Made by a program: the position numbers and the translations under genes
In this document: piece by piece, positions 1 to 64,000 of the stretch
Numbering within the stretch: position 1 is the stretch's first letter
Layout of the letters: each line of letters opens with the position of its first letter
Origin: a virus
Reading direction: 5' to 3' (one strand)
Virus record (IMG/VR): IMGVR_UViG_3300045988_108820
Location: 32,001-96,000 of that record
DNA: 64,000 nt
The notes under the pieces: model-generated
Database searches by the model: none
What the model was told of the DNA's origin: nothing
Seen by the model: only the letters and a program-made list of their open reading frames with translations

Positions 1-702
1 TTTACTTTTTTTTACTAGAATACTTTTATATGAATAATTATTTAGTATGTAAGAAAATATGTCAATAATATTTATAAGAATAACAACATCAGTTCTTGAT
101 ATATTCTTTTTATCAGCACTAAATACTTTTATAAAGTTAATACCATTTTCTTTTAATTCTACATAAATGTATTTTCCAGTAGCACCACAAGCAAATTCTT
201 GTATTGTACAAGGATGGTTATCTATATAAATTTCTTTTTTACAAAATTGGTCTATTTTTGGATCAGAAATAAGAGTAGATAAATTTATTGGCATAGACAG
301 AGATGCTTTATTTAGTCTAAAAATCTGTCTAATACATTTATTATAAAGATCTTGAATTTCTTTATTAATACGAAGAAATTCTTTTGTTAGAATATCTGTA
401 TTTTTTGGAGAACAATCATAAAAGTCTTCAATAAGTTGTAACACCTTATGAAGTTCTTCTATGGATTCTGCTTCAGGAAATGCTCCTTCAAGAGACCCTC
501 TTATACCTTTAGATTTTAGGAATTCTTTTGGGTGCTCAATTCCTACTACATCAAAGAATTTTTTATTAGTTGTATTAGGTTCATCTGAGGCTAAGAATGC
601 TGAATGTGGAATAGCAATTACATGCCCATTAACTGTTACATTGGGAAGAATTAATGTAATTTTACTTCCATTCTCTAGAGTTTTAAATTTAAAATATTTC
701 AT
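1..702 (-). CDS. hypothetical protein (partial; C-terminus lies beyond window start)
   Basis: Reverse-strand ATG at 700-702. Hand translation MKYFKFKTLENGSKITLILPNV... is stop-free down to nt 1 (234 codons). It is missing from the ORF track only because no stop codon lies inside the window. Confidence 0.7.
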   Translation of the reverse strand, partial: MKYFKFKTLENGSKITLILPNVTVNGHVIAIPHSAFLASDEPNTTNKKFFDVVGIEHPKEFLKSKGIRGSLEGAFPEAESIEELHKVLQLIEDFYDCSPKNTDILTKEFLRINKEIQDLYNKCIRQIFRLNKASLSMPINLSTLISDPKIDQFCKKEIYIDNHPCTIQEFACGATGKYIYVELKENGINFIKVFSADKKNISRTDVVILINIIDIFSYILNNYSYKSILVKKSK

Positions 703-720
703 AATCTTTTTAAATTAATT

Positions 721-1164
721 TCACCATATATCCATTCGATAATTTCGAATTGTATAATAAAGGTTTTTACATTTTAGTTTATACACATCTCCTTTAAGCC
801 ACAGTTCCTTGCTCCATTCTTTTAAAAAATCACTTTGATCCAAAGGCATAAATCTGCCAATATTTTTAAGATTGACATATCGTGTGAATTTGTATTTAAC
901 AGGATGTATTGATATCATTTCCACATAGTCAACCTCTTCAGACAATACTTTAAGTAGGTATTCACAGATACGTAAATCACGTAATACATTGTTTTCACTA
1001 GTCACGTTGTTACCACTACTCCACCATTTTATCATTTTCTGAACTTTTCTAAGTTCAAGATGATAAAAGAATGTATAATCCCATTGTCTATCATTCCAAA
1101 TTACTCTGAAATAATAGATAAGATTTCCAATTCCTTGTTTGAATTTTCTATAATATTGTTTCAT
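721..1164 (-). CDS. hypothetical protein
   Basis: ORF track 721..1206. I trimmed the start to the ATG at 1162-1164 (MKQYYRKFKQ...) because the longer form would run into tRNA-Leu at 1180-1263. Confidence 0.6.
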   Translation of the reverse strand: MKQYYRKFKQGIGNLIYYFRVIWNDRQWDYTFFYHLELRKVQKMIKWWSSGNNVTSENNVLRDLRICEYLLKVLSEEVDYVEMISIHPVKYKFTRYVNLKNIGRFMPLDQSDFLKEWSKELWLKGDVYKLKCKNLYYTIRNYRMDIW

Positions 1165-1179
1165 TGTTAATTTAATTAG

Positions 1180-1263
1180 TACAGGAAGTGGGACTTGAAC
1201 CCACACGTTCTAATGAACATCAGAGCTTAAATCTGAGGTGTCTACCAATTCCACCATTCCTGC
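1180..1263 (-). tRNA. tRNA-Leu (anticodon TAA), class II with long variable arm
   Basis: Hand fold of the reverse strand: acceptor GCAGGAA/TTCCTGT, anticodon stem TCAGA/TCTGA with loop TTTAAGC, variable arm, T arm GTGGG-TTCAAGT-CCCAC. No encoded CCA. Confidence 0.85.
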
Positions 1264-1289
1264 AATACATAAAAATAAATAATAATTTG

Positions 1290-1360
1290 AGTCATGTGTG
1301 GGAATTGAACCCACGAATCAACATTGGAAGTGTTGCATTTTACCACTAAACTAACATGAC
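1290..1360 (-). tRNA. tRNA-Gly (anticodon TCC)
   Basis: Acceptor GTCATGT/ACATGAC, D stem GTTT/AAAT, anticodon stem CAACA/TGTTG with loop CTTCCAA, T arm GTGGG-TTCAATT-CCCAC. Confidence 0.9.
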
Positions 1361-1375
1361 ATATAGTTAATAATG

Positions 1376-1406
1376 CAAAGTTAATAATAATTTTATATGT
1401 AACAAA
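1376..1406 (-). promoter_or_regulatory. Bacteroidota-type promoter (-33 TTTG, -7 TAACTTTG) for the tRNA-Gly/Leu unit
   Basis: The reverse strand reads TTTG-N19-TAACTTTG. The -7 box ends 15 nt before the tRNA-Gly 5' end, the same geometry as the promoter at 7248-7278. Confidence 0.6.
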
Positions 1407-1562
1407 GTTTTAATTGAAAAGCTTAAGTAAATAAAGTAGAAAACCACTCTATCTTCACAGACCGAGTAGTACACATCATTGAAATATTTAAAAAACAAAT
1501 GTATTAGATTTCTTTTATAACTAACATTTACACATAACTAAACTATAAATAACTTTTATTAG

Positions 1563-1633
1563 CTGATCTTATTGGAGTTGAACCAATATCTATAGTTTTG
1601 GAGACTATTGTTTTACCGTTAAACTAAAGACCA
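1563..1633 (-). tRNA. tRNA-Trp (anticodon CCA)
   Basis: Acceptor TGGTCTT/AAGATCA (one G-U pair), D stem GTTT/AAAC, anticodon stem ATAGT/ACTAT with loop CTCCAAA, T arm ATTGG-TTCAACT-CCAAT. Confidence 0.88.
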
Positions 1634-1897
1634 GTTAAATAGGACAACCACTTAACCTATTATGGTACGATAAGTTTTTTTAATTACTCGCAGGGACGTA
1701 CTTTCAACTTAAACCCCGAAGTGGAAATTTTTATTTAGTTTTTATAATAATTAGTAATAATTTCAAAATCCTTTAAATTACTATACCTGGCTTCTATAAT
1801 AGTCATGCCAAAATACTTACTGAAATGTTTAGCGATTTTAATTGTTTCATAATAATTTAATTGATTTAGTTATTAATAAATGGTTAATTGTTTTGAG

Positions 1898-1971
1898 TAC
1901 TCCTTGTAGGACTTGAACCTACGACTCCCAAGGTATAAGCTTGGTGCTCTAACCGACTGAACTAAAGGAGT
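1898..1971 (-). tRNA. tRNA-Ile (anticodon TAT, reads ATA)
   Basis: Acceptor ACTCCTT/AAGGAGT, anticodon stem CCAAG/CTTGG with loop CTTATAC, T arm GTAGG-TTCAAGT-CCTAC. Confidence 0.88.
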
Positions 1972-1978
1972 AATTATA

Positions 1979-2035
1979 AACCTCTCAAGAGTACTATTTT
2001 TAATAATTAATTTAACTATTAAAACTTGAGAGGTT
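1979..2035 (-). other. long-loop hairpin (11-bp stem AACCTCTCAAG/CTTGAGAGGTT, about 35-nt loop) between gene 2224-2418 and tRNA-Ile
   Basis: Perfect 11-bp inverted repeat seen directly in the sequence. Its function (terminator or processing signal) is unknown. Confidence 0.35.
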
Positions 2036-2223
2036 TAAGTCAAACAGAGATACAATTAATAAAAGAATTTAATAAGAATAAATTACAGCTCATCTACATC
2101 TATCTGTTGATTTTGATATTTTAAAGTAATAAAATATCTCAGGGTTACTGACTTTTATTCACTACTATTAACCCTTTTTCGCTTAAATTCTTTTATCTTT
2201 AAAACTTTAGACTATTATTTCTA

Positions 2224-2418
2224 CTAAAGGTTGTCCCAGTAATGTTCATAATTACTATTTAATTCTTTCTCAATAAGTATAGCATCTTGAAGATAAGCTT
2301 TTAAAAATTGCGAACAATCATCAAATGAATTAATATTTCCTTCAAATTCAATATTTAACCATTGTTCACAATATTTTATATCTTCTCTTTGCTTTTCTGT
2401 TGATTTAAGAAGTCTCAT
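2224..2418 (-). CDS. hypothetical protein (64 aa)
   Basis: ORF track. It follows the upstream ORF after a 5-nt gap on the same strand. Confidence 0.55.
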   Translation of the reverse strand: MRLLKSTEKQREDIKYCEQWLNIEFEGNINSFDDCSQFLKAYLQDAILIEKELNSNYEHYWDNL

Positions 2419-2423
2419 CGTAA

Positions 2424-2732
2424 TTATAATTTTAATAACCTTTTAATTTTAGTCCATAATGAGCACTTTATAGATTTACTTTGTATGCCTTTGCCTGACT
2501 TTCTATTATTATAGATAGCATTTGGACTAACTACCATAAATGAAACTTTTAATTTTGAGGGATCTTTAGAAGGAGCTAGTACTTGATACCAATGTATTCT
2601 ACAAGCAGCTTCTGTCCTATTTAGATCTTTACTTACTTCCCTAAAAGCTTTATTAATGTTTTGAGGATAGGCTTCTATAGCCTGGACTAAAACTTTGTTT
2701 TCCTCATCAGTCCAATACTTTCTTTTTGTCAT
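2424..2732 (-). CDS. Myb/SANT-like single-repeat DNA-binding protein
   Basis: YWTDEENKVLVQAIEAYPQNINKAFREVSKDLNRTEAACRIHWYQVL fits the SANT/Myb pattern W-x2-EE-x2-L...RT-x3-C-x2-(R/H)W. Confidence 0.6.
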   Translation of the reverse strand: MTKRKYWTDEENKVLVQAIEAYPQNINKAFREVSKDLNRTEAACRIHWYQVLAPSKDPSKLKVSFMVVSPNAIYNNRKSGKGIQSKSIKCSLWTKIKRLLKL

Positions 2733-2768
2733 ACTTTATTACTTTGTTTCTTGTTTTTATTTATTTTG

Positions 2769-2840
2769 TACCCCTAGTAAGACTCGAACTTACATTTCAA
2801 GTTTAGGAAACTTGAGTTCTATCCTTTGAACTATAGGAGT
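2769..2840 (-). tRNA. tRNA-Arg (anticodon CCT)
   Basis: Acceptor ACTCCTA/TAGGGGT, D stem GTTC/GAAC, anticodon stem CAAGT/ACTTG with loop TTCCTAA, T arm GTAAG-TTCGAGT-CTTAC. Confidence 0.88.
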
Positions 2841-2846
2841 TAATAG

Positions 2847-2920
2847 TCTTCCCAGTGAGACTCGAACTCACAACTTATGCTTTAGAAGAGCATTACTCTA
2901 ATCCATTGAGTTATGGGAAG
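2847..2920 (-). tRNA. tRNA-Arg (anticodon TCT)
   Basis: Acceptor CTTCCCA/TGGGAAG, D stem ACTC/GAGT, anticodon stem ATGCT/AGCAT with loop CTTCTAA, T arm GTGAG-TTCGAGT-CTCAC. Confidence 0.9.
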
Positions 2921-2923
2921 ATA

Positions 2924-3038
2924 GTGCAGAGATTAGACTAAAAAATACTTAGTGCATTCTACTATGCTATCCATTCTATTGGCACAGGAGTTTGTCACCT
3001 GTTCTCTAAGTATTAGTTTTAGAAAAGAATCTCTGCAC
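2924..3038 (-). ncRNA. candidate structured RNA: 26-bp interrupted basal rod capped by three short hairpins (cloverleaf-like four-way junction)
   Basis: Nested perfect inverted repeats: GTGCAGAGATT (2924-2934)/AATCTCTGCAC (3028-3038), CTAAAA/TTTTAG, AATACTTAG/CTAAGTATT. Apical hairpins: GCAT..ATGC, CCA..TGG, ACAGG..CCTGT. It ends 3 nt from the tRNA-Arg(TCT) 5' end. Strand is inferred only from the flanking tRNAs. Confidence 0.45.
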
Positions 3039-3169
3039 ATGGCACGTGAATTTGTAATTTATAGGCAATACTAGACCTATAAATTTTGGTTCTACCTTTT
3101 ATTGTACAATTATTTTGATAGCCTGGAATTATTTGGATTTGGTAATTATAGTATTCTATTCCACCCATG

Positions 3170-3243
3170 TGGGCTAGTAGAGGATTGAACTCTAAACCTT
3201 CACAGTATCAGTGTGATGCTCTAACCAATTGAGCTACTAGCCT
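3170..3243 (-). tRNA. tRNA-Ile (anticodon GAT)
   Basis: AGGCTAG-TA-GCTC..GAGC, anticodon stem TCACA/TGTGA with loop CTGATAC, T arm TAGAG-TTCAATC-CTCTA, 3' acceptor strand CTAGCCC. This gives an A1-C72 mismatch. Confidence 0.85.
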
Positions 3244-3265
3244 ATAATGCTATTGTTTCACAACA

Positions 3266-3309
3266 ACAGCATTAATAAAACAGTATTAACAACCAAAACA
3301 GTATTAATA
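3266..3309. repeat. three direct copies of ACAG(C/T)ATTAA(T/C)A
   Basis: Copies at 3266-3277, 3280-3291 and 3298-3309, between the stop of gene 3344-3583 and the 5' end of tRNA-Ile(GAT). Confidence 0.5.
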
Positions 3310-3343
3310 AGACAAATTAACTTTAATGAAACCTACATAGATT

Positions 3344-3583
3344 CTATTCTTTATCTATTTTAAATAATTTATTGCATAAGTTAAAGCCTGAAATTATTTT
3401 GAGTTCAGGTTCAGTTATTAATAAAGCACAAGCTAATATTAATAAAGTATCTAATACTACTGTACTTAAGAAAATAAAATATCCCTTGTCTGCTATACTA
3501 TCTATACCACATATTGAAAACCATACTACTAGTATAGTAATCCACAATAAGATACCTTTTACAATTAATTTAATTCTTTTCAT
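3344..3583 (-). CDS. small membrane protein (two predicted TM helices)
   Basis: ORF track. Hydrophobic segments IKLIVKGILLWITILVVWFSICGI and YFIFLSTVVLDTLLILACALLI. Confidence 0.6.
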   Translation of the reverse strand: MKRIKLIVKGILLWITILVVWFSICGIDSIADKGYFIFLSTVVLDTLLILACALLITEPELKIISGFNLCNKLFKIDKE

Positions 3584-3878
3584 TGCTCTTGAAGTTTAGT
3601 TCTTTGTGTATTTGTTCTTTTATTTCTTTTGAAAGATATTGTTTATAAATTTTTCCAGTCCTCTTTGATTTTTTATTTACATAGACTGCCCCACTATTAG
3701 TAATATAAATAGGGTATTTATTACCACTTTTATCTTCCCAAATATATTTAGTTTGTTGTCCTTCACTCTTTGTAGTTTGAGAAGTTACAACTTTAAAGGT
3801 ATTACCTTCTCTTGTTACTTGAGCACAGCTTGTACAGCTTAATAAAGCTATAAACAAGCAGAAAATGAACTTTTTCAT
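3570..3878 (-). CDS. putative lipoprotein
   Basis: N-terminus MKKFIFCLFIALLSCTSC carries a signal peptide and lipobox (LLS-C). Confidence 0.65.
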   Translation of the reverse strand: MKKFIFCLFIALLSCTSCAQVTREGNTFKVVTSQTTKSEGQQTKYIWEDKSGNKYPIYITNSGAVYVNKKSKRTGKIYKQYLSKEIKEQIHKELNFKSNEKN

Positions 3879-3988
3879 TGTTTATTTTGTTTATTTTGTA
3901 TTATATACTTTATAAATATTACATAAGCTAACCATAATACTGCTATTTCTATTAATCCTAATATAGATTTTTGAAGTAAATAAATCAT
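3875..3988 (-). CDS. small hydrophobic peptide (37 aa)
   Basis: Hand-found ORF MIYLLQKSILGLIEIAVLWLAYVIFIKYIIQNKQNKQ. Its TGA overlaps the next gene's ATG (ATGA coupling). Confidence 0.4.
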   Translation of the reverse strand: MIYLLQKSILGLIEIAVLWLAYVIFIKYIIQNKQNKQ

Positions 3989-4072
3989 AATTTTAATTTT
4001 TTAAATCAGTAGAAATAGTTATATATTATTATTTTTACAAAGTTCTTGCAAAGGAAAAAGATAGATTGGAAT

Positions 4073-4117
4073 GGGAAAGATGATAGTTTATAAAATTTGC
4101 TTGACTATCATCTTCCC
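4073..4117 (-). terminator. strong hairpin downstream of gene 4129-4440
   Basis: GGGAAAGATGATAGT...ACTATCATCTTCCC: 14 bp with one bulge and a 16-nt loop, starting 12 nt after the stop codon. Confidence 0.6.
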
Positions 4118-4128
4118 AATATCAAATC

Positions 4129-4440
4129 TTAGAGACCAAGGTCTACATCTTCCCAAGAGCTATTACCTGGTTTGCAAAGCTTGAAGGTTCCTGACTCAAG
4201 CTCAACAACTTGCAAGCTGTCTTTCTGAGTAGCAATTTGCTGAGGTGTAAGCTCTCCAAGGTTAGAGCTGAAAGCTACAAGAGTAGTAACACCTTCAGAA
4301 TTAACAAAGGCACAAGACTTGAAAGGTTCACCAGTTTCCCTGTTTACAAAAGGAGCAACCTTCATCTTACCATGTGCTCTTGCAAAAGAAATCAAAGACC
4401 AAGAATTCTTAATACCTACATTCTGTGCTGTATTAGCCAT
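4129..4440 (-). CDS. hypothetical 103-aa protein, paralog A of a tandem pair
   Basis: ORF track. It aligns along its full length with the ORF at 5288-5599 (for example VAFSSNLGELTP, WEDVDLGL). Visibly higher G+C than its surroundings. It has its own upstream motif and its own terminator. Confidence 0.8.
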   Translation of the reverse strand: MANTAQNVGIKNSWSLISFARAHGKMKVAPFVNRETGEPFKSCAFVNSEGVTTLVAFSSNLGELTPQQIATQKDSLQVVELESGTFKLCKPGNSSWEDVDLGL

Positions 4441-4560
4441 AATAAACTATCCATTTCAGGACTACTGCATAAATTAAAGTATTATGCTACCTAGCTGCAT
4501 TACTAAATTAGATCATCAGAGACAGCTAACTTCTGATTAATCTTTTTCTATCAAAATATA

Positions 4561-4593
4561 GGTGGAGTTCTGTTTAGATTAGAACTTAACACA
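4561..4593 (-). promoter_or_regulatory. conserved upstream motif, copy 1 (candidate phage-specific promoter)
   Basis: The plus strand reads CAAAATATAGGTGGAGTTCTGTTTAGATTAGAA. The same block recurs at 5217-5249 and 5694-5729. It lies about 120 nt upstream of the ATG at 4440. Confidence 0.45.
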
Positions 4594-4816
4594 ATATAAA
4601 CTTATCACACTAAGCTATTGTTATGATTAGATTAGTTTAGTGTTAAATTACTAACACTATTAATATGGCATAACTTTTCTATTCTATGCAATAGTTTACA
4701 TGATTTAAACCTAACAATATTGCTCTAAGAAAGAAAAGAACCAAAAGAAAGAAACTATTATTTATTATTAATTTATATATTCCTAAAAGAAAGAAATATA
4801 TAAAGAAAGAAAAGGG

Positions 4817-4851
4817 TTTAAAAATAGTGTAAAGTTTGCACTCTACACTAT
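4817..4851 (-). terminator. rho-independent-type terminator after gene 4861-5160
   Basis: The reverse strand shows ATAGTGTA-12 nt-TACACTAT followed by TTTTT. Confidence 0.6.
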
Positions 4852-4860
4852 TTGTATTTA

Positions 4861-5160
4861 TCACTCACCTTTCAAGGTTGCAATGAGTTCATTCCTTACA
4901 TAGTTTGGCATCATTATGCAAGGGAAACTATCATTAAAGCTCATAGGACTCTCTACAACATGGAGGTCAAAGAAGCCCCTAGCACTAGAAGAAATAGATA
5001 TAGGAGTATTATCTCTTATAATTCCAAATTCTTCATAAGTAAGGTCTGTCTTAGTTATTTCAAGAACATCACCTTGAAACATAATAGTATCAAAAAGATA
5101 ATTTACAAGTTCATTACATACAAACTCTATAAGTTCATCACAGCTGTTCAAGACTCTCAT
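4861..5160 (-). CDS. hypothetical 99-aa protein (middle unit of the three-gene cassette)
   Basis: ORF track 4861..5181. I prefer the ATG at 5158-5160 (MRVLNSCDELIEF...). Confidence 0.6.
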   Translation of the reverse strand: MRVLNSCDELIEFVCNELVNYLFDTIMFQGDVLEITKTDLTYEEFGIIRDNTPISISSSARGFFDLHVVESPMSFNDSFPCIMMPNYVRNELIATLKGE

Positions 5161-5216
5161 AGTAAAGTATAGTTTCCACACTAGAGCAAACTAAAAAAGC
5201 TTTAAGTTATTTATAT

Positions 5217-5249
5217 CAAATTATAGGTGGAGTGTTGTTTGATTAGATA
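5217..5249 (-). promoter_or_regulatory. conserved upstream motif, copy 2
   Basis: The plus strand reads CAAATTATAGGTGGAGTGTTGTTTGATTAGAT. It sits directly after the terminator at 5251-5278 and about 56 nt upstream of the ATG at 5160. Confidence 0.45.
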
Positions 5250-5250
5250 A

Positions 5251-5278
5251 ATAAAAAGAGAGGAGCTAAGCTCCCCTC
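5251..5278 (-). terminator. rho-independent-type terminator after gene 5288-5599
   Basis: The reverse strand shows GAGGGGAGC-TTA-GCTCCTCTC followed by TTTTTATTT. Confidence 0.7.
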
Positions 5279-5287
5279 CCATCACTC

Positions 5288-5599
5288 TCAGAGTCCAAGG
5301 TCTACATCCTCCCAAGTGTCATGACCTGCCTTGCACAACTTGAAGTGTCCATTCTCCAGCTCAACCACTTGAAGTTCATCCTTCTGTGCTGCAATCTCTG
5401 CTGGAGTTAACTCACCAAGATTGCTACTAAAGGCTACCAAAGTTGTTACTTCATCAGAGTCAATGAATACACAACTCTTGAAATGCTCTCTGGTTTGCTT
5501 GTTGATGAATGGAGCTACTTTCATTCTGCCGTGAGTTTTAGCAAATGAGATTAATGACCGTGAGTTCTTGATACCTACTTCTGTTGCTGTTGTTGCCAT
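5288..5599 (-). CDS. hypothetical 103-aa protein, paralog B of a tandem pair
   Basis: ORF track. Full-length paralog of 4129-4440, also with elevated G+C. Confidence 0.8.
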   Translation of the reverse strand: MATTATEVGIKNSRSLISFAKTHGRMKVAPFINKQTREHFKSCVFIDSDEVTTLVAFSSNLGELTPAEIAAQKDELQVVELENGHFKLCKAGHDTWEDVDLGL

Positions 5600-5693
5600 A
5601 ATTATACATTTTAAGGGTTAATAATCAAAAGTATGTAAGAGTCATGCTAAGATTAGATACCTCAGCAAAGACCCCAGGGGATTATCCCCATTT

Positions 5694-5729
5694 CCAAAAG
5701 CTGGGTGGGGTGCTGTTGTAGATTATACC
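5694..5729 (-). promoter_or_regulatory. conserved upstream motif, copy 3
   Basis: The plus strand reads CCAAAAGCTGGGTGGGGTGCTGTTGTAGATTATACC, about 94 nt upstream of the ATG at 5599. Confidence 0.4.
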
Positions 5730-5778
5730 ACACTCCTACACATCAAATAAAAAAAAATAAAAAAAATTTCAAAAAAAA

Positions 5779-5810
5779 TTTGGTAATTACAAAAATTATC
5801 TATAACTTTG
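5779..5810 (+). promoter_or_regulatory. Bacteroidota-type promoter for the plus-strand tRNA array
   Basis: TTTG (5779-5782)-N20-TAACTTTG (5803-5810), preceded by long A-tracts. Confidence 0.65.
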
Positions 5811-5949
5811 CATAGTTAATTAATAATAATAGTCCCAACTATTAATAGTAATAACACTTAATGGGGCTTTAACCTTTCTGAGAGGTTGATGTTGTTTGTT
5901 GTTTGTGTTAATTAAACCTCCTTAATCTGGGAAGATGGAAGAGGTACAT

Positions 5950-6021
5950 GGAGCCATCATCTAATGGTTAGGATACAAGATTTTCAACCTTGAAATAGGG
6001 GTTCAATTCCCCTTGGCTCTT
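5950..6021 (+). tRNA. tRNA-Glu (anticodon TTC)
   Basis: GGAGCCA-TC-ATCT..GGAT, anticodon stem CAAGA/CCTTG (A-C at its base) with loop TTTTCAA, T arm AGGGG-TTCAATT-CCCCT, 3' acceptor strand TGGCTCT. Confidence 0.85.
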
Positions 6022-6025
6022 CAAT

Positions 6026-6099
6026 AGACTATGAAGTGTAATGGTTTTGCATACCACACTGTCAATGTGGTGGATGGGGTTCAATTCCCCCATAGTCTG
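6026..6099 (+). tRNA. tRNA-Asp (anticodon GTC); folds best with an 8-bp acceptor and 4-bp T stem
   Basis: AGACTATG/CATAGTCT, D stem GTGT/GCAT, anticodon stem CCACA/TGTGG with loop CTGTCAA, T arm GGGG-TTCAATT-CCCC. Confidence 0.8.
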
Positions 6100-6101
6100 C
6101 T

Positions 6102-6296
6102 ATGATAAAAATATTAAGAAAGGAGGGTTGGATATTAAACCCTAATGATAAAATAGTAAATGCTATTTTAAAAAGAGTAGAATTAAATAATGGAGAGTGT
6201 CCTTGTCAAAATGATAGTAGTGATAAGCATTGTCCATGTACAGATTATAGAGATAAAAACTTATGTCATTGTAATCTCTATATCAAGTCAGAGTAA
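6102..6296 (+). CDS. ferredoxin:thioredoxin reductase catalytic-subunit-like protein (64 aa)
   Basis: ILNPNDKIVNAILKRVELNNGECPC-x8-CPC-x8-CHC resembles the FTR catalytic chain signature (lnPd..v...gL...CPC-x16-CPC-x8-CHC), but the first spacer is shortened. The ATG lies 2 nt after the tRNA-Asp 3' end. Confidence 0.55.
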   Translation: MIKILRKEGWILNPNDKIVNAILKRVELNNGECPCQNDSSDKHCPCTDYRDKNLCHCNLYIKSE

Positions 6297-6318
6297 TATC
6301 TACTCTAGAACTAACTAA

Positions 6319-6391
6319 GGGGTGAGTGATGTAATTGGTAACATACTTCCTTTGCAAGGAAGAATTAAGGGTTCAAATCCCTCTTGCTCCA
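6319..6391 (+). tRNA. tRNA-Ala (anticodon TGC); G3-U70 present; folds best with an 8-bp acceptor and 4-bp T stem
   Basis: GGGGTGAG/CTTGCTCC, TG, D stem ATGT/ACAT, anticodon stem CTTCC/GGAAG with loop TTTGCAA, T arm AGGG-TTCAAAT-CCCT. Confidence 0.85.
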
Positions 6392-6415
6392 CAATATTAA
6401 CTATAATTTATTAAT

Positions 6416-6520
6416 ATGAAAAAGATTTTATCTTTATTTAAAAGGGGACTTAATGCCTATTTAAATGCATTAGCTAAATGTCCTTATGTACCGTCAGGAA
6501 CTATCCCAATGGGAGTTTAG
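6416..6520 (+). CDS. possible 34-aa peptide
   Basis: Hand-found ORF MKKILSLFKRGLNAYLNALAKCPYVPSGTIPMGV between tRNA-Ala and tRNA-Asn. No other support. Confidence 0.25.
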   Translation: MKKILSLFKRGLNAYLNALAKCPYVPSGTIPMGV

Positions 6521-6553
6521 TTCCTTTAATTTAGAATTAATACTATAATATAT

Positions 6554-6626
6554 TGGCATATAGTATAAAGGTTTATTACGATTGACTGTTAATCAATGAA
6601 TCAAGGTTCGAGTCCTTGTATGCCAG
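6554..6626 (+). tRNA. tRNA-Asn (anticodon GTT)
   Basis: TGGCATA/TATGCCA with discriminator G (as in bacterial tRNA-Asn), anticodon stem ATTGA/TCAAT with loop CTGTTAA, T arm CAAGG-TTCGAGT-CCTTG. Confidence 0.85.
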
Positions 6627-6647
6627 CATAGAAAAATAATATATAAT

Positions 6648-6878
6648 ATGTGGTTATTGGAAAGTAATAGATCTAAACACCTACTTTATGCAATACCTTC
6701 AGCCTATATAGGTACTATATTATTTAGTACTGGTTTAGCTTTTGGTATGGAGTTTAAAGATAAACAATATGGTGGTAAATTTGATTGGCTTGATATAGCT
6801 GCTACTATGATAGGTGGTATAGTTGGTCAATTATTGCAGGTTAGTATGATAAGTTTAATCTATTTAACATTTAATTAA
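6648..6878 (+). CDS. small membrane protein (two TM helices)
   Basis: ORF track. Hydrophobic segments LLYAIPSAYIGTILFSTGLAFG and IAATMIGGIVGQLLQVSMISLIYL. Confidence 0.55.
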   Translation: MWLLESNRSKHLLYAIPSAYIGTILFSTGLAFGMEFKDKQYGGKFDWLDIAATMIGGIVGQLLQVSMISLIYLTFN

Positions 6879-6879
6879 T

Positions 6880-6969
6880 ATGGAAGCACTTAATGTTATA
6901 ATTGGTATTGTAGGTAATGCAATAGTACTAGGTCTTATGTATTATTTTCTGGTAAAAAAGAAAGAATAA
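6880..6969 (+). CDS. possible 29-aa hydrophobic peptide
   Basis: Hand-found ORF MEALNVIIGIVGNAIVLGLMYYFLVKKKE. Its ATG lies 1 nt after the preceding stop codon. Confidence 0.35.
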   Translation: MEALNVIIGIVGNAIVLGLMYYFLVKKKE

Positions 6970-6979
6970 TACTTAGGAT

Positions 6980-7065
6980 GCCTCCATGTTGGAATTAGTA
7001 GACAAGTTAGACTTAAAATCTAATAATCAGTAATGATTATGTGGGTGCAAGTCCCACTGGAGGTA
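6980..7065 (+). tRNA. tRNA-Leu (anticodon TAA), second copy, class II; T loop TGCAAGT
   Basis: GCCTCCA/TGGAGGT, anticodon stem TTAGA/TCTAA with loop CTTAAAA, variable arm AATCA-GTAA-TGATT, T arm GTGGG-TGCAAGT-CCCAC (G where the near-universal U55 is expected). Confidence 0.8.
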
Positions 7066-7066
7066 C

Positions 7067-7131
7067 TATAGCAGCTCTTGAAGGGTGTAGAAAAGCATAG
7101 ACTTACTAGACTATTTAGACAATCTGCTATA
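7067..7131 (+). pseudogene. T-arm-less tRNA-Leu-derived tRNA-like element
   Basis: 8-bp acceptor-like stem TATAGCAG/CTGCTATA. The interior GTGTAGAAAAGCATAGACTTA parallels GGTAGACAGGCTAGACTTA of the neighbouring tRNA-Leu. It has no T arm and no closed anticodon stem. It is separated from each flanking tRNA by exactly 1 nt. Confidence 0.5.
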
Positions 7132-7132
7132 A

Positions 7133-7215
7133 ACCCACTTGCTGGAATTGGTAGACAGGCTAGACTTAGGATCTAGTATCTAAATGATGTAAGAGTTCAA
7201 GTCTCTTAGTGGGTA
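7133..7215 (+). tRNA. tRNA-Leu (anticodon TAG), class II
   Basis: ACCCACT/AGTGGGT, anticodon stem CTAGA/TCTAG with loop CTTAGGA, T arm AAGAG-TTCAAGT-CTCTT. Confidence 0.88.
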
Positions 7216-7247
7216 CTAAAAATAATTATAAAAAACTTATAAAAAAG

Positions 7248-7278
7248 TTTGTAATTTCAAATAAATTACTTATCTTTG
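7248..7278 (+). promoter_or_regulatory. Bacteroidota-type promoter ahead of tRNA-Thr/Met and the morphogenesis block
   Basis: TTTG (7248-7251)-N19-TATCTTTG (7271-7278). tRNA-Thr starts 15 nt downstream. Confidence 0.65.
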
Positions 7279-7292
7279 TAATTGTTGAAGAT

Positions 7293-7364
7293 GGTCTCTT
7301 AGTATAAAGGTTAATATCCTTGCTTTGTAACCAAGGGATGTAAGTTCGATTCTTACAGGGACCT
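7293..7364 (+). tRNA. tRNA-Thr (anticodon TGT)
   Basis: GGTCTCT/AGGGACC, D stem GTAT/ATAT, anticodon stem CTTGC/CCAAG (C-C at its base) with loop TTTGTAA, T arm GTAAG-TTCGATT-CTTAC. Confidence 0.85.
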
Positions 7365-7370
7365 CAATAT

Positions 7371-7443
7371 ACAGGGATGTTAGCAGTGGTAGCTAGTTAG
7401 CCTCATAAGCTAAAGGTCGTGGGTTCGACTCCCACTCCCTGAA
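7371..7443 (+). tRNA. tRNA with CAT anticodon (Met; initiator or Ile-lysidine identity not resolved)
   Basis: ACAGGGA/TCCCTGA with an A1-A72 mismatch, 3-nt connector, D stem TAGC/GCTA, anticodon stem TTAGC/GCTAA with loop CTCATAA, T arm GTGGG-TTCGACT-CCCAC. Confidence 0.8.
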
Positions 7444-7515
7444 CAAATTAAAATTAATAAATATATCTTCTTTGAAGAATACTTTATCTAGTGTATCATA
7501 TATAAAAATAACACT

Positions 7516-7719
7516 ATGGGAGACAAGAAAGAGTTTAATGATGAACCTGTTTTCTATTGTAAAAATTGTTTATCTTTAAAAATAAAGACAGTTCCAGGCA
7601 TGATAGAGTTAGACTACTGTGATGACTGTGGAGCAACTGATATATCTAAAACTGATATAGAAACATGGAGACAATTATATAAAGATAGATTTGGTTTTGA
7701 TTATTTAGATAAATTTTAA
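7516..7719 (+). CDS. small zinc-ribbon protein
   Basis: CKNC...17 aa...CDDC, a four-Cys ribbon. Confidence 0.6.
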   Translation: MGDKKEFNDEPVFYCKNCLSLKIKTVPGMIELDYCDDCGATDISKTDIETWRQLYKDRFGFDYLDKF

Positions 7720-7720
7720 T

Positions 7721-7951
7721 ATGGAAGAGAAAAAATTAACAGTAGAGCAGATTAAAGCTGCTGCAAATGAACAAATTGGTATTTTATATCAAAAGTTACA
7801 AGAAGCTAATTTAGCTAATACCTTTAAGAGACTTGATTATCTATTCAAGATAGTTGAAGGTAAATTTAATGAGGAACTAAAAAATAAAGCAATAGTAGAA
7901 ATTGACAATATTATATTTGGGTATCCTCAAGAAGATAAACAGGAGAAGTAA
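7721..7951 (+). CDS. hypothetical coiled-coil protein
   Basis: ORF track. Start lies 1 nt after the preceding stop. Confidence 0.55.
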   Translation: MEEKKLTVEQIKAAANEQIGILYQKLQEANLANTFKRLDYLFKIVEGKFNEELKNKAIVEIDNIIFGYPQEDKQEK

Positions 7952-7954
7952 ACA

Positions 7955-8341
7955 ATGATTGGGAAAGTTAATAATGTAATAGGACTTTCCCAGTCACCAT
8001 TAGGTGATGAGTTCTTTAAATACTGGTTTATATTTCTAAGACCATTACACCATCTCACTGATAGAGAAATAGATGTGATAGCATCTTTTACTAAACATAG
8101 ATACAACCTATCTAAAGTAATAACTGATAATAGCTTATTAGATACTGTTCTCATGAGTGAGGAAACTAAAAGAAAGGTCAGAGAAGATTGTAATATAACT
8201 TTAGCCCATTTTCAAGTTATCATGGGAAAATTAAGAAAGAATAAAGTTATTATAGACAATAAAATAAATCCTAAACTTATTCCTAATATAGATAAAGATT
8301 CAAAAGGTCTACAATTATTAGTTTTATTTCCAATAAAATGA
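7955..8341 (+). CDS. hypothetical protein, possible HTH (LTDREIDVIASF)
   Basis: ORF track. The LT-x-RE-x-x-V motif recalls LuxR/sigma region-4-type helices. Weak evidence. Confidence 0.5.
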   Translation: MIGKVNNVIGLSQSPLGDEFFKYWFIFLRPLHHLTDREIDVIASFTKHRYNLSKVITDNSLLDTVLMSEETKRKVREDCNITLAHFQVIMGKLRKNKVIIDNKINPKLIPNIDKDSKGLQLLVLFPIK

Positions 8342-8610
8342 ATAAGAGCATTATTCTAAATGCATCTAGAACTCTAAAAATATCACCTGATGTTGTTGAG
8401 AAAGTTTATAAAGCTTATTGGTTATATATAAAAACAACTATAGAAGCTTTACCATTAAAAGAGGAACTTGATGAAGAAAGTTTCTTAAAGTTGAGAACTA
8501 ATTTTAATATTCCGTCACTTGGAAAGTTGAATTGTACACTATCTAAATACAATGGAATTAAAAATAGGTTTAAGTTAATAAATATTATTAGAAATGCTAA
8601 AGATAAATAG
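8338..8610 (+). CDS. hypothetical protein (90 aa)
   Basis: ORF track, with a 4-nt overlap with the upstream gene. The N-terminal helix pattern faintly recalls HU/IHF, but the beta-arm motifs are absent. Confidence 0.5.
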   Translation: MNKSIILNASRTLKISPDVVEKVYKAYWLYIKTTIEALPLKEELDEESFLKLRTNFNIPSLGKLNCTLSKYNGIKNRFKLINIIRNAKDK

Positions 8611-9016
8611 TATTAAACCATTATTTAATAAAATAGTAACTACTTGTGATGTTTATACATCAGATAAAACACAAGGAGGTATTATTTTAAAAACAAATGG
8701 CACAATTAAGGAGTATCAAAGGGTTGAAGCAATTGGTTCAACTGTAAGAGATATAAAGGTTGGAGACCTAGTACTTATTAATCCTAAGAGATACATTGTT
8801 CCTCAACATAGAGAGAAAAAAGATGAATCTCTGAGAGGTATTATTAGTGATGAATTAACCATGGATGTTGATTTTCCTATGGTTGAATATGGTGGTAAAA
8901 AACACTTACTCATTTATGATCAAGACATTGATTATATTATTGATGGAGAGGAAGTTAAAGATGAGCAACCTAAGTCCTCATTGATACTCCCAGAGGACAA
9001 GAAAATTATTGTTTAA
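8594..9016 (+). CDS. GroES/gp31-like co-chaperonin
   Basis: IKPLFNKIVTT...TQGGIIL...RVEAIGSTVRDIKVGDLVLIN...HLLIYDQDIDYII parallels E. coli GroES IRPLHDRVIVK...SAGGIVL...GEVLAVG...VKVGDIVIFN...VLIMSESDILAIV. Confidence 0.6.
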   Translation: MLKINSIKPLFNKIVTTCDVYTSDKTQGGIILKTNGTIKEYQRVEAIGSTVRDIKVGDLVLINPKRYIVPQHREKKDESLRGIISDELTMDVDFPMVEYGGKKHLLIYDQDIDYIIDGEEVKDEQPKSSLILPEDKKIIV

Positions 9017-9021
9017 TATAT

Positions 9022-9051
9022 AAGCTCATGATTAAATTCATGAGCTTTTTT
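9022..9051 (+). terminator. rho-independent-type terminator
   Basis: AAGCTCATG-ATTAAATT-CATGAGCTT followed by TTTT. Confidence 0.6.
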
Positions 9052-9066
9052 AGTTTTTACTTTGAT

Positions 9067-9240
9067 ATGAAGAAATGCAGTAAATGTAATAGACTTTTAC
9101 CAGAAAGTTCTTTTAAACTTAGGAAAGGTAAACTATATTATATGTGCAGAGAATGCGAAAAAGAGTACATGAGAGATAATCATATGAATATTATAAAATT
9201 AGCTAACTATTTGATAAAGGATGAAACTGTTCAGATATGA
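9067..9240 (+). CDS. small zinc-ribbon protein (57 aa)
   Basis: ORF track 9028..9240. I moved the start to the ATG at 9067 (MKKCSKCNRL...CRECEKEY) because the longer form would begin inside the terminator hairpin. Confidence 0.55.
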   Translation: MKKCSKCNRLLPESSFKLRKGKLYYMCRECEKEYMRDNHMNIIKLANYLIKDETVQI

Positions 9241-9769
9241 AGGATATAAAGTAGTTATATCTGAGGAAGCTTTTGCTTTAAAAGTATTTAGACAAATATG
9301 GAATAGAGATAGGAGTGTAAATAAAGATAAAGCTATTATGGAGTTAGGTTATATATACTTTATTTCAGATCCTAGAAGTGACTACCAATATATAGTAGAT
9401 GAAGAAGAGAGGTCTAAAGCTATTATTGAAGGTGAAGGATTACCAAGTAATTGGAAACCTGATAAAATAATTGTAGAAGCTATTAATTTTTATAAAAGTT
9501 TAAAATCCACCTCTGCTCTCCTATTAGAAGATACTAGAGCTGTTATAGATAATGTTAGAAAAACATTGAGAGAGTTTTCTTTTGATGATATGGAAGATAA
9601 GGATAGAGTAAATGCCATTAAAAGTGTGGCATCTACTATAGCTACTATACCTAAGTTAATTAAAGATTTAGATGAAGCAGAAAGAGCTGTTACTTCTGAA
9701 ATGCAGAATGTAACTGGTAAAGTTAGGGGACAAAAAGAAAAGTCATTATTAGAGGATGGTATATTATGA
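9221..9769 (+). CDS. hypothetical protein (182 aa)
   Basis: ORF track, within the operon upstream of the terminase. Confidence 0.6.
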   Translation: MKLFRYEGYKVVISEEAFALKVFRQIWNRDRSVNKDKAIMELGYIYFISDPRSDYQYIVDEEERSKAIIEGEGLPSNWKPDKIIVEAINFYKSLKSTSALLLEDTRAVIDNVRKTLREFSFDDMEDKDRVNAIKSVASTIATIPKLIKDLDEAERAVTSEMQNVTGKVRGQKEKSLLEDGIL

Positions 9770-10032
9770 TGAATATAATAAATAGTATAAATAATGTATT
9801 AACAAAGGGAGAATTATTATTACATATAGAACCAACTTCCACAGCTATAAAATCTGTGTTGAAAATTAACTATAAATTGTACATTCTAACTAAAGATAAT
9901 GAATCTCCAAAAGAGATTCTTTTCTTCTCTAGTACTCTAACACCTGGGAATGTAATAAGTGATTTAGATGAATGGGCTACTCAAGAGATACTTAAATTTG
10001 TTATACATGGAGGGTTAAGAGATTATGAATAA
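9766..10032 (+). CDS. hypothetical protein (88 aa)
   Basis: ORF track, with 4-nt and 8-nt overlaps with its neighbours. Confidence 0.55.
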   Translation: MMNIINSINNVLTKGELLLHIEPTSTAIKSVLKINYKLYILTKDNESPKEILFFSSTLTPGNVISDLDEWATQEILKFVIHGGLRDYE

Positions 10033-13000
10033 ATACCAAACAGAGTATTCTAAAGAATATATAGAGTCATTACCTAAAGAAGTTCAAGAACAATACTATG
10101 ACTTTATAACTAGTGTACCTTATATATCAAAGCTACTTTCTGATAATAGAAAGTATGCTAAAGATTTACCTAGAGATAATGAGGGAAAGATAATAATAGA
10201 TGTTACAGAACCACATATTTTAGAAAATACAGATTACTTTAGACCTAGTGCTATTCATTATCAACAATATGGTTGTTACACTAAATTAAAACCTAATGCT
10301 AATCCTAATAGTGAATATGGTAAATGGATTAGAGAAGAGGTTAGAAGGTGTTGGGAAGGTTATATTAGACCAGAAGATGGAGAATGGATAACAGGGGATA
10401 TGTATTTCTTTCTTAACTATTGTCCTATACAATTAATTAAAAAAGATAGTAATGGTAAGTCTATTAGAACTATTGACTTTCCTAAATTTTGGGATGGACA
10501 TTATTATAAATTTCATTATTTAAATCAATGTAGAAATGAAGGACATCATGCCGCAGAATTAGCTAGTAGAGGTAAGGGAAAAGCACACCCTTATAGCCAA
10601 AAAATATTAACTCCTTTTGGATGGAAATACTGGGGAGACATACAAATTGGTGACTATATTTATGGAGATAATGGAGAATTAACAAAAGTAGTAGATATTC
10701 CTTATGATGAAGTGTCTGATATATACACTGTTACTTTATTAGATGGTAGAAAAGTACAATGTACAAATGGGCATTTATTTAAAGTAAAGAATCATAAAAC
10801 AAAAAGAATAGAAATAAAACCTCTAATTGAAATTATTAAAGATTACAAGAGTACTAGAAAAGTATCTAATAAAACCCCAAATGGTATAGAATATAATTAT
10901 AGAATACCAAAAATTACTAATGCTGTTTACTTCCCTTCAAAGAGAGTACCAATAGACCCTTATACTTTAGGTTTGTTACTAGGTGATGGGTGCTTTAGAG
11001 TAATCTCAGCAAAGAACTATGTACTATTTACTTGTGATAAAGAAGATTATTACACTTATGAAGAAAACATACCTTACAAGATAGATAAAGTAACAAATAA
11101 TAATTATACTCATGCTATAAGATTTTCTGTAGAACCTTTAATTAATTATAAATTATATGGATTAAAATCAGAGCATAAATTTATACCTAGAGACTACCTA
11201 GTAAATGATAGAAATGTGAGATTAGAAATACTTAGAGGACTTATGGATTCAGATGGAACAGTGGATAAAACTTCTGGTATTCCTGTCTTTAGTACTACAT
11301 CTGAGAAATTAAAGGAGGATTTTATATTCTTATGTAGGTCTCTAGGATATAATGTATCTTGTTCTTTACATGATTCAAAATTTAATAATATAACATATAA
11401 AAGTCATTATAGAATTAGAGTTATAACAAATGACCCTATCTTTAAATTAGGAAGGAAATTAAAGTTACTTAATAATTTTACTTCTAGCTATGCTAAAAGT
11501 AAGAGAGATTATACTACAATTATAGATATTCAATACTCACATAAAGAACAAGCAAAGTGTATAACAGTTAATAACGAGTCACATTGTTATATAATAGGAG
11601 ATTTTGTAGTAACTCATAATTCATATAGTGCAGCATCAATGTTAGCTAAAAGATTTATACTAGGAGAATCTAATGATGTAAAGAAGAAAGTACAATGTGT
11701 TGCTACAGCTAGTGAGAGAAAATATATTCAAGGAGCTAACCAACTACTTGATATGTTTCAATACTACATTGATTTCTGTGCTAACAATACAGAGTTTCCT
11801 AGACAAAGAATCACTTCCTCTTTACAGAATTTAGCATGGACTATGGGCTATGTAGACTCTGAAACTAATACTAGGAGGGGAACTGAAAATAGTGTTATAG
11901 GTATTACTTCTAAGGATGATGAATCTAAGCTTAGAGGTTCTAGAGGTGTATTGTATCTTCTAGAAGAAGCAGGTTCATTTCCTAGACTATTAAATTTGTA
12001 TCAAGTGCTAAGACCATCTGTAGAAGATGGTAATAGTGTTTGGGGATTAATTTATTTATATGGTACAGCTGGTGATAGTGATTCTGACTTTAGTTCTATG
12101 CAAGAATTAATGTATAACCCTAAAGGTTATAATATTAAAGCAATAAATAATGTTTATGATAAAGAGGGTCAAGGAAGAAAGCAGTTTACATACTTTTTTC
12201 CTGGTTATATGAATAGAGCTGATTGTTATGATAAAGATGGAAATAGTGATGTCAATAAAGCCCTTATTGAAATACTTTTAGATAGGTATAAAGTAAAGTA
12301 TAATAGTACTGATATTAATGCAATTACTAAGAGAATTGCAGAAATTCCTATAACTCCACAAGAAGCTATATTAAAGACTAAAGATAATATATTCCCTATC
12401 ACAGAGTTAACTAAGAGACTTAATGAAATTGATAATAATCCTAATTTCTTTGATGATATTTATGTTGGAGATTTAGCTTTTAATAAACAAGGTAAAGTAG
12501 AGTTTAATGCTACAACTACAGACACTCCTATAAGAGACTTTCCTACTAAAGATAATAAAGTACAAGGAGCAATAGAAATATATGAAATGCCCCAAGAGAT
12601 ACATGGTAAAGTTCCTAATGAAAGATATATTTTATCACTAGATAACTATGAAAATGATCAAGCCCAATCAATGTCATTGGGTAGTGTATTTGTGCTAGAT
12701 CTATGGACTGATAGAATTGTAGCAGAATATACAGGAAGACCTATGTTTGTTGATGATTTAAATGAAATATGTAGAAAGTTATGTTTATTTTATAATGGTA
12801 AAGTGATGGTAGAAAATAATAAGAAAAATACCTTTGCCTACTTTAGTAAAATGAATAGTTTACATCTAATGGCTGATACTCCAGAATATCTTAAGAATAA
12901 ACAAATATTAAAAGTCAACACATTTGGTAATGCAAGTAAGGGATGTCCTGCTACAGTACCTGTGATTAATTTTTCTATGGAAAGATTAAGAGATTGGCTA

Positions 13001-13276
13001 CTAAAACCTGTAACTGTAACAGAAGAATCTAATGGGGAATCAATATCTACTACAATCCCCAATCTACACTTTCTAAAGAATAGAGCTTTAATTAAAGAAT
13101 TAATGCTTTATAATCCTGCTATTAATGTAGATAGAATTATGTCTATGTGTCAACTCATGTTATATAGAGAAGAAAAGATGATTCTTTATCAAGGAGAACC
13201 TAGAAGAGCAGAGAAAAGAATTGATTCTACTTATCTAGGAAATGATCCATTCTTTAATAAAAACTATAAACAGTAA
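10025..13276 (+). CDS. terL: terminase large subunit, interrupted by an intein
   Basis: Removing residues 187-532 rejoins the Walker A motif ASRGKGK|SYSAAS. A Walker B-like GVLYLLEEAG follows downstream. The gene sits directly upstream of the portal. The extein is 737 aa. Confidence 0.9.
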   Translation: MNKYQTEYSKEYIESLPKEVQEQYYDFITSVPYISKLLSDNRKYAKDLPRDNEGKIIIDVTEPHILENTDYFRPSAIHYQQYGCYTKLKPNANPNSEYGKWIREEVRRCWEGYIRPEDGEWITGDMYFFLNYCPIQLIKKDSNGKSIRTIDFPKFWDGHYYKFHYLNQCRNEGHHAAELASRGKGKAHPYSQKILTPFGWKYWGDIQIGDYIYGDNGELTKVVDIPYDEVSDIYTVTLLDGRKVQCTNGHLFKVKNHKTKRIEIKPLIEIIKDYKSTRKVSNKTPNGIEYNYRIPKITNAVYFPSKRVPIDPYTLGLLLGDGCFRVISAKNYVLFTCDKEDYYTYEENIPYKIDKVTNNNYTHAIRFSVEPLINYKLYGLKSEHKFIPRDYLVNDRNVRLEILRGLMDSDGTVDKTSGIPVFSTTSEKLKEDFIFLCRSLGYNVSCSLHDSKFNNITYKSHYRIRVITNDPIFKLGRKLKLLNNFTSSYAKSKRDYTTIIDIQYSHKEQAKCITVNNESHCYIIGDFVVTHNSYSAASMLAKRFILGESNDVKKKVQCVATASERKYIQGANQLLDMFQYYIDFCANNTEFPRQRITSSLQNLAWTMGYVDSETNTRRGTENSVIGITSKDDESKLRGSRGVLYLLEEAGSFPRLLNLYQVLRPSVEDGNSVWGLIYLYGTAGDSDSDFSSMQELMYNPKGYNIKAINNVYDKEGQGRKQFTYFFPGYMNRADCYDKDGNSDVNKALIEILLDRYKVKYNSTDINAITKRIAEIPITPQEAILKTKDNIFPITELTKRLNEIDNNPNFFDDIYVGDLAFNKQGKVEFNATTTDTPIRDFPTKDNKVQGAIEIYEMPQEIHGKVPNERYILSLDNYENDQAQSMSLGSVFVLDLWTDRIVAEYTGRPMFVDDLNEICRKLCLFYNGKVMVENNKKNTFAYFSKMNSLHLMADTPEYLKNKQILKVNTFGNASKGCPATVPVINFSMERLRDWLLKPVTVTEESNGESISTTIPNLHFLKNRALIKELMLYNPAINVDRIMSMCQLMLYREEKMILYQGEPRRAEKRIDSTYLGNDPFFNKNYKQ
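10583..11620 (+). mobile_element. intein (346 aa) with a LAGLIDADG homing-endonuclease domain, inserted in the TerL P-loop
   Basis: N-terminus AHPYSQKILTPFGW (Ala1 in place of Cys/Ser), block B TNGH, LAGLIDADG motifs LGLLLGDGCF and LRGLMDSDGTV, block F-like AKCITV, C-terminus VVTHN followed by Ser+1. Confidence 0.85.
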
Positions 13277-13297
13277 ATTTAGTAGAAAGTAGTAAAT

Positions 13298-13333
13298 AAT
13301 TCACTTAGATTATTGTCTGAGTGAATTTTTTTA
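13298..13333 (+). terminator. terminator after terL
   Basis: AATTCACT-14 nt-AGTGAATT followed by TTTTT. Confidence 0.55.
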
Positions 13334-13343
13334 TATAACTTTG
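13312..13343 (+). promoter_or_regulatory. Bacteroidota-type promoter ahead of the portal gene
   Basis: ATTG-N20-TAACTTTG (13336-13343). The -33 element lies in the terminator loop. Confidence 0.55.
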
Positions 13344-13365
13344 TGAAGTTAAATAAATAAGAATT

Positions 13366-15774
13366 ATGAGTGAATTTTTGCAATTTCCACCTCAGCAACT
13401 TCCTATGAGTAAGAAGACAAAGAAATGGAGAAAGCAGATTCTTGATTGGGGTTCTAATAGGGCTACTATCAGTAGTTCATTAGTTAGGAAAAGTGTAATA
13501 CATAAAAAGATTAATTATGATCTACTCAATGGTATAATACACCTTAATGATATGATGACTATAATTAATCCAGATAATATACAAGCACAGTTTATTCCTA
13601 ATAAAATTCAACATTACCCTATTATGAATTCTAAACTCAATGTCTTGAGAGGTGAAGAGTCTAAAAGGGTCTTTGACTTTAGAGTTGTTATCACCAACCC
13701 TAATTCCATCTCAGAAATTGAGAATAATAAGAAGCAAGCTTTACTCCAAGATATACAACAAGCAGTTGCTGATGAGTCACAATCAGAGGAAGAATTTAAT
13801 GCTAGATTAGAGAAACTGAATGATTATTATACATTTGAATGGCAAGATATGAGAGAAGTAAGAGCCAATGCTTTACTTAATCATTATGCTAAGGAGTATA
13901 ATATGCCCCTTATATTTAATAAGGGATTCATGGATGCTATGACAGTTGCTGAAGAAATTTATCAATGTGATATTGTAGGAGGTGAACCTGTTATTGAAAA
14001 GCTTAATCCAAATAAAGTTAGAATTTATAAATCAGGATATTCTAATAGAATAGAAGATGCTGATGTTATTGTAGTGGAAGACTACTGGAGTCCTGGCAGA
14101 ATAATTGATACCTATTATGATGTATTATCTAATAAAGATAGAGAATATATAGAAAATTTACCAGATTCTACAGGAGAAAGTGGAAGTGAATCTACTTACT
14201 TTTCTAACCCTAGAAATGAATTTATTAGGGTAGAAGATACATCACTTGGAGATGCTGTCTATAAAGATGGTTTCTTCTGGTCTCCAACAGGAGAAGGAAA
14301 TAGTTCCATGAATTCTATGTTACCTTATGATATAGAAGGTAATATCAGAGTAGTTAGAATGTTTTGGAAATCTAGAAGGAGAATTAAGAAAATTAAATAT
14401 TATGATGAGAATGGTGAAGAACAGTTTAAGTTTAGAGATGAAAACTATGTAGTCAACACTGATTTAGGAGAAGAAGAACAAATACTTTATGTTAATGAAG
14501 CTTGGGAAGGTACTAAGATAGGTGAAGATATCTATGTTAATATGAGACCAAGAGTAGTTCAATATAATAGATTAAGTAATCCTTCAAGATGTCACTTTGG
14601 TATCATAGGTTCTATTTATAATCTTAATGACGATAGACCTTTTTCATTAGTGGATATGATGAAACCTTTTAACTATCTCTATGATGCTATCCATGATAGA
14701 TTAAATAAGTTATTAGCTAAAAACTGGGGTAGAATAGTAACTCTAGATTTAGCTAAAGTTCCTACTGGATGGGATGTAGAGAAATGGCTCTATTTTGCAA
14801 AGACAAATAACATTGCAGTAGTAGATAGTTTCAAAGAAGGTAATATTGGTGCAGCTACAGGTAAGTTAGCTGGTGCTATGAATAATGCTTCTAGTGGAGT
14901 TATTGATGCTGAGCTTGGTAATTCTATACAACAGAATATTAATTTACTTGAGTTTATCAAGATGGAAATGTCTGATGTAGCAGGTATTTCTAAGCAAAGA
15001 GAAGGTCAGATTTCAAATAGAGAAACTGTAGGTGGTGTAGAAAGAGCTACATTACAATCTTCACATATTACTGAGTGGCTATTTGTAATCCATGAGGATG
15101 TTAAGAAAAGGGCTTTAGAGTGCTTTCTTGAGACAGCTAAGATAGCTCTTAGAGGTAGAAGTAAGAAGTTCCAATATATTCTTTCTGATGGCTCTATGAA
15201 GGTTATGGATATTGATGGTGATGAATTTGCTGAGGCTGATTATGGTCTTGTGGTTGATAATAGTAATGCTATACAAGAGTTACAACAAAAGATGGATATG
15301 CTAGCTCAGGCAGCCCTACAAAATCAAACATTAAATTTCTCTACTATTATGAAACTATATAATAGTTGTTCTATGGCTGAGAAGCAGAGAATAGTTGAAA
15401 GAAATGAACAAGAACTGATACAAAGACAGCAAGAAGCACAACAGCAACAGCTTCAACAGCAGCAACAACAAGCTGAAATGGAAGCCCAAGCTAAGGAACA
15501 AGAGATGCAGTTGAAAGATACAATGAATCAAAGGGATAATGAAACTAAGATTCTAGTAGCTACAATATCTGCTAACTCAAATCAAGAAAGTGATGATGGT
15601 GTTCAAGAACAACCATTTTCAGAGGAAGCTAGAGCTAATCTACTTGAGAAGATGAGACAATTTGATCAAAAAATGAAATTAGATAGAGAAAAACTAGAAT
15701 TGGATAAATATAAGTCTAGAGAGGATATTAGACTAAAAGAAAAATCATTAAATAAGAAAACTAATATTAAATAA
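13366..15774 (+). CDS. portal protein
   Basis: 802 aa, immediately downstream of terL. Size and position are as in crAss-like phages. The C-terminal tail is Q/E-rich coiled coil (QQQLQQQQQQ). Assigned by position only, with no motif evidence. Confidence 0.7.
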   Translation: MSEFLQFPPQQLPMSKKTKKWRKQILDWGSNRATISSSLVRKSVIHKKINYDLLNGIIHLNDMMTIINPDNIQAQFIPNKIQHYPIMNSKLNVLRGEESKRVFDFRVVITNPNSISEIENNKKQALLQDIQQAVADESQSEEEFNARLEKLNDYYTFEWQDMREVRANALLNHYAKEYNMPLIFNKGFMDAMTVAEEIYQCDIVGGEPVIEKLNPNKVRIYKSGYSNRIEDADVIVVEDYWSPGRIIDTYYDVLSNKDREYIENLPDSTGESGSESTYFSNPRNEFIRVEDTSLGDAVYKDGFFWSPTGEGNSSMNSMLPYDIEGNIRVVRMFWKSRRRIKKIKYYDENGEEQFKFRDENYVVNTDLGEEEQILYVNEAWEGTKIGEDIYVNMRPRVVQYNRLSNPSRCHFGIIGSIYNLNDDRPFSLVDMMKPFNYLYDAIHDRLNKLLAKNWGRIVTLDLAKVPTGWDVEKWLYFAKTNNIAVVDSFKEGNIGAATGKLAGAMNNASSGVIDAELGNSIQQNINLLEFIKMEMSDVAGISKQREGQISNRETVGGVERATLQSSHITEWLFVIHEDVKKRALECFLETAKIALRGRSKKFQYILSDGSMKVMDIDGDEFAEADYGLVVDNSNAIQELQQKMDMLAQAALQNQTLNFSTIMKLYNSCSMAEKQRIVERNEQELIQRQQEAQQQQLQQQQQQAEMEAQAKEQEMQLKDTMNQRDNETKILVATISANSNQESDDGVQEQPFSEEARANLLEKMRQFDQKMKLDREKLELDKYKSREDIRLKEKSLNKKTNIK

Positions 15775-15775
15775 T

Positions 15776-16399
15776 ATGAGAAAATTTGCAGGAATTATTG
15801 AATCTACAACAGTAGCTCCTCCTACTAATTGTTTATGGATTAAAGGTAATGATGCTTTATATTTTACTAATGGTAAATGGGTATCTCTTTTAGCTGAAGA
15901 CAGTGCAGATAGAATAGAGCTTGAAACTAAAGTAGATGATTTAGATAAAGAGGTTGGACAAATTAAGAAAGATTTATCTGTTTTTGGTTCAGAACAGGGT
16001 GTAGTAGAATTAGCTATAGGCAATACTCCAGAAATAAAGGCAGCTAACTTAGATAAATTAAAGACTATTCAATCTAATGACCATACATTTTTCACTGATA
16101 TTAACTATGGTTATGGTACTGCATCTTGGTTACCTACTACAGGAGGTAATGCTCTTATTATAACTAACGAAGGTCATGCAGTTAAATATTCTATAGCTGC
16201 TGATGGTGAAGTTACTAAATTAAGTGAATTTACTTTAGGGGAATATACTTTACCTAAAGCTACTAAAACTACATTGGGAGGTATTAAAGCTATTATTAAT
16301 GTAGCTAATCTGGCTGAGGATGCTACTATTGCACAAGTTGTAGGAGCAGTTAATACATTATTAGGACAATTTAGAAATTGTGGTTTAATACAATTGTAA
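15776..16399 (+). CDS. fibre-like virion protein (207 aa)
   Basis: N-terminal PPTNCLWIKGNDALYFTNGKW motif, followed by a coiled coil, then a Gly/Ala/Thr-rich C-terminus. Adjacent to the portal. Confidence 0.5.
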   Translation: MRKFAGIIESTTVAPPTNCLWIKGNDALYFTNGKWVSLLAEDSADRIELETKVDDLDKEVGQIKKDLSVFGSEQGVVELAIGNTPEIKAANLDKLKTIQSNDHTFFTDINYGYGTASWLPTTGGNALIITNEGHAVKYSIAADGEVTKLSEFTLGEYTLPKATKTTLGGIKAIINVANLAEDATIAQVVGAVNTLLGQFRNCGLIQL

Positions 16400-16403
16400 T
16401 ATT

Positions 16404-19400
16404 ATGTTTTTTACTAGAGAAGATATAGAAAAAATTCACCAAGGCTTATTAAGATCTGGTATTAAAGACAGTGAATTACCAGAAACTATTAATGTTAATA
16501 GTGATGATACTTTAGCTGTGGTTCAAGATGGTAAAAATAAAAAGATTAATATTGAAGAATTCCTTAATAATATATCTCTTTTTAAGAAAGAAGGCTTTAT
16601 CAATATTACTGATAGATTTAACAAACATTCAATGTCATTAATGGAGGCTATTCAAACTGTACCAACTCATCAGAGAATAGATGGTTTGGTTATTACATTT
16701 GAGGATATTAATGGAGATTGGAGAATCTATCAGTTTAGAGGAGATGCAGTAGATTTCTTTGCTGAAAATAAATGGACTGATTTATATGACTATACTAATT
16801 ATATAGTAAAATCTATTACTCCAGATGAAGAAGATTTAACAGTATCTAAACCTGATAAAAATGGTAATGCTATAGTATCTTTAAAGGATAGAGCTTATGA
16901 TGAACCAAACTTTAGTGGGAAAGGTTATACGATACTTAGAAAGAATATTCAAACAATAGATGGGGTTAGAGGGAATATTCTTACTGACGATATGATAGAT
17001 GAATTTAATACTATATATGAAATTAGATATGACTTTGATTTAAATGGTAAGGAGATTACTATACCAAGAAATTGTGTATTAAAATTCAATGGAGGTAGTT
17101 TAAACAATGGTATTATAAATGGAAATTATGCAGAAATAGAAGCTGAAGCCTTAGATAATGTTCTTATTAATATAAAATACACTTCTCCTGTAAATTTTAA
17201 TAAACTCTATACTTATTATATTATTCCTAAAGTATGGGGTATTATTGAGGGATACATAGAGAAGGGAGAAGATGGACATTATACAGAAGAACAATATGAT
17301 ATAATGTATAATAATGGAGTAGGATTTACTAAAGCTATTGAATATGCCTCTAATAAGGGATTTAATAAAGTAGTATTTCCTAAAGGTAAATATTGTTTTA
17401 CACCATTTGACTCTGTTGTTAAATTTAGAAATTCTAACAGTATTTGGATTCATGATTTATATAATTTTGATATAGATTTAAATAGTTCAGAATTATATTT
17501 TCTAATAGATAGTACACAAAAAAGTAAATATGTTACTTTCAATTATGGTTCCATTTATGACATAAGAGGTAATTTAATAGGAATTACTACTTGCGAAAAT
17601 CTTAATATTCATAATGGAGTTATAATAGGAGATAGGCTTATTAGAACTTATACTAATAAAAATGAAAAAGGGGTTGAACAAACTTATGGTATAGTAGTAA
17701 GTGGCATTAATATTAATATTAAAATAAATGATATTGATGTTAGTAACTTTATGGGGGATGGTATTGCAGCCTTTATGAATAATATGGTACAAGTAGATTA
17801 TAAAGTAAATACTCTATCTAAGAGTACTGACAACTTACTTAGGAAAAAGTCTGAGAAACTGTATTATATTCTGAATGGTCAAATTGCTACCAATATTAAT
17901 TTAACATTTAAACAAGTAGGTTCTTCAATTACTGATTTTATAGATACAGATTCCTTAATTACTAATAATTATTTGAAACATAACCTGCTTAAAAGATATA
18001 GGAAGTCTTTTAGACTTGCTGGTAATGGAGGTTATACAAGATTAGCTAATTGCTATTGCCCTAATATAGATGTACTCGTATATGATAGTAATGCGGAAGA
18101 TGCTAAAGTTATTAGAATTATCCCGTGCTCTTTTCTTGAAGATTTTCAATTATATGAATATGAAAGATATATAAAATTACAGTTTATAAAAGATTTCGAT
18201 ATTCCTGATGAAGGAATTACAAGTAATCTTGTGGTTACTGTGAAAGGAGCTGATGGATTAACTATTAAAAATTGTTATATTCACAATAATCATAGAGGAA
18301 ATTTTACTGGAAGTATAAATAATACTACTATTAGAAAATGTATATTTGAAAAAGCTCTTACTTACAATCAAGATGTAGGTATTATAGATTACCCAGATAG
18401 TACTAATTATCATATAGATATTGAAGATTCTTTTTGTCGTAAAGTTACTATACATGATTGTGATTTTATAGGAATTGCTAAAGCAGAATTACTTTTCGGA
18501 TGCTATGATTTATCTTTTTATAATAATAGATGTAATCAGATGCCGACTATTTATAATAATATTAGTACTAATATTTATAATAATATATTTAAAAAAGGAT
18601 CAATCTTTGGGTTAGGTGTAAAAATATTTACAGAGGGAACTATAGGTGGAAGAAATAAATTACAAAGGTGTATTAATATACATGATAACTATATATATAG
18701 TTTAAACTTAAACACTGTATCATTGGATTTTATAAAAAACACAACTGTGTTATTTAACAATAACACGGGAGTTGTAAAAAGCTTTACTACTTATAACTTT
18801 AGTTCAACGGTAGAATCAGTTGCAAAATATATATTAGAAAATAATAATTTTATAGCTACAAATAATTATTTTTTCTTCTGTGACGATAACTATACAACTA
18901 TCATTACTCTTGGAAAGTGGGTAAATAATTTCTTTCTTAATAAGTTTGGAAATTTTGATAGGTATCAGTTTATAATAACTGCTGGGGATTTTATTGACAA
19001 TGTTGTTGACCTTACAGATTGTAGGATAAAATTAGGAGAATTTAGAAACAATACAATTACAAGACAAAAGTTCATTGGTTATTCTGAACTAGTAAGAAAC
19101 GCTGAAAATGACTATATGTATAAAAGTTTTAGTAACCTTGTTATAAAAAATTTACAGATAGACCCTCAGAGTAATATACCTAGTAACTCTGTTATAGAAT
19201 TTATAGACTGTGATATTACAATAAGTATTGATTATACATATCTACTAAGAAATGATAATACAACCCTTATATTTAATAGATGTAATTTCAATACAGATAA
19301 ATCTTATATTGTTAGAAATAGTATAAAGAAAGATGTAAACTGTAGATTAATTTTAAAAGATTGTACTCTTAATAATAAACCATGGTCTACTGATGTAGTA

Positions 19401-19562
19401 TTTGTATCAGGTGAGAAAAATCCAGTATGTATAAAAAGAGGGTCTTCTACTCAAAGACCTTTATATGCAGAAGATGACTTCTTATATTATGATACTACTT
19501 TAAAAAAGTATATAAGATGGAATGGAGAAGAGTGGGTTAATTCTGATGGAACAACATTATAA
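16404..19562 (+). CDS. tail spike / fibre with predicted right-handed beta-helix (possible depolymerase)
   Basis: 1052 aa. Asn/Ile-rich periodic segments (for example NCYIHNNHRGNFTGSINNTTIRKC). The C-terminus GSSTQRPLYAEDDFLYYDTTLKKYIRWNGEEWVNSDG is typical of Bacteroides-phage fibre tips. Confidence 0.6.
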   Translation: MFFTREDIEKIHQGLLRSGIKDSELPETINVNSDDTLAVVQDGKNKKINIEEFLNNISLFKKEGFINITDRFNKHSMSLMEAIQTVPTHQRIDGLVITFEDINGDWRIYQFRGDAVDFFAENKWTDLYDYTNYIVKSITPDEEDLTVSKPDKNGNAIVSLKDRAYDEPNFSGKGYTILRKNIQTIDGVRGNILTDDMIDEFNTIYEIRYDFDLNGKEITIPRNCVLKFNGGSLNNGIINGNYAEIEAEALDNVLINIKYTSPVNFNKLYTYYIIPKVWGIIEGYIEKGEDGHYTEEQYDIMYNNGVGFTKAIEYASNKGFNKVVFPKGKYCFTPFDSVVKFRNSNSIWIHDLYNFDIDLNSSELYFLIDSTQKSKYVTFNYGSIYDIRGNLIGITTCENLNIHNGVIIGDRLIRTYTNKNEKGVEQTYGIVVSGININIKINDIDVSNFMGDGIAAFMNNMVQVDYKVNTLSKSTDNLLRKKSEKLYYILNGQIATNINLTFKQVGSSITDFIDTDSLITNNYLKHNLLKRYRKSFRLAGNGGYTRLANCYCPNIDVLVYDSNAEDAKVIRIIPCSFLEDFQLYEYERYIKLQFIKDFDIPDEGITSNLVVTVKGADGLTIKNCYIHNNHRGNFTGSINNTTIRKCIFEKALTYNQDVGIIDYPDSTNYHIDIEDSFCRKVTIHDCDFIGIAKAELLFGCYDLSFYNNRCNQMPTIYNNISTNIYNNIFKKGSIFGLGVKIFTEGTIGGRNKLQRCINIHDNYIYSLNLNTVSLDFIKNTTVLFNNNTGVVKSFTTYNFSSTVESVAKYILENNNFIATNNYFFFCDDNYTTIITLGKWVNNFFLNKFGNFDRYQFIITAGDFIDNVVDLTDCRIKLGEFRNNTITRQKFIGYSELVRNAENDYMYKSFSNLVIKNLQIDPQSNIPSNSVIEFIDCDITISIDYTYLLRNDNTTLIFNRCNFNTDKSYIVRNSIKKDVNCRLILKDCTLNNKPWSTDVVFVSGEKNPVCIKRGSSTQRPLYAEDDFLYYDTTLKKYIRWNGEEWVNSDGTTL

Positions 19563-19802
19563 TATATAGATTTAAGAAATTATGTTTAAAAGCTTAAATT
19601 ATAAATATAATAAAATGAATAGAAGAAAAGTATAGTAGAAAGGCAGTTTGAACCTATAAATTTGACTTAATTAATTATACTAACAATATTATTCTGTCAG
19701 GAGTTAAGTCAAGAGAAGACATAACTAAGTACAAAGACTATCTTGACAAAGTGAAAATAAAAGAAAAAAGTACCAAAAGTTCTTGGTAAATAAATATAAT
19801 CT

Positions 19803-19835
19803 ACTTACACTCTTGTGTAAGTGGATTATTTATTA
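19803..19835 (+). terminator. terminator hairpin after the tail-spike region
   Basis: ACTTACAC-TCTT-GTGTAAGT followed by a T-rich tract. Confidence 0.5.
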
Positions 19836-19843
19836 TATATTTG
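19812..19843 (+). promoter_or_regulatory. Bacteroidota-type promoter for the lysis cassette
   Basis: CTTG-N20-TATATTTG (19836-19843). The ATG at 19848 lies only 5 nt downstream, so the mRNA would be leaderless or nearly so. Confidence 0.5.
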
Positions 19844-19847
19844 CAGT

Positions 19848-20240
19848 ATGAAAAGATTAGTATTTATTGTAATAACTATCTTATTATTTTCAGCATGTAG
19901 AACCATTACAAAAACTATAGAAGTTCCTGTTGAAATACCTGTAGAAGTTGTAAAGAAGGAATATATACATGATACTAAAATAGATAGTATATATATCAGA
20001 GATAGTATTGATAGATGGCAAAAAGGTGATACCTTATATATTACTAAATGGCATACAAAGTTCAAGTATATAAATAAGGTAGATACTATAGTTAAGACTG
20101 ACTCTATTCCAAAGATAGTGCCAGTAGTGAAGGAAGTAGAAGTAAACCACATCTATTGGTGGCAAAAGACCTTAATGTGGGCAGGGGGTATATTATCAAT
20201 TTGTATAATAATCTCTTTAATTTATAATTTTAAAAAATAA
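19848..20240 (+). CDS. lipoprotein with C-terminal TM helix (unimolecular spanin candidate)
   Basis: MKRLVFIVITILLFSAC carries a signal peptide and lipobox. The C-terminus WAGGILSICIIISLIYNF is a TM segment. The GTG start in the ORF track (19821) lies upstream of the promoter. Confidence 0.55.
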   Translation: MKRLVFIVITILLFSACRTITKTIEVPVEIPVEVVKKEYIHDTKIDSIYIRDSIDRWQKGDTLYITKWHTKFKYINKVDTIVKTDSIPKIVPVVKEVEVNHIYWWQKTLMWAGGILSICIIISLIYNFKK

Positions 20241-20611
20241 TGATTGATGTTGATATATTAATAACAGGAGGAGTTGGATTAGTAACAAGTGCAGTTTCTA
20301 GTTGGACAGCTTGGTTTTTTGCAAGAAAGAAATATAATTCAGAGGTAGATTTAAATCTTGTAGAAAAGATGGAGAAGTCATTAGAATTTTATAGAAATCT
20401 TTCAGATGATAATAAAGCAAGACTTGAAGAGATAACAGAGAGGAATAATGAACTTGAGAAAGAAGTTGCAGAATTAAGGAAGCAAGTTCTTAATCTTACT
20501 ATGAATATATGTATGGATTTAACTTGTTCTCACAGAATTAAAGAAATAACTAAGAGAAATGGGAAAAATAAAAGTAGGCTCGATGAAACAACTAGCCCTA
20601 GTAGAGGGTGA
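20240..20611 (+). CDS. N-terminal TM plus coiled-coil protein (holin/spanin-like)
   Basis: ILITGGVGLVTSAVSSWTAWFFA TM segment followed by a heptad-rich helix. Confidence 0.5.
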   Translation: MIDVDILITGGVGLVTSAVSSWTAWFFARKKYNSEVDLNLVEKMEKSLEFYRNLSDDNKARLEEITERNNELEKEVAELRKQVLNLTMNICMDLTCSHRIKEITKRNGKNKSRLDETTSPSRG

Positions 20612-20759
20612 TATTAATTTATTATCTAAGAATGAAGTTTTAATCTCAAGAGAAGAAGGATATACAATTCTTAGGAAGAAATTAGACTCTGGGAATATAG
20701 AAACATTTGTAATAGTACCATTAAAAGATTTTAATAGAAATGGAGATAGTAGTAGATAG
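20559..20759 (+). CDS. hypothetical 66-aa ORF overlapping both neighbours
   Basis: ORF track only. It overlaps the upstream gene by 53 nt and the downstream gene by 20 nt. Confidence 0.3.
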   Translation: MGKIKVGSMKQLALVEGDINLLSKNEVLISREEGYTILRKKLDSGNIETFVIVPLKDFNRNGDSSR

Positions 20760-21219
20760 AAGATTTAAGAAACCCACTTATACAATAAGTAATCTAACTA
20801 TTAATGGTAAGTGGTTCTGTAATGTAATAGAAGATACTGATAGAGACTTGGACAATACAATGTCTCCTTCATATATTAGAAAGGTAAAGGATGTAAATGG
20901 GAATGGATTAAATGATGATTCTATTACAGCTATTCCAAGAGGTACTTATAAAGTTACACTTGATGTAGTATCTCCAAAGTTTAACAAAAAGGAGTATTAT
21001 AGAAAATATTGTGGAGGAAAGGTTCCTAGAATACTTAATGTTCCTGGTTTTGATGGTATATTAATGCATTGTGGGTCTAGTGCCAAAAGCAGTGCTGGTT
21101 GTCTAATCTTAGGTTATAATAAGATTAAAGGGGGAGTAGTAGATTCCCAAAAGGCTTTTGAATTAGTGTATAGAGAGTTAATGAAAGATAAAAATAATCT
21201 AACAATTAAAATCTTATAA
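20740..21219 (+). CDS. putative peptidoglycan L,D-peptidase (YkuD-like; DUF5675-type) endolysin
   Basis: IPRGTYKVTLD...PRILNVPGFDGILMHCGSSAKSSAGCLILG matches, from memory, the ...VPGF.gI.iH.GN...DT.GCIlvG signature of the crAss-phage L,D-carboxypeptidase/transpeptidase family. Confidence 0.55.
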   Translation: MEIVVDRRFKKPTYTISNLTINGKWFCNVIEDTDRDLDNTMSPSYIRKVKDVNGNGLNDDSITAIPRGTYKVTLDVVSPKFNKKEYYRKYCGGKVPRILNVPGFDGILMHCGSSAKSSAGCLILGYNKIKGGVVDSQKAFELVYRELMKDKNNLTIKIL

Positions 21220-21221
21220 TT

Positions 21222-21323
21222 ATGGCTAAAAGTGGTAAGAAGAGACCAAAACCAATGTCTCCTAAAGCAGGAGTGGGTAAAGGAACTAAATATGGTTGTG
21301 GTGGAAAAATTAAGAAGAAGTAG
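21222..21323 (+). CDS. possible 33-aa highly basic peptide
   Basis: Hand-found ORF MAKSGKKRPKPMSPKAGVGKGTKYGCGGKIKKK. Its ATG lies 2 nt after the endolysin stop. It overlaps the start of the next ORF in another frame. Confidence 0.35.
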   Translation: MAKSGKKRPKPMSPKAGVGKGTKYGCGGKIKKK

Positions 21324-21684
21324 TTTCCATAAGCTATTACTGTTAGTGTTGAAATATATACCAATGGTAATAGCTTTATGCTATATGCTTAATACAATAC
21401 TTTATATAGAACCATTAAGTAATATAGCAGGAGTGTCTCTATTAACATGGATATTCTTATATTTAGTTTCTATTGCATTTGAGTTTTGCTCTTATCATAG
21501 AATGTTTCTTTGGTATATTCTAATAGATGACATATTAAATATAACTGATTACTATTGGAATATACCAATTAGCACTGATAATTTAATCAGAATACATAAT
21601 ATATTAGCAGGAATAACATTATTTGTAGTATTAGTTCTTTATGTTAAAAGTAATAAAATCACTATTAGAAAGAATAATAAATGA
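21292..21684 (+). CDS. multi-pass membrane protein (holin candidate)
   Basis: ORF track 21232 (GTG start). I prefer the ATG at 21292. Three to four hydrophobic helices. Confidence 0.5.
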   Translation: MVVVEKLRRSSFHKLLLLVLKYIPMVIALCYMLNTILYIEPLSNIAGVSLLTWIFLYLVSIAFEFCSYHRMFLWYILIDDILNITDYYWNIPISTDNLIRIHNILAGITLFVVLVLYVKSNKITIRKNNK

Positions 21685-21970
21685 TATAGATTGTGGTAAT
21701 AGTAATATCACAGAAGATGAAGCTATGGAAATAATAAAAGTTATTAAGTCTTACACAGATAAGACTCAGAAACTTAGTAAATGCCAAGCATGTCAGAAAC
21801 TTAATGTGAGTAGGGCTACCTTTGATAATTTAGTTAGAGAAGGTATTATACCTAGAGGAGAAAAGGTTATGGGTTTTAAAGAATTATTTTGGGAAGAAAG
21901 GACTCTAGATGAAGTAATAAAGAGTAGAAGAAATGGTAACAAAGAAAACAATCAAAGTTCCAATCTATGA
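21641..21970 (+). CDS. excisionase/MerR-type HTH DNA-binding protein
   Basis: LSKCQACQKLNVSRATFDNLVREGIIPRGEKV fits the Xis/AlpA-like HTH pattern. Confidence 0.55.
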   Translation: MLKVIKSLLERIINDIDCGNSNITEDEAMEIIKVIKSYTDKTQKLSKCQACQKLNVSRATFDNLVREGIIPRGEKVMGFKELFWEERTLDEVIKSRRNGNKENNQSSNL

Positions 21971-22271
21971 TTATAGAGTAATTATCATAGTAGTAGATAC
22001 TTGGGAAGAAGCACATGAACTCTATCCAAGTATAAAATGTAAAACAAGAGCCTGTGTGCTTGAAGGCCCAGACTATTCTATTATAGCTGTTCCACCTCAT
22101 AAGACTAATTTAATAGTCCATGAATGTGTTCATTTAAAAAACTGCATTTGGAATTACATAGGATATAAACCAGAAGCAAATAATGATGAAGTAGATGCTT
22201 ATTTAGTAGAATATCTATTTGACCAAGTATCAAAAGTTGTAGCTAAACATAACTTAGAAACTCAATGCTAA
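21933..22271 (+). CDS. small HExxH zinc-metallopeptidase-like protein
   Basis: LIVHECVHLKN carries the HExxH motif. 112 aa. Overlaps the HTH gene by 38 nt. Confidence 0.5.
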   Translation: MVTKKTIKVPIYDYRVIIIVVDTWEEAHELYPSIKCKTRACVLEGPDYSIIAVPPHKTNLIVHECVHLKNCIWNYIGYKPEANNDEVDAYLVEYLFDQVSKVVAKHNLETQC

Positions 22272-22284
22272 ATATATAATTTAT

Positions 22285-22321
22285 AACACTCTTAAAGTTA
22301 ATGCTTTAGGAGTGTTTTTTT
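22285..22321 (+). terminator. rho-independent-type terminator
   Basis: AACACTCTTAAAG-TTAATG-CTTTAGGAGTGTT followed by TTTTTT. Confidence 0.7.
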
Positions 22322-22339
22322 ATTCATTAGTATCATTAT

Positions 22340-22367
22340 GTTTCTTGATAAAGTTTATATACCTTTG
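22340..22367 (+). promoter_or_regulatory. possible weak promoter (-7 box TACCTTTG, poor -33)
   Basis: TACCTTTG at 22360-22367. The upstream element is only TG. Confidence 0.3.
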
Positions 22368-22434
22368 CTTTGTAAGCTTACAAAAAATAAATATTTTATA
22401 AACTATCAATTGAGAAACATTATGGAGAAAACTT

Positions 22435-22611
22435 ATGTTTTTGACACAGCTGAAGTTCATCAATACATTTGAGCATGAAAAGAACCACTTGGAGATGCAC
22501 ATCTGTGAGGCATTAGATATTAATCCTTATTCAGAGGAAGCTGCACACTTGAGTGGTGACTTAGCTCAATTAATTCTTGAAGAAGCCTTATATTCTATTG
22601 TGGAACTTTAG
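22435..22611 (+). CDS. hypothetical acidic 58-aa protein in an insulated mini-unit
   Basis: Hand-found ORF MFLTQLKFINTFEHEKNHLEMHICEALDINPYSEEAAHLSGDLAQLILEEALYSIVEL. It is below the ORF-track length cut-off and is flanked by terminators on both sides. Confidence 0.45.
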   Translation: MFLTQLKFINTFEHEKNHLEMHICEALDINPYSEEAAHLSGDLAQLILEEALYSIVEL

Positions 22612-22612
22612 T

Positions 22613-22641
22613 AAAAAGGAGTACTTGTTAGTACTCCTTTT
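22613..22641 (+). terminator. rho-independent-type terminator
   Basis: AAAGGAGTACT-TGTT-AGTACTCCTTT followed by T. Confidence 0.7.
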
Positions 22642-22669
22642 GCTATATTATAAATAACTTTATTATATA

Positions 22670-22701
22670 CTTGTCTAACCTATTTATTCTTATTAATTTT
22701 G
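22670..22701 (+). promoter_or_regulatory. Bacteroidota-type promoter for the scaffold/capsid operon
   Basis: CTTG-N20-TAATTTTG (22694-22701). Confidence 0.6.
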
Positions 22702-22729
22702 CAAAGAAGTTTAATAAGGAGTATAATAT

Positions 22730-23869
22730 ATGGAAGGTTTATCATTAGATAATATAATGACTGGAGAAGAGGCAGCAGCTCTCTTTGATCCAGAAACTAA
22801 GCAAGAAGGAACTGAGGAAACTCCCTCAAAGAATTCTGATGAAAATGAAAAGGAAAGTAAAGAAACTACTGAGGTTGTAGATGTAGATACCTTATTTACA
22901 GATAAGCCAGAGAGCGTAGGTAGTGAAGATCATAAGGGAAAGGAAGATACCTCTTCTAAAGAGGAAACTTCTCCCAACTTCTACTCTTCCATTGCCAAAA
23001 CCTTTGCAGAAGATGGTGTCTTCCAAGACCTTAATGATGAAGCTATTTCTAAGGTTAAAGATGCAGAGTCCTTTATGGATTTAGTAGAGGAGCAAATTCA
23101 ATCTAAGCTTGATGAAAGGCAAAAAAGAATTGACCAAGCTCTTAATGCAGGGATAGAACCTACACAAGTTCAGAGATTTGAGAATAACATCAAAATATTG
23201 AATAGTATTACTGATGAAGCTATCTCTGAAGAAGGTGAGAAAGGTGAAAATCTTAGAAAAAACATCATCTATGAGGACTATATTCAGAAGGGCTTCTCCA
23301 AAGAGAGAGCTATTAAAGCAGTTGAAAGATCTATAACTGCTGGTACTGATATAGAAGATGCTAAAGAAGCTCTACAAAGTTGCAAAGAACAAGTAACCAA
23401 AGCTTATAATAATGCAGTTAAAGAAGCAGAGGAAGTAAAGGCAAAGGAAGAAAAAGAGCTAAAAGAGCAAGCAGAAGCTCTTAAAAAATCAATTCTTTCT
23501 GATAAGAAACCTTTTGGTGACTTAGAGATAGATAAGAACACTAGACAAAGAGTATTTGATGCTATTTCTAAACCAGTATTTACTGATCCTGAAACAGGAG
23601 AAAGACTTACGGCAATTCAAAAGTTTGAAGCTGATAATCATAATGATTTTATGAAGTATGTTGGTCTTACTTATGTATTGACTGATGGTTTCAAATCACT
23701 TGATGGTTTAGTTAAAGGTAAAGTGAAGAAGGAAATTGGTAAGGGTCTAAAGGAGTTAGAACATACCTTAAATAACACTGCTAGAAACTCAGATGGTACA
23801 CTTAAATTTACAAGTGGTGTAAACTCAGACCCAGAATCTGCATTTAGTAGATTTACACTTGATATTTAA
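22730..23869 (+). CDS. putative scaffolding protein
   Basis: 379 aa, very acidic and helical (E/K-rich), immediately upstream of the capsid gene. Confidence 0.5.
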   Translation: MEGLSLDNIMTGEEAAALFDPETKQEGTEETPSKNSDENEKESKETTEVVDVDTLFTDKPESVGSEDHKGKEDTSSKEETSPNFYSSIAKTFAEDGVFQDLNDEAISKVKDAESFMDLVEEQIQSKLDERQKRIDQALNAGIEPTQVQRFENNIKILNSITDEAISEEGEKGENLRKNIIYEDYIQKGFSKERAIKAVERSITAGTDIEDAKEALQSCKEQVTKAYNNAVKEAEEVKAKEEKELKEQAEALKKSILSDKKPFGDLEIDKNTRQRVFDAISKPVFTDPETGERLTAIQKFEADNHNDFMKYVGLTYVLTDGFKSLDGLVKGKVKKEIGKGLKELEHTLNNTARNSDGTLKFTSGVNSDPESAFSRFTLDI

Positions 23870-23884
23870 TATTTAATAACTATT

Positions 23885-25390
23885 ATGGCTGGACAATTAG
23901 GTAAGTTTCAGATGGTTGGTTTTGATGGCTGGAAAGGTTTGTCAAAATTAAACCATATTTCAGCTATCTATGGTATGGGTGCTCAAAAAGCATCTAATAT
24001 GATGGTTGAGTTGTTAGCTTCTAAGATGGGTAATACTCTTGACACATTTCTGAGTAGACTCCCTATAAAGGAATTTGAAGATGATTCAGAGTATTATTGG
24101 GATATTATTTCTAGTGCAAGAAAGAATATTCCTTTGGTAGAAGCTAGAGATGAGGATGGTAAGAAAGTTGAACTAGGTGATAATCCTGTAGGTGTTGGTA
24201 CTACTCCTTTCTATTTAGTATTTGCAGAAGATTATTTCGCAGATGGCGAGGTGATTTTTGGTAGTTTAAATCAAGTATATCCTATTAGAGTACTTGGTGA
24301 TGCAAGAATGGAAGGTACTAATGCTGTGTATCGCTGTGAAGTGATGGGTGGTATTACTACAGGTGTTCCTTCTGAAAGACTACAAACTGGTGAAAGATTC
24401 TCTGTAGGTTTTGCTCCTGTTGAAAAGGAATTAAGCCGCAAGGTTGGAGATATTAGATTTAATACTCCTGTAAGTATGCGTAATGAGTGGACTACTATTA
24501 GACTTCAACACAAGGTTTCAGGTGCAATGCTTAATAGAAAACTTGCTGTTGGTATTCCTATGAAGGACACTTCTACAAATAAGACAGTGATTGCTAACTT
24601 ATGGATGCATAATGTAGACTGGACATTTGAAAAACAATGGAGTGATTACAAGAATATTGCAACAGCTTGGGGTACTTCTAACCGTAATACTAATGGTGAA
24701 TATCTAAACTTTGGTAAGAGTGGTGAAGCTATTAGAATGGGTGATGGTTTATTTGCTCAAATGGAAGTAGCTAACACTTACTACTATAATACATTCTCAT
24801 TAAAGATGATTGAAGATGCACTTTATGAATTAAGTGCAAATGCTTTAGACATCAAGGAAAGGGTGTTTGTTCTTAGAACAGGTATGAGAGGAGCATCTCT
24901 ATTTAGCAAAGCAGTTGGTGATATTGTTTCTGGATGGACTCAATTTACAGTAAATGCTGATAACTTGGGTATTGTACAAAAGACTAATAATGTACAACAT
25001 CAGACCTCCCTTGCAGCAGGTTATCAATTTACTGAATTTAGAGCACCTAATGGTGTGATTCTAAAGATTGAAGTTGATAAGTTCTATGATGATCCTGTAC
25101 AAAATAAGATTCAGCACCCACTTGGTGGTCCTGCAAGTTCTTATAGATTTGATATTATGGATATTGGTTCTATGGATCAACCTAATATCTTTAAGTGTCA
25201 AATCAAGGGAGAGCCAGAATATAGAGGTTATCAATCTGGTATGAGAAATCCTTTCACTGGAGCTATGAGTAATGACTTTATGTCTCATGATGAAGATAGT
25301 GCAACTATACACAAGATGACTACATTTGGTGTATGTGTACTAGATCCAACTAGAACAATGTCATTTATTCCTGCTGTGTTGCAAGGTTAA
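23885..25390 (+). CDS. major capsid protein
   Basis: 501 aa. It follows the scaffold-like ORF and is itself followed by a GC-rich hairpin. Size and position are as in crAss-like phages. Assigned by position and composition only. Confidence 0.7.
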   Translation: MAGQLGKFQMVGFDGWKGLSKLNHISAIYGMGAQKASNMMVELLASKMGNTLDTFLSRLPIKEFEDDSEYYWDIISSARKNIPLVEARDEDGKKVELGDNPVGVGTTPFYLVFAEDYFADGEVIFGSLNQVYPIRVLGDARMEGTNAVYRCEVMGGITTGVPSERLQTGERFSVGFAPVEKELSRKVGDIRFNTPVSMRNEWTTIRLQHKVSGAMLNRKLAVGIPMKDTSTNKTVIANLWMHNVDWTFEKQWSDYKNIATAWGTSNRNTNGEYLNFGKSGEAIRMGDGLFAQMEVANTYYYNTFSLKMIEDALYELSANALDIKERVFVLRTGMRGASLFSKAVGDIVSGWTQFTVNADNLGIVQKTNNVQHQTSLAAGYQFTEFRAPNGVILKIEVDKFYDDPVQNKIQHPLGGPASSYRFDIMDIGSMDQPNIFKCQIKGEPEYRGYQSGMRNPFTGAMSNDFMSHDEDSATIHKMTTFGVCVLDPTRTMSFIPAVLQG

Positions 25391-25401
25391 ATATAACTTA
25401 T

Positions 25402-25427
25402 AGGGGGAATTAAGTTTCCCCCTTTAA
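25402..25427 (+). terminator. hairpin after the capsid gene (attenuator/terminator)
   Basis: GGGGGAA-TTAAGT-TTCCCCC followed by TTTAATT. Confidence 0.55.
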
Positions 25428-25440
25428 TTAAATAAAATAT

Positions 25441-26337
25441 ATGGCAAAGGAAGATAAAATTAATGAGGAAAAACCTTTAGTTAATTGTCTAAAGAATGAG
25501 CAAATAATCATAAGATATTTGCCTAGACAGAGTAGAATGGTAACTAACCCTAAACATGTACTATTTGGAGGAATGGCAGAGAATGCTACAAGAACTTTTG
25601 TAGTTCCTATGTTGTCTTCTGGTAGATATGTTAATGTTCTTACAGATAGTGAAAAGGATTTCCTTGAAGAATTAATGGGATTACCTCCAAATGCACTTTC
25701 TATATATAAGAAAGTAGATAACTTTTGGGATGATGCTAATGAAGCTGGTATATCTAAAGTAACATTAAGAAAGCAAGATAATTATCTTAACTTAGCTAAT
25801 GTAGAAGATTATATTAGATATAAAATTCTACTAGCTAATAAAGACTATATTGCTCCTTCTCTAGAAGCTTTGGAAACTAACCCTAAGGCAACTTATCAAT
25901 TTGTAATTCTTACAGAAGACTCAGAAACCCAATCTGCTAAGAAGGGTATGACAACTTTAATGCAATGTTATACTGCTTATGGTAAGATTGAAGATGAAGT
26001 TGATACTCTTAGAGTTATTGTTGAAACTCTTACTGGTGTAAGAGTCCATAAGAATACTAAAAAAGAGTTCTTACAAACTAAGGTAAATGAGTTAATACAA
26101 GGTAACAGTAAGATGTTCTTAAAAGTTGCTACAGACCCTATGTTATCAACTAAAGTTCTTATCAGAAGATGTGTTGAAGAAGGATTAATAGCTCATAGAG
26201 GTAATCAGTACTACATTAAAGATGGTAATATCCCTATGTGTGAAGATGGAGAACCTACTTTAAATGTAGCAGCACAATGGATTAACTTACCAAAGAATCA
26301 AGAAATTAAGCTTAGTCTAGAAGCTAAACTTAAATAA
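25441..26337 (+). CDS. virion-module protein (298 aa), function unknown
   Basis: ORF track, in the head-gene operon. Confidence 0.6.
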   Translation: MAKEDKINEEKPLVNCLKNEQIIIRYLPRQSRMVTNPKHVLFGGMAENATRTFVVPMLSSGRYVNVLTDSEKDFLEELMGLPPNALSIYKKVDNFWDDANEAGISKVTLRKQDNYLNLANVEDYIRYKILLANKDYIAPSLEALETNPKATYQFVILTEDSETQSAKKGMTTLMQCYTAYGKIEDEVDTLRVIVETLTGVRVHKNTKKEFLQTKVNELIQGNSKMFLKVATDPMLSTKVLIRRCVEEGLIAHRGNQYYIKDGNIPMCEDGEPTLNVAAQWINLPKNQEIKLSLEAKLK

Positions 26338-26353
26338 TATAAATTGAAAGCCC

Positions 26354-27133
26354 ATGACCAATGAAGAATTTAGTAATGAATTTGATGTTCTTTACAATAA
26401 TATAACTAGTAATCAGGCTCCTGGGCTTGATGAATATGAGAAAAGTGTTTTCTTAACTAAGGCACAATCTGAAATACTGAGAGAATATTTTAACTATAGA
26501 GTAGATAATACTAATGGAGGTTTTGATGGGAGTCAAAAAAGACAATATGACTTTTCATTCCTAATTAAAACTGCTAAATTAGAAGCTAATGTTTCTAATG
26601 AGGGGGATGAGAACTATATTCCTAAGATGGATAATAGAGGCTCCCTATTTAACTTCCCAGAGGATTACTTTCTTAGTATCAATGAGGTTATTAGGGATGA
26701 TGCATCTAGTAATAAGTTTTACTCTGTAGTCTCAATAAGTTATTCTGATTATCAAAGATTAATGACTAAACCTTATGCTTATCCACCTAAAAGAATGGCA
26801 TGGAGGTTATTCATTGGAACAATACAAAAGACTTTAGAAGATACTTCTAAAGTAATAGTTCCTGTGGCAGAGATTATAGGAAAATTTGTTGGAGATCCAA
26901 CTACTTGGGACTACACTCTTAGATATGTAAAGAAACCTAGTCCAATTATTCTTATTAATTTAACTGATGATGACTTATCAATTGAAGGTGAAAAAGTAAA
27001 AACTCCTTGTGAGTTTCCTTCTCAATTACATCAAGAGATCCTTGAAAGAGCTGTGTCATTAGCTAAAATAGCATATCAGGCAGGTTCTACTGCTACTATT
27101 GCAGCACAATCTAGTAAAAATAATCAACAATAG
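26354..27133 (+). CDS. virion-module protein, tandem paralog 1 (259 aa)
   Basis: The N-terminus MTNEEFSNEFDVLYNN...LDEYEKSVFLTKAQSE matches the next ORF. The C-terminal LHQEILERAVSLA matches LHRTILEGAVALA in that ORF. Confidence 0.65.
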   Translation: MTNEEFSNEFDVLYNNITSNQAPGLDEYEKSVFLTKAQSEILREYFNYRVDNTNGGFDGSQKRQYDFSFLIKTAKLEANVSNEGDENYIPKMDNRGSLFNFPEDYFLSINEVIRDDASSNKFYSVVSISYSDYQRLMTKPYAYPPKRMAWRLFIGTIQKTLEDTSKVIVPVAEIIGKFVGDPTTWDYTLRYVKKPSPIILINLTDDDLSIEGEKVKTPCEFPSQLHQEILERAVSLAKIAYQAGSTATIAAQSSKNNQQ

Positions 27134-27138
27134 TAATT

Positions 27139-27825
27139 ATGACTACAGAGGAATTTAGTAATGAATTTGATGTCCTACTTAATAGCTATATTACTATTAA
27201 CCAAGATTCATTTAAACTAGATGAATATGAGAAATCAGTTCTTCTAACTGAATCACAAGAAGCTGTAATTAAGGAATTATATAATGGAAAACTAGCAGGG
27301 GAAGGATTTGAAGAAACAGAAGAAATTAGAAGAGGACTAGATAGTTTAGTCAACACTCTAGAACTAACATCTAAAGATATTTCAAAACCTAAGATGTCAG
27401 ATAAATCTCAGTTTTTTCAACTGCCAACAGATATATGGTTTATTACCTATGAATCAGCACTTTTATCAGATGAGTCTTTAGGATGTAAAAATAATACTAG
27501 AGTAATTGTAATTCCTATAAGACAGGATGAGTACCATAGTGTAGAAAGTAATCCCTTCAGAGGACCTTCAGATAAAAGAGTTTTAAGAATAGACACTGGC
27601 TCCTCAATAGTAGAACTTATATCTAAATATAATATTAAGAGCTATTTTGTAAAGTATCTTAGTAAACCTAAACCTATTATTTTACAGGACATCTCAAATG
27701 AGAATTTAACAATAAATGGTGAGAAATTAAAGATGGAGTGTAAATTAAATGAATCTTTACACAGAACCATCTTAGAGGGAGCTGTAGCTTTAGCCATTAA
27801 GAGACTTCCCTCGAAGAATGTATAA
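27139..27825 (+). CDS. virion-module protein, tandem paralog 2 (228 aa)
   Basis: MTTEEFSNEFDVLLNS...LDEYEKSVLLTESQEA; paralog of 26354-27133. Confidence 0.65.
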   Translation: MTTEEFSNEFDVLLNSYITINQDSFKLDEYEKSVLLTESQEAVIKELYNGKLAGEGFEETEEIRRGLDSLVNTLELTSKDISKPKMSDKSQFFQLPTDIWFITYESALLSDESLGCKNNTRVIVIPIRQDEYHSVESNPFRGPSDKRVLRIDTGSSIVELISKYNIKSYFVKYLSKPKPIILQDISNENLTINGEKLKMECKLNESLHRTILEGAVALAIKRLPSKNV

Positions 27826-27842
27826 CTTAAACTAATTTAAAG

Positions 27843-28910
27843 ATGGCAGTTTTTTCTGTAAATCAAAACAGACAGCTTTATGTAGCAAATGCTTATAAAG
27901 CAACAGTAGCAGGAACTGACCCTGCTGGTACAATATCAGTTAAGGCTGATAAAGCAAAAAAGTATTTTTATTTTCCTTATGTAGGTGTTGATAACCTCAT
28001 GAGAAGTGATCTAATTGATGTAGATAAGGTAATGTATGCTAAGGCTACAGATGCTGATGCTCTAGCAATGAAGCTAAAATCAGTACTTGTAACTCTAGAT
28101 TCAGCAGTTAATGGTGGTGAACCTATCTCAGGTCAGGATTATATACTAAGGATAGCCTTTAGACAGTATTTTGGTAATTCAGATGGTAATATGTACTTTA
28201 AGCATGGTGCTGTTCATGGCTTTGCTGGTATGACTGCTTCTGTATTCTATGCTAAAATGGCACAGTCTTTAGCTCTTAACTTTAGTAGAGAAAGAGTTAA
28301 ACCTCTAGCTATTCACTTAGTAAGTGGTGACCTTGCAGATGGAGGCACTGATGAAGGTGAGGTGTTGCCAACTTCAGTTATTGCTAAAAAGAAGAGTGAT
28401 ACAAGTGATTTTGATCCTTTTACTACAACTTACACTGGTATTTTAATTGAGGAAGTAGAACAAGATTGGGTTCTTGGAACTAAAAAGCAAGTGCCTGTTT
28501 ACTTTGATGTATATCCTTCTACTGTTATTAGTGGTGGTGATGAAGTAATTTGGGGAACAGCTGAAGAGGTTGCTAGTAAAGAATCTATAGGTAATGGTCA
28601 TAATATTGCAGATCTTGAGTATTTCTGTATGGGTGAAAGAGGTGATCAATATAGAAATATTGGTTGGCCTAATGTAATTAAAACTAAGTATTTAGTAGAT
28701 CCTGAAAAGAAATATAATATCATTGATATACATTATGCTTATGTAGGTGATGGTGTCAGTGTACAGAAGTCAGAGAAAGATATTACTATTGTAGTACCAA
28801 AGGTTGGTGCTAATAATCAAGCTAGTAATAAACTGACTAATGATATTATTGCTGCAATAAACACAGCTACTGGTCTTAATATTGCTACACTTGATAATTC
28901 AGCAGGTTAA
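27843..28910 (+). CDS. abundant-type virion protein (355 aa; possibly an auxiliary capsid or other head protein)
   Basis: ORF track. Slightly elevated G+C and a strong terminator immediately downstream. The specific role is a positional inference only. Confidence 0.5.
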   Translation: MAVFSVNQNRQLYVANAYKATVAGTDPAGTISVKADKAKKYFYFPYVGVDNLMRSDLIDVDKVMYAKATDADALAMKLKSVLVTLDSAVNGGEPISGQDYILRIAFRQYFGNSDGNMYFKHGAVHGFAGMTASVFYAKMAQSLALNFSRERVKPLAIHLVSGDLADGGTDEGEVLPTSVIAKKKSDTSDFDPFTTTYTGILIEEVEQDWVLGTKKQVPVYFDVYPSTVISGGDEVIWGTAEEVASKESIGNGHNIADLEYFCMGERGDQYRNIGWPNVIKTKYLVDPEKKYNIIDIHYAYVGDGVSVQKSEKDITIVVPKVGANNQASNKLTNDIIAAINTATGLNIATLDNSAG

Positions 28911-28924
28911 GCTAGTATAAATTC

Positions 28925-28957
28925 AAAGTAGATGTGATGAGCATCTACTTTTTTTAT
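28925..28957 (+). terminator. rho-independent-type terminator
   Basis: AAAGTAGATG-TGATGAG-CATCTACTTT followed by TTTTT. Confidence 0.7.
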
Positions 28958-28974
28958 TTTAATACATTACTAAT

Positions 28975-29622
28975 ATGATACACTATAACAATTTATATAT
29001 AACTGAGGATAGCAAGTATTTAGTAATAGATGTAGCTATAGATGAAGATTCTACCTATGATGATGTTTATCTGTATAGAATAGCTATAGACACTCAAGAT
29101 ACTTACATTACTAATGGTCCTAGTAATAATGCTAAAATTATCTTCCTAGATGAAGGTGATATAGAAAAACCTAGTATGAATGGTATTGAGGAAGTTAAAA
29201 ATAGTGGTAAAGATTCTAAAAAAGTAAAGCATACTAAACTAACTCTATCTGCTAAAGATTTAGGAGTTAATTTAAATAAGGATATGCTATTCATCTATAG
29301 TACAGCTTCAGGGTTTATACCAGAAGATAAACCAGATGTTCTCAAATATATAACTGATACAATACTTAATGTAGTTGTTAATACTTATGAAGTGTACAAA
29401 AGTATTATCCCTTTAATTAAGGAGATTGGTGAATTATGTAAGGATCCTATATCATTTATTGATAGAGAATTACAAATCAAAGCTGTAGAATACTCTATAA
29501 AAAATAGTAATTATCTATTAGCTATTAAATATTGGAAGAAATACTTTATGGATAATACAATTACATCCTCATCTAATAAATGTAACTGCAATGGAAACTC
29601 TCAATGTTCTTGCATTAGATAG
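28975..29622 (+). CDS. hypothetical virion-module protein with Cys-rich C-terminus
   Basis: ORF track. The C-terminus is SSSNKCNCNGNSQCSCIR. Confidence 0.55.
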   Translation: MIHYNNLYITEDSKYLVIDVAIDEDSTYDDVYLYRIAIDTQDTYITNGPSNNAKIIFLDEGDIEKPSMNGIEEVKNSGKDSKKVKHTKLTLSAKDLGVNLNKDMLFIYSTASGFIPEDKPDVLKYITDTILNVVVNTYEVYKSIIPLIKEIGELCKDPISFIDRELQIKAVEYSIKNSNYLLAIKYWKKYFMDNTITSSSNKCNCNGNSQCSCIR

Positions 29623-29929
29623 TATTAATAAAATAATGAGTAGATTATCTAAAATTGGGTATTTAAACAAATGCTTTATTTACCCAGTATTAGCCTTAGT
29701 TTATTTATGTGATATATTAAATAAATATGGTCAATATGTATCAGAAGATGACTATAAATATATCACTAAAGCTATTCAAAATCTCTCTGATAATTCCTGT
29801 CTAATTGCTTTACCAGATTTCTATGAATTAAAGAATTCTCATCTACCACAATATAATCCACTGATAAGTAGAATTAGTGAGGACTCTCTAAGTAGATTAG
29901 CAGAAGATAATTCATTAAGACTATTATAA
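29591..29929 (+). CDS. hypothetical protein (start may be the ATG at 29636)
   Basis: ORF track. The longer form overlaps the upstream gene by 32 nt. Confidence 0.5.
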   Translation: METLNVLALDSINKIMSRLSKIGYLNKCFIYPVLALVYLCDILNKYGQYVSEDDYKYITKAIQNLSDNSCLIALPDFYELKNSHLPQYNPLISRISEDSLSRLAEDNSLRLL

Positions 29930-29950
29930 TATAATTAAATAAAAGATTAT

Positions 29951-30000
29951 TCTCTTGTGTATAAGACTTGTATTTATTATCTTTGCACAAGAGAGTTTTT
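29951..30000 (+). terminator. long-loop hairpin plus T-tract that encloses the next promoter
   Basis: TCTCTTGTG (29951-29959) pairs with CACAAGAGA (29986-29994), followed by GTTTTTATTTT. Confidence 0.45.
29954..29985 (+). promoter_or_regulatory. Bacteroidota-type promoter
   Basis: CTTG-N20-TATCTTTG (29978-29985). The extended box TATCTTTGCACAAG is identical to the one at 37240. Confidence 0.6.
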
Positions 30001-30013
30001 ATTTTATACAGAT

Positions 30014-30739
30014 ATGACTTATAGAGAAATAATTTATATGTGCTTAGATGCACTAAAGATTACCTCAGATGATGCTATATTCAATGAAGATCATATATTG
30101 TTTCTTGTAAATAAATATAGAAATCTATTACTTCAACAAAAATATTCAGACATTAGAAATGCAGTTCTTGAAAGTAACTATCAAACACTTTGTCTAGATT
30201 TAGAAATAGATAATACTAAAAGTGTTAGTATATGTAATGAGGAGATACTCAGAAGTAGTAATAAGATACCAAAATTATTGAATGTTGGAAATACAGAAGT
30301 TACTTTAGATGACTATTATATTGGAGAAATAGCATTAGTATCCCCAAACAGAATGAGATATGTTGGTCATAATAGATGGTTACAAAATGCAATATATTGT
30401 TCAATATACTCTGATGATCATCTATATTTTAAATCAGCTAATTCTCAACATCTAAATTTAGAAACAGTGAGGCTAAAAGGTGTTTTTGAGGACCCAATTG
30501 AGGCATACAAATTATCCTGTGACTGCAATTCTAAAAATATGTGTGATTACCTAGACTTAACACTCCCATTGGAGGATGGTCTTGTTCCTAAATTATTAGA
30601 ATTAATAGTGCAATTTATAACTGCTGGTATTTATAAACCAGAAGATACTGAGAATAATGCAAAAGATGATTTATCCTCAATGATGCAGTTTATAAGAAGT
30701 AATATGAAATCCAATCTACAGAAACAAATAGAAGGCTAA
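30014..30739 (+). CDS. tail/connector-module protein (241 aa)
   Basis: ORF track 29957 (GTG start). I trimmed to the ATG at 30014, downstream of the promoter. Confidence 0.55.
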   Translation: MTYREIIYMCLDALKITSDDAIFNEDHILFLVNKYRNLLLQQKYSDIRNAVLESNYQTLCLDLEIDNTKSVSICNEEILRSSNKIPKLLNVGNTEVTLDDYYIGEIALVSPNRMRYVGHNRWLQNAIYCSIYSDDHLYFKSANSQHLNLETVRLKGVFEDPIEAYKLSCDCNSKNMCDYLDLTLPLEDGLVPKLLELIVQFITAGIYKPEDTENNAKDDLSSMMQFIRSNMKSNLQKQIEG

Positions 30740-31272
30740 TGGATGATTTTAGGAAAGAAATGCTTAAAATAAATGAATCAAGAGTTCATAAAGTAAAGAA
30801 TTCTTTAGGTGTTTACGATGCTTATAAATGGATAAGGAAGAATGAATGGTTAGGAATGAGTCCTATATCAGAACATGATTTTTATGCAATTATAAGAACT
30901 GTAAATAAAGCTCTTGCTAATAAATTTCTATACTCAGGCTCTATTAAATTACCATTAAGAATGGGAGAAATTGTATTAAGGAAATATAAACCTAGTATAA
31001 CTTTACAAGATGGTAAGATTAAAACTAATTTACCTATTGATTGGGATTCTACTTTACAATTATGGTCAGAAGATAAAGAGTCTTATAAAAAGAGAACTTT
31101 AATTAGAATAGAAGAAAAAGAGATATTTAAAGTACTTTATGATAAGAGTAAAGCACTATACAATAATAAATCCTTCTATGCATTTAGTCTTAATAGAGAC
31201 ATTAAGACAGCTCTTAAGAAACAATTAAAAAATGGATTATTAGATGCATTTATGTTATGTGGGAAGACTTAA
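30739..31272 (+). CDS. hypothetical protein (177 aa)
   Basis: ORF track, with a 1-nt overlap (TAATG) with the upstream gene. Confidence 0.55.
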   Translation: MDDFRKEMLKINESRVHKVKNSLGVYDAYKWIRKNEWLGMSPISEHDFYAIIRTVNKALANKFLYSGSIKLPLRMGEIVLRKYKPSITLQDGKIKTNLPIDWDSTLQLWSEDKESYKKRTLIRIEEKEIFKVLYDKSKALYNNKSFYAFSLNRDIKTALKKQLKNGLLDAFMLCGKT

Positions 31273-31274
31273 GT

Positions 31275-31997
31275 ATGAAAGATAGAGCATCTCTTATCAA
31301 AATAGCTGTAGACAATGGAGTATATGACATTAATGAAATAAGAGGTAGCTATAACCAATATAAAAATGGAGGATATAAACCATCTGCTTCCATAAGAAAG
31401 ACAATAACAAATTGGGAGGGAAGGTCAATGAGAACTAATAGATCATTTGAAGCTGAAGCTAGAGACTTTAATAGAGCATTACCTAAAGGGGCTTTACAAA
31501 GATTAACTCAGCAACAACTTGATGGTCTTTATAGCTATAGTTATAATGTAGGTTCAGGCAATTTTAGAAGTAGAGTTGTACCTACTCTTGCAAAGTATTT
31601 AGCAGGAATGGCTTCTACACAGGATGTACAAAAAGCTATGTGGGCATCTGGAGATACTAGGCTTAGGGGATTAGCCAGAAGAAGAGCAGCTGAAAGAAGG
31701 ATGTTTGGTAGTAGTTCTTCACCAACAATTGCTCAAAGTGCTATTATTCCTGAGACTGTACAAGACTTTAACCCATATTCCTTAGTCTATGAAGAAGCAC
31801 CAGAGATTCCACCACTTAAATTTAATGAAGGTATAGTTGCTCCAGATATACCTAATTCAGAAGAACTAGATACTAAAGATACAATAGATGATACTAATAC
31901 TCCTGAACCAGATTATGGATCAATTGAACAATTATCTAATATATTAGATATGATACATACATCTAGGAGTCCTAGGGAAATAAATATTAATATATAA
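31275..31997 (+). CDS. lysozyme-like (GH24-type C-terminal half) virion-associated protein
   Basis: WEGRS...LTQQQLDGLYSYSYNVGSGNFRSR...RLRGLARRRAAERRMF resembles the phage lysozyme pattern EG...L.q.Q.dAL.Sf.fN.G.g....GL..RR..E..lF. The start was moved to the ATG after the upstream stop. Confidence 0.5.
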   Translation: MKDRASLIKIAVDNGVYDINEIRGSYNQYKNGGYKPSASIRKTITNWEGRSMRTNRSFEAEARDFNRALPKGALQRLTQQQLDGLYSYSYNVGSGNFRSRVVPTLAKYLAGMASTQDVQKAMWASGDTRLRGLARRRAAERRMFGSSSSPTIAQSAIIPETVQDFNPYSLVYEEAPEIPPLKFNEGIVAPDIPNSEELDTKDTIDDTNTPEPDYGSIEQLSNILDMIHTSRSPREININI

Positions 31998-32683
31998 TGG
32001 AAAGATATATATCAATAAAAGAAGTTTTAGATAACTTACTTGACAATCCATTACTACAGGATTTGACTCTTGAAAGAGTTGTCAACTATACAATTGATTT
32101 TATACGAAAGGTAGGTATGCCTAAAGTATATATAGAGAAAACAGCAAATCTTGAAGTTAAAGAATATAGAGCATTACTTCCTTGTGATTTTCATAAAATG
32201 ATTCAAGTGAGAACTTTTAAGGAGGGTTGTAGTCAAACATTTAGAAGTTCTACTGATAATTTTCATTTCTCTAATAATAAGAGGAACTCACATGACTTAA
32301 CCTATAAATTACAAGGTCAGGTTATTTATACCTCTATAAAAGATGGTACAATAGAAATAGCTTACCAAGCTATTCCTGTTGATTGTGATGGTTATCCAAT
32401 GATAGCTGATAATAGTTCCTTTAGGGAAGCATTAGAGCTTTACATTACAAAGAGAAGATATAAAGTACTATTTGATATAGGTAAAATTAGAGGTGATGTT
32501 TATAGTTCTACTTGTCAAGATTATGCCTTTGCTGTAGGTCAAGCTCAAACAAGTTTAATAATGCCTACAATTGATGAAATGGAATCAATTACTAACTCTT
32601 GGAATACATTAATTCCTAGAGTTACAGAGCATAGAATGGGATTTATTAATAATGGTTCAAAGGAGACCCTTAAACAACAATAA
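31997..32683 (+). CDS. tail-module protein (228 aa)
   Basis: ORF track, with an ATGA-type overlap. Confidence 0.55.
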   Translation: MERYISIKEVLDNLLDNPLLQDLTLERVVNYTIDFIRKVGMPKVYIEKTANLEVKEYRALLPCDFHKMIQVRTFKEGCSQTFRSSTDNFHFSNNKRNSHDLTYKLQGQVIYTSIKDGTIEIAYQAIPVDCDGYPMIADNSSFREALELYITKRRYKVLFDIGKIRGDVYSSTCQDYAFAVGQAQTSLIMPTIDEMESITNSWNTLIPRVTEHRMGFINNGSKETLKQQ

Positions 32684-35600
32684 TGATGAGGCAAGATTTT
32701 CATGTTTTTCAAGGTATGAGGCAGGATAATCATCCTATTAGACAAGAATCTAAATACCTATGGGAAGCACATAATATAAGATTTACAGCTAGGGATGATA
32801 GTACATTATTATCTATGACCAATGAGAAGGGAACTAAGATTATTACCAAATTAATAGTAGGTTCTTATATAGGTCATTGTGTAGTAGGAAATTATTTAGT
32901 AGTCTTCACTGTTGGTAATAAAAATAGTACTTTAAATTATATATATAGAATAGAAAAGAAAGCAGATGGTTGGGTAATTACTATATTGTATATTGGCAAT
33001 TTAAATATGGATGTAGAACATCCTATACAAGCATTAGGTATCTATGAAGGGGAATTAGTTCAAAAGGTATATTGGGTAGATGGAAAGAATCAACCAAGGT
33101 CTATTAATATAGTAGCTAATAGATTATTATTTAAAGACAAAGATATTATGGAGTTGTCTGATGCAGATAAAAATAATCTATATCCAGAAGGTTGCTTTGA
33201 TTTTACTCAAGAATTACTTTTAAATGAAGAAATAACAGTCACTAGAGAAGAGGGTGGTGGAGCATTCTCTCCAGGAACTATACAATATGCTTTTTCATAT
33301 TATAATAGACATGGACAAGAAAGTAATTTATTCTACACTACTGAACTTCTTAATATATCCTTTCCTACTAGAGGTGGAAGTCCAGAGGATGTAGTTAGTA
33401 ATACCTTTCATATCTCTATCAAGAACCCTGAATCTAATTTTCAATATCTTAGAATTTATTCTATTCACAGGACATCAGTAGATGCAACTCCTATAGTAAA
33501 GATAGTAACTGATATAGAAATAACTGGAAGTAATGAAATAACTTATGTAGATACAGGACTTACTGGATCTAATATAGATCCAACAAAGATGCTATATATT
33601 GGTGGAGAATCTATTATAGCTGGAACTATAGCTGAGAAAGATAATACATTATTCTTAGGTAACATAGAATTAAAGAGAGATAGTATTCCTGACTCTATAA
33701 AAAATACTCTAAAAGATTCTGTAGCTAATAATAAAGTATCAATAGGAACTAGAACAATAGAACTTAATAGTGTTGATGATTCAGAAGCTATTTATGAGTA
33801 TAGTAATCAACTTGCTGCTGGTAATACATCATCATTTAAAGTAGGTGACACCTATAGACTTGGTATTCAGTTTCAACATAAGACAGGTAAATGGTCTGAA
33901 CCTCTATGGTTAGGTAACTATGATGTTCCTAGAGATATTAAGCCACATAGAGATGGTGATAACATTGTAGTTCCAAAAATGACATTTAGTCTAGATAATG
34001 ATACAAAGAGTACTCTATCAAGTTTAGAATATAAAAGAGCTAGGGCATTAGTAGTATTACCATCTATTTATGATAGAATGGTATTAGCTCAAGGTATATT
34101 ATGTCCTACTGTATTCTCTATTAAAGATAGAGTTTCTAATACACCATTTGCCCAATCCTCTTGGTTCTTCAGACCAATGTCTGAGAGTACAAATAATCTT
34201 ACTGATATAGAAAAAGGATCTACAGTATCATTTGCTCATCTAGATCTATTAAAGTCAGGGAGTGATAGAGGAGCTGAAATTCAAAATATGATTTCAACAC
34301 CTTTTTCTACTGCAAATAGTGATGCAAAACAAGATAGAGCTACTAATAATAATGCATTCTTTGTTGACCAATCTATAATTACTATGCACTCTCCTGATAT
34401 AGAGTTTGATGATAGTACAAAACAAGCTTTAGAGGAAGGAGATTTTGAGCTTAATATAGTTGGATTAACAGAGTTTAAATCAAATGCAGGAGATATTTCT
34501 ATACAGACATCTTCAGCAGTACCAGCTCCTAATGATAATGGTTTCTTTCACAAATCATTCCTTACTACTAATTATGAAAACAAAGGAATGGTTGCAGGTA
34601 TGTTCTATAAAAGTCATCTTATAGATGATAAAGATAGTGGAAAAACTCTCTATGCTTATAATGCTACACAGAAGAGTTGGGAATTAAATTGGCTAGTATA
34701 TCCTTGGCAGAGATCAGGTTCATTAAATAATGACATTGTTAGACCAGAGTCTGGGGGAGCTAGAACTTCAGTATTAAAAAGAAAAGTTATTTCAAATATT
34801 AGATTCTCTCCAGATGTAAAATGGTTGAGTAAATCTTGGAGTTCAGGAGATAAAAATGGTATTACACCAGTCTCTATTTTCAATAGTAATGAGGTATCAC
34901 TTATAAAGATACCTACTCCAAAGAATTCAGGTATTAGAGCATTGAATTATTATGGTAATGTTGATACTTTGATTACTACAGATAGTGAATACACTTTCTA
35001 TGTAACACCTAATACAGGTGTGGATTTACAAGGTTCTGGAGTAATAGTCAACCCATTCACAAAGATTCCACTTCAAAGTATTAAAACTAATTATAGTGAT
35101 AATCTTGCAGGAGATTTTAAAGAGCAATTAAAAACTACTAATGAACCTGTAAGAATGAAATATAAATCTACACCTCATGCAGTTTTCGCTTTTAATTATT
35201 TAAATAATTCATCTCCAGTTATTTTACCTAGAATGAATAACTTAAATAAATATATAGGAACTAATGAGGTCCCATTTTGGTCTAATGTAGATCCAGAGAT
35301 ACCAAATCAATATAGAGATGTTGATATTCAAGAGGTTTATCCTATTTCTGGTAGTCCTAAAGAAGTAGAAAATGCAGTAATTAAAAATTTAGAGAGTAAT
35401 TATGGTGATACACTCCCAGATGATTGTGCTATATGCACTTGTTCAGTAAGGAGTCAAGATACTAACTATGCAGATTTATATGTAGCTGTACAGGGAGGTA
35501 AATGGAAAAAAGTAACTGAAGATAGCCCAGACTTAAAACTAGGTAATATTTATTATTACAAAGGAGGAAATATATATTGGAAGGTTGTTTATCATGGTTC

Positions 35601-37161
35601 TGGTAGAGTACTATATAAAATAGGTGAAACTACTTCATATTCTGTAAAACAAGATAATATTGATATTTCAGAAACAAAGCCTTGTTTATATATGGCTGAG
35701 TTAAGAAGAAAATCAAAACCTACTAATATGTTTGGGGGAGATACTGATGAAGCTCTTAGAAATAATTCTTGGATACCTGCTGGTCCTATTGTTCCACTTG
35801 ACTCTAAAATTGAGTTTAGATATGGAGATACATATTATCAAAGGTATGACTGTTTAAAGACTTATTCCTTTACAGAGGAGGATGAAAATAGTGTAATAGA
35901 AATTGCCTCCTTTATGTGTGAATCTAGAATTAATCTAGACGGAAGATATGATAGGAATAGGGGTCAAATTAGTAATCTAAATATGTCTCCTATTAATTTT
36001 AATTTAATGAACCCTATCTATTCTCAGAGAGATAATTTCTTTAACTATAGAATACTTGATAAAGAGTACTATAGAAACAATAAATATCCTACTCAAATAT
36101 TATGGTCATTAGAAAAGTCATATCTAGAGGATATAGATACATGGGCTAATGTGACCTTAGCTAATTCTATAGATTTAAGTGGCAGTGCAGGATCTATTAC
36201 ATCCCTTGAAACATTTAATGATACTTTAATAGCTTTCCAAGAGCAATCTATAAGTCAGATTTTGTTTAATAGTAGAGTTCAAATACCTACATCAGATGGT
36301 ACTCCTATAGAAATCACTAATAATTATAAGGTTGAAGGAACTAGACCAATTAGTAATGTTATAGGATGTCAAGATAAATTCTCTATAGCAAAATCTCCAA
36401 GTGGTTTATATTTTATAGATAATAATGCTGATATATTATACTTATATAATGGTCAACTGCAAGATATAAGCACACAGTTTGGTGGAAAGTTTTGGTTAAG
36501 AAAATATCATGCAAATGAGAAATGGAATATTAATAGTAAGTCATCTGTAAGATTAAGTTATGATCCAAAGAATAAAGATTTATATCTAAGTCCCATTGGA
36601 GACACTAATAATGAAAATACTTTATGTTATTCAGAACAAATGGGTCAATTTACATCCTTAATGAGTTATAGTAAAGCTATTATGTTCCCAATTGATAATA
36701 GTTTCTACTCTATTACTAGTTCAAATGGTACTACAAAATTATGGGAGAACTTTAAAGGAAATTATAATCAATTTTTTGATGAGATAAAGTTACCTAGATT
36801 TACTTATATTTGTAATGAAGATGTTTCATATACAAAAATATTTGATACTATTGAGTATAGAGCAGATGTTTATAACAAAGAGGGATTATTAATTCATAAT
36901 AAATCTTTTGATTGGATTAAAGCAGCAAATGAATATCAAGATACAGGTGAGAAGACTTTAAGTCAGGCTAGAAGAACTATAAATGATATATCATTAAGAA
37001 AGAAATTTAGAGTATGGAGAGGACAGATACCTAGACAAGGAAGAGAGAGAATTAGAAATCCTTGGACTTCAATTAGTTTAGGTTTTAAAAAGTCTTTAAA
37101 TGAGAATGATAATATGTTTCATTTTATATTACATGATATTTCAACAAAGTACACAATCTAA
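32683..37161 (+). CDS. large tail structural protein (1492 aa)
   Basis: ORF track. Size and position fit a tail gene block. Confidence 0.6.
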   Translation: MMRQDFHVFQGMRQDNHPIRQESKYLWEAHNIRFTARDDSTLLSMTNEKGTKIITKLIVGSYIGHCVVGNYLVVFTVGNKNSTLNYIYRIEKKADGWVITILYIGNLNMDVEHPIQALGIYEGELVQKVYWVDGKNQPRSINIVANRLLFKDKDIMELSDADKNNLYPEGCFDFTQELLLNEEITVTREEGGGAFSPGTIQYAFSYYNRHGQESNLFYTTELLNISFPTRGGSPEDVVSNTFHISIKNPESNFQYLRIYSIHRTSVDATPIVKIVTDIEITGSNEITYVDTGLTGSNIDPTKMLYIGGESIIAGTIAEKDNTLFLGNIELKRDSIPDSIKNTLKDSVANNKVSIGTRTIELNSVDDSEAIYEYSNQLAAGNTSSFKVGDTYRLGIQFQHKTGKWSEPLWLGNYDVPRDIKPHRDGDNIVVPKMTFSLDNDTKSTLSSLEYKRARALVVLPSIYDRMVLAQGILCPTVFSIKDRVSNTPFAQSSWFFRPMSESTNNLTDIEKGSTVSFAHLDLLKSGSDRGAEIQNMISTPFSTANSDAKQDRATNNNAFFVDQSIITMHSPDIEFDDSTKQALEEGDFELNIVGLTEFKSNAGDISIQTSSAVPAPNDNGFFHKSFLTTNYENKGMVAGMFYKSHLIDDKDSGKTLYAYNATQKSWELNWLVYPWQRSGSLNNDIVRPESGGARTSVLKRKVISNIRFSPDVKWLSKSWSSGDKNGITPVSIFNSNEVSLIKIPTPKNSGIRALNYYGNVDTLITTDSEYTFYVTPNTGVDLQGSGVIVNPFTKIPLQSIKTNYSDNLAGDFKEQLKTTNEPVRMKYKSTPHAVFAFNYLNNSSPVILPRMNNLNKYIGTNEVPFWSNVDPEIPNQYRDVDIQEVYPISGSPKEVENAVIKNLESNYGDTLPDDCAICTCSVRSQDTNYADLYVAVQGGKWKKVTEDSPDLKLGNIYYYKGGNIYWKVVYHGSGRVLYKIGETTSYSVKQDNIDISETKPCLYMAELRRKSKPTNMFGGDTDEALRNNSWIPAGPIVPLDSKIEFRYGDTYYQRYDCLKTYSFTEEDENSVIEIASFMCESRINLDGRYDRNRGQISNLNMSPINFNLMNPIYSQRDNFFNYRILDKEYYRNNKYPTQILWSLEKSYLEDIDTWANVTLANSIDLSGSAGSITSLETFNDTLIAFQEQSISQILFNSRVQIPTSDGTPIEITNNYKVEGTRPISNVIGCQDKFSIAKSPSGLYFIDNNADILYLYNGQLQDISTQFGGKFWLRKYHANEKWNINSKSSVRLSYDPKNKDLYLSPIGDTNNENTLCYSEQMGQFTSLMSYSKAIMFPIDNSFYSITSSNGTTKLWENFKGNYNQFFDEIKLPRFTYICNEDVSYTKIFDTIEYRADVYNKEGLLIHNKSFDWIKAANEYQDTGEKTLSQARRTINDISLRKKFRVWRGQIPRQGRERIRNPWTSISLGFKKSLNENDNMFHFILHDISTKYTI

Positions 37162-37164
37162 TTT

Positions 37165-37206
37165 AATAGGGATATAAGAGAAGTCTTATGTCCCTATTAT
37201 TTTTAT
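37165..37206 (+). terminator. rho-independent-type terminator
   Basis: AATAGGGATATAAG-AGAAGT-CTTATGTCCCTATT followed by ATTTTTA. Confidence 0.65.
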
Positions 37207-37215
37207 ATTTAGGTT

Positions 37216-37247
37216 CTTGATAATATCACTCATTTTATATATCTTTG
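37216..37247 (+). promoter_or_regulatory. Bacteroidota-type promoter for the large cargo/tail gene operon
   Basis: CTTG-N20-TATCTTTG (37240-37247). Confidence 0.6.
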
Positions 37248-37267
37248 CACAAGTAAACTAATAAGTT

Positions 37268-39994
37268 ATGGCTAATAGAATTAATAATAGAAGATATAAT
37301 AAGTTATTAAGTTATAGAAATAACTACTTTGTAGGAGGAGGACACATGTTTGCTCCTTATTATCAGACACCACCAATATTAGGGGGTATGGGTGGAGCAC
37401 AGAATCCTACTCAAGGATATGAGCCTACAGGAATTCCATCTAATACATCTAGTACTAATGGAGGATTATTTGGTAATCTAGGAACTTCAATTGTAAATGG
37501 TTTTAAATCAGGTGCTCTTAATGGTTTAGCTGGTGGACTAGGAAATATTGCAGGAGGTGCAATAGGAGGAGGAATGTCTAGTGGTGTTGGAAGTGCTATG
37601 ACTAGTCTAAGTGGCTTAGCTAGTGCTATTCCAGGACCTTGGGGTGCTATTTCCTCAGCAGGTTTAGGAGTACTTGGAGGCTTAACAAATAGAATGTTTG
37701 GTTCTAAATTGAATAAAGAGAATATTGCCGATGTTGAGGGTAATATTAATAGACTTAACAGCCTACAAGCAGATGCTAATAGCTTTGATACTTTAGCTGA
37801 TATTTGGGGTAACACATCTATGGGAAGTAACTTTACTAATAGTTATATTGGTAAAGATGGATGGTTTTCTAATAAAGCAAAAAAGAAAGCTAAACAATTG
37901 AGGAACCAAATGGAGTTAGCTAATGCTTATGCTGAAAATGCACTTCAAAATAATGCTCATAATATTTCAGAAACTACTATGAATAACTTAGAAGCAAATT
38001 ATGCAGCTCTTGGAGGATTTCTAAATCAATATGCTGATGGTGGTAGTATATATATTAAACCTGAAAATAGAGGAAAATTTAATGCTACTAAAAAAAGAAC
38101 TGGAAAAACTACAGAAGAGTTGACACATAGTAAAAATTCATTAACTAGAAAAAGAGCAATCTTTGCTCAGAATGCAGCAAAATGGCACCATGCTTTTGGT
38201 GGTGAATTAAATACTAATGGAGCAGACTTTCCAACTGGATTAACCTTCATTGGTAATGGGGGTTTACATGAAGATAACCCTTATGAAGGTGTACCAATGG
38301 GTGTAGATCCAGAAGGTACTCCTAACTTAGTTGAAGAAGGAGAGGTTATATATAATGACTATGTATTTAGTAATAGATTGACTGTTCCTAAGACTATAAG
38401 ATCTAAATATAAGTTAAAGGGAGATAAGGATTTAACCTTTGCTGATGCTGTTAAGCAAATCTCTAAAGGTGCTACAGAAAGACCTAATGATCCTATTAGT
38501 CAAGAAACTTTACATGAGATAATGTCTGATTTAGCTCAGACCCAAGAAGGTGTTAGAGAAGAAGCTAGTGAGGGTAATAAATTTGCAAAAGGTGGTATCT
38601 TAGGTAACTTATATGAAGGTGATGGTTCAGCATGGCAAGTGCTAAATAGAAATAATAAAACCAAAGGTCTTAACTTTGGAGATCCTAAATTTAATCCTTA
38701 TACTAAGAGTGGAGATATTGATTGGAATATAATGTATGGTAAAGATAGTCCTTACATGAAAAGAAGACAATATGTTCTAGATAATTGGGAAAGTGAAGGA
38801 GTTAAAAATTGGCTTTCTAAATATGTAGAAGGAGTTAATGCTTATAATAGAGATAGAAAAGGCTATAAGCCTATGTCTGTTAATGATATTACTAAAGATG
38901 TATTTGAACACAGAACTTTTGATAAAAGTTGGGGAGGAATGCATTCAGGTATTGATTATGCAGGAGACCCATCTGTAAATAGAGCTAATAGATATTTTCT
39001 TAGAAGTAAAGATGATAGTGGAAAATATGCTATAACTCCTATGGAAACTACCCCATGGAAAGGTTTTGCTCAAAGTGGTGAATACCAAGGTCTCAAATAT
39101 GAAGAAGCTTTCCCAGATTATAAAGAGGTAGGAAGTGAAGAGAGACCTCTTGATAAGAGTACAAATACTATATACACTGATTATTATTATGATACTATTC
39201 CAAAAGAGAAAGCTCCTGAAGAACCTAAAAAACTACCTCCATTAAATTTAGGTAGAAGCAATGAGGATCTTAGATATATTCCTGCAATAGGTTTAGGTTT
39301 AGCATCACTAACAGATGCACTAGGATTAACTAATAAACCAGATTATTCTGAAGCAGCTCAGATAGAAGCAACTACAAGAGGTGGCTCTTATAGACCTGTA
39401 TCTTGGAGTCCAATTGGTAATAAACTTGGTTATAGACCATTTGATAGAGATTACTATACTAATAAACTTAGTGCAGAAGCTAGTGCTTTAAGAAGATCTT
39501 TAGCTAATCAAAGTGGTGGTAATAGTGGTAGAGCAATAGCAGGTTTATTAGCTGCTGACTATAATGCTCAAGATAAACTTGGTGAATTATTCAGAAAATC
39601 AGAAGAATATAATTTAGAACAAAGACAGAAGATTGAAGACTTTAATAGAGCTACTAATCAAGCTAATTCTCAAGGTATGCTTCAAGCTGATATGGCTAAT
39701 CAACAAGCTTATGCAAATGCAAGAGAAAGTAACCTTAGGGGTATTTTAGCAGCTGCTGAAATGAGACAAAAAGCTAGATTATCTGCTGAAGCTGCTAAAT
39801 CTGCTAATTTAAGTGGATTCCTACAGGCTATAGGAGATATAGGGTATGAAAATAAATCACTTAATATGATAAGAGCATTAATGGAAGCTGGTCTTGTACC
39901 AGTATCAGACTCTATACAAGACCTTTATGCCGCATCTTCAGCTAAAAAGAGATTAACCTCTAATGGTAAAACTAATAAAAAGGGAGGTAAGTAA
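37268..39994 (+). CDS. large virion protein with Gly-rich N-terminal region (908 aa; ejection/internal protein candidate)
   Basis: GGLFGNLGTSIVNGFKSGALNGLAGGLGNIAGGAIGGGMSSGVGSA is glycine-zipper-like. The C-terminal part is coiled coil. Confidence 0.55.
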   Translation: MANRINNRRYNKLLSYRNNYFVGGGHMFAPYYQTPPILGGMGGAQNPTQGYEPTGIPSNTSSTNGGLFGNLGTSIVNGFKSGALNGLAGGLGNIAGGAIGGGMSSGVGSAMTSLSGLASAIPGPWGAISSAGLGVLGGLTNRMFGSKLNKENIADVEGNINRLNSLQADANSFDTLADIWGNTSMGSNFTNSYIGKDGWFSNKAKKKAKQLRNQMELANAYAENALQNNAHNISETTMNNLEANYAALGGFLNQYADGGSIYIKPENRGKFNATKKRTGKTTEELTHSKNSLTRKRAIFAQNAAKWHHAFGGELNTNGADFPTGLTFIGNGGLHEDNPYEGVPMGVDPEGTPNLVEEGEVIYNDYVFSNRLTVPKTIRSKYKLKGDKDLTFADAVKQISKGATERPNDPISQETLHEIMSDLAQTQEGVREEASEGNKFAKGGILGNLYEGDGSAWQVLNRNNKTKGLNFGDPKFNPYTKSGDIDWNIMYGKDSPYMKRRQYVLDNWESEGVKNWLSKYVEGVNAYNRDRKGYKPMSVNDITKDVFEHRTFDKSWGGMHSGIDYAGDPSVNRANRYFLRSKDDSGKYAITPMETTPWKGFAQSGEYQGLKYEEAFPDYKEVGSEERPLDKSTNTIYTDYYYDTIPKEKAPEEPKKLPPLNLGRSNEDLRYIPAIGLGLASLTDALGLTNKPDYSEAAQIEATTRGGSYRPVSWSPIGNKLGYRPFDRDYYTNKLSAEASALRRSLANQSGGNSGRAIAGLLAADYNAQDKLGELFRKSEEYNLEQRQKIEDFNRATNQANSQGMLQADMANQQAYANARESNLRGILAAAEMRQKARLSAEAAKSANLSGFLQAIGDIGYENKSLNMIRALMEAGLVPVSDSIQDLYAASSAKKRLTSNGKTNKKGGK

Positions 39995-41286
39995 TGCAGT
40001 TAGTTATAGATAGTAAATTTAGACCATTTTCCTATGATGAGCTTGTAAAGCCTCTTACACAATATAAAGAGGCTTATGATAAAGTGGAAGCACAATATTC
40101 TGATTTAGTTTCACAAACGGAACAATGGAAAGATATTGCGAATAGAACAAAAAGTCCTGAAGCTTATGCAATGTATAGTAAGTATGCTAATGACTTAAAT
40201 AATATAGTAGATGATTTTAGTAGAGGTATGACTTTACAAAATAGAAGTCAACTTATGTCTATGAAGAGAAGGTATGCTAGTGAAATACAACCTATTGCAA
40301 GAGCTAGTGAAGCTATGAAAGAAGCTAATGACCTTAGAGTAAAGTCTGGTCCTGATTCTATATTTGAGGTAGGAGAATATAATTCACTAGATCAATTTCT
40401 TCATGGTAAAACAGCTAATAATAGATCTCAAAGTAGAGATGCTCTTACTAAGAGAACAGCAGCTATGACAGAAGCTGCTATGGCTTCAGCAATGAAAGAT
40501 CCAGAGTTCAAAAAAGCATTGGGAGATCAATATTGGATGTTAACACAGCACACAGGAGGTTCTTATGCAGACCTTAAAGCTGCTATAGCCAATAATCCTC
40601 AAGCACAAAATAGATTTGCTGAAATTAAAGCTCAGGTGATGAAAGAAGCTGGTTATGATAGATATGATGCTATGGGTAAGCAAGCTATAGAGAGTGCTAT
40701 TAATACAGGTTTATATGCAGGTCTAGATAAACCAGTTAGGTCATTCCAAGCTAATCAAGCTTATCTTAACCCATTACAAGCTGAACAATTGTCTCAAGCT
40801 AAGACTGAGTTTGAGTGGAAGAAACAAGCTAGAAGACCTCTACCTCTTGGGAATGGTAACTATCTTGACCCAGTTTCAGGTCTTACCTTTACTGAAGATA
40901 ATAAAGGTAAGAGAACTTATAATTTTTCTGGTAAGGGTTCTGGTAAGGGTTCTAATAAGGGTAGTTCTGGAGATGGTGATAATAGATCTACAAGAAAAGT
41001 TAATAGATTAGCTAAACCTATAAAGGTTAAAGTGGGTGGTGGAAATCCTATAGAAGAATATGGTGATACTGTAGAACCTACTGGTACAAAGGTACCATTT
41101 AATAAGTTAACTGGTGCAGCTAGGGACATTGCTAAACAATATATGAATGATGATACTTCAGAGGGTTATGATATTTATATTGAAACACCAGGTACATGGG
41201 AATGGCATTCTCATCAGAGAATGTACATAATACCAAGAAAAGTTGAAAGTATTGATAAAGAGGATGAAGGTGAAAATGATATTTAA
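39994..41286 (+). CDS. virion-module protein (430 aa)
   Basis: ORF track, with a TAATG overlap. Confidence 0.55.
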   Translation: MQLVIDSKFRPFSYDELVKPLTQYKEAYDKVEAQYSDLVSQTEQWKDIANRTKSPEAYAMYSKYANDLNNIVDDFSRGMTLQNRSQLMSMKRRYASEIQPIARASEAMKEANDLRVKSGPDSIFEVGEYNSLDQFLHGKTANNRSQSRDALTKRTAAMTEAAMASAMKDPEFKKALGDQYWMLTQHTGGSYADLKAAIANNPQAQNRFAEIKAQVMKEAGYDRYDAMGKQAIESAINTGLYAGLDKPVRSFQANQAYLNPLQAEQLSQAKTEFEWKKQARRPLPLGNGNYLDPVSGLTFTEDNKGKRTYNFSGKGSGKGSNKGSSGDGDNRSTRKVNRLAKPIKVKVGGGNPIEEYGDTVEPTGTKVPFNKLTGAARDIAKQYMNDDTSEGYDIYIETPGTWEWHSHQRMYIIPRKVESIDKEDEGENDI

Positions 41287-41296
41287 ATTTTAATCT

Positions 41297-44200
41297 ATGT
41301 TTACAGAAATTTTAAGAGGTCTTAAAGGTCTTAAAGGTCTCAGGGGTCTTGAAGGTCTTTCCCAACAAGAAAGAGATGCTTGGAGAAGAGTTAATGCAAG
41401 TAAACTCGAAGGTAAGTCTGCTCAATATGAAGATAGATTGTATGCAAATCAACAATTTGTCAAGAAATTTGGAATGGATGCCTTTAACTCCTTTAATAGG
41501 GACCAAAGAGACTATATATATAAGGATACAATAGTAAATGAACTTTATACTGATCTTTATAGCCCCTATACTGATAAAGTAGGAACTGATGGTAAATATA
41601 TAGTTGACCCTAATAAGGGAATGGGGAGTGAAGCAGAATTTAAAAAGTATTATGCTATGGATGCAGACTCAAAATTGGAATTAATTAGAAGTGGTTGGAA
41701 ACCTACTCCTCAAATTGAGTCTGAATTAAAGAAAGAGCGTGATATGAAATTAGCAGCAATAAATAATTCTAATGCTTGGGTTGGTGCTCCTAGCTATGCT
41801 CAAGGAGGTGTAACAGCTAGTTTTATTTTTAGAGAACCAATACACGAAGAGCTTTCTAGATCCGAGAATAATAAAATTTTGGAAGGAATTTATGCTAGAG
41901 ATTTAAAGAAAAGGGAGGATGAACTTCAACCTGAAATAGATGACTACTATTTAAATACTATAGGAAAACTAAGCGACTCAGAGGTGAAATCCCAATTTAT
42001 GAAAGCTTTAACTCCCAGTGATACTAATATTGGTAATTCACAATTGCTTGCATTTTTTCATGATGGTAAAAATGTAGAAGACGAAGTAAAGAATTTTAGC
42101 ATAGATGATATGAGGATGTATCTAGCTAAGTTCAAAGTCCTTAATGATAGATTAGGAGCTGGTGCAGCCTACACTGCATTAGATAATTATGCTAAGGAAT
42201 ATATAAGTGATCATCAAGGAAACCTCACTTATGCAGGATTACTAGCAAAAGATATTGGTATAAGTGTGCTGTCTTATACTGCTGATAAAGTAAATAGTAT
42301 AAGGCAACTATTTAATACTGGTAAAGGAAAATCTGTAGTATGGATCGATAATAAAGGTAATGTAGTTGCTCCAGATCAAGTTAAAACAGCAAAGAATGGA
42401 GATAAATATTATATCAATGATGATGGAGAAGTTACTGCAATAAAGCAGACTAAAATGAGTGTTACAGACTTAGATTATTTAGGTAAAGATGCTGAAGGTA
42501 ATACTAGAAGTGACTTCCTAAATAATCAGTTTTGGGCAGATGCTGAACAATATGGTACTCTTGATTCTGATGAAATAAAACAATATAAAAAGTTAGGAGC
42601 ATCTCCTTACAAAGTTGTATATAAACCAGGTGATGATTCAGATTTACTGTATGAAACTATTAAAATGACATCATTTGCTATAGCCGATGCTGCTTCTATG
42701 CTTATTCCAGGATACGGAGAAACTGTGGGTGCTGCAATGCAAACAACTAAAGCAGCTTCTTTATTAAGTAAGGCAATTAGTACTCTTGGTAAGGGTATAT
42801 ATTATACAAGTAAATTAGCAAAAGCTGTTCAACCTACAATTAGTGCTACAGCTATTGGACATGCCTATGGTAGAGGTGTATTTGGGGAGAGTCTAGCTCA
42901 AAATATGCAACAACTAGAAGAATATGCTTACACCTTTGCTCAGAAAAATTTTCATGATAATTATTATAGTAATAAACAGTTTAAGGATCAAGTAGACAAA
43001 GATGTACAAACTGAATTTAATAAACTAAAGAATATACAAAAGGCTGAGTTAAACACATCGGAGGGAAATAAAGAAATAGCTAACCAAGGACTCACTGATG
43101 AGGCTCTTATGGAAAAAGCTAAGCAGATTGTTCATAGTACTTACATTGATAGAGGTGTTAAAGATATTCAAAATTCTGATGATTATTTTGATATGGTTGG
43201 CAAGGCTTCAGAAAGTGCAAGTGATGCAGCTATGACAGCTGCTATTACAGACGGTGCTAAGTATATGTTAGTTAATAATTTTGGATATAGAAAATTTCTA
43301 TTTAATACTGCTGCTGATAGAGCTGCATCTTCTGCAAGAAGATTAGCTCGAAATTTATCTGAAAAGGAGAGCAGAAGATTACTCTTTAAAAGTCTTATTG
43401 ATGGAAATAAGTTAAAAACTATTGGGAAGATAACAGCATCTCAAGCATGGGGAGGTGCATGGACTAACTTTACTGATGAAATGCAATCTTGGGGTGGTAA
43501 ACAAATAAATCAGGATAGATTCTCTTCTTATTTAAGTGGTTTTTATAATGGTCAAGCTTCAGATGATATCTATGGTGCTATAGATGCAGTAACTTCATAT
43601 TTTAATGGTGCTATGGCTTCCTTAGCTAAAGGCACAACTTGGAAGGCAGGATTTGTTGGTGCTACTGGTTCATTAACTTCATTCGCTCCTAATGTTGCTT
43701 CAATAACTACTACTATTGGTACAAAAAGAGGTAGAGAAGCTTGGAGAAAAGCTTCTTTAGGAGAAAGAGCCAATATGATTTTTAATAATGGAGTTCTTAA
43801 TGAATACTATGGAAAGAAACAGGGTGAATCAGAAATAAAAAGGTATGTAGATGTAGTTAATAAATTACTTGATGAACAAGATAACTTTTCTATATTAAAA
43901 AGTGCTGTAGCTCTAGATAGAGCTTCTATTGATGTAAGTAATCAGGAAGATAAAAATGCTATCACATTCCTAAAAGCGGTAAATGCAATATCACTATTAC
44001 ATCAATTTCAGAGTGATAGTGGTATTAAAGATCAGTCTAGTTCTAGAATAAAAAGATGGTTAAAGAATAAATTTGGTGAAGGTGAAAACACTTTAGGGGC
44101 TGTTGCTAGTCAATCTACTATACTTACTAAGGCTTTATCAGAAATAGAAGATTTAGTTAATGGAAATCTAAGTGAAGAATCTGCAAAGAGTTATCTATCT

Positions 44201-47200
44201 GAATACTATGCTAAAAACCCAACAGTAGAACAATCAGAGGATAATAATAAAAGAGCTTTAGAGGAGATGTCCCAAAATGCTAAAACTCTCCAAGAGGCTG
44301 AAAATACTTGGCAAGATATTAATTCTAAGCTTGATATGGTTGAGAAGGATAGAGGTTCCAAAATATCTTCTAATGTTAGAAGTAGACTACTTGAAAGAGC
44401 GGCACTTGATGGTTTCTTATCAGAAAGGTTAGATGCTCTGGAGGATAAAATTTCAGGTAATAGAATTAACACTTCTACTGAATCAACTGCTGAGACCTGG
44501 GGTACTAAGGAAGCTATTAAGGAACAAGTTCTATCTATGGAAAGAACTGAGAGGGATCTTAATAAGGATATAATTGTTGCAAAGAATAGATTAGATAATG
44601 CCACTACTAAGTTAAATGAGTATAAAAAGACTCATGATATTGAGAACTTAGATGATATAGCTACTACAGAGTACATAGGTTTACTAAATAATGTTGAAGC
44701 TGCCAAACTACAGTATGAATATACTACTAATTCTATGGATAAGCTCAAATCTAGGCAAGAAAAGATGAAAGCTATGAGTAAAGAGGAATCATCAAGAGTT
44801 TTATCTAAGAATGAAATACTGGCATTGCCCTCAGAAGCTAGAGCTAGAATGCTTAATGATTTGAATAGAAGTAATTATTCAAAGGAGCAACTTGAACAAA
44901 TAGATGCTCTTAAGAATGAACTAACTCTAAAGGATCCATCATTACTACAATCTATACAAGATCAAGCTAGGCTCTTAAAGCAGAAAAATGCTAATGCTAG
45001 TGCCTATGAAATGATGTTAGAGAATCCAGAGGCAGCTTATACAGAATTTGAAGCTCAAGATGGTGTAGATGCTACTATATCTAGAGATTTATTCTTTAGA
45101 AGGTATAGTGAGAGCATTAATAATGTGATAAGAAAATTGAGTAGTCTGAGTAATATAAAAGATATAAGTCAAGATGATATAAGGGAAGCAATATATAAAA
45201 ATCTTAGAGTCTTACATCCCAAGATACTTGATTACTTAGACACAACTCTACCCAATGAAAAAGGTTTAGAATTTATTCCTTTATATAGCAATGAGATAGT
45301 AAAGGCTAAAGAATGGTCTAATATGCTTACAGATATAAGTAAGGCTGTTGACCAAATGAACTTTGACGATTCAACTAAGAAAGTATTCAGTGACAATATA
45401 GGTAATCTTATTGATAAAGCTTCTACAAGAAAGCAAGCTATGGATATTTTAGAGCAAGTTAGTAACTCTACTGATGTTTCAAACTCAGATCAAGCTAACT
45501 TTAGGAAGTTACTGAATATAATCAATGGTGTTGAAGAACAAAGAAATGCTACTACTACAGAGACTAAAGAAGAAAAAAAAGCTAGACAGGAATCTCAAGA
45601 GACTCAAGCAAAGCAAGAGGAAAAGAGAGTAAAGGATGCTGAAGATAAAGCACAAGAAGCTATTGAAGTAACAGAAAAAGAAGCATCAAATGATAAAAAT
45701 GCTCAAGAAGCTTATCAAGAAACAGAAAAAGAGAAATCCAATGAACAAAATGCTCAAGAGACTTACACTGAAACTAAACAAGAGAGAAGAAATCAAGAAG
45801 AAGCTAATAAGCAATTAAATACTTATGAGCAGACTGACGAAGATATAGCTAGAGATAAAGCTATAGAAGAACAAAGAAAAGAGGGTGTGGACTTTTCATC
45901 AGGAACTATAGACTTTGAGAGTCCTGATTGGGAAAAACAAGTAGAACAAGCAGAGGCAGAAGGACATAAAATAGAAGAAGGATTTGTTAGTAAAGATACT
46001 ACTGATGTTACTGATCAAGGAAATAGAGAGTCTATGCAACCTAGTGAAGTTTTAGCAGGAAATTATTTTCATAGATATGATGTAGATGCTCTAATAGAAG
46101 ATAAAAAAGAGGTAGTTAGCTATGGTAGAAAGGGAGATATATTAGATAGAATATTAAAGTGGTTTGAAAATGCAGGAATCAAACTTCAGGAGATAGTAGA
46201 TACTGAAGTGGGAGACATTATGAAAACTAAGCCTGAAGTACATCTACTATATGTAAATCCTAAAACTACTGCTACTGATGATGCTTGCTTTAGTGACACC
46301 GCTATGTTAGCAGTAGAATATACTGACAAAATATCTAAAATACATAATAATGATAGGGGGGGAGTAATTACTGCTAATGGTAAGCAATATCTAATAATAG
46401 GTACTCTAGGATTCAATAATAGAGAGCAACAAAGCAATTATGTAAGTGTGCATAATCCAGCAAAAGGCTCAAGACTTAAATATTTTACAGCTAATCCTAA
46501 TGAACGATTCTATATCCTTCCAACTGCTCATACCGAGATAGCTGAGATGACATCAGGAAGAATAACAAGACAATTAGAGAGTGATTCAGAGGTAAAAATT
46601 AGACCTGTTACAGAACTCTTATCTGAACCTAATAGAAATCCTAAGGGATTAAAACTCCAAGATCTTAAGTGGGGTATAATGTTTGAAGATGGTTTACATT
46701 ATGCAAATGTTTCTCCTAGAAATACTGTGTACCCTCCTAGAGATACCCTAAGTAACTTAGGTGCTGTATTTTTACTAATTGAAACTGCTAATGGTAATTA
46801 TATACCAGTAGCAATAAGATCTACAATGCTCTCTGATTTACAAGATGGTACATTAAAGACTCAATTAAATAATCTATTTAATGAATTAAGTTCTACTAAA
46901 TATTCAGATAGATTAGGTGCTATTAATCAACTTGTAAAATTACTTAATATAAATGAGAAGGGAGATAATATACTCATAGGAATGGATGATAAAGCAACTG
47001 TTAGTACAGTTAAGAATGGTACTGTATTAAGGACATTCAATTTGAAAGATGCTAACTTTAGTAGAATGGACTTAATTAATGCTATTTTTGAGCTTAATCC
47101 TAGAGTTAATATTACTTTATCTACTCTAAGTGATCCTGTACAGTTAAAAATGTATGCAGAAGCAGGTGCTTTGAACACTGATATAGCTAAATTAGGAACA

Positions 47201-49015
47201 TCCAATGCAAGTTATACAGTGTACTCAATGGATGCTAATGGTAATCCAATTAAGACTAAGCCAATAGAGAATAGAGATCCAAGTACAGAAGCTAATAGTG
47301 ACTTAAACAAAGCTGACTATAAGAAGAAACACTCTGTATATTATAGAGGTTCTCAATATAGAGAGAAGAATGGAAAGTGGTATAATACTAATTGGAAAGA
47401 AGTAACAGATCCTATATTACTTAGTCAAATTAAATGGACTAGCTATATTAGAGTAAATGATTTGACTCCTAATTTAGTTGGTAATGATATGTTTGGTAAT
47501 AAGAATAATGAATATTACATTATTAATTCTAATCCTACAAATGCAAAAGTGATTAAAGTACTTAGTAATGGTATTGTAGCTGAACTTAACATAAATGATT
47601 CTAGAGTAATAATAGAGAAAGTACAAAATAGAGATATTCAAGCAACTAGAGAAAAAGCAGCTAAAGAAGAGAAAGAAAGACTTATGCATATTGAAAACTC
47701 TATGGACTATGATAATGCAGAAGCGGCTGGTGAGGGTGAAGATGTTACTAAGGTTAATGAGATTAGTGGAGCTAATTTAACTGAGGAACAAATTATTGCA
47801 CAAGGTAATGGGGATTTCCAACTTGACTCTAAACCTCAACCAACAGATACTGAGCTTAAGGCACAAGCTATGGTAGATAGAATAACCTCTGATTCTCATG
47901 ACATCATTCTAGATGAAAAGAGAGGTGTATATGTAGATTCCACAGGCAAAGAAAGAGCTAGAGTTACATCAGTAATTCAAGCTACTGAAGGTACTGAGAG
48001 ATTTGACCCAAATAGTCCTTGGATTACTCCTTCTACTAATGTGGGAACAGGAATGGATAACTTTGTAAGAGACTTCTTTGCTAGTAAATTGGGAAGTTTA
48101 GATAGCCTTCAGGAGAGGTATCCTAATGCCACAACTGCTCAACTACAAGCCTTTGAGAAACAGCTCCAAGAGTTCAAGGCTAAGCTTGATAAAGCTGGTT
48201 TAACAGTAGTTCCAAGGGATGTTACTGTCACTGGGGAAGTTGAAGTTACAGATACTAATGGTAAGAAATATAAATTACCTGTAGCAGGAACTCTAGACTT
48301 GCTTGCCTATGACAAAGATGGTAACTTCTATATCTTTGATATGAAGACAAATCATAGTACTCCTAATGCTAAAAAAGCTGCAAAGTGGAACAAACAGTTA
48401 TCTTTATATAAGCAGTTCTTAGAAGAAAAGTATGGTGTTAGTGTAAAAGAGACTTCTATAATTCCAATAGAAGTGAAGTACCCAGCTCCTAAAGGATGGA
48501 GAAATGGAAAAACTGTATATAGAGCAGATGAAAAAACTAATCAACTCTATTATCAGACAGAGGATAATTCTGGAGCATTAACCTCTAGTACTCCATATAG
48601 AGATGCTAAACCAATCTTACACTCTAACATACCAATCTCAACTAGTCCTGTAAAGATAGAGTATAGTTTACTAACTGATTCTGAGAAAGCATTATTATCT
48701 CCTGTGGTAGATGGAACATTTAATTCATCTACAGGTACTACTAACATTGAGAATAAAAATAAGAACAAAGACATTAATAAGACAGGTGACATTTCACTAG
48801 CTGAATTACAAGCTAGTACAAATGCTAAACCTACTAATGTAAGTTCTATGCTTAAAAATAGAAACTATAGTAAAAAGGTAAGAGGAATACTAAAAGAGAA
48901 AGGTTTTAATGGTAAAATGTCTGAGGTAGAAGCTTGGTTAAAAGAGCATAATATGCCTATAAGTAATATAAAAGACATAGATTCTTGGATTGATATGTTA
49001 CAAAACTGTAGATAA
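41297..49015 (+). CDS. giant virion (cargo-type) protein, 2572 aa, with a C-terminal PD-(D/E)xK nuclease domain
   Basis: Uninterrupted ORF. See the domain feature at 47900-48480. Confidence 0.75.
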   Translation: MFTEILRGLKGLKGLRGLEGLSQQERDAWRRVNASKLEGKSAQYEDRLYANQQFVKKFGMDAFNSFNRDQRDYIYKDTIVNELYTDLYSPYTDKVGTDGKYIVDPNKGMGSEAEFKKYYAMDADSKLELIRSGWKPTPQIESELKKERDMKLAAINNSNAWVGAPSYAQGGVTASFIFREPIHEELSRSENNKILEGIYARDLKKREDELQPEIDDYYLNTIGKLSDSEVKSQFMKALTPSDTNIGNSQLLAFFHDGKNVEDEVKNFSIDDMRMYLAKFKVLNDRLGAGAAYTALDNYAKEYISDHQGNLTYAGLLAKDIGISVLSYTADKVNSIRQLFNTGKGKSVVWIDNKGNVVAPDQVKTAKNGDKYYINDDGEVTAIKQTKMSVTDLDYLGKDAEGNTRSDFLNNQFWADAEQYGTLDSDEIKQYKKLGASPYKVVYKPGDDSDLLYETIKMTSFAIADAASMLIPGYGETVGAAMQTTKAASLLSKAISTLGKGIYYTSKLAKAVQPTISATAIGHAYGRGVFGESLAQNMQQLEEYAYTFAQKNFHDNYYSNKQFKDQVDKDVQTEFNKLKNIQKAELNTSEGNKEIANQGLTDEALMEKAKQIVHSTYIDRGVKDIQNSDDYFDMVGKASESASDAAMTAAITDGAKYMLVNNFGYRKFLFNTAADRAASSARRLARNLSEKESRRLLFKSLIDGNKLKTIGKITASQAWGGAWTNFTDEMQSWGGKQINQDRFSSYLSGFYNGQASDDIYGAIDAVTSYFNGAMASLAKGTTWKAGFVGATGSLTSFAPNVASITTTIGTKRGREAWRKASLGERANMIFNNGVLNEYYGKKQGESEIKRYVDVVNKLLDEQDNFSILKSAVALDRASIDVSNQEDKNAITFLKAVNAISLLHQFQSDSGIKDQSSSRIKRWLKNKFGEGENTLGAVASQSTILTKALSEIEDLVNGNLSEESAKSYLSEYYAKNPTVEQSEDNNKRALEEMSQNAKTLQEAENTWQDINSKLDMVEKDRGSKISSNVRSRLLERAALDGFLSERLDALEDKISGNRINTSTESTAETWGTKEAIKEQVLSMERTERDLNKDIIVAKNRLDNATTKLNEYKKTHDIENLDDIATTEYIGLLNNVEAAKLQYEYTTNSMDKLKSRQEKMKAMSKEESSRVLSKNEILALPSEARARMLNDLNRSNYSKEQLEQIDALKNELTLKDPSLLQSIQDQARLLKQKNANASAYEMMLENPEAAYTEFEAQDGVDATISRDLFFRRYSESINNVIRKLSSLSNIKDISQDDIREAIYKNLRVLHPKILDYLDTTLPNEKGLEFIPLYSNEIVKAKEWSNMLTDISKAVDQMNFDDSTKKVFSDNIGNLIDKASTRKQAMDILEQVSNSTDVSNSDQANFRKLLNIINGVEEQRNATTTETKEEKKARQESQETQAKQEEKRVKDAEDKAQEAIEVTEKEASNDKNAQEAYQETEKEKSNEQNAQETYTETKQERRNQEEANKQLNTYEQTDEDIARDKAIEEQRKEGVDFSSGTIDFESPDWEKQVEQAEAEGHKIEEGFVSKDTTDVTDQGNRESMQPSEVLAGNYFHRYDVDALIEDKKEVVSYGRKGDILDRILKWFENAGIKLQEIVDTEVGDIMKTKPEVHLLYVNPKTTATDDACFSDTAMLAVEYTDKISKIHNNDRGGVITANGKQYLIIGTLGFNNREQQSNYVSVHNPAKGSRLKYFTANPNERFYILPTAHTEIAEMTSGRITRQLESDSEVKIRPVTELLSEPNRNPKGLKLQDLKWGIMFEDGLHYANVSPRNTVYPPRDTLSNLGAVFLLIETANGNYIPVAIRSTMLSDLQDGTLKTQLNNLFNELSSTKYSDRLGAINQLVKLLNINEKGDNILIGMDDKATVSTVKNGTVLRTFNLKDANFSRMDLINAIFELNPRVNITLSTLSDPVQLKMYAEAGALNTDIAKLGTSNASYTVYSMDANGNPIKTKPIENRDPSTEANSDLNKADYKKKHSVYYRGSQYREKNGKWYNTNWKEVTDPILLSQIKWTSYIRVNDLTPNLVGNDMFGNKNNEYYIINSNPTNAKVIKVLSNGIVAELNINDSRVIIEKVQNRDIQATREKAAKEEKERLMHIENSMDYDNAEAAGEGEDVTKVNEISGANLTEEQIIAQGNGDFQLDSKPQPTDTELKAQAMVDRITSDSHDIILDEKRGVYVDSTGKERARVTSVIQATEGTERFDPNSPWITPSTNVGTGMDNFVRDFFASKLGSLDSLQERYPNATTAQLQAFEKQLQEFKAKLDKAGLTVVPRDVTVTGEVEVTDTNGKKYKLPVAGTLDLLAYDKDGNFYIFDMKTNHSTPNAKKAAKWNKQLSLYKQFLEEKYGVSVKETSIIPIEVKYPAPKGWRNGKTVYRADEKTNQLYYQTEDNSGALTSSTPYRDAKPILHSNIPISTSPVKIEYSLLTDSEKALLSPVVDGTFNSSTGTTNIENKNKNKDINKTGDISLAELQASTNAKPTNVSSMLKNRNYSKKVRGILKEKGFNGKMSEVEAWLKEHNMPISNIKDIDSWIDMLQNCR
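41318..41362 (+). repeat. five tandem 9-nt repeats (GGTCTTAAA-like) encoding GLK-GLK-GLR-GLE-GLS
   Basis: Read directly: ggtcttaaa ggtcttaaa ggtctcagg ggtcttgaa ggtctttcc, at codons 8-22 of the giant ORF. Confidence 0.8.
45650..45802 (+). repeat. about three tandem 51-nt (17-aa) coding repeats in an E/K/Q-rich linker
   Basis: AQEAIEVTEKEASNDKN / AQEAYQETEKEKSNEQN / AQETYTETKQERRNQEE. Confidence 0.6.
47900..48480 (+). other. PD-(D/E)xK (RecB/Cas4-like) nuclease domain within the 2572-aa protein
   Basis: GTGMDNFVRDFF ... GTLDLLAYD (Asp codon at 48296-48298) ... IFDMKT (D-M-K at 48338-48346) ... QLSLYKQ. This gives the motif order D...(D/E)xK...QxxxY. Confidence 0.6.
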
Positions 49016-49020
49016 AAAAG

Positions 49021-49047
49021 AAAGCCAGTAGGAATTCTACTGGCTTT
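49021..49047. terminator. bidirectional terminator at the convergence point of the two large operons
   Basis: AAAGCCAGTAG-GAATT-CTACTGGCTTT, with A/T tracts on both sides, lying between the stops at 49015 (+) and 49058 (-). Confidence 0.7.
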
Positions 49048-49057
49048 TATTATATTA

Positions 49058-52000
49058 TTACTTTTGTAAATTGTTCTTTTCAAACACTTGGAATACACCA
49101 TTATCAGTATCCATTTCATTAAGTTGTTCAATTTGTCCGTAAAATGGAATTAAATACTTTTGAATGTTTCTAAAGTATTTATTTTCCCCCTTATGCTTAC
49201 CAGACTTAATTGTGTCATTAATATCTCCAATACCAGCAAATGGGTATAAAAAGGAATTAACTACATTAGATGCAGCTATAGGACTGTTTATTAGAGTATT
49301 CATTTCCATAGGAATACCCCATGGAGTTGAACCATTTATATCTGTAATAGCTCTCTTTGTTTGATATATCCACATCCTTGTCCAAAATTCTTTCTTATGG
49401 TCATCAGGTTCACCGAGAGCAAATGATAATGTAAGAAGACTAGATAATACAAGTATTTCAGATAGTGCTCTTCTACAATTAGCTTTTTGCATAGGATTCA
49501 TCTCATTCCAATGCAACATTGATTCTCTTTGAAACCTAAATATATCCCCAGCCATAGCATAAGCAAACTTAGAAGCTGTGTTATAATATCCCTCTCTATT
49601 TTCTCCAAGAGTAGCATCATAATGAGAACTCCTAAATCTTCTAGAGTAGTGTTCAACCATCCATTGCCTTAAATTCATTATAAATCTACCAGCCATGTGT
49701 TGATGAATTAAACCTTTGTCTTCTTCATTCATAGCACCATGGGTAGTTTGATTTACATATCTAATTCTTTTTCTAATCTTCTCTAAAAAGGCATCATCAA
49801 TAGGAACTTCTTGACCATTATCATCAGTATATGTAGCATTTTTATCAATTATTAGTTCAGAATTACCATCTACCTTATTACCTACAGAGAATACATCATA
49901 AAGGGATTTAGTTTTTCCATTTATTTTAATCTTAGTATTATGTAATACAGCATACATATTTACAAAGTGAATTAAGTGTTCACCTGCCCCATAACCTATG
50001 AATGAGAAGTTCTTTCCCAAAAGATGTCTTAGTGGTCCTCTGTAATATCTTTGATGCTGTAATTCTCCAAAATTTTCATTTAATGGATCAAATATTTGTG
50101 CTAACAATACTGATTTACTATTAGTATTATTAGTCATAAAGTCCATTATTCTTCCTACAGAGCCTTTAATATTATCACCAAAAACTTTCTTATGTGCCCA
50201 TGCATAATCAATAGGATTATAAAACTCCATAGCCCCAGACTCTACTAACATTTGAAGTTCACCTACTAGGTAGTTAGATATAGCTCCTTTAACATTAACA
50301 GCCAAACTCTTTAAAGAAGTATATGCAAGTAGATTCTTCAGTAACATGTGATATTTTCCAGGGTTTTTAATATTAACACCATATATAAATTTATCAACAA
50401 ATCCATCAACAATACCAATAGTATTAGAATTACTTGCAAAAGCTCTTAATTGTTTATAAACCCTAATACCTGTATCTTCTACCATATCTAGACTTTTATA
50501 GTTCCTTCCAGCAGCTACTTCTTGGTCTTTAATAAAATCAGCCATAAATTCAACAGTGTCTTTAATATTATTCATAGCCTCATAGTTTATTGCAGTTCCT
50601 GCTAAGTGTTGTATAGCACTAGAGAAATCTTTCAGTAGTTCTCCTTTATCTTTAATCTTATTGATATAGAATATAGGTATTTGTCTAAATGGAGTATTAT
50701 CTAATGCTCCACTAACTATGTTATATTCTTCTCCATTTACTATACCATTATTTGCATATCTATCATCATCTTCTCTTATAGTAGTAAAGTCTTTAAGTTT
50801 TGTTCTAATAGCTTTTATTAAATCTCTAAGACTTCCCTTCTTAACAGCAGCTTTCATAGCATCCACAAAGGATCTCCTAATTTGAGGAGGTACAAATTGT
50901 CTTTGAGCATAATTAGGTAATAAGGTTCCTAATTCTCCTTTTATTTGCATCATTGTTTCATAATACTCCTGTTGCTCACTAGTTAATTTAGGAAATGCTT
51001 TTCTATATGTGGAATTAGGAACTCTCTCAGTTCTGCCACTTACTAAATCTACAACTCTATCCTCTGTATTAGCTTCTTCCCAATTTTTTATAGCTTCATC
51101 TACAGATAGACCTCTAGTTCCTTGCCCTATTAATCCTTTTCTAAAATTAGCTCTAGCTTTATAATAAGCAGTCCAATCAATATCACTTATGATATAACCA
51201 TTAGGCTCATACATAAAGTCACTCTTAAAACCTGCTTTTCTGAGTTTATGTTCTGCTCTTCTTATTCTAAGAGATATAGCATTCATCTTAGCATCCCTAG
51301 AAGATTGAGCATCTCTTATAATGTTACCCATAGTAGCAATTAATGGGTTAGAAACTCTTCCAATACTATATAAATAGTCATAGATAGTAGAGTCTTTTTC
51401 AGCCATTTCAACTATATTAACTACAGACATGCCATTAGAAAGTTTATCTCCTAAATATTCAGTAGCTATAGTAGTCATAGTATTTAGTCTTAACTCCCTT
51501 AGAGTTTTATCATGTTTATCAAAGAATTCTACTAGTTTAGTAGCTTGATCTTTTATAATTTGTTTATCAGTATCACTAAGTCTTTCATCTGAGATAATAC
51601 TATCAATATTAGACAATGATGTAAGAATGCTTTTATAACCATCAGTAATAGATTTAACCTGCATTAGTGACTTAGCTATAGCAGAAGCTCTCTCTAGATT
51701 ACTTCCAGATTGTGGAGTATTCTGGAGGATTTTTTCCACTTCTTGTATTTGTGTAGATGCTTCACTAAGAAATCCTAGAATACCAACATAGTATCTATTA
51801 CTATTAATTTCCTTCATAAGTGTATGCAAAGACTGTTCCAATCTAGTAGTTTCAGGGGTTATTCCCTGCTCTGCTTTCATCTTTTTGAGCTGTCTTTGTA
51901 ATGTTATAGCAGCTTCTGATGCTGCTTGAGATAAACTCCTTATATTATTTCCAACTAGTACTACTTCATTAAAGTCTAGATTATATTTCTTATTTAGTGC

Positions 52001-52903
52001 TTTTATTGTATCTTCTATCTTACCTTCTTCTGAATTTCCAATTGCCTGTTCTACACTCTCTATTTGTTGTGAAACTGCATTAATATCAAGTCCATTATAC
52101 TTTTTACAATTATTTAATGTAGCATCTATTAAGGCTTTTTGAGAAGCTGTTACTCCACCAACTCTATAAGAGTCATATATTTTTTGAGCAACTTCTTCCA
52201 ATGTGCCAAACATTTGCTTAAGTCTTTGTACTTGACTACTTGATTCATTAAATACTAGAAGGTCTTTAATCTCTTTTCTGTCAAGAAACTTATTATCAGT
52301 AAATTGTACATTATGCATTTGAAGTATAGCATTTCTAGCATTAGCTGCATTATATACTGATTTATTAACATCAGCAGATTCAATGTCTATACCAACATTA
52401 TTTAAAGATTGTTTTAATATATCCCATTGTTGTAGTTGCTTTTCAACTTGAGCACTTCTTAATTGTGTTCTTGAGTTTCTCACATCTACTACAATATTAA
52501 ATTTATCTCCTCCAGAATAGACAGCAGCTACAGTACCTTTACTAGAATTATTATGACGCTGTGCTATATCAAGGGCATCTTTAGCATTAGTATAATCAAT
52601 AGGATTTCCTGAGAAATCAGTAGCTCCTATTGTTCTTGATACTTCACTTACCTTTCCTTCTGTAGATTCCCTAATAAATGACATTACATCTAGGTACTTT
52701 TCTACATCTGCAATCTTATGTTCACCTTGGTCATTTCTAGAATAACCTAGGCTATCCATCTGTGCAGCTACCCCCGATTGGAGGTAGACTGCATAGATGT
52801 AATTAGCCTTTGGTCTATTCCCTGTGACTTTAAGTAACTCCTTATAGAGTTTACTAGGTTTACCCTGTATTGTAGGGTATAATTCACATGAATTTTTAGC
52901 CAT
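49058..52903 (-). CDS. large virion/cargo-type protein (1281 aa), co-transcribed with the RNAP polyprotein
   Basis: Uninterrupted ORF. Its ATG directly abuts the stop of the upstream 3115-aa ORF. Confidence 0.7.
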   Translation of the reverse strand: MAKNSCELYPTIQGKPSKLYKELLKVTGNRPKANYIYAVYLQSGVAAQMDSLGYSRNDQGEHKIADVEKYLDVMSFIRESTEGKVSEVSRTIGATDFSGNPIDYTNAKDALDIAQRHNNSSKGTVAAVYSGGDKFNIVVDVRNSRTQLRSAQVEKQLQQWDILKQSLNNVGIDIESADVNKSVYNAANARNAILQMHNVQFTDNKFLDRKEIKDLLVFNESSSQVQRLKQMFGTLEEVAQKIYDSYRVGGVTASQKALIDATLNNCKKYNGLDINAVSQQIESVEQAIGNSEEGKIEDTIKALNKKYNLDFNEVVLVGNNIRSLSQAASEAAITLQRQLKKMKAEQGITPETTRLEQSLHTLMKEINSNRYYVGILGFLSEASTQIQEVEKILQNTPQSGSNLERASAIAKSLMQVKSITDGYKSILTSLSNIDSIISDERLSDTDKQIIKDQATKLVEFFDKHDKTLRELRLNTMTTIATEYLGDKLSNGMSVVNIVEMAEKDSTIYDYLYSIGRVSNPLIATMGNIIRDAQSSRDAKMNAISLRIRRAEHKLRKAGFKSDFMYEPNGYIISDIDWTAYYKARANFRKGLIGQGTRGLSVDEAIKNWEEANTEDRVVDLVSGRTERVPNSTYRKAFPKLTSEQQEYYETMMQIKGELGTLLPNYAQRQFVPPQIRRSFVDAMKAAVKKGSLRDLIKAIRTKLKDFTTIREDDDRYANNGIVNGEEYNIVSGALDNTPFRQIPIFYINKIKDKGELLKDFSSAIQHLAGTAINYEAMNNIKDTVEFMADFIKDQEVAAGRNYKSLDMVEDTGIRVYKQLRAFASNSNTIGIVDGFVDKFIYGVNIKNPGKYHMLLKNLLAYTSLKSLAVNVKGAISNYLVGELQMLVESGAMEFYNPIDYAWAHKKVFGDNIKGSVGRIMDFMTNNTNSKSVLLAQIFDPLNENFGELQHQRYYRGPLRHLLGKNFSFIGYGAGEHLIHFVNMYAVLHNTKIKINGKTKSLYDVFSVGNKVDGNSELIIDKNATYTDDNGQEVPIDDAFLEKIRKRIRYVNQTTHGAMNEEDKGLIHQHMAGRFIMNLRQWMVEHYSRRFRSSHYDATLGENREGYYNTASKFAYAMAGDIFRFQRESMLHWNEMNPMQKANCRRALSEILVLSSLLTLSFALGEPDDHKKEFWTRMWIYQTKRAITDINGSTPWGIPMEMNTLINSPIAASNVVNSFLYPFAGIGDINDTIKSGKHKGENKYFRNIQKYLIPFYGQIEQLNEMDTDNGVFQVFEKNNLQK

Positions 52904-55900
52904 TTAGCAAAGTTTTTTATATTCTTCTTCTATAGTTTTTTCATCAAATTTAATTCCAAGAACTTCAAGTCTAGATTTCATGAACTTCTTAACTTGTGAT
53001 TCAATAGCCTTCTTAAACTCATTGTCCATATTTTTATAATTTTGGATAGTACTTTCTGCATCTGCAAGTGTTTTACCCTTCGTCATATATATTTGGTGTA
53101 ATAAGTCTATTTGCTCTTGTTCACTATTAGTAGATTCATCTAACTTAGTTTCTCTATCCACATCTGGATTATTAATCTCTGATTTTGTATTATCTTCCAA
53201 GGATACTGAAGGAATCTCAAGAGGTTTCTCAATTCCATCAATGCTAATCTCTAGATAGTCTTTGTTACTTCCAAGAGGATTAATTTCTTTGTACTCAATA
53301 GATTCATCTTTTGATAGAACTTGCTGATATAATTTATCAACATTATCTACTCTCATTTTAAAATATTGAGTTTTCTGAAGATCTTTAACATCACTCTCTT
53401 TATATACTTCAAAGTTACCATTCTCAAGCTTTCTCATAACAAGATTTTTCTTTCTAGGAACAAGCTTGTTATTGTCCCAGTTATTTCTAATAAACTGGTC
53501 AAGGACTATCTCAGGTGTGCTACTTGGGAGTACTCTAAATGTATCAACATAACTACTAAGTCTCTCTTTCACATATACAGGAACTAAACTCATAAAGGTT
53601 TTAGGAGAAAATCCTATTCCAGCTCTAAAGAAACAGTACTTAAAGAGTTTTTCAGATAATTCTGGATTCACTCTATGAAGGTCAATCCAAGCACTACTTA
53701 GTCTTTCTTTTTGTAGAATATCAAGACCAGTAATATCAACCTGAAGAGTGGCTCTACCTCCTTTATCAGTTCCATATTTTATAGACTGAATGAGAAGATT
53801 ATTTTTATACTGTTCTTTGTAGTTTTTCTCCATAAACTCCTTAGGGAACTCTGATATAGTTTTACCTAAATCATTTGATTTTACTACATTACCTGCTACA
53901 ACAAGATAGGACTGATAGAAGTCACTTAAACTACTAAGAATTTTTCTATCACCGAGAATAACATCACCTATTGGATTTTCACTAGCATAAGTGAGGATAT
54001 TTCTAAATCCTGTACTATTAGCTGGCATACTACTAAATAAGCCTTGTGCTATTCCTAATGTTTTTCTAAATTGATTTAGAATAGGATGTGCAAGGAAGAT
54101 ATCATTAATACTAATTTCCTCTCCATCTGAGCCAAGAATATTACTCTCAGAAGAAAGCTTTTCCATTTTATGCTCGGTGATTAAATTATCAATAATCAAT
54201 GGACCCACTGCACTACTTATTGAGTTAAATCTAGTAGCAAATGTAGGCATCCTCATAGCGTCAGCAAGTCTTTGAAAGTTTCTAAATGACTTAAGAACTT
54301 TGTATTCAATTCTTGAATCCCTTGATTTTACACCTTTAATTAATTGCTCTCTAGTAAGTTCTTCTTCATTAAGTAAACTATTCTCATCAATATTTAGATC
54401 TTTCTCTATTTTCTTTATCCTATTTTCAACTACTTTACTTAAAGAAGTAAATCCTGTGATATTTTCACTACTAAATTGATTAAGAACATCTGATATAACT
54501 CTTTGAGATAAGAAGAGAGCAGCATCATCAAAAGGCATTCCAAGTCTTACAAGAGTATTAAGAATATTAGCTGTATTACTATTAATATTCATCAAGTTAA
54601 GTACAGGATCTTTAACAGCATCAGCTGCACTAGCAACTAAACTACCAAGTACTTTACCAACTGATTGTCCACTATTATCAAGTCTAACATCAATAGGCAT
54701 ATTACCTCCAAAAGTCATATCTGCTACAGTAAATGGTCTAGTAAGGTTACATGCATTATCTACATTCATCATATATCCTTCATTCTCTATTACTGCATGA
54801 GCAGTTCTATTAACTGCAAAGATACCAATAAGAGAACCAGCAGCACTATTTTGTTTGTAGAATTGTATATGAGTATCAATAAACATAAGATTCTTATCTT
54901 TACTACTTAAATCCTTGAGTTCATCAATAGACATCTTACTTAATTCATCATAGCTTTTGTCAGTAGTTCTAAGAGCAGTTACAAGATAACCCATTCTCTT
55001 TTGTGGGTCAAAGCCACCTGGATTTAGCATTTCTGCACAACTAGTTTCATGTGTTAATACCTCATAAGTCATATCAACAATCTTATTATTTCTATAAGTT
55101 CTTCCTTCTGTAGGTTTATTAACAGTAAAAGCATTTTGTAAATATAACTTAAGTAACTTACTATAAGAATTACTAGGAATTGACATGAATCCTTCAGCTG
55201 TCTTTTGATTAACTAGAGAGGCTCTATCAAATGGGTCTTCAAGAAATTGTCTAACCAAATCATTAAGTTTGCTTTTAACATTATAACTTAGTTTCCCTTT
55301 TTGAGACTCAACTAGAGAATCATATAATATTTTATGAAGAGCAGATTTAGTAATTTTATTTTTAGAAATACTGTAATCTTTTCTCATAAGATACTCCTTA
55401 TCAACATCAAAGTCTGAACCTGTGAGTAGTGTAATATCACTAGGTAACATAATACCATCACCAGCTTCTCTAGGTAAGAAACCCACAATCTTCAAAGGAG
55501 CCATACTATATTTAGCTTCAGTAGGAATTCTATAGCCAATCATCTTTAATAAATCAGGGTCAAGAGCTTCCAATGCTTCTATGCTAATGTTACCATTCTT
55601 ATCAGCGAATTGACTGAATAGATTGTTAGCATATATAGGAGCAAATACCTCAAAGTAAGCAATACCTCCTTGATTTTCTTTTATATAATCTTTATAGGAC
55701 ATTGTACCTTCAGAAACCTTTAATCCTTTGTATTTAGCATTAAATTTATCAGTTTGAGAAAGTTCTTTCTTTATAGGATTTTTTTCATATTCTGCTCTTG
55801 TTTTTAATAAACCTCCATTCTTGTCTTTAAATCTAATATTAAGTTCTCTAGAAGTACCAAAGTTAGTAACCTGTACAACAGGACCACCAGCTATTTCTTG

Positions 55901-58900
55901 TTTATTAACTCTATTCTTTATAACAGAGTTGACTAATTGTTCAACTCTTTTACTCTGAATAGGATCTCCAAGAGGTATTCTAAATCTACCATTTTCATCA
56001 ACCGAACAAGCTTGTAAGAGATCTATACCATATCTAGGACTGGATAATATTTCTCTTTGTAATATCTTACTAAGAGCTATATTTCTATCTTTTGTATTAG
56101 TACTTTGAAGACCTAGAGCACTCTCTAAACCACTTATACTATCTTCAATATTATCTGCAATAGTTTGTTCATACTCAGACTTAAATTCATCAGCAGATAT
56201 TTTTTTACCTTCAACTTCATAGGTTGCATCATTTCCAAAGCTATCTTTTGTAGCAAGTTCTGATACTACAATATATCTCAATTGGGAGCCATGAACTTGC
56301 TCATGATTCTTAAAGTGCTCAGGCACTTCTTGTTGTAAACAATAGTCTTCAAAAGGTAGCTCTTGAACATAAGTTTGATTATATTTACCTGTTTTGGTAT
56401 CTATAGTCACATCCTCAAGTTTTCCAGTCTCTTGGTTAGTTCTTTGGATTGTTTTAGGAGCTGTCTCATATATACAAGCCTCCATAACAGCTTTGGCTTT
56501 AGCTTCTCCATTGACATCATTAATATATTTATTAAGATTAATTCTGCCCATTAAGCCAGACTTTACAGTTGACTCAAACTGAACAGTATCAATACCATCT
56601 GTCTTATAGTTACCATCTTCATCATAGTGACTTTCTTCCATTACTTCATAGATTGCTCTAAGTAGGTTTGGTCTACCAGTGTTCTCATTTTGAAGAATAG
56701 CATCAGCCATTATAAGAAGATATTCAGAGTTTTTATTCTGTACAGGTATTTTAAGCTTATCAAGGGGAGCATTAGGTACACCAGAAGACTTTTCTATTTG
56801 ACTATAAACAAAGGGCTTTAGTGGTTGAAACGCTACACTTAGATCACTATAATTGTAATCTCCCTTTCTAAGTTTTTGATATATTTCTTCTGCCTTTTTA
56901 CTCCATTTACCAAAAATAAATGCTTTCTTTCTATATGATGTTGGAGAAGAATATCCTTGAGCATCTGCTACATTTATTTTTCTAAATGCACCATCTTTAC
57001 CTACAAGAGAGTCTTTTAATACTCTATAACCATCTTTTTCAGCTTCTGGAGCTTCAGCTATCTTTCTATCAAAAACAATTGATACATTGTCAATGATATT
57101 AGATACAAAGTCATCCCAGTCTTTAAGATAGAAGGTTCTTTCCTTTCCATCAGAGACTTTACTACCTTCATAGTCTGTAGCATCTACATTACCTCTTATA
57201 CCTGGAGCATGGATTTGTGCTAATCTCTTTTGTAAATCTTCTGCATCCTTATAATAGGCAATATCAGTTACAGTTAATTCCATTATGTTCATAGCTGCAA
57301 AAGTATCATTCCAAACAAAGTTTTCAAGATTAGATTTAATCTCTTCCTCTGTAGTACCAATACCTGAGATTTTCTTAGCTCCTTCCATAAGACCAGAGTT
57401 AATCCAATTCTCTACAATGGATTTAGCTCTAGTGTCTAAAGTATCAAAGATAGCTTTATTAGCAAGTTCATATAACTTAGCTTCATCTACTTCTTTACCA
57501 TTGATTTTATTGTTTATAAGTTTACCTAATTCACTATTCTTTTTATCTCCAGTAAGATAATCATTCATAAAGTCAAGGAAGCAGAACTTTTTACCATTTT
57601 TATCAAAATTCTTTATGAATCTTGGACCTTTACTATCGAGGTTTCTCATCAGTACGGTTTGGATTCTACTTAACTCTTGATTAAATATGTCCATCATACC
57701 ATCTGTAATAGTTTCTCTATAGTTAATACCTCTTTCACTATAAAACCTTATGAATTCAGAAGATGGCTTATTAGATAACATAGGCACCCTAAACCAAGCA
57801 GGTACTCTTGATTGTTTATCATTTGCACCTTCTGAAAAATACTCTGTAAGTAATGAGAGTGCATACTCCATATCACTCATATTCTTCATATAATTGTGCT
57901 TATTGAAACTGAGTTGTACTTTATGTTTAAAAACACTTCTAGCTTTACTATCAGTAGCTAAAGTTCTAAGCCAACTGTTTCTCCAACCTCTTTCAATATC
58001 TGTGCCTTCATGAAACCATGGTTGGTTTGCATACTCCTCGGTCAGAAAGTCATCAAAAGCCTGTCCCTCTTGACTAAATTTTTGCATTAACTTAGACATA
58101 TAAGAAGGAGTTACATAACTTTGATACATTTTACCATTATCATAAAAGGCAGAAATTGCAATATCTTCTAAGTGTTCTGTGATAGGCTTTAAGAACTCTC
58201 TCATATTACCATTGATACTATCTTTAGCCTTAAACTTGAAAGGTTCATAAGAAGCATTATCAAGATTATTTTCAAAAGATCTTATCATGTATCCTAAAGC
58301 ACTATACATCTTTTTAAAAGTTTCACTCGTAAGATTACTCTTTACCATATCAGGAGTTACATAATAACCAAATAAGCTTGAAATATAATCTAAAGTATTA
58401 GCAACTTCATCTTTATCAACTTCTTTAGATAAATCATATCCTGTATGCCTAAACTTTTCAAGACTGTCATAAGCAGATTTAAGTTCTCCAAATGATTTTT
58501 TATTTATACCCTCAGTAGTAAATAATGGATGTTCTCCTATTTTATACTGAGTTGTGACTTGCGTCATGGCTTCACTAAGAGCAGGATTTTCATTTACTGA
58601 AATACTTTTATATTTTCCATCTTCTTCAATTACTGTTGAATATGATTGAAATGGCTTAAAGAATGTTCCGTAGAATTGACTCTGAAAATCAGTCTCTTTA
58701 CCAGAAGTATCAGATAATCTATCAATAAGTTGTTTAACCCAAGGATTATCTTTCTGCTTTCCTTGTAATTTAGTTATTGCACTAGCCAAACTTAATGAGC
58801 CTTGTGTCCATCTAAGTATAGAATTAGTTGCTTCTCTTACATTTATTCTTTCATTGATACCAAACTCTGATTGTACATTGTTCCCATCTTTATCAAGAAT

Positions 58901-61900
58901 ATAACATTTAAGTAAGGCTTTCCTAACCAATTGAGACATAGTTTCAAGTATATCTTGACATCTAGATTCTAATTGCCAATGCTCTTGAAGATTACCTTCA
59001 ATTTCTTCCACACTTGCCTGGTCATTAGATTCATTAAAGTTATCTGCATCACCCACAAGATCTTCATTGACTTCATTAACTTTCCCATCAGGTGTGGATA
59101 CTATACTAAAATCTTCAAAGTTTAAGAATGAACTTTGTGCAAGTAACATTACAGCTTGCCAATTATCAGTAATAGCAGTAGCTTTATCTATTGTATCAAA
59201 GTTGTCAAAGTCATTATGTTCAGGAGAAAACTTCTGTCTGCACATTTCAATTATATTGTCAACTCCAATAGTTCTAACTACATCTGCTCTAGTCATAGAG
59301 GCAAAATCTTTGTCAGTACCATCCTTATTTTTAAACCTATCACCATAGATAGTTTTAGCTGCCTCTGGATTTTCTTGCAATTCAGTAATATGGTCTGAAA
59401 TCCAATATACAGCTTGTTCAGCTATATGTCTTACTTCTGTTGCAGAAAGGAGACTATCTCCTAAAAGGTTGTCTATTTGTTGCATCTTATCTTGTTGTTT
59501 TAATGTATATAAATCTTGTTCTTTTTCTTTTCTATCTATCTGTGAAGTTTCTTCTTGAGTACCATCTTCAGTATTAGCTACTTGAACATTAGTAGTAGTT
59601 TGTAGATTATTATCCTGAGACTCTTGCTTATTTAATCTAATACCTTTCTCTAGTTCTATTCTATGAATAGCATCTAAAGTAGCTCTCTTCTCTACTTCTA
59701 TTTTGTTAGGTGAAAGCCAATCTATTGCATAAGGAACTAAACTACCATAAGTATCTCTTATATCTCCTTCATAATAGTCTTTACCACTATCCTCCCAATA
59801 CTTATGACTTAATTCATGATATGTTACTAAATTTTTAGCATCTTCATCAGTTTGAATTATTTCTCTTAGTCTTTCTTCTGTATATCCTTCCTTTGCTAAT
59901 TCTTTAAAGACTACCCTTTTTTGTTCTGATGTGCTACTAGGGACTTCACCTTTAATATATTTAAAAACATCTTCTTTACTAAGATTCCTAGCAACTACTA
60001 TATTACCACTCCTAGTAAATCCAAGTTTTCCATTTAATATTTTCTCATCAGTAGTTTCATTTATAGGAGCTTGAAATTTAGAGTACTCTTCAAAAGTTCC
60101 ATCACTCTTAAGATAATCACTACTACCTTTGGAGTAATCATAAATACCCCCTCTTAAGTTTTTATTAGCAGAATTAAAATACTCTTGTGAAATAGAAATA
60201 ATTTCCTCTAAAGCTGAATCTTTTATATCTATTCCTTGAGATTTAAACATTTTATTAAATAAATTAGTAAGATAATTTATAAATCTCTTAAAAGCATTTT
60301 CTTTCTTACCTAACTTTATTTTACTTAATTCTACTTGAAAGGCTCTATCTGTTAAAGCTACAGCTACAAATTCTTTAGCATTAGTTAATCCATACCACTC
60401 AGTTCCCTTTAATTGTTCTTCACATTGTAGATATAGATTCCATACATTATTAGAAAATTCTGTTTGTACTTTATTAAAGTTCTTTATTTTAGACCAAGAA
60501 GGGTGATAATTTAAAATCTCAGCAGTAACAGCATGAATTAATTCGTGAGTTAATACCTTCATAATACCTCCCTTTACATTAGCTTTATCATCTGTCATTA
60601 GATAATCTAATAATAAAGCAGGATTAATTCTTATTGTAGCTGTTCTAAAATTATCTTGTTTTCTACTAGCTATACCATCTAAATTAGAGTCTATAAGTAT
60701 ATTTATAGGAATATTATTATTTCTTAATATCTCAACTACTTGTTTAAATAATTGGTGATATGGATTAGTAGGTTTTACTTTACTTAAAAACTCATCAATT
60801 AAAGAGTTATTTAGAGTAATACCTTCCTGCTTTAATATAGCTATAGCTCTCTCTCCCTCTATAGCATTCTCAATAGAGTCCCCTGATATATAGTCTTCCC
60901 TATTAAGCAATTCTAACTCCTTATTAATTTCTTCTTGTCTTGAGAAAGCTTGCTTTTTATGCCATTTATCTATTAAATTATCAGCTAACTTAGGGTTTTT
61001 TAATTCTGATAAAACATTATCTAGTTCTTTTAAATTGTGAATTATATTACCCTTATCATCAACTTTTATTCTAGTATTATAGCTTTTATTAAATCCAGCT
61101 GCCTTTCTTCTTAATGCTCCTACTTTTCTTTCTAATGGAAGATTTTTAAAGTCTTCTTTAGCTATATCCATTAGACTTAGAACATTACTAAGATTTTCTC
61201 TCTCTTTCTCTATAGACTTTATTCTATCATCTATTTTACTCTGTAATTGTGTCTTAGATTCTCCCTTATAAGAAATTCCAAGAGCTGATTTTTCTTCATT
61301 ATAATAATCTATTCTATCATCAGTTCTGGAGAAGGTTCCTATATTACTCTCAGCTGATTTAATTTGATTTGGGGTTGGAACAACTATTTCTTCATATCTC
61401 CCCTCAGCACCTGAATATAACACACCATCATATTCTTCCGTATTACCTATTCCCCTATTAAAGTTTTCAGCTAATTCCACATTTTTAATAGCTTCTTTCA
61501 TACTTATATTAGGATCTGTCCCTGCTCTTAATGGTTTTTTTATATTTACAAATAATTTCATTATATTACCATATTGAGCAGCTTTATTCTCTACGGAAGA
61601 TAAATATAATCCTTTACCATAGTATCCATCATCTGTGTTTTTACCAAACATTTTAGTATCTAGTATATTCCACTTACTATTGGTACCATGATAAACAACT
61701 AAAGGTTCACCATTTTCATCTACTACTTTAGAAGCATTCTCTGGGTCATTTTCCCAATCACCAAACCAACCTTTAAATTCTTTAGTTCTAACCTGAGCAT
61801 ATTGTCTTTCATCAAGATTAGACTTTTTACCGTTAGGAGCTAATAAATTACCTTCTGAGTCTCTTTTAGCATTAGATAAAATATACTTATATTCTGACTC

Positions 61901-62251
61901 AAATGTGGGATTTCCTATCATTAAATCATAAGTTCCATTTTTTCTCTCTACAATAGAAATACTATCCTTTCCAAATATTTTAACTGCATTGTTATACTCC
62001 TCATTAGCTAAGATTAGTGTGGGAAAGTTAATAGGAGATGAGTATTGCTTCTCCCATACTTCAATCATATTATGGTCTCCAGTAAAAGACTTTGGCTTGA
62101 GTAAATTATTTACTTCTTCTGCACTTGGAAATCTATCACTATTCTCAGAATTTTGTATCTTATGAATAATTAGTTCTAGAGCAGATGAGGATATATCTAC
62201 CTCATCAAGTAAAGTTTTAAACTCTCTTGAATTAATATTAACACAACTCAT
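52904..62251 (-). CDS. giant polyvalent protein containing the virion RNA polymerase (3115 aa)
   Basis: GYRIPTEAKYSMAPLKIVGFLPREAGDGIMLPSDITLLTGSDFDVDKEYLM aligns by eye with the catalytic double-psi beta-barrel of multisubunit RNAP beta-prime ([46 protein letters not shown]). The size and the N-terminal accessory domains fit crAss-like virion RNAPs. Confidence 0.85.
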   Translation of the reverse strand: MSCVNINSREFKTLLDEVDISSSALELIIHKIQNSENSDRFPSAEEVNNLLKPKSFTGDHNMIEVWEKQYSSPINFPTLILANEEYNNAVKIFGKDSISIVERKNGTYDLMIGNPTFESEYKYILSNAKRDSEGNLLAPNGKKSNLDERQYAQVRTKEFKGWFGDWENDPENASKVVDENGEPLVVYHGTNSKWNILDTKMFGKNTDDGYYGKGLYLSSVENKAAQYGNIMKLFVNIKKPLRAGTDPNISMKEAIKNVELAENFNRGIGNTEEYDGVLYSGAEGRYEEIVVPTPNQIKSAESNIGTFSRTDDRIDYYNEEKSALGISYKGESKTQLQSKIDDRIKSIEKERENLSNVLSLMDIAKEDFKNLPLERKVGALRRKAAGFNKSYNTRIKVDDKGNIIHNLKELDNVLSELKNPKLADNLIDKWHKKQAFSRQEEINKELELLNREDYISGDSIENAIEGERAIAILKQEGITLNNSLIDEFLSKVKPTNPYHQLFKQVVEILRNNNIPINILIDSNLDGIASRKQDNFRTATIRINPALLLDYLMTDDKANVKGGIMKVLTHELIHAVTAEILNYHPSWSKIKNFNKVQTEFSNNVWNLYLQCEEQLKGTEWYGLTNAKEFVAVALTDRAFQVELSKIKLGKKENAFKRFINYLTNLFNKMFKSQGIDIKDSALEEIISISQEYFNSANKNLRGGIYDYSKGSSDYLKSDGTFEEYSKFQAPINETTDEKILNGKLGFTRSGNIVVARNLSKEDVFKYIKGEVPSSTSEQKRVVFKELAKEGYTEERLREIIQTDEDAKNLVTYHELSHKYWEDSGKDYYEGDIRDTYGSLVPYAIDWLSPNKIEVEKRATLDAIHRIELEKGIRLNKQESQDNNLQTTTNVQVANTEDGTQEETSQIDRKEKEQDLYTLKQQDKMQQIDNLLGDSLLSATEVRHIAEQAVYWISDHITELQENPEAAKTIYGDRFKNKDGTDKDFASMTRADVVRTIGVDNIIEMCRQKFSPEHNDFDNFDTIDKATAITDNWQAVMLLAQSSFLNFEDFSIVSTPDGKVNEVNEDLVGDADNFNESNDQASVEEIEGNLQEHWQLESRCQDILETMSQLVRKALLKCYILDKDGNNVQSEFGINERINVREATNSILRWTQGSLSLASAITKLQGKQKDNPWVKQLIDRLSDTSGKETDFQSQFYGTFFKPFQSYSTVIEEDGKYKSISVNENPALSEAMTQVTTQYKIGEHPLFTTEGINKKSFGELKSAYDSLEKFRHTGYDLSKEVDKDEVANTLDYISSLFGYYVTPDMVKSNLTSETFKKMYSALGYMIRSFENNLDNASYEPFKFKAKDSINGNMREFLKPITEHLEDIAISAFYDNGKMYQSYVTPSYMSKLMQKFSQEGQAFDDFLTEEYANQPWFHEGTDIERGWRNSWLRTLATDSKARSVFKHKVQLSFNKHNYMKNMSDMEYALSLLTEYFSEGANDKQSRVPAWFRVPMLSNKPSSEFIRFYSERGINYRETITDGMMDIFNQELSRIQTVLMRNLDSKGPRFIKNFDKNGKKFCFLDFMNDYLTGDKKNSELGKLINNKINGKEVDEAKLYELANKAIFDTLDTRAKSIVENWINSGLMEGAKKISGIGTTEEEIKSNLENFVWNDTFAAMNIMELTVTDIAYYKDAEDLQKRLAQIHAPGIRGNVDATDYEGSKVSDGKERTFYLKDWDDFVSNIIDNVSIVFDRKIAEAPEAEKDGYRVLKDSLVGKDGAFRKINVADAQGYSSPTSYRKKAFIFGKWSKKAEEIYQKLRKGDYNYSDLSVAFQPLKPFVYSQIEKSSGVPNAPLDKLKIPVQNKNSEYLLIMADAILQNENTGRPNLLRAIYEVMEESHYDEDGNYKTDGIDTVQFESTVKSGLMGRINLNKYINDVNGEAKAKAVMEACIYETAPKTIQRTNQETGKLEDVTIDTKTGKYNQTYVQELPFEDYCLQQEVPEHFKNHEQVHGSQLRYIVVSELATKDSFGNDATYEVEGKKISADEFKSEYEQTIADNIEDSISGLESALGLQSTNTKDRNIALSKILQREILSSPRYGIDLLQACSVDENGRFRIPLGDPIQSKRVEQLVNSVIKNRVNKQEIAGGPVVQVTNFGTSRELNIRFKDKNGGLLKTRAEYEKNPIKKELSQTDKFNAKYKGLKVSEGTMSYKDYIKENQGGIAYFEVFAPIYANNLFSQFADKNGNISIEALEALDPDLLKMIGYRIPTEAKYSMAPLKIVGFLPREAGDGIMLPSDITLLTGSDFDVDKEYLMRKDYSISKNKITKSALHKILYDSLVESQKGKLSYNVKSKLNDLVRQFLEDPFDRASLVNQKTAEGFMSIPSNSYSKLLKLYLQNAFTVNKPTEGRTYRNNKIVDMTYEVLTHETSCAEMLNPGGFDPQKRMGYLVTALRTTDKSYDELSKMSIDELKDLSSKDKNLMFIDTHIQFYKQNSAAGSLIGIFAVNRTAHAVIENEGYMMNVDNACNLTRPFTVADMTFGGNMPIDVRLDNSGQSVGKVLGSLVASAADAVKDPVLNLMNINSNTANILNTLVRLGMPFDDAALFLSQRVISDVLNQFSSENITGFTSLSKVVENRIKKIEKDLNIDENSLLNEEELTREQLIKGVKSRDSRIEYKVLKSFRNFQRLADAMRMPTFATRFNSISSAVGPLIIDNLITEHKMEKLSSESNILGSDGEEISINDIFLAHPILNQFRKTLGIAQGLFSSMPANSTGFRNILTYASENPIGDVILGDRKILSSLSDFYQSYLVVAGNVVKSNDLGKTISEFPKEFMEKNYKEQYKNNLLIQSIKYGTDKGGRATLQVDITGLDILQKERLSSAWIDLHRVNPELSEKLFKYCFFRAGIGFSPKTFMSLVPVYVKERLSSYVDTFRVLPSSTPEIVLDQFIRNNWDNNKLVPRKKNLVMRKLENGNFEVYKESDVKDLQKTQYFKMRVDNVDKLYQQVLSKDESIEYKEINPLGSNKDYLEISIDGIEKPLEIPSVSLEDNTKSEINNPDVDRETKLDESTNSEQEQIDLLHQIYMTKGKTLADAESTIQNYKNMDNEFKKAIESQVKKFMKSRLEVLGIKFDEKTIEEEYKKLC
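55400..55414 (-). other. DxDxD metal-binding motif (DFDVD, aa 2280-2284) of the RNAP catalytic barrel
   Basis: Reverse-strand codons GAC TTT GAT GTT GAT. Confidence 0.8.
59804..59818 (-). other. second HExxH motif (HELSH, aa 812-816)
   Basis: Sequence context LVTYHELSHKYWEDSG. Confidence 0.45.
60533..60547 (-). other. HExxH zincin motif (HELIH, aa 569-573), MPTase-PolyVal-like
   Basis: KVLTHELIHAVTAEIL, with a downstream NAKEFVAVALTD (candidate third ligand Glu). Confidence 0.6.
61367..61789 (-). other. ADP-ribosyltransferase domain (ART-PolyVal-like, aa ~155-295)
   Basis: TKEFKGWFGDWEN...SKVVDENGEPLVVYHGT...GKGLYLSS...RYEEIVVPTPNQIKSAESNIGTF is the H-Y-E type pattern typical of ART domains in phage polyvalent proteins. 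Confidence 0.65.
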
Positions 62252-62276
62252 ATAATTTTTAATTAAGATTTTAGTA

Positions 62277-62308
62277 CAAAGTTAATTAAATTTTGCTTAG
62301 TTATCAAA
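62277..62308 (-). promoter_or_regulatory. Bacteroidota-type promoter for the RNAP operon
   Basis: The reverse strand reads TTTG-N20-TAACTTTG. The -7 box ends 26 nt upstream of the ATG at 62251. Confidence 0.6.
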
Positions 62309-62336
62309 TATATAAGAACAAAAGTTGATTGTTTTA

Positions 62337-62370
62337 AGAAAAAAATAGGGAAGAGTATAAACTCTTCCCT
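62337..62370 (-). terminator. rho-independent-type terminator after gene 62377-62595
   Basis: The reverse strand shows AGGGAAGAGT-TTAT-ACTCTTCCCT followed by ATTTTTTT. Confidence 0.7.
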
Positions 62371-62376
62371 TATTAT

Positions 62377-62595
62377 TTATTTATCTGAAATATTAATTGG
62401 ACCAGATGTTTTATAATCTTCAACTCTGTAGGAATCTATAATCAATTCTCCACAGTCTGTTATCCAATCAATCTGTTCTTCTTCAGATGAAGATTTAAAT
62501 TTATTATAATCTTCTTCACTTAACTCAAGTTTAAAATGACCACTTCTAAGAAAGCCTTGAACATAGTCACAGTTTAATGTTATTATTTTAGACAT
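62377..62595 (-). CDS. hypothetical protein (72 aa)
   Basis: ORF track. Confidence 0.55.
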   Translation of the reverse strand: MSKIITLNCDYVQGFLRSGHFKLELSEEDYNKFKSSSEEEQIDWITDCGELIIDSYRVEDYKTSGPINISDK

Positions 62596-62597
62596 AA

Positions 62598-63218
62598 TTA
62601 AATACTATTAGGATAATACAATAAAGTTCCCATAGAGTTCTTATGAACATCTACATCAGGAAAGTCACTACTAAACTCTTTAAAATTAAAGGGTTTAACA
62701 AGTAGGTGACAACCCTGTTTTGTTGGTATAATACCTTTAAGATATAATTCTTCTCTAGTGTTATAGAATGGTATTGTAGGATCTAACTTAAAATAGTTAT
62801 CAAACCACTCTAAGAGTAATTTCTTTATTTCTACATCATCAACATCTACAATCCATACAGGATTCTTTGAAGTTAATGCTCCTGCCGCACTATTAAGAGT
62901 TTTTCTTGGGTTCTGAATATTACCCTCACATACTAATGAAACCAGCTTTACTAACATAAGTTTTTGTAACCTTTCAAAGCTTTTTGGACTTACATTAATA
63001 TATGCTCTTGCTCCATAATGCTCACAAAGAAGAATCACCTCAGGCATTACTTTCCTAAGATGTTCTTCATCCCTTATAAAATAGGTTTTAATAGCTTCTT
63101 CCTTTACCTTTTCATCCTTATGGTCTTTTGCTCTACATACTATTTGCATGTGACAAAATACTTTTGGATCATCTTTTGGCAGTAAAAGAGCTATTAGTTC
63201 TAGATTATTAATTACCAT
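62598..63218 (-). CDS. hypothetical protein (206 aa)
   Basis: ORF track, overlapping the upstream gene by 11 nt. I recognised no motif. Confidence 0.6.
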   Translation of the reverse strand: MVINNLELIALLLPKDDPKVFCHMQIVCRAKDHKDEKVKEEAIKTYFIRDEEHLRKVMPEVILLCEHYGARAYINVSPKSFERLQKLMLVKLVSLVCEGNIQNPRKTLNSAAGALTSKNPVWIVDVDDVEIKKLLLEWFDNYFKLDPTIPFYNTREELYLKGIIPTKQGCHLLVKPFNFKEFSSDFPDVDVHKNSMGTLLYYPNSI

Positions 63219-63771
63219 ATTCCGTCTTTCTATAAGATTTTAACTCTTTTTTGTAAGCTTCTGTATTAACATAGCCACAACAATTAAGTTCTCTACAAAA
63301 ACCACTATACACACAGTTGGGAACCATCTTATCAGCCATAACCTCATCTTGCTTGGCAATCTCAGATTTAACAGCTCTCCATGCTTCTTGTGTTTCTTTA
63401 GATGCACATCTACATAGTCTTTTTCTACTAATATTAATCAGAGTTTGGGCATTGACTACAAAGTCTTGATCATTCTCAGAGCCTTGTGGAAGTTCATCTC
63501 TACTACAATTAAGTTTTCTTCTATCTTCTCTTTGAGTATGAATAAAAGGTAACATGTGTTCATGTCTTAGCAAATGAACTCCAACCCATTGTCTAAGATT
63601 TTTAAAATGAATACAATATTCAATAAGTTTGATAGGACTATGTTCTGCAAGAAGAACCTTTGCCTTCCAAGTATTACTCGGTTCCTTATGCAAAGACTCT
63701 TTACCAATAGTCCTTCTAGCTGCATCTAGTGCTCTACTCCAAGGAGTTTCCTGTACTACTGTTACTTCCAT
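63208..63771 (-). CDS. divergent ThyX-like (flavin-dependent thymidylate synthase-like) protein
   Basis: YCIHFKNLRQWVGVHLLRHEHMLPFIHTQREDR resembles the ThyX core ...ql.RHR..s...qSqRY, and NAQTLINISRKRLCRCASKETQEAW resembles N.R.l.hf..lR....AQ.EIR. However RHR is RHE here and the protein is short (187 aa). Confidence 0.4.
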   Translation of the reverse strand: MEVTVVQETPWSRALDAARRTIGKESLHKEPSNTWKAKVLLAEHSPIKLIEYCIHFKNLRQWVGVHLLRHEHMLPFIHTQREDRRKLNCSRDELPQGSENDQDFVVNAQTLINISRKRLCRCASKETQEAWRAVKSEIAKQDEVMADKMVPNCVYSGFCRELNCCGYVNTEAYKKELKSYRKTEYGN

Positions 63772-63935
63772 ATTCTTTAATCTTATTATTAATAACCTCT
63801 GACTTTACAATCCCATATCAAGTTTCTAACACTTCCTCTCAGTAAAGATACAATCACATTTACTACATTTATATGCATGAAATGCAGTTCCATGCTTAAT
63901 TACTTTAATCATTATTTTCTTTATAATTTAATTCA

Positions 63936-64000
63936 TTATACGAGCGGATATGCTTCTTTGATTAAATCTTTAAAGCATTCTTTAAACCTTTCTGCCATTT
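63936..64000 (-). CDS. 3' end of an ORF entering from beyond the window end (or a 20-aa ORF)
   Basis: The reverse strand reads ...MAERFKECFKDLIKEAYPLV then stop. The upstream extent cannot be seen. Confidence 0.2.
   Translation of the reverse strand, partial: MAERFKECFKDLIKEAYPLV

Follow-up and report, generated by a model that had tools for sequence, protein, structure and literature searches.

An uncatalogued RNA family with a 71-nt four-way-junction core in phage tRNA arrays

Phage T4 encodes two stable RNAs that are not tRNAs, rnaC and rnaD (species 1 and 2 RNA; 139 and 119 nt). Their genes follow tRNA-Arg directly, on the tRNA strand of the phage tRNA cluster, and to our knowledge their function is still not known. 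Circularly permuted tRNA genes occur in the red alga Cyanidioschyzon merolae, with the T-arm side first, the acceptor closed by a linker, and the D-arm last. We know of no bacterial or phage machinery that would re-circularise an RNA permuted in this way.

Other relevant precedents are the YrlA RNAs, which are bacterial Y RNA-like RNAs (Rfam RF02553) and are in some cases phage-encoded, and the theta ribozymes. The tRNA-like domain of YrlA is arranged in the order V, T, AS, D and is closed by the Ro-binding stem, and the YrlA terminal helix carries a conserved Ro-binding motif, GNCGAAN0-1G (PMC4201824). Theta (minimal HDV-like) ribozymes are gut-phage RNAs that lie within a few nucleotides of tRNA genes (PMC10879173).

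The element described here, a 115-nt structure in the tRNA array of a crAss-like phage, belongs to a small, previously uncatalogued RNA family with a 71-nt four-way-junction core. It resembles T4 rnaC and rnaD in size and in its place within a phage tRNA cluster. However, T4 rnaC keeps a canonical T-arm (CCGGGUUCGAAUCCCGG) that is absent from the 71-nt module, and its helices follow a different order; kinship with either T4 RNA was rejected, as blastn-short gives only 7-nt chance words. Like the theta ribozymes, the module is a small structured phage RNA adjacent to tRNA genes, but those ribozymes are double-pseudoknotted self-cleavers, whereas the module is an unknotted four-way junction. The layout of the C. 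merolae permuted tRNAs is shared as well, although the hairpin in the acceptor position of the module is only 3 bp long in two of its three members and there is no anticodon loop. The closest match in architecture is YrlA, which is compared with the module below.

Fold and genomic setting of the element

The window (the whole 64,000-nt stretch of DNA that was analysed) comes from a crAss-like phage. It encodes a Crass_capsid protein (E 9e-188) together with crAss auxiliary capsid and cargo proteins, and in GenBank it is closest to IAS virus and cr116_1, both in Steigviridae/Asinivirinae. The element sits in a minus-strand tRNA array (Table 1), and ARAGORN places the 5' end of tRNA-Arg(TCT), the RNase P site, 3 nt from the end of the element, exactly as the earlier note had stated. 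On its other side, the spacer after tRNA-Ile is 82-92% identical in IAS virus and the IMG/VR contigs L008, L133, and L134; five compensatory pairs among three sequences indicate that its structure is conserved. The gene nearest to the element is Myb-like, and three further small neighbouring ORFs have no Pfam match. A promoter and terminator consensus scan returned nothing informative, the sigma-70 consensus being in any case unfit for Bacteroidota.

Table 1. Coordinates of the element, its homologs, and neighbouring features.
Feature	Sequence	Positions	Strand	Basis
Whole 115-nt element, 26-bp interrupted rod closing a four-way junction	window	2924-3038	minus	minimum-energy fold, shuffles
Outer-rod 5' arm: 11-bp strand, CUUUU loop, 6-bp strand, CU bulge	window	3015-3038	minus	fold
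Conserved 71-nt core module	window	2944-3014	minus	homologs at L143 and My1, compensatory pairs
Outer-rod 3' arm: 6-bp strand, UCU loop, 11-bp strand	window	2924-2943	minus	fold
tRNA-Arg(TCT), directly downstream of element	window	2846-2920	minus	ARAGORN and Rfam
Conserved structured spacer after tRNA-Ile, outside element, marking the insertion boundary	window	3039-3168	minus	relatives
tRNA-Ile(gat)	window	3169-3243	minus	ARAGORN
Second non-tRNA RNA candidate	window	about 2059-2197	minus	
Module homolog	L143	1729-1799	strand of tmRNA gene	covariance models R1 and R2
tmRNA gene	L143	1805-2135		
Module candidate	L089 (My1)	8856-8938	minus	covariance model R2

The sequence and fold that the earlier note gave for this element were both reproduced. 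In the minimum-energy structure of the minus strand, stems of 11, 6, and 9 bp make up a rod, with a 5x3 internal loop between the first two and a 2-nt bulge between the last two; the 9-bp stem encloses three hairpins (ACAGG-9-CCUGU, CCA-6-UGG, and GCAU-6-AUGC). Its energy of -37.4 kcal/mol compares with -20.65 +/- 3.33 in dinucleotide-shuffled controls (z -5.03), and none of the 200 shuffles folded as well; the comparison with shuffled controls that the note had proposed thus came out in favour of a real structure. For the plus strand, the corresponding mirror structure has an energy of -36.4 kcal/mol (z -5.09). All 38 of the 38 pairs in the window copy are Watson-Crick, with zero G-U, and for this reason the copy itself carries no strand signal.

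Equally good folds occur at few places among the 8,518 windows of 115 nt in a minimum-energy scan of the 64 kb, and the element is present there as a single copy. The argument that its nested repeats are improbable by chance held for the nesting but not for the 11-bp repeat taken alone: the window contains 13 perfect 11-bp inverted repeats, compared with 6.0 +/- 1.8 in Markov-1 simulations. A single such repeat is therefore not rare, and the exceptional feature is the nesting.

Neither ARAGORN nor Rfam RF00005 calls a tRNA at 2924-3038 on either strand, and an anticodon arm is lacking. Rfam searches, at the gathering threshold and, by cmscan of window positions 2700-3300, at E<=10, place no family on the element and detect real tRNAs only. 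The original description of a structured, non-tRNA RNA candidate within the tRNA array is upheld by these results and by a homolog with compensatory changes, described next.

Conserved core, homologs, and covariation

Comparison across loci indicates that the conserved unit is the inner 71-nt four-way junction and not the 26-bp rod, which had been presented as the key feature. The core comprises, in order, the 9-bp closing stem, AGA, a 5-bp hairpin with loop UGNCAAACU, and G, followed by a short variable hairpin, AUA, GCAU-AGUAGA-AUGC, A, and the 3' strand of the closing stem. The outer 11 + 6 bp have no counterpart in either of the other two loci, L143 and My1; the 26-bp rod is a lengthened terminal stem confined to the window lineage.

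Homologs were scored with two covariance models, R1, built from the window element, and R2, built from the 71-nt module alone. The first homolog lies on L143, a 125-kb IMG/VR contig and the sole match when the exact word of hairpin 3, GATAGCATAGTAGAATGC, was searched for. It scores 66 bits with R1 (E 8e-16, covariance-model E-values being rough) and 99 bits with R2. The module, on the same strand as the tmRNA gene and a tRNA-Leu gene, ends 5 nt before the tmRNA. A SAM-methyltransferase gene lies upstream, and the module overlaps its stop codon. The position just 5' of an RNase P substrate, to which the earlier note had drawn attention, is thus found again. Relatives of the L143 methyltransferase (60-78% identity) lack the module, and in L144 and L145 the methyltransferase gene is followed directly by tRNA-Leu.

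A probable third member is found in My1, a T5-like Pectobacterium phage, where the candidate occupies an unannotated gap of a minus-strand tRNA array. Its R2 score is 28.5 bits, with a rough E-value of 1.6e-4 over 0.9 Mb of phage loci. In this copy, one pair of hairpin 1 is mismatched and hairpin 2 is much longer. Folding of the copy alone recovers the closing stem as well as the middle hairpin and hairpin 3. The next tRNA is 122 nt away, showing that not every copy adjoins an RNase P site. No blastn relative of the My1 module was found among other GenBank phages, and relatives of My1 lack it.

Table 2. Stems, junctions, and hairpins of the three module copies.
Copy	Stem 5' strand	Stem 3' strand	Junctions	Hairpin 1	Hairpin 2	Hairpin 3
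Window	AAUACUUAG	CUAAGUAUU	J1 AGA, J2 G, J3 AUA, J4 A	ACAGG-UGACAAACU-CCUGU	CCA-AUAGAA-UGG	GCAU-AGUAGA-AUGC
L143	CCAAUCUAA	UUAGAUUGG	J1 AGA, J2 G, J3 AUA, J4 G	GCAGG-UGUCAAACU-CCUGC	CCG-GUAAAA-CGG	GCAU-AGUAGA-AUGC
My1 (probable)	AGCAUCAAG	CUUGGUGCU (one U-G pair)	AGA, GUA, final G	loop GGUCAUAAC	longer middle hairpin, two G-U pairs, GAGA loop	GCAU-AGUGAA-AUGC

The module is represented by these three independent sequences, one of them weak. Cmscan at E<=10 gave no Rfam match for the copies in L143 (1650-1880) or L089 (8780-9020), and no Rfam family or paper describing the 71-nt module was found. When the element was searched by blastn against GenBank phages (E<=10), only matches of 21-29 nt were returned. 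The best four (H39, H53, H54, and H55) were rejected as chance matches that lie inside protein-coding genes and fail R2.

Between the window and L143 copies, 8 of 22 pairs are compensatory (RNAalifold). The 9-bp stem is almost fully rewritten with its pairing still perfect, and hairpins 1 and 2 show one A-U to G-C swap each, while J1 (AGA), J2 (G), J3 (AUA), the hairpin-1 loop (with one change), and the entire hairpin 3 are kept. Over four distinct sequences, a small alignment that was fitted to the model, paired cells amount to 97.5%, compared with 25-39% when the partners are slid by 1-3 columns. Both sides have changed in 11 of 21 pairs, and none of 500 shuffles reached the observed covariation values. 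The check on conservation and covariation that had been suggested thus yielded a divided answer: a distant homolog carries compensatory changes, whereas the closest relatives of the window phage do not have the element.

The module has the orientation of the flanking tRNA or tmRNA genes at all three loci, and the G-U pairs of the My1 copy are valid in the tRNA-sense reading only. Together with the location inside stable-RNA transcription units, these features speak for an RNA that has the sense of the tRNA strand. Two near-identical contigs, L014 and L015, differ from the window copy by a G-to-A substitution within the 9-bp stem (3' strand), which turns the pair into C-A when read in the tRNA sense and into U-G on the opposite strand, and by a substitution in the middle-hairpin loop. 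These contigs are uninformative on selection, because two changes per 115 nt is about the rate seen in the flanks.

A cassette slot and a second RNA in the array

Five contigs were reached through the neighbouring Myb-like protein (exact and 94-95% identical copies), homologs of which were found only at 94-95% identity. The element itself is 98-100% identical in the four contigs that carry it (Table 3), of which L003 comes from a Hadza sample (ERZ4560526). A conserved spacer motif and a 103-aa protein family led to about 20 more related loci. All of these share the gene frame tRNA(CAT) ... tRNA-Arg(TCT) ... tRNA-Arg(CCT) ... Myb-like gene, and the element is present in none of them. It is absent from this slot in L008, L133, L134, L029, L030-34, L125-137, IAS virus, and cr116_1.

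Table 3. State of the slot in close relatives of the window phage.
Locus	Identity over window 2700-3300	Element or content of the tRNA(CAT)-tRNA-Arg(TCT) slot
L003	100%	element present
L004	99.8%	element present
L014, L015	97.7%	element present, two substitutions
L008, L133, L134		conserved 115-nt spacer abutting tRNA-Arg directly
L125, L126, L136		about 50 nt
L034, cr116_1, L131, L137		small ORFs
IAS virus		extra tRNA and ORF
L029		ORF, tRNA-Arg, HNH endonuclease (phrog_2255, E 5.6e-25)

In L029, where the flanks are 94-96% identical, homology breaks exactly at the tRNA genes. The window differs from L008, L133, and L134 by 131 additional nucleotides, made up of ATTCACGTGCCAT, the element, and then TAT, and by its tRNA-Arg(TCT) allele; no target site is duplicated at the junction with these empty-site alleles. 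This arrangement suggests that the element was acquired by recombination in a cassette hot spot and not by transposition. The tRNA-Arg(TCT) allele probably arrived together with it, and no donor of this linked allele was found in IMG/VR.

Searches for the pattern of the arms, GTGCAGAGATT...AATCTCTGCAC, in IMG/VR, GTDB genomes, and JGI metagenomes returned only unrelated inverted repeats, among them a 123-nt repeat in a Desulfobacteraceae MAG. A MITE-like or other small transposable element was rejected, given the missing target duplication, the single copy, and arms that are not conserved in the homologs. Since the slot turns over cassettes and the closest relatives lack the element, its behaviour is that of an RNA gene transferred sporadically. 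The module is missing from the phages most closely related to each of its three hosts and is therefore dispensable. Its occurrence in a human-gut crAss-like phage, a T5-like phage of a plant pathogen, and a large uncultured phage points to horizontal spread with the fold kept.

The same tRNA array contains a second, stronger non-tRNA RNA candidate (Table 1). Its core, CGAAAAAGG-GUUAAYAGUAG-helix-CAAACCAGUAACC ... GCUGUUAGG-helix, is common to Lak megaphages, T4-like and T5-like phages, and at least 36 IMG/VR loci, and it also occurs in circularly permuted forms. The RNA forms a pseudoknot whose long-range helix covaries, with 26 distinct helices in 32 sequences and a mean helix length of 6.4 bp, compared with 4.2 +/- 0.19 bp when partners are permuted. 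No Rfam family matches positions 2059-2197, and identity with T4 rnaC or rnaD was ruled out. The array of My1, like that of the window, carries both RNAs. A relationship between the two was considered and rejected, as the 71-nt module shares no core motifs with the second RNA.

tRNA-like layout and competing explanations

The helix order of the module is that of a circularly permuted tRNA. Its terminal stem stands in the position of the anticodon stem, the 3-nt AGA linker in that of the variable region, the 5-bp hairpin, with G-C next to its loop, in that of the T-arm, and the closed short hairpin in that of the acceptor. These are followed by UA, a 4-bp D-arm-like hairpin, a purine, and the return strand of the terminal stem. 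The sequence UA-GCAU-AGURRA-AUGC-R summarises the D-arm-like hairpin at all three loci. Using established tRNA numbering, we infer that it fits the invariants U8, A9, G10-C25, C11-G24, A14, R15, A21, and R26. The 9-nt loops in the T-arm position (UGACAAACU, UGUCAAACU, and GGUCAUAAC) have no T-loop consensus, and the tRNA elbow may consequently not form.

The resemblance to YrlA extends to a terminal stem that is formed by the ends of the RNA and closes the hairpins in matching order, to a 5-bp hairpin in the T position and a closed one in the acceptor position, to the UA before a 4-bp D-arm-like hairpin, and to a size of about 70-115 nt. Unlike YrlA, the module lies inside tRNA arrays and does not adjoin rsr, its T-position loop of 9 nt is without the GUUCGAAUC-type consensus, and its D-loop has just 6 nt and no GG. 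The Rfam search for YrlA and tRNA-like families proposed in the earlier note gave no RF02553 (YrlA) match on the module at E<=10 in the window, L143, or L089; the only YrlA-model match in the window region (25 bits) falls on the two tRNA-Arg genes. The GNCGAAN0-1G motif is absent from the rod strands, and no TROVE/Ro60 gene was found among the neighbouring ORFs and the ten large ORFs tested, in 64 kb of a genome of about 99 kb. The element shares the YrlA layout and is not part of the YrlA family. The note's idea of a rod joined to a tRNA-like module therefore keeps its footing in the helix order and the D-arm invariants, but not in Y RNA membership.

Taken together, the explanation that we favour, with moderate confidence, is that the element is a functional small RNA with a permuted tRNA-like layout that is processed along with the tRNAs. 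It would be transcribed on the tRNA-sense strand within the polycistronic tRNA precursor, and RNase P cleavage at the adjacent tRNA (tmRNA in L143) would free its 3' side. The RNA may then mimic the shape of a tRNA and bind or titrate a protein for which the tRNA elbow or D-arm is the recognition site, with no evident Ro60 partner. The whole unit would move as a cassette between the tRNA arrays of unrelated phages through recombination at tRNA genes. The specific function in tRNA mimicry is much less certain than the overall small-RNA reading.

Several alternatives compete with a functional small RNA. The rod could act as a processing or stability element, an RNase III-type signal or 3'-end protection that separates or stabilises parts of the polycistronic tRNA transcript without any function as a free RNA. 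The 11-bp stem of the window copy, followed by a 5x3 internal loop and another 15 bp, resembles the RNase III sites of phage T7. Double-stranded RNA extends over 26 bp in the window copy (with one internal loop and one bulge) and over about 9-12 bp in L143 and My1. The element also lies between two processed units, 3 nt from an RNase P site, and the L143 module overlaps the methyltransferase stop codon as a 3'-end structure would. We nevertheless regard this explanation as unlikely, because the rod is not conserved, L143 and My1 having the 9-bp stem alone. Generic double-stranded RNA or a protective hairpin would also leave the conserved junction bases, the hairpin-1 loop, and the invariant hairpin 3 unexplained. 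The fold could instead be a by-product of a selfish or neutral DNA insert, whether a small mobile palindrome or a scar left by recombination at the hot spot. The contigs that carry the element are indeed all at least 97.7% identical over window positions 2700-3300, the same slot is empty of it in all the relatives named above, the cargo of the slot varies (an HNH endonuclease in L029, for example), and the window copy has no G-U pairs. However, it is single-copy and without target-site duplication, its 11-nt arms are not conserved in the homologs and recur elsewhere only in unrelated repeats, and a scar cannot account for covarying stems and conserved loops across unrelated phages, which makes such an insert distinctly improbable.

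It is also very doubtful that the module is an unrecognised catalytic RNA assisting the maturation of the neighbouring tRNA or tmRNA. Its distance of 3-5 nt from a tRNA or tmRNA 5' end at two of three loci, its highly conserved junction nucleotides, and the precedent of tRNA-adjacent gut-phage ribozymes (PMC10879173) fit this possibility, whereas the lack of an Rfam ribozyme match at E<=10 and an unknotted junction in place of the HDV-like nested double pseudoknot argue against it, and tRNA 5' maturation is already explained by RNase P. A signal acting at the DNA level, for instance a cruciform or hairpin to which a protein of replication, recombination, or packaging binds, would agree with a window copy that folds equally well on both strands and with the L014 stem substitution, which keeps pairing on the plus strand only. 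Such a signal is highly improbable in view of My1 G-U pairs that work only in the tRNA sense, an orientation that stays the same with respect to tRNA genes across three unrelated phages, and a position inside stable-RNA transcription units. Slightest of all is the chance that the element is a true Y RNA, a YrlA orthologue working with Ro60/Rsr. The helix order, the D-arm-like hairpin, and a long terminal stem interrupted by an internal loop and a bulge recall such an RNA, but the proposal is largely refuted by the missing RF02553 match, Ro-binding motif, and T-loop, by the lack of a TROVE protein among the tested ORFs, and by homologs in which the long stem is absent.

Extending the functional small-RNA explanation, we tentatively suggest that the module may represent a new family of circularly permuted tRNA-shaped RNAs that hop among the tRNA arrays of phages (crAss-like, T5-like, and a 125-kb phage with a tmRNA gene) and serve as Ro60-free tRNA mimics. 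Within that suggestion, and just as speculatively, the mimic could be a decoy for host defence nucleases that target tRNAs or an adaptor for enzymes that process or modify tRNAs.

Phage tRNA arrays, which are usually read as lists of tRNAs, also hold uncatalogued conserved structured RNAs. The module adds a case beside T4 rnaC and rnaD to the question of what role non-tRNA stable RNAs play in phage tRNA clusters. If it is truly a Ro60-independent tRNA mimic, it would represent a new phage route to the host tRNA machinery or to tRNA-directed defences.

Features in and beside the tRNA array and elsewhere in the window, with two features of compared contigs
Feature	Coordinates	Strand	Position and remarks
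Second structured non-tRNA RNA	window 2059-2197	-	between tRNA-Ile(tat) (1897-1971) and an ORF (2224-2418)
Conserved spacer	window 3039-3168	-	3' of tRNA-Ile; 82-92% conserved in IAS virus, L008, L133 and L134
tRNA, anticodon GAT (Ile)	window 3169-3243	-	
Divergent region, strong fold	window 5600-5949	both	between minus-strand and plus-strand gene blocks; z about -3.4
Gap with strong fold	window 6101-6318	+	after tRNA-Asp; z -5.1; overlapped by a 64-aa ORF
1083-aa ORF	window 10025-13276	+	LAGLIDADG and Hom_end homing-endonuclease domains, residues 388-481
Strongest local fold of the window	window 52690-52870	both	long imperfect hairpin
Replaced interval in L029	L029 5303-6268		equivalent slot is window 2768-3168
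tmRNA, tag GETTYRMAA*	L143 1805-2135	+	directly after the module, before tRNA-Leu

Exchange and divergence around the hairpin RNA candidate

L029 is the closest relative of the window that lacks the 115-nt hairpin RNA candidate (2924-3038, minus strand). There the whole window interval has given way to ORF118, tRNA-Arg(TCT) and an opposite-strand HNH endonuclease. The two sequences stop being homologous at the 3' end of tRNA(CAT) on one side and within tRNA-Arg(CCT) on the other, and tRNA genes appear to be recombination anchors for the exchange of cassettes. The tRNA with the GAT anticodon has CAT (annotated tRNA-Ile2/Met) in its ortholog in all relatives examined, including L014, which is 97.7% identical to the window over positions 2700-3300; this is a single-base anticodon switch inside a near-identical lineage. 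The adjoining spacer folds on the minus strand into three helices with five compensatory pairs (three sequences compared); one of the helices is an 11-bp hairpin, AAUUUAUAGGU-CUAGUAUU-GCCUAUAAAUU, that contains G-U pairs in the tRNA sense.

In the 125-kb IMG/VR phage contig L143, the homolog of the candidate's conserved 71-nt core (the module) is followed by a tmRNA; L144, a relative of L143, has neither. L017, L018, L020, L021, L022, L024 and L025 carry a repeated element of 123 nt that has long inverted repeats at its ends (...GGGGACGTTCGTGCAGAGATTGC...) and frequently lies at contig ends. These loci come from a Desulfobacteraceae MAG (several contigs), from a Phycisphaerae MAG and from two contigs of metagenomes. 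With the candidate this element has only the 11-nt arms in common, a coincidental match.

Other folds and a homing endonuclease

Two giant ORFs on the minus strand (49058-52903 and 52904-62251) adjoin near the strongest local fold of the window, whose energy lies between -57 and -60 kcal/mol for 181 nt and is -48.8 kcal/mol for 115 nt. The homing-endonuclease domains of the 1083-aa ORF suggest that a large structural or packaging gene has received an intein-type insertion.

A second structured RNA

The second RNA has a conserved core, GCGAAAAAGG-GUUAAUAGUAG ... CAGUAACCCUG ... GAGCUGUAA, enclosed by a 15-bp closing stem. This core is also present in Lak megaphages, in the T4-like phages PM2 and mogra, in the T5-like phages Stubb, My1 and KpGranit, and in at least 36 IMG/VR loci, and the loci that carry it lie mostly within tRNA arrays. 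The RNA forms a pseudoknot whose long-range helix covaries, with 26 distinct helices among 32 sequences, and circularly permuted forms exist. Two compensatory changes distinguish the L029 copy, and 124 nt of the RNA are missing in the compared locus L016. Identification as T4 rnaC or rnaD was considered and rejected, and a comparison with Rfam 15 returned no family match. This RNA may be of wider general interest than the 115-nt hairpin candidate.

Follow-up and report, generated by a model that had tools for sequence, protein, structure and literature searches.

Viral FLIPs, pyrin-only proteins, CARD-only proteins and AcrIF3, which mimics a Cas8f domain, are viral single-module immune mimics whose inhibitory activity has been shown. 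In plants, NLR receptors with integrated decoys carry an extra domain that mimics a host target. Known defence Ser/Thr kinases include STK_OB, PD-T4-6, Mad6, MkoA and the Stk2-type kinases, and among nucleic-acid-binding proteins T4 gp32 and CspA have long structured leaders. The crAss-like phages are the most abundant human gut viruses and, to our knowledge, their means of countering Bacteroidales immunity and the functions of their early genes are almost entirely uncharacterised. We analysed 64,000 nucleotides (here called the window) of a Steigviridae/Asinivirinae crAss-like phage, in which two paralogous genes, X_A and X_B, encode proteins that are, judging from their homologues, good candidates for a phage counter-defence decoy. 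Like the viral FLIPs, the pyrin-only and CARD-only proteins and AcrIF3, phage X is a single domain related to, or mimicking, one host immune module. In contrast to viral FLIPs and AcrIF3, X is known from homology and context alone, and its domain is new.

X_A (positions 4129..4440) and X_B (5288..5599) both lie on the minus strand, and their 103-aa products align over their full length, as an earlier note on this DNA had claimed, with 74% identity, 85% positives and zero gaps (BLASTP E=4e-59). The C-terminus of the family carries a conserved acidic-hydrophobic W-E-D-V/I-D-L motif. The two proteins matched nothing in Pfam at E<=1, fell into no family of PHROG (best E 0.046) or NCBIfam (best E 0.06) and had zero matches in PADLOC, from which X itself is absent; profile searches against the PDB gave no match either. 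Homology to a known structural or housekeeping family, which the earlier note had named as evidence against its own reading, was thus found in none of these five collections. When 68 family members were compared with Pfam, the weak matches were scattered and none was consistent; the most frequent, Myb_DNA-binding_7 (8/68 members, best E 0.003), was judged to be noise because the X domain is mostly beta. By these comparisons, X is a previously undescribed, predicted beta-barrel domain of ~95 residues that matches no known family. The internal echo G-x-x-FK-(S/L)-C, reported to occur twice in each protein, is accurate for its first copy (G-x-x-FKSC), while the second reads G-x-FKLC with unequal spacing. 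An internal duplication was ruled out by aligning one half of X to the other (hhalign probability 0.1%). Moreover, in the family alignment the first echo cysteine is not conserved, leucine being commoner, and only the second is nearly invariant, leaving the echo without family-wide meaning.

The ORF between the paralogs, M (4861..5160, minus strand), encodes 99 aa, or 106 aa if an upstream GTG at 5181 is used, and was confirmed to be unrelated to both of the genes that bracket it. M has a GC3 of 0.27 and matched no family in Pfam, PHROG, NCBIfam, PADLOC or the PDB. Its own family comprises 332 clusters, all of ~100-135 aa, of which one is named Crassvirales sp., and on this sequence evidence M is a member of a small-protein family confined to Crassvirales.

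Homologues of X_A formed 1607 clusters at 90% identity, and a profile search with X returned 423 representative clusters. Two X genes were present in 19/21 related phage loci, and a search for conservation in other Crassvirales, as had been proposed, showed that the pair is kept across diverged crAss-like lineages. The pair flanks a variable cassette slot that holds 0, 1 or 4 ORFs, here M. Among GenBank phages, X occurs only in cr116_1 and IAS virus; it was not found in crAss001 or other cultured crassviruses, and X is an accessory gene in phages. No match was obtained in plasmids, and a Foldseek search of BFVD with the X model returned only uncharacterised crAss-like proteins. A GTDB genome scan for host genes yielded just three loci, all on mis-binned crAss-like contigs (~36-111 kb) assigned to one 'Bacilli' and one 'Flexilinea' MAG, and thus no evidence for host genes by this route. 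Both X genes are under purifying selection, with dN/dS values against orthologues of 0.13-0.17 for X_A and 0.15-0.18 for X_B. The leftward arm starts with X_B and is syntenic with the early arm of crAss001. That arm was shown by RNA-seq to be transcribed early (PMC8375218), and the position in the arm suggests that X_A and X_B are probably transcribed early as well.

Each of the three genes is preceded, on the minus strand, by a copy of the same element. The copy upstream of X_B (5692..5727, TATAATCTACAACAGCACCCCACCCAGCTTTTGGAA) has the best PWM score in the 64 kb (37.0), and those upstream of M (5214..5250, TTATCTAATCAAACAACACTCCACCTATAATTTGATA, score 26.2) and X_A (4549..4582, TTCTAATCTAAACAGAACTCCACCTATATTTTGATA, score 25.5) constitute the direct repeat D1. 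Exactly three copies exist in the window, one per unit, the next-best score being 13.2. The X_B copy is kept in L001 and L006 and occurs in a variant form in 111-kb phages. Compared by inspection with the primary-sigma promoter of Bacteroidota (TTTG at -33 and TAnnTTTG at -7, 19-21 nt apart), the element (CCTATATTTTG, CCTATAATTTG, CCCAGCTTTTG) does not conform, since the TA-to-TTTG spacing is wrong and TTTG is missing ~20 nt upstream; a sigma-70-type scan placed zero sites on it. A scan of IMG/VR gave one match per crAss-like contig together with chance matches, which is uninformative on other targets, and short public contigs encoding the exact X_A protein contained no informative transcript ends. 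From its sequence and placement, the element may represent a new phage-specific promoter class, possibly that of the virion RNA polymerase. The promoter motif of this polymerase in crAss-like phages is not known (bioRxiv 10.1101/2020.03.07.982082).

A hairpin lies downstream of each gene on the same strand, and all three fold much more stably than shuffled sequences. The one after X_B (5249..5287) consists of a GC-rich stem (5256-5280) followed by a T-run (-20.7 kcal/mol, z = -3.6), the one after M (4822..4853) of a 14-bp A/T-rich stem followed by UUUUUAAA (-16.3 kcal/mol, z = -5.8) and the one after X_A (4064..4128) of a 15-bp stem with a 16-nt loop (-21.3 kcal/mol, z = -4.5). The description of all three as strong terminators was borne out only in part: in a scan for a stem plus a T-run the X_B hairpin alone passed (11 pairs, 6 G-C), while inspection showed TTTTT after the A/T-rich stem of M and no T-run adjacent to the X_A hairpin. 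Similarly, the proposed promoter-to-terminator units are supported by the shared element ahead of each gene, and their reading as whole units comes from sequence only. The duplicated, separately insulated and compositionally distinct architecture itself is real, and the case for it is stronger than in the earlier note because each unit has the same dedicated upstream element.

The 5' leader of X_A (4441..4548, minus strand) has stems backed by covariation and comprises four predicted elements. These are a hairpin P1 (4510-4543), a long-range stem between the P1 loop (4523-4528) and 4492-4497 that would make a pseudoknot, a hairpin P3 (4467-4487) and a hairpin P4 (4449-4462) immediately ahead of the AUG, the arms of which read CCUC and GAGG in relatives. 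When folded individually, 10/10 homologous leaders shared one fold, with the long-range stem present in four covarying variants. In the stems, 99.1% of cells were paired, and 16 cells showed double changes compared to 5.3 in shuffles (0/500). This formal count covers the long-range stem and P4; P1 and P3, which were shown by per-sequence folding, were left out of the column counts because MAFFT registers differ between lineages. Moreover, phages that differ at 24-34% of synonymous sites have X_A leaders 95-97.5% identical to one another. A search of Rfam with positions 3500-6500 returned only tRNAs and chance-level matches at E<=1; with its predicted pseudoknot, the leader of X_A is a possible new cis-regulatory RNA.

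The closest described RNA is the T4 gene 32 operator, which the X_A leader resembles, as it does the CspA leader. In the operator, and by prediction in the X_A leader, a hairpin loop pairs with sequence downstream of it, ahead of the AUG of a small gene, and conservation exceeds that of synonymous sites; 10/10 leaders contain both P1 and the stem that joins its loop to the downstream sequence, with compensatory changes. In contrast to the operator, to which it has no sequence similarity, the X_A leader, known from sequence alone, adds P3 and P4, the latter with anti-SD and SD-like arms. Bacteroidota hosts rarely use Shine-Dalgarno pairing. The X_B leader (5600..5691, minus strand) contains alternating C4/G4 runs (GGGGAUAAUCCCCUGGGG) and a second hairpin (MFE -27.4 kcal/mol, z = -2.96), and its 5' half is kept in type-2 leaders of distant phages.

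HMM searches for bacterial relatives, a check that had been recommended, located the X domain in defence-island proteins of Bacteroidota. These copies are 55-62% identical to phage X and are embedded in multi-domain proteins, which make up 60 of the best 150 among the 423 X clusters. The fusion partners include LRR_5 (10/60), Pkinase and membrane-anchored proteins, and nine bacterial proteins have two tandem X domains. Pfam identified nothing in four further partner regions (an N-terminal module of ~130 aa, the C-terminal ~300 aa of P0134, the part of P0142 after X and the N-terminus of P0153). The kinase half of the kinase-X proteins matched PADLOC STK_OB (E=1e-51) as well as PD-T4-6, Mad6 and MkoA. 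The match of P0172 and P0181 to STK_OB (562 positions) comprises only the kinase half (1-268) and leaves X (337-438) uncovered, and stand-alone X proteins did not match STK_OB. Within the kinase family, of which one member is labelled Bacteroides sp., N-termini are 70-90% identical, and C-termini swap LRR_5, Sel1 or X-containing modules. The kinase domain is thus common to the bacterial kinase-X-LRR proteins and the defence kinases including the Stk2-type, whereas the phage proteins lack a kinase and X matches none of the defence kinase models.

The genes next to bacterial X include those for DarT, SLFN-like helicase, AbiH, FRG, YhcG, NERD/UvrD, iREC, HisKin-conflict, reverse transcriptase and WYL proteins, and the defence label of these islands comes from the neighbourhood and the PADLOC and Pfam names. 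The islands lie within an IntDOT-type integrative element and adjoin a hybrid two-component sensor of the Bacteroidota type. In the neighbourhoods examined, neither a cyclase nor a TIR-like enzyme that could produce a signal was present next to the bacterial X genes, and for this reason a signal-sponge role, as for Tad or Acb, was set aside. Literature searches on STK_OB, on BspA-LRR defence and on anti-defence early genes of crAss-like phages yielded no relevant work. The suggestion of an anti-defence or host-takeover role in the earlier note gains real but indirect support, because X occurs in defence-island proteins and the phage genes sit at the position of crAss001 early genes.

We tentatively favour the possibility that X_A and X_B are free-standing proteins that mimic a sensor module of host immunity. 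This reading draws on the homology to a defence module, the defence-island contexts, the accessory status, the position at the ends of a cassette slot, the pairing of X on the phage and bacterial sides, the place in the arm, the GC3 signature described below and the purifying selection. In such a scheme, two versions of one single-domain protein, probably made in bulk and probably early, would work as a pair, presumably a heterodimer. A dedicated upstream element would set the expression of X_A, M and X_B, and X_A would also be controlled by its structured leader, the last hairpin of which would pair arms resembling an anti-SD and an SD sequence just before the AUG. The same domain appears to serve as a module in immune-type proteins of Bacteroidota, whether Ser/Thr kinases, BspA-type LRR proteins or membrane-anchored proteins. 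Free-standing phage X would mimic this host module by binding whatever ligand or partner is recognised by the host sensor through X or, alternatively, would co-assemble with the sensor's own X domain; by either route, as decoy or competitor, it would blunt the host response. Homology to a defence-island module would fit either direction, and phage X could be an inhibitor, a trigger or without interaction. Moreover, purifying selection of this strength and such broad conservation are less usual among fast-evolving anti-defence genes.

The main rival to the mimic is a phage nucleic-acid-binding protein, in which X would be an OB-type ssDNA/RNA module made early and in bulk as a coat or chaperone for phage nucleic acid, would repress its own translation via the leader in the manner of T4 gp32, and would have host copies that sense nucleic acid with no antagonism involved. 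The AlphaFold2 model of X_A (pLDDT 81, strand order b-a-b-b-b-a-b-b) supersedes one from a 6-sequence alignment, which was discarded at pLDDT 46. With strands at 25-32, 39-46, 52-57, 77-81 and 86-89 and a helix at 66-71, it places a b1-b2-b3-a-b4-b5 order behind an N-terminal helix. OB-fold SSBs with autoregulated leaders (T4 gp32, bacterial SSB, CspA) likewise have a b1-b2-b3-helix-b4-b5 barrel and an acidic C-terminal tail and build each functional unit from more than one barrel, and in T4 gp32 and CspA, as in X_A, a long structured 5' leader precedes a seemingly high-expression gene. The recommended Foldseek search of the model against the PDB gave weak OB-like matches and no family (best E about 0.1 (0.11), TM<=0.37, none significant). 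Many OB proteins appeared in the weak tails for both PDB and BFVD (uS12, uS17, the LysRS N-domain, IF1, SSBs, a ligase OB domain and LEF-3), again below significance. The fold is probably OB-like, a weak assignment from the model. The charge distribution (median core +1, tail -3) resembles that of SSBs, although X as a whole is mildly acidic (median pI 5.7), and aromatic residues on the predicted strands are conserved. The long conserved X_A leader with its covarying stems and predicted pseudoknot, and the purifying selection on X, would also suit a nucleic-acid binder. A related defence kinase family bears the name STK_OB, but the OB half of its profile does not align to X. In contrast to the OB-fold SSBs, to which X has no significant sequence or structure match, X is accessory rather than core: most Crassvirales lack it, among them crAss001 of the same subfamily, which would be odd for a core function. 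Moreover, crAss-like phages encode a replication SSB. On balance, a role as a nucleic-acid binder appears somewhat doubtful.

Under a second alternative, which we consider unlikely, phage X would be a self-associating protein with a function of its own and would act as a trigger instead of an inhibitor: the X integrated in immune proteins would serve as host bait that co-assembles with it and switches on a kinase or membrane effector. Bacterial X, like the unusual domain in plant NLR decoys, lies on the sensing side of an immune receptor with repeats and is related to a protein that takes part in the attack. It differs from these decoys in being homologous to the invader's own protein and in having kinase and BspA-type LRR partners with no NB-ARC. 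The position of X on the variable side of a polymorphic kinase family, beside LRR_5 and Sel1 repeats, would fit a bait, as would the 55-62% phage-bacterial identity over a small domain. The X pairs on both sides suggest X-X association, but this self-association is putative. A few bacterial X domains fall within phage clades, hinting at more than one capture, yet most form one clade that does not track phage lineages. A protein detected by its host would also be expected to be lost or to diversify quickly, whereas X is conserved.

A mimic made in bulk would be consistent with the composition of the two genes. The observation that their codons are G/C-richer than the rest was borne out: X_B (GC 0.429, GC3 0.394) and X_A (GC 0.410, GC3 0.308) rank first and second of 41 window ORFs for both measures (mean GC 0.311, sd 0.038; mean GC3 0.193, sd 0.048). 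The excess was kept in 36/36 phage copies examined (mean +0.10), deeply diverged phages included. This composition suggests a high-expression signature, with the expression level deduced from codon content; the major capsid gene, third by overall GC, has a GC3 of just 0.22 compared to the mean of 0.19, so that a bias linked to expression is weakly supported at best. A recent acquisition from the host, that is, a moron island fresh from a Bacteroidales genome whose composition has yet to drift, was also suggested in the earlier note and is very improbable: the GC of X_A and X_B (0.41-0.43) is near that of X-carrying bacterial contigs (0.36-0.41), but the reading is largely refuted by the excess being conserved in all phage copies, by synonymous divergence (pS 0.24-0.55 between orthologues, saturated between the paralogs), by phage and bacterial copies falling mostly into separate clades, and by the GTDB scan having given only mis-binned phage contigs.

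Taken as a whole, a picture in which crAss-like phages and Bacteroidota immune proteins share X as the object of a contest, through phage decoys or host bait, the element is a new promoter class and the leader is a new pseudoknot RNA remains rather doubtful. The X locus nevertheless offers a concrete handle on crAss-like phages, namely a protein pair related only to defence-island modules, with a private element and a structured leader. If X proved to be a decoy or a bait target, it would reveal a new family of Bacteroides immune sensors together with their phage counterpart, and also the first candidate promoter motif for crassvirus early genes. The host-bait version, if true, would be the first case in bacteria analogous to NLR integrated decoys. 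Even a conservative reading would still define X as a new family of protein domains (>1600 clusters at 90% identity) and add a structured RNA element that is new as well.

The two 103-aa ORFs described in the earlier note were present on the minus strand of the window, X_A at 4129-4440 and X_B at 5288-5599, and their products were 74% identical without gaps. The unrelated 99-aa ORF that had been placed between them, M, was found at 4861-5160 (minus strand). The claimed G+C enrichment of both paralogs was also observed: X_B (GC, 0.429; GC3, 0.394) and X_A (GC, 0.410; GC3, 0.308) ranked first and second in GC among the 41 ORFs of the window (mean GC, 0.311, sd 0.038; mean GC3, 0.193, sd 0.048), followed by the major capsid gene. 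The internal echo ascribed to each protein does exist as two motif copies, but their spacing is unequal (G-x-x-FKSC versus G-x-FKLC). Moreover, a comparison of half against half with hhalign found no relatedness within the domain (probability, 0.1%), and only the second Cys of the echo was conserved across the family.

The ~95-residue domain shared by both proteins, X, had no family match in Pfam, NCBIfam, PHROGs, PADLOC or PDB sequence searches, and its family comprised 1607 clusters at 90% identity and 423 at 50% identity. An AlphaFold2 model built on a 68-sequence alignment (pLDDT 81) showed the order strand, helix, three strands, helix, two strands, which is the OB order behind an N-terminal strand and helix. 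Foldseek found no significant match to this model in the PDB (best E, 0.11; TM, <=0.37), and the significant BFVD matches were all uncharacterised crAss-like virus proteins. Many OB proteins were included among the weak matches in both databases, and we infer from the model a fold that is OB-like. The core of X is approximately neutral, and the acidic C-terminal tail carries a conserved W-E-D-V/I-D-L motif.

Multi-domain proteins accounted for 60 of the 150 top representatives of the X family; nine of these contained two X domains and 10 were fused to BspA-type LRR_5 repeats, other partners being a Ser/Thr kinase, transmembrane segments and several unrecognised modules. The kinase half matched STK_OB, a defence model of PADLOC (E=1e-51), as well as PD-T4-6, Mad6 and MkoA; the OB half of the STK_OB profile gave no alignment to X. 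Members of this kinase family (P0305-P0424), one of them labelled Bacteroides sp., are 70-90% identical in their N-termini, whereas their C-termini differ, containing LRR_5, Sel1 or X, as would be expected of immune receptors undergoing diversification. One island has two of these genes next to each other (bacterial locus L025, 265-8304). The bacterial X domains were 55-62% identical to X_A, on contigs of 36-41% GC, and their genomic contexts look like defence islands. These contexts contained DarT, an SLFN-type helicase and a second kinase-Sel1-LRR protein; SLFN_AlbA_2; an HSP70-like ATPase with a kinase-AAA protein; NERD/UvrD, iREC, HisKin-conflict, reverse transcriptase and WYL; or AbiH, FRG, LRR_5 and YhcG on an IntDOT-type integrative element adjoining DXP reductoisomerase or a Y_Y_Y hybrid sensor kinase. 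In another architecture, observed in bacterial loci L019 (286-2433) and L029 (977-2428), X precedes a long helical stretch and a membrane anchor at the C-terminus; an additional N-terminal stretch of the former appears J-domain-like by eye, and the latter gene has an HSP70-like ATPase and a kinase-AAA protein nearby. X was missing from plasmids and from every cultured crassvirus in GenBank, crAss001 among them.

Among related phage loci, 19 of 21 carried two X copies within ~3 kb, with amino-acid identities to X_A as low as 55%. In a neighbour-joining tree of phage single-domain and bacterial multi-domain copies, the two groups fell mostly apart; two old orthologous types were resolved in ~111-128 kb phages, and the A and B groups were sisters within the window's lineage. 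Synonymous differences amounted to 24-55% between orthologues and were saturated between paralogs, and dN/dS was 0.13-0.18 for X_A and X_B alike. The pair is thus conserved, neither a fresh duplication nor a fresh import. The slot between the X genes held no ORF in phage locus L006, one in the window and four in cr116_1; in phage locus L013 it contained other small ORFs (window 4441-5287; L006 2564-3000; cr116_1 locus L001 2168-4000; L013 671-2970). The M family consists of ~100-aa, Crassvirales-only proteins in which no known domain was found. In the cr116_1 GenBank record, tblastn revealed an unannotated second X paralog of 105 aa, 79% identical to X_B (MT774389.1 4058-4375; L001 1850-2167). 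Contigs of 36-111 kb with phage-type X genes and leaders also occurred in three GTDB species-representative MAGs (L003 and L004 in 'Bacilli bacterium HGM10836', L005 in 'Flexilinea sp.') and are probably phage sequence that was binned wrongly with bacterial genomes.

The window derives from a crAss-like phage (Steigviridae/Asinivirinae) whose nearest GenBank record is cr116_1 (88.5% nucleotide identity across the X_A region); IAS virus has a homologue at 34% identity. From ~6 kb the plus strand leads from tRNAs to terminase, portal and major head protein, and the minus-strand arm begins with X_B, M and X_A, followed by small ORFs and seven tRNAs. At the right end of crAss001, which belongs to this subfamily, the corresponding leftward arm comprises the gp104 regulator, tRNAs and the gp96 TROVE protein, in that order, and RNA-seq placed it in the early class (PMC8375218). 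Since the two arms are syntenic, we infer early timing for the X genes. That crAss001 arm also includes ~900 nt without annotated gene adjoining the TROVE (Ro60-like) gene (crAss001 95965-96869; L087 2966-3870). Fifteen tRNA genes, including two tRNA-Leu(taa) and one tRNA-Ile(tat), form two divergent arrays on either side of the X locus (1179-3243 and 5950-7444). A 102-aa ORF at 2424-2732 (minus strand) encodes a Myb-like DNA-binding domain (Pfam E=2e-8; IAS virus counterpart, 48% identical) and is a candidate early regulator. The cumulative GC-skew minimum at 5550-5950 falls on the divergent strand switch and long A/T tracts (5740-5790), and could mark a replication origin or merely reflect the change in transcription direction. 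The terminase large-subunit ORF (10025-13276) is unusually long (1083 aa), with PHROG terminase matches in two blocks (residues ~180-560 and 526-1061); its first part also gave weaker matches of the primase and DnaC-like P-loop kinds.

A shared upstream element precedes X_B (5692-5727; weight-matrix score, 37), M (5214-5250; 26) and X_A (4549-4582; 25.5), all on the minus strand; these were its only sites in 64 kb, the next best score being 13. Its consensus is AATC-AAACA--AC-CCACC-TATA-TTTG in the window's lineage and CACATCACCACYCCTATATCTTGG in distant phages. The element does not match the TTTG/TAnnTTTG promoter of Bacteroidota; judged from sequence, it may act as a promoter or form the RNA's 5' end. 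For phi14:2 early genes, transcribed by the virion polymerase, no upstream motif was found (bioRxiv 10.1101/2020.03.07.982082). The TATA-like core lies inside a potential hairpin whose stem differs by lineage (CUCC/GGAG, CCCAC/GUGGG, CUAU/AUAG). Strong hairpin terminators had been proposed for all three units, and each hairpin indeed folded far beyond shuffled sequence (X_A, z = -4.5; M, -5.8; X_B, -3.6), but only that of X_B passed a terminator scan; visual inspection shows the M hairpin to be rich in A/T and that of X_A to have no adjacent T-run.

The X_A leader (4441-4548, minus strand; ~110 nt, 3' of the element) was 95-97.5% identical between phages differing at 24-34% of synonymous sites, and had no Rfam match. 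Ten homologous leaders share one fold, which includes the P3 hairpin and P4, a hairpin directly preceding the AUG with arms CCUC/GAGG, CUCC/GGAG or CCUC/GGGG in most relatives. The loop of hairpin P1 is complementary to a downstream CAGNNAG in four covarying variants (TAGCTG/CAGCTA, TTGCTG/CAGCAG, TGACTG/CAGTCA, TGGCTG/CAGCCA), a pairing predicted to give a pseudoknot. Pairing in the alignment reached 99.1% for P4 and the long-range stem together, compared to 20-58% in slid controls, with double changes in 16 cells versus 5.3 in shuffles (0/500); since no more than four or five independent lineages are represented, these counts are supportive rather than proof. The 111-kb phages have an extra hairpin, P0, right behind the element, different in sequence in every lineage and always paired. 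In the X_B leader (5600-5715, minus strand), C4 and G4 runs alternate, four in all (CCCCACCC..UGGGG..CCCC.GGGG), and more than one pairing among them is possible; this arrangement is kept in type-2 leaders of distant phages.

Taken together, the evidence points to a small accessory protein that comes in pairs and is probably both early and abundant; its sole relatives are modules located on the variable side of immune-type proteins of Bacteroidota. The best reading, which we favor tentatively, is that X may be a stand-alone mimic that would compete with, or poison, the host sensor module. Its main rival, somewhat less probable, would make X a nucleic-acid-binding protein of the phage that regulates itself through its leader, in the manner of T4 gp32, with the host employing the same module independently. 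An unlikely third reading reverses the arrow, the host having integrated X as bait for the phage protein. Recent acquisition from the host, as the earlier note had suggested, is essentially excluded: the GC/GC3 excess was seen in 36 of 36 distinct phage copies (mean, +0.10 over the locus) and is therefore apparently maintained, perhaps in connection with expression level, rather than a relic of recent transfer.

What the first reader, a model, noticed from the sequence alone, without database searches (positions are those of the whole stretch)
4561..5729. A private ~33-nt motif precedes each of three insulated minus-strand mini-genes: candidate non-host (virion-RNAP?) promoter
Three copies of one block are visible on the plus strand:
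- 4561 CAAAATATAGGTGGAGTTCTGTTTAGATTAGAA
- 5217 CAAATTATAGGTGGAGTGTTGTTTGATTAGAT
- 5694 CCAAAAGCTGGGTGGGGTGCTGTTGTAGATTATACC

On the coding (minus) strand the consensus is roughly TAATC..AACA..AC(T/C)CCACC....TTTG.

Each copy lies about 55-120 nt upstream of a minus-strand start codon (4440, 5160, 5599). Copy 2 sits directly after the terminator of the preceding unit, so the block is placed where a promoter would be.

The block does not fit the TTG-N19-20-TAnnTTTG host-type promoters I find at ten other places in this window, including ahead of the RNAP gene itself. Copy 3 has no TA at all in the -7 position.

crAss-like phages are known to deliver a virion RNA polymerase that transcribes early genes, and the matching polymerase gene is in this window (52904-62251). 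A dedicated promoter class for these genes is therefore plausible.

The sub-motif GATTAGAT also recurs at 4626-4640 and 5651-5658, inside the presumed leaders.
Basis: partly seen in the sequence, partly recalled or inferred. Interest (0 to 1): 0.75.

Follow-up and report, generated by a model that had tools for sequence, protein, structure and literature searches.

The report
Private early-promoter motif of crAss-like phages
A 29-33 base DNA block that this gut phage and its relatives keep only in front of their first-expressed small genes is most likely a phage-specific early promoter, and is a concrete candidate for the still unknown promoter of the RNA polymerase that crAss-like phages inject with their DNA.

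Summary
Three same-strand copies of one block lie at 4552-4584, 5217-5249 and 5695-5727 (minus strand). Nothing else in the 64 kb window resembles them, and the complete 101 kb genome of the nearest relative (cr116_1) has the block only at the same three places.

The block is not a recent local duplication. It precedes a duplicated 103-aa gene family in about 31 of 37 related phage loci, always on the gene's strand. Across 35 diverged instances conservation is confined to positions -29 to -1, ending in TATAnnTTG followed by a purine. It lacks the host TTG/TAnnTTTG layout, forms no hairpin, matches no Rfam family and was not found in bacterial chromosomes.

In 13 of 15 diverged loci a perfect host-type promoter sits 51-163 nt away on the opposite strand. 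crAss001 has the same divergent layout. There, published RNA-seq puts the gene on the motif side in the 0-10 min class and the gene on the host-promoter side in the 30-60 min class.

I read the block as the early promoter (about 0.7). Use by the virion RNA polymerase is inferred, not shown (about 0.4-0.45). The main rivals are an unusual host-RNAP promoter, an RNA-level leader element and an operator.

The parts
5695..5727 (-). Motif copy 3 (class A): TATAATCTACAACAGCACCCCACCCAGCTTTTG. It is the first element of the leftward block and heads the paralog-2 unit.
5217..5249 (-). Motif copy 2: TATCTAATCAAACAACACTCCACCTATAATTTG. It lies directly after the terminator of the preceding unit and heads an unrelated 99-aa gene.
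4552..4584 (-). Motif copy 1 (class B): TTCTAATCTAAACAGAACTCCACCTATATTTTG. It heads the paralog-1 unit.
5291..5599 (-). 103-aa protein, paralog 2 (74% identical to paralog 1). Function unknown.
4864..5160 (-). 99-aa protein unrelated to the paralogs. An ortholog is present in cr116_1.
4132..4440 (-). 103-aa protein, paralog 1. The family has 1607 relatives in the large protein collection and no Pfam, PHROG, PADLOC or PDB match.
5256..5280 (-). Intrinsic-terminator-like hairpin (11 pairs) followed by a T-run. It ends the paralog-2 unit.
4823..4852 (-). Hairpin ATAGTGTA...TACACTAT followed by TTTTT. It is the likely terminator of the 99-aa unit, read by eye.
4066..4125 (-). 22-nt inverted repeat after paralog 1, closing the third unit.
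   Evidence: (I14)
5677..5689 (-). GGGG-N5-CCCC hairpin 6 nt after copy 3. It is invariant in all class-A copies and is also present in crAss001 and IAS virus.
4493..4527 (-). Conserved hairpin in the class-B leader: 6 pairs, 3 of them with compensatory changes, and a conserved 23-nt loop.
5780..5810 (+). Canonical host-type promoter TTG-N20-TAACTTTG pointing the other way (tRNAs, regulators, structural genes). It is the contrast partner of copy 3.
52904..62251 (-). 3115-aa ORF with DFDVD at residue 2280: the crAss-type virion RNA polymerase and candidate reader of the motif.

Best explanation
The block is a phage-specific promoter that starts the immediate-early transcription units at the head of the leftward gene block.

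Anatomy, which is shown: a contiguous element spans about -29 to -1, with consensus AA-N4-AaACA-N-CACccC-N-CCTATAttTTG. The window's clade writes it as TAATC-(T)AAACA-nnAC-yCCACC-yAnn-TTTG. A purine follows. After that comes a conserved leader of 56-190 nt and then the start codon. Each unit is closed by a hairpin.

Mechanism, which is inferred: an RNA polymerase other than host sigma-A holoenzyme binds the CA-rich block plus TATAnnTTG and starts within a few bases of the TTG. The best candidate is the two-barrel virion RNAP encoded at 52904-62251 and delivered with the DNA. This would give transcripts within minutes of infection, while the perfect host-type promoter 60-160 bp away on the other strand fires only later.

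My confidence that it is an early promoter is about 0.7. My confidence in the full statement, including the virion RNAP, is about 0.42.
For: 1. Exclusivity. The window has 3 sites and the complete cr116_1 genome has 3. All lie in the first 1.2-2.2 kb of the block that runs on into the replication genes. A strict form of the pattern occurs once per contig in 20 IMG/VR contigs.

2. Conservation. The block is found 89-192 nt upstream of the 103-aa family gene in about 31 of 37 loci, always on the gene's strand. Extra copies precede unrelated small genes. Across 35 instances that are less than 80% identical, information content is about 1.0 bit per position from -29 to -1, against 0.1-0.2 in both flanks.

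3. It is not host-type. No copy has TTG-N17-21-TAnnTTTG. In 13 of 15 diverged class-A loci a perfect host-type promoter lies 51-163 nt upstream on the opposite strand, and in 0 of 15 on the same strand.

4. Timing by synteny. crAss001 has the same divergent layout: a host-type site at 240-270 (+) and a class-A-like CA/C-rich block plus GGGG-N5-CCCC hairpin at 179-120 (-). In its published dataset crAss001_1, on the motif side, rises by log2 8.2 and 11.1 at 0-10 min. crAss001_3, on the host-promoter side, rises by 9.3 and 8.6 at 30-60 min (PMC8375218 supplement).

5. Where the transcript starts. In far-clade class-B leaders an RNA hairpin begins at +1 or +2 after the TTG. The stem sequences differ between phages (z = -4.9, -3.8, -5.2, -2.6, -2.0).

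6. Copy 2 begins 8 nt after a terminator T-run, leaving no room for another promoter.

7. The strict pattern was not found in bacterial chromosomes. All 5 hits in 596 Gb lie in MAG bins of unrelated taxa. Three sit directly upstream of the phage's 103-aa gene on contigs that look like mis-binned phage DNA. The other two contigs were not resolved.

8. Precedent. phi14:2 early genes are rifampicin-resistant and transcribed by the virion RNAP (bioRxiv 10.1101/2020.03.07.982082). The P23-45 virion RNAP has its own promoter motif near one genome end (PMC10770324).
Against: No transcript 5' ends or rifampicin data exist for any phage carrying the motif.

In phi14:2, which belongs to the same subfamily, early transcripts had no detectable common upstream motif. 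I found no copy in its first 9 kb.

The crAss001 element is only loosely similar (PWM 9.3 bits), so the timing argument rests on synteny and architecture.

The 3' end TATAnnTTG(G) is within one mismatch of TAnnTTTG in many copies, so a weak host -7 box cannot be excluded.

Several class-A copies have a T-tract ending in TTTG 12-26 nt upstream that could be a host -7 box. That would put the motif inside the transcript.

The window's own copies 1 and 2 lack the 5' hairpin seen in the far clade.
Confidence: 0.42

Rival explanations
1. It is a promoter, but host RNA polymerase reads it. Either sigma-A uses TATAnnTTG as an off-register -7 box, with the CA-rich block serving as the site of a host or injected activator, or an alternative host sigma factor is involved.
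For: Many copies are within one mismatch of TAnnTTTG when the following G is included (TAnnTTGG). The -33 element is weakly conserved in Bacteroidetes (PMC7366714). B. thetaiotaomicron has at least one uncharacterised second promoter class, PM2. Many phages use host RNAP for early genes.
Against: Conservation is continuous through what would be the spacer, which is unusual for sigma-type promoters. There is no TTG at -33 in any copy. The same phages keep perfect host-type promoters 51-163 nt away on the other strand, and in crAss001 those fire late while the motif side fires at 0-10 min. The strict motif was not found in bacterial chromosomes. PM2 is described as near-palindromic, and this block is not.
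Confidence: 0.25
2. The block is transcribed and acts as RNA. It would be an unstructured CA-rich leader element, for example a processing or stability site or a nut-like antitermination site. It would sit downstream of a host-type promoter in the T-rich region and be reached in the later units by read-through of the hairpins.
For: Class-A copies often have a T-tract ending in a near or perfect -7 box 12-26 nt upstream: TAGATTTG in L014, TAATTTTG in IAS, TTTATTTG in the window. In class A the block is followed by a small 4-5 bp hairpin with a 5-nt loop, a layout reminiscent of boxA plus boxB. Every unit ends in a hairpin that antitermination could override.
Against: The distance from those T-tract boxes to the block is variable. 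Class-B and copy-2-type instances have no upstream -7 box, and copy 2 starts 8 nt after a terminator. No pairing partner or structure involves the block. There is no Rfam match at E <= 1. The 3' half looks like a -10/-7-type element, and conservation stops exactly where the 5' hairpins begin.
Confidence: 0.15
3. The CA-rich block is mainly an operator. A phage DNA-binding protein would bind it to switch the early units on or off, next to a minimal promoter. Candidates are one of the regulators encoded at 7516-8341 or the 103-aa proteins themselves. This can coexist with the first two readings.
For: Sequence-specific conservation runs over about 18 nt just upstream of a -10-like element. CACC-type direct repeats lie inside the block. 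crAss001 early transcripts fall after 30 min. In the window's clade the sub-motif TCTAATC recurs near the promoters and in the leaders.
Against: The block has no dyad symmetry. The putative regulators belong to the late-side unit in crAss001. Nothing links the 103-aa proteins to DNA binding: there is no family match and the structure model was unusable.
Confidence: 0.1
4. The block is a functionless by-product of a local gene duplication.
For: Two of the three downstream genes are paralogs that are 74% identical.
Against: The block is conserved while its flanks are not, across phages whose proteins are only 50-60% identical. It also heads unrelated genes. The two paralog classes (A and B) are each found across the clade, so the duplication is old.
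Confidence: 0.02

Closest known systems
Coliphage N4 early promoters read by the injected virion RNAP
   Same: Only about three copies per genome, clustered at the head of the early region. They are unrelated to the host consensus. The polymerase is a giant virion protein encoded in the same genome.
   Different: N4 promoters are DNA hairpins (5-7 bp stem, 3-nt loop; from my own knowledge). This block shows no hairpin potential (z between -1.3 and +0.75). The N4 enzyme is T7-like, whereas the crAss enzyme is a two-barrel polymerase.
Pre-early promoters of the Thermus phage P23-45 virion RNAP (PMC10770324)
   Same: The virion RNAP is of the two-barrel type and has its own short conserved DNA motif. 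The motif is found only upstream of the first genes near one genome end and is conserved in relatives that carry the polymerase.
   Different: That motif is described as AT-rich, whereas this one is CA/C-rich with a TATAnnTTG end. The P23-45 motif was defined from mapped start sites and ChIP, this one from sequence comparison only.
T7-type phage promoters (from my own knowledge)
   Same: A contiguous block of about 20-30 bp is conserved right up to the start. Initial transcribed bases are purine-rich (GGAG...). The transcript begins with a 5' stem-loop. Units are insulated by terminators.
   Different: No T7-like single-subunit RNAP gene was noted in the window (I ran no dedicated search). The sequences are unrelated.
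Bacteroidetes sigma-ABfr promoter: -33 TTTG, -7 TAnnTTTG (PMC7366714)
   Same: It ends in TTTG/TTG preceded by TA-containing AT-rich bases. It has the same orientation and lies upstream of genes.
   Different: The TA-to-TTG spacing is off by one. There is no -33 TTG. The would-be spacer is strongly conserved. True host-type promoters occur beside it on the other strand.
Middle/late promoters of crAss-like phages reported for phi14:2 and relatives (bioRxiv 10.1101/2020.03.07.982082)
   Same: Same phage group, and the motif was found by comparison across genomes.
   Different: Those are host-like (-35/-10-type blocks, transcribed by sigma-70 holoenzyme in vitro) and lie upstream of middle and late genes and tRNAs. 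They correspond to the TTG...TAnnTTTG sites in this window, not to this block.

Membership tests
Bacteroidetes sigma-ABfr (host) promoter | -7 box TAnnTTTG | tested here: not met
   None of the three copies has it. The 8-mers ending in TTTG are ATATTTTG, ATAATTTG and AGCTTTTG. Relatives have TATAnnTTG.
Bacteroidetes sigma-ABfr (host) promoter | -33 TTG/TTTG placed 17-21 nt upstream of the -7 box | tested here: not met
   No TTG at that position in any copy. TAATC/TAAG occupies it. No same-strand canonical promoter was found upstream in 0 of 15 loci.
Bacteroidetes sigma-ABfr (host) promoter | Transcription start about 4 nt after the G of the -7 box | not testable with these tools
   There is only indirect evidence: leader hairpins begin at +1 or +2 after the TTG.
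N4-type virion-RNAP early promoter | Short DNA hairpin at the promoter | tested here: not met
   Twelve instances were folded as DNA. The z-scores ran from -1.26 to +0.75 and the register was not consistent.
N4-type virion-RNAP early promoter | A few copies confined to the early end of the genome | tested here: met
   Three copies lie within 1.2 kb here and within 2.2 kb in the complete cr116_1 genome, with none elsewhere.
Virion-RNAP promoter in general | Rifampicin-resistant initiation by the injected polymerase at this sequence | not testable with these tools
   This needs infection experiments or in vitro transcription. The polymerase gene is present, with DFDVD.
Early-class promoter | Downstream genes are expressed in the first minutes of infection | tested here: inconclusive
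   There are no data for this phage. The syntenic crAss001 gene behind a class-A-like element is early (0-10 min), and the divergent host-type side is late.
Known structured RNA families (Rfam 15), including antiterminator or leader RNAs | Covariance-model match | tested here: not met
   Only tRNAs and chance-level hits were found in 3000-8000 at E <= 1.
Lambda-type nut site | boxA sequence followed by a boxB hairpin in the early transcript, plus an N-like protein | tested here: inconclusive
   Class-A copies are followed by a GGGG-N5-CCCC hairpin. Class-B and copy-2 types are not. No N-like protein was identified.

The most novel reading that the evidence does not exclude
This block is the long-sought promoter of the crAss-type two-barrel virion RNA polymerase, at least for the clade around cr116_1, IAS virus and their IMG/VR relatives. 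It would be a linear CA-rich element of about 29 bp ending in TATAnnTTG at -1, present in only two to four copies per 100 kb genome. It would drive the very first phage transcripts, which encode a duplicated 103-aa protein of unknown function behind structured leaders.
Probability: 0.4. Interest if true: 0.85.

Novelty: new variant of a known kind. Interest (0 to 1): 0.7.

Why it matters
crAss-like phages are the most abundant viruses of the human gut. All of them inject a giant RNA polymerase, yet no promoter for that enzyme has been described. The phi14:2 study found no common motif upstream of early transcripts. A 2023 review of the order does not contain the word promoter. My six literature searches found no later description.

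A short, sharply bounded, phage-private element at the head of the early block gives a defined template for in vitro transcription and for structural work on promoter recognition by a two-barrel single-chain polymerase. It is also a marker for finding early genes in uncultured Crassvirales, and a candidate orthogonal promoter for Bacteroides engineering.

It also points to the first proteins these phages make: a duplicated 103-aa family with no known relatives.

Tried and rejected
- N4-like promoter hairpin: folding 12 instances as DNA gave no signal.
- Known RNA family: the Rfam scan was negative.
- Sigma-70-type scan: 59 sites against 51.7 expected, so uninformative for a Bacteroidetes host.
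- Function of the 103-aa proteins: no Pfam, PHROG, PADLOC or PDB match. The AlphaFold model had pLDDT 48.8, so I ran no fold search.
- Homology between crAss001 gp1 and the 103-aa family: hhalign probability 0.2, rejected.
- More copies of the crAss001 element in its early region: none.
- Motif in phi14:2: none seen in the first 9 kb. One of its two 'long non-coding' early regions is a tmRNA gene.
- Consensus folding of the far-clade 5' hairpins failed because the alignment was poor. Folding the sequences one by one worked.
- Supplementary motif file of the phi14:2 paper and the final Nature version: not held.
- The GATTAGAT/TCTAATC sub-motif: only weak local enrichment.
Full report
**What is there**

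Reading 3800-6500 on both strands confirms three copies of one block on the minus strand:
- TTCTAATCTAAACAGAACTCCACCTATATTTTG at 4584->4552
- TATCTAATCAAACAACACTCCACCTATAATTTG at 5249->5217
- TATAATCTACAACAGCACCCCACCCAGCTTTTG at 5727->5695

Copy 1 starts at 4552, not 4561.

A degenerate consensus allowing three mismatches finds only these sites in 64 kb, against 0.03 expected. Position weight matrix (PWM) scores are 23-24 bits with a matrix built from relatives, and 37-42 bits with a clade-specific matrix. The best shuffled or non-motif sites score 10.3 and 7.5 bits.

The blocks lie 111, 56 and 95 nt upstream of ATG codons at 4440, 5160 and 5599. The genes at 4132-4440 and 5291-5599 are 74% identical paralogs of 103 aa. 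The gene at 4864-5160 is unrelated. Each unit ends in a hairpin:
- 5280-5256 plus a T-run, 8 nt before copy 2
- 4852-4823 plus TTTTT
- the inverted repeat 4125-4066

**Where the window comes from and how it is laid out**

The window is a crAss-like phage. Its nearest relatives are uncultured phage cr116_1 and IAS virus (Steigviridae, Asinivirinae).

- Plus-strand genes run from about 5950 to 49015: tRNAs, regulators and structural genes.
- Minus-strand genes occupy 64000->49058. They include a 3115-aa ORF with the DFDVD catalytic motif of crAss virion RNAPs.
- The small-gene and tRNA block 5729->1 is also on the minus strand.

In the complete cr116_1 genome the block that begins with the 103-aa genes continues through the replication module to the RNAP genes. 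The three units are therefore the very first genes of the long leftward block. They face a divergent control region at 5730-5950.

**Conservation**

The 103-aa family occurs as two paralogs per genome in every related contig examined. Thirty-seven IMG/VR loci were recovered with a family alignment.

A PWM grown from the upstream copies finds the block 89-192 nt upstream of the family gene in about 31 of 37 loci, always on the gene's strand. Further copies sit in front of unrelated small genes.

More distant phages write it as (T/C)AAG-GGACACAYCACCACCCC-TATAWYTTG-R (class B) or as GATAAT-ACCACACACCACCCCCACC-ATAWYTTG-GATTGGGATATACCCC (class A).

Over 35 instances less than 80% identical to each other, information content is about 1.0 bit per position from -29 to -1, counted from the G of TTG. 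It is 0.1-0.2 bit on both sides.

The A and B classes are each found across the clade, so the duplication is old. The shared core (ACA-N-CACC-N2-CC-N-ATA-N2-TTG) has been kept in both lineages.

There was a duplication, but the block is conserved well beyond it.

**Exclusivity**

- The complete 101 kb genome of cr116_1 has the block at three places only (record 3914, 4409 and 6070, all within 2.2 kb). The middle one is degenerate, and the next-best site scores 12 bits or less.
- A strict pattern (ACACAYCACCNNYCCTATAWYTTG) occurs once per contig in 20 IMG/VR contigs.
- In 596 Gb of bacterial and archaeal genomes the strict pattern has five hits, all in MAG bins of unrelated taxa. At least three sit directly upstream of the 103-aa gene on what look like mis-binned phage contigs. 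The other two contigs were not resolved.

So I found no sign that it is a host sequence class.

**It is not the host promoter type**

Canonical TTG-N17-21-TAnnTTTG sites occur 15 times in the window, against 8.2 +/- 3.1 in shuffles. Clear intergenic examples lie at 5780-5810, 7249, 13313, 19813, 22671, 29955 and 37217 (+) and at 62307-62277 (-, ahead of the RNAP ORF).

None precedes the three units. Their 3' ends are TATATTTTG, TATAATTTG and CAGCTTTTG, and TAATC sits where a -33 TTG would be.

The telling comparison is local. In 13 of 15 non-redundant loci with a class-A copy, a perfect host-type promoter lies 51-163 nt upstream on the opposite strand. In none is there one on the same strand. 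These phages write textbook host promoters for the rightward unit and something else for the leftward one.

**Timing, by synteny with crAss001**

crAss001 has the same divergent region:
- A host-type site at record 240-270 (+).
- On the minus strand at 179-120, after T-tracts, ACACCAACCCCACCTCCCCCATCACTTAG followed by GGGGTCCTACCCC. This is a loose class-A counterpart (PWM only 9.3 bits).
- This element precedes gp1. gp1 is frameshifted at the record junction but intact (86 aa) in PhiCrAssBcn22. It is not homologous to the 103-aa family.

IAS virus shows the same design in front of its first leftward gene.

The published crAss001 time course lists log2 changes between successive time points, two runs each (PMC8375218 supplement):

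| Gene(s) | Side | Change | Interval | Class |
|---|---|---|---|---|
| crAss001_1 | motif side | +8.2 / +11.1 | 0-10 min | early |
| gp97-104 | motif side | +7 to +14 | 0-10 min | early |
| gp91-94 | further along the leftward block | +7 to +9 | 10-30 min | middle |
| crAss001_3 | host-promoter side | +9.3 / +8.6 | 30-60 min | late |

Two promoters about 60-160 bp apart on the same DNA thus fire half an hour apart. The consensus host-type one is the late one. DNA entry timing cannot explain that. It fits a different polymerase, or a very different recognition mode, on the early side.

This step is inference by synteny. No expression data exist for a phage with the strict motif.

**Where transcription probably starts**

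Conservation stops at the TTG and is followed by purines: GGAG..., GATTGGG..., ATAG....

In far-clade class-B leaders the RNA immediately after TTG folds into a hairpin. Its first paired base is +1 or +2. The stems differ in sequence between phages (z = -4.9, -3.8, -5.2, -2.6, -2.0).

Class-A copies carry an invariant GGGG-N5-CCCC hairpin from +6.

In three phages a weaker copy is followed by AT-ATG, the start codon of a small membrane protein. Any start there must lie within 2-3 nt of the TTG.

Together this points to a start at or just after the TTG. A conserved block abutting +1 is the geometry of phage-specific polymerase promoters. A host -7 box is centred at -7 (PMC7366714). The window's own copies 1 and 2 lack such a 5' hairpin, so this argument is moderate.

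**Alternatives considered**

- An N4-type promoter hairpin is not supported.
- No Rfam family matches.
- A host promoter with a conserved activator site, or an alternative sigma factor, remains possible. Many copies are one mismatch from TAnnTTTG if the following G is counted. B. thetaiotaomicron has an uncharacterised second motif (PM2), though that one is described as near-palindromic.
- An RNA-level reading is suggested by T-tracts ending in a near or perfect -7 box 12-26 nt upstream of several class-A copies. The spacing is variable. Class-B and copy-2 types have nothing comparable, and copy 2 abuts a terminator.
- An operator role can coexist with any of these.

**What is known**

For phi14:2 the virion RNAP transcribes rifampicin-resistant early genes. 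Primer extension found no common motif upstream of early transcripts. The host-like middle/late motif was the only one reported (bioRxiv 10.1101/2020.03.07.982082). A 2023 review of Crassvirales does not mention promoters, and my searches found nothing later. The two-barrel virion RNAP of Thermus phage P23-45 does have its own promoter motif near one genome end (PMC10770324), so the concept has precedent.

**Verdict**

The reading as a non-host promoter class is well supported, and I add that it marks the early block. Use by the virion RNAP is plausible but untested.

I rate it a new variant of a known kind (phage-specific early promoters), with interest 0.7. It offers a concrete, testable candidate for an open question in the biology of the commonest human gut phages.

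Noticed in passing
window 4493-4527 (-); alignment A2: The 5' leader of the class-B paralog holds a conserved hairpin (AGCTGT...GCAGCT). Three of its six pairs covary across phages (GC/AU/UA, AU/GC, UA/AU), and the 23-nt loop is conserved (CYYTGA...TATT). It could be a translational operator or a protein-binding site.
   Followed up: partly
window 4725-4812 (minus strand CTTTTCTTTCTTTATATATTTCTTTCTTTT...): A pyrimidine-rich repeated tract about 150-250 nt upstream of copy 1. It is conserved in cr116_1, L003, L004, L005 and L021 in front of class-B copies. Its function is unknown.
   Followed up: no
L072 (phi14:2, NC_021806) 4031-4500 (+): ARAGORN calls a tmRNA gene (tag GSSVQKLAMVA*) inside the g005-g006 'long intergenic region'. 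The phi14:2 study reported that region as a highly and persistently transcribed non-coding RNA of unknown function.
   Followed up: partly
L047/L048 (crAss001 MH675552) record junction; L071 1710-1970: crAss001 gp1 (49 aa as annotated, spanning the record ends) is a frameshifted version of an 86-aa ORF that is intact in PhiCrAssBcn22. The cause is probably a one-base problem at the circularisation junction. The minus-strand gp2 annotation (279-680) lies downstream of a perfect plus-strand host-type promoter (240-270) and may be on the wrong strand.
   Followed up: partly
L001 (cr116_1) 6420-6734 (-) = record about 4058-4372: The second 103-aa paralog is not annotated in the cr116_1 record. In IAS virus the single homolog is duplicated and disrupted by an untrimmed repeat of about 150 nt at the record junction.
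   Followed up: partly
window 5163-5205 (-); L001 about 5722-5770 and 6066-6110 (-): A repeated element lies directly before several start codons: AAAGCTYTTTYAGTYTGCTCTAGTRTGGARACTRTA, containing a CAGTTT...AAACTG hairpin. It precedes the 99-aa gene here and two genes in cr116_1.
   Followed up: no
window 5626-5633 (-): A perfect host -7 box (TACTTTTG) lies inside the class-A leader, 27 nt before the ATG at 5599. It is conserved in cr116_1 and one base off (TACCTTTG) in L002, and is not seen in the distant class-A leaders I read. It may be a second, host-read promoter for paralog 2.
   Followed up: no
IMG/VR contigs of L010-L046: The locus lies within 10% of contig length from a contig end in 15 of 33 contigs (binomial P about 8e-4 against 20% expected). 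In crAss001, IAS and cr116_1 the records also begin at or near it. The physical genome end, or a terminal repeat, may be close to the early promoters. Incomplete contigs confound this.
   Followed up: partly
window 4597-4640 (-): About 45 nt upstream of copy 1 is CTAAACTAATCTAATCATAACAATAG. It resembles the 5' half of the motif (TAATC-TAAACA) and is conserved in cr116_1, L002 and L003. It may be a decayed extra copy or a regulator site.
   Followed up: no
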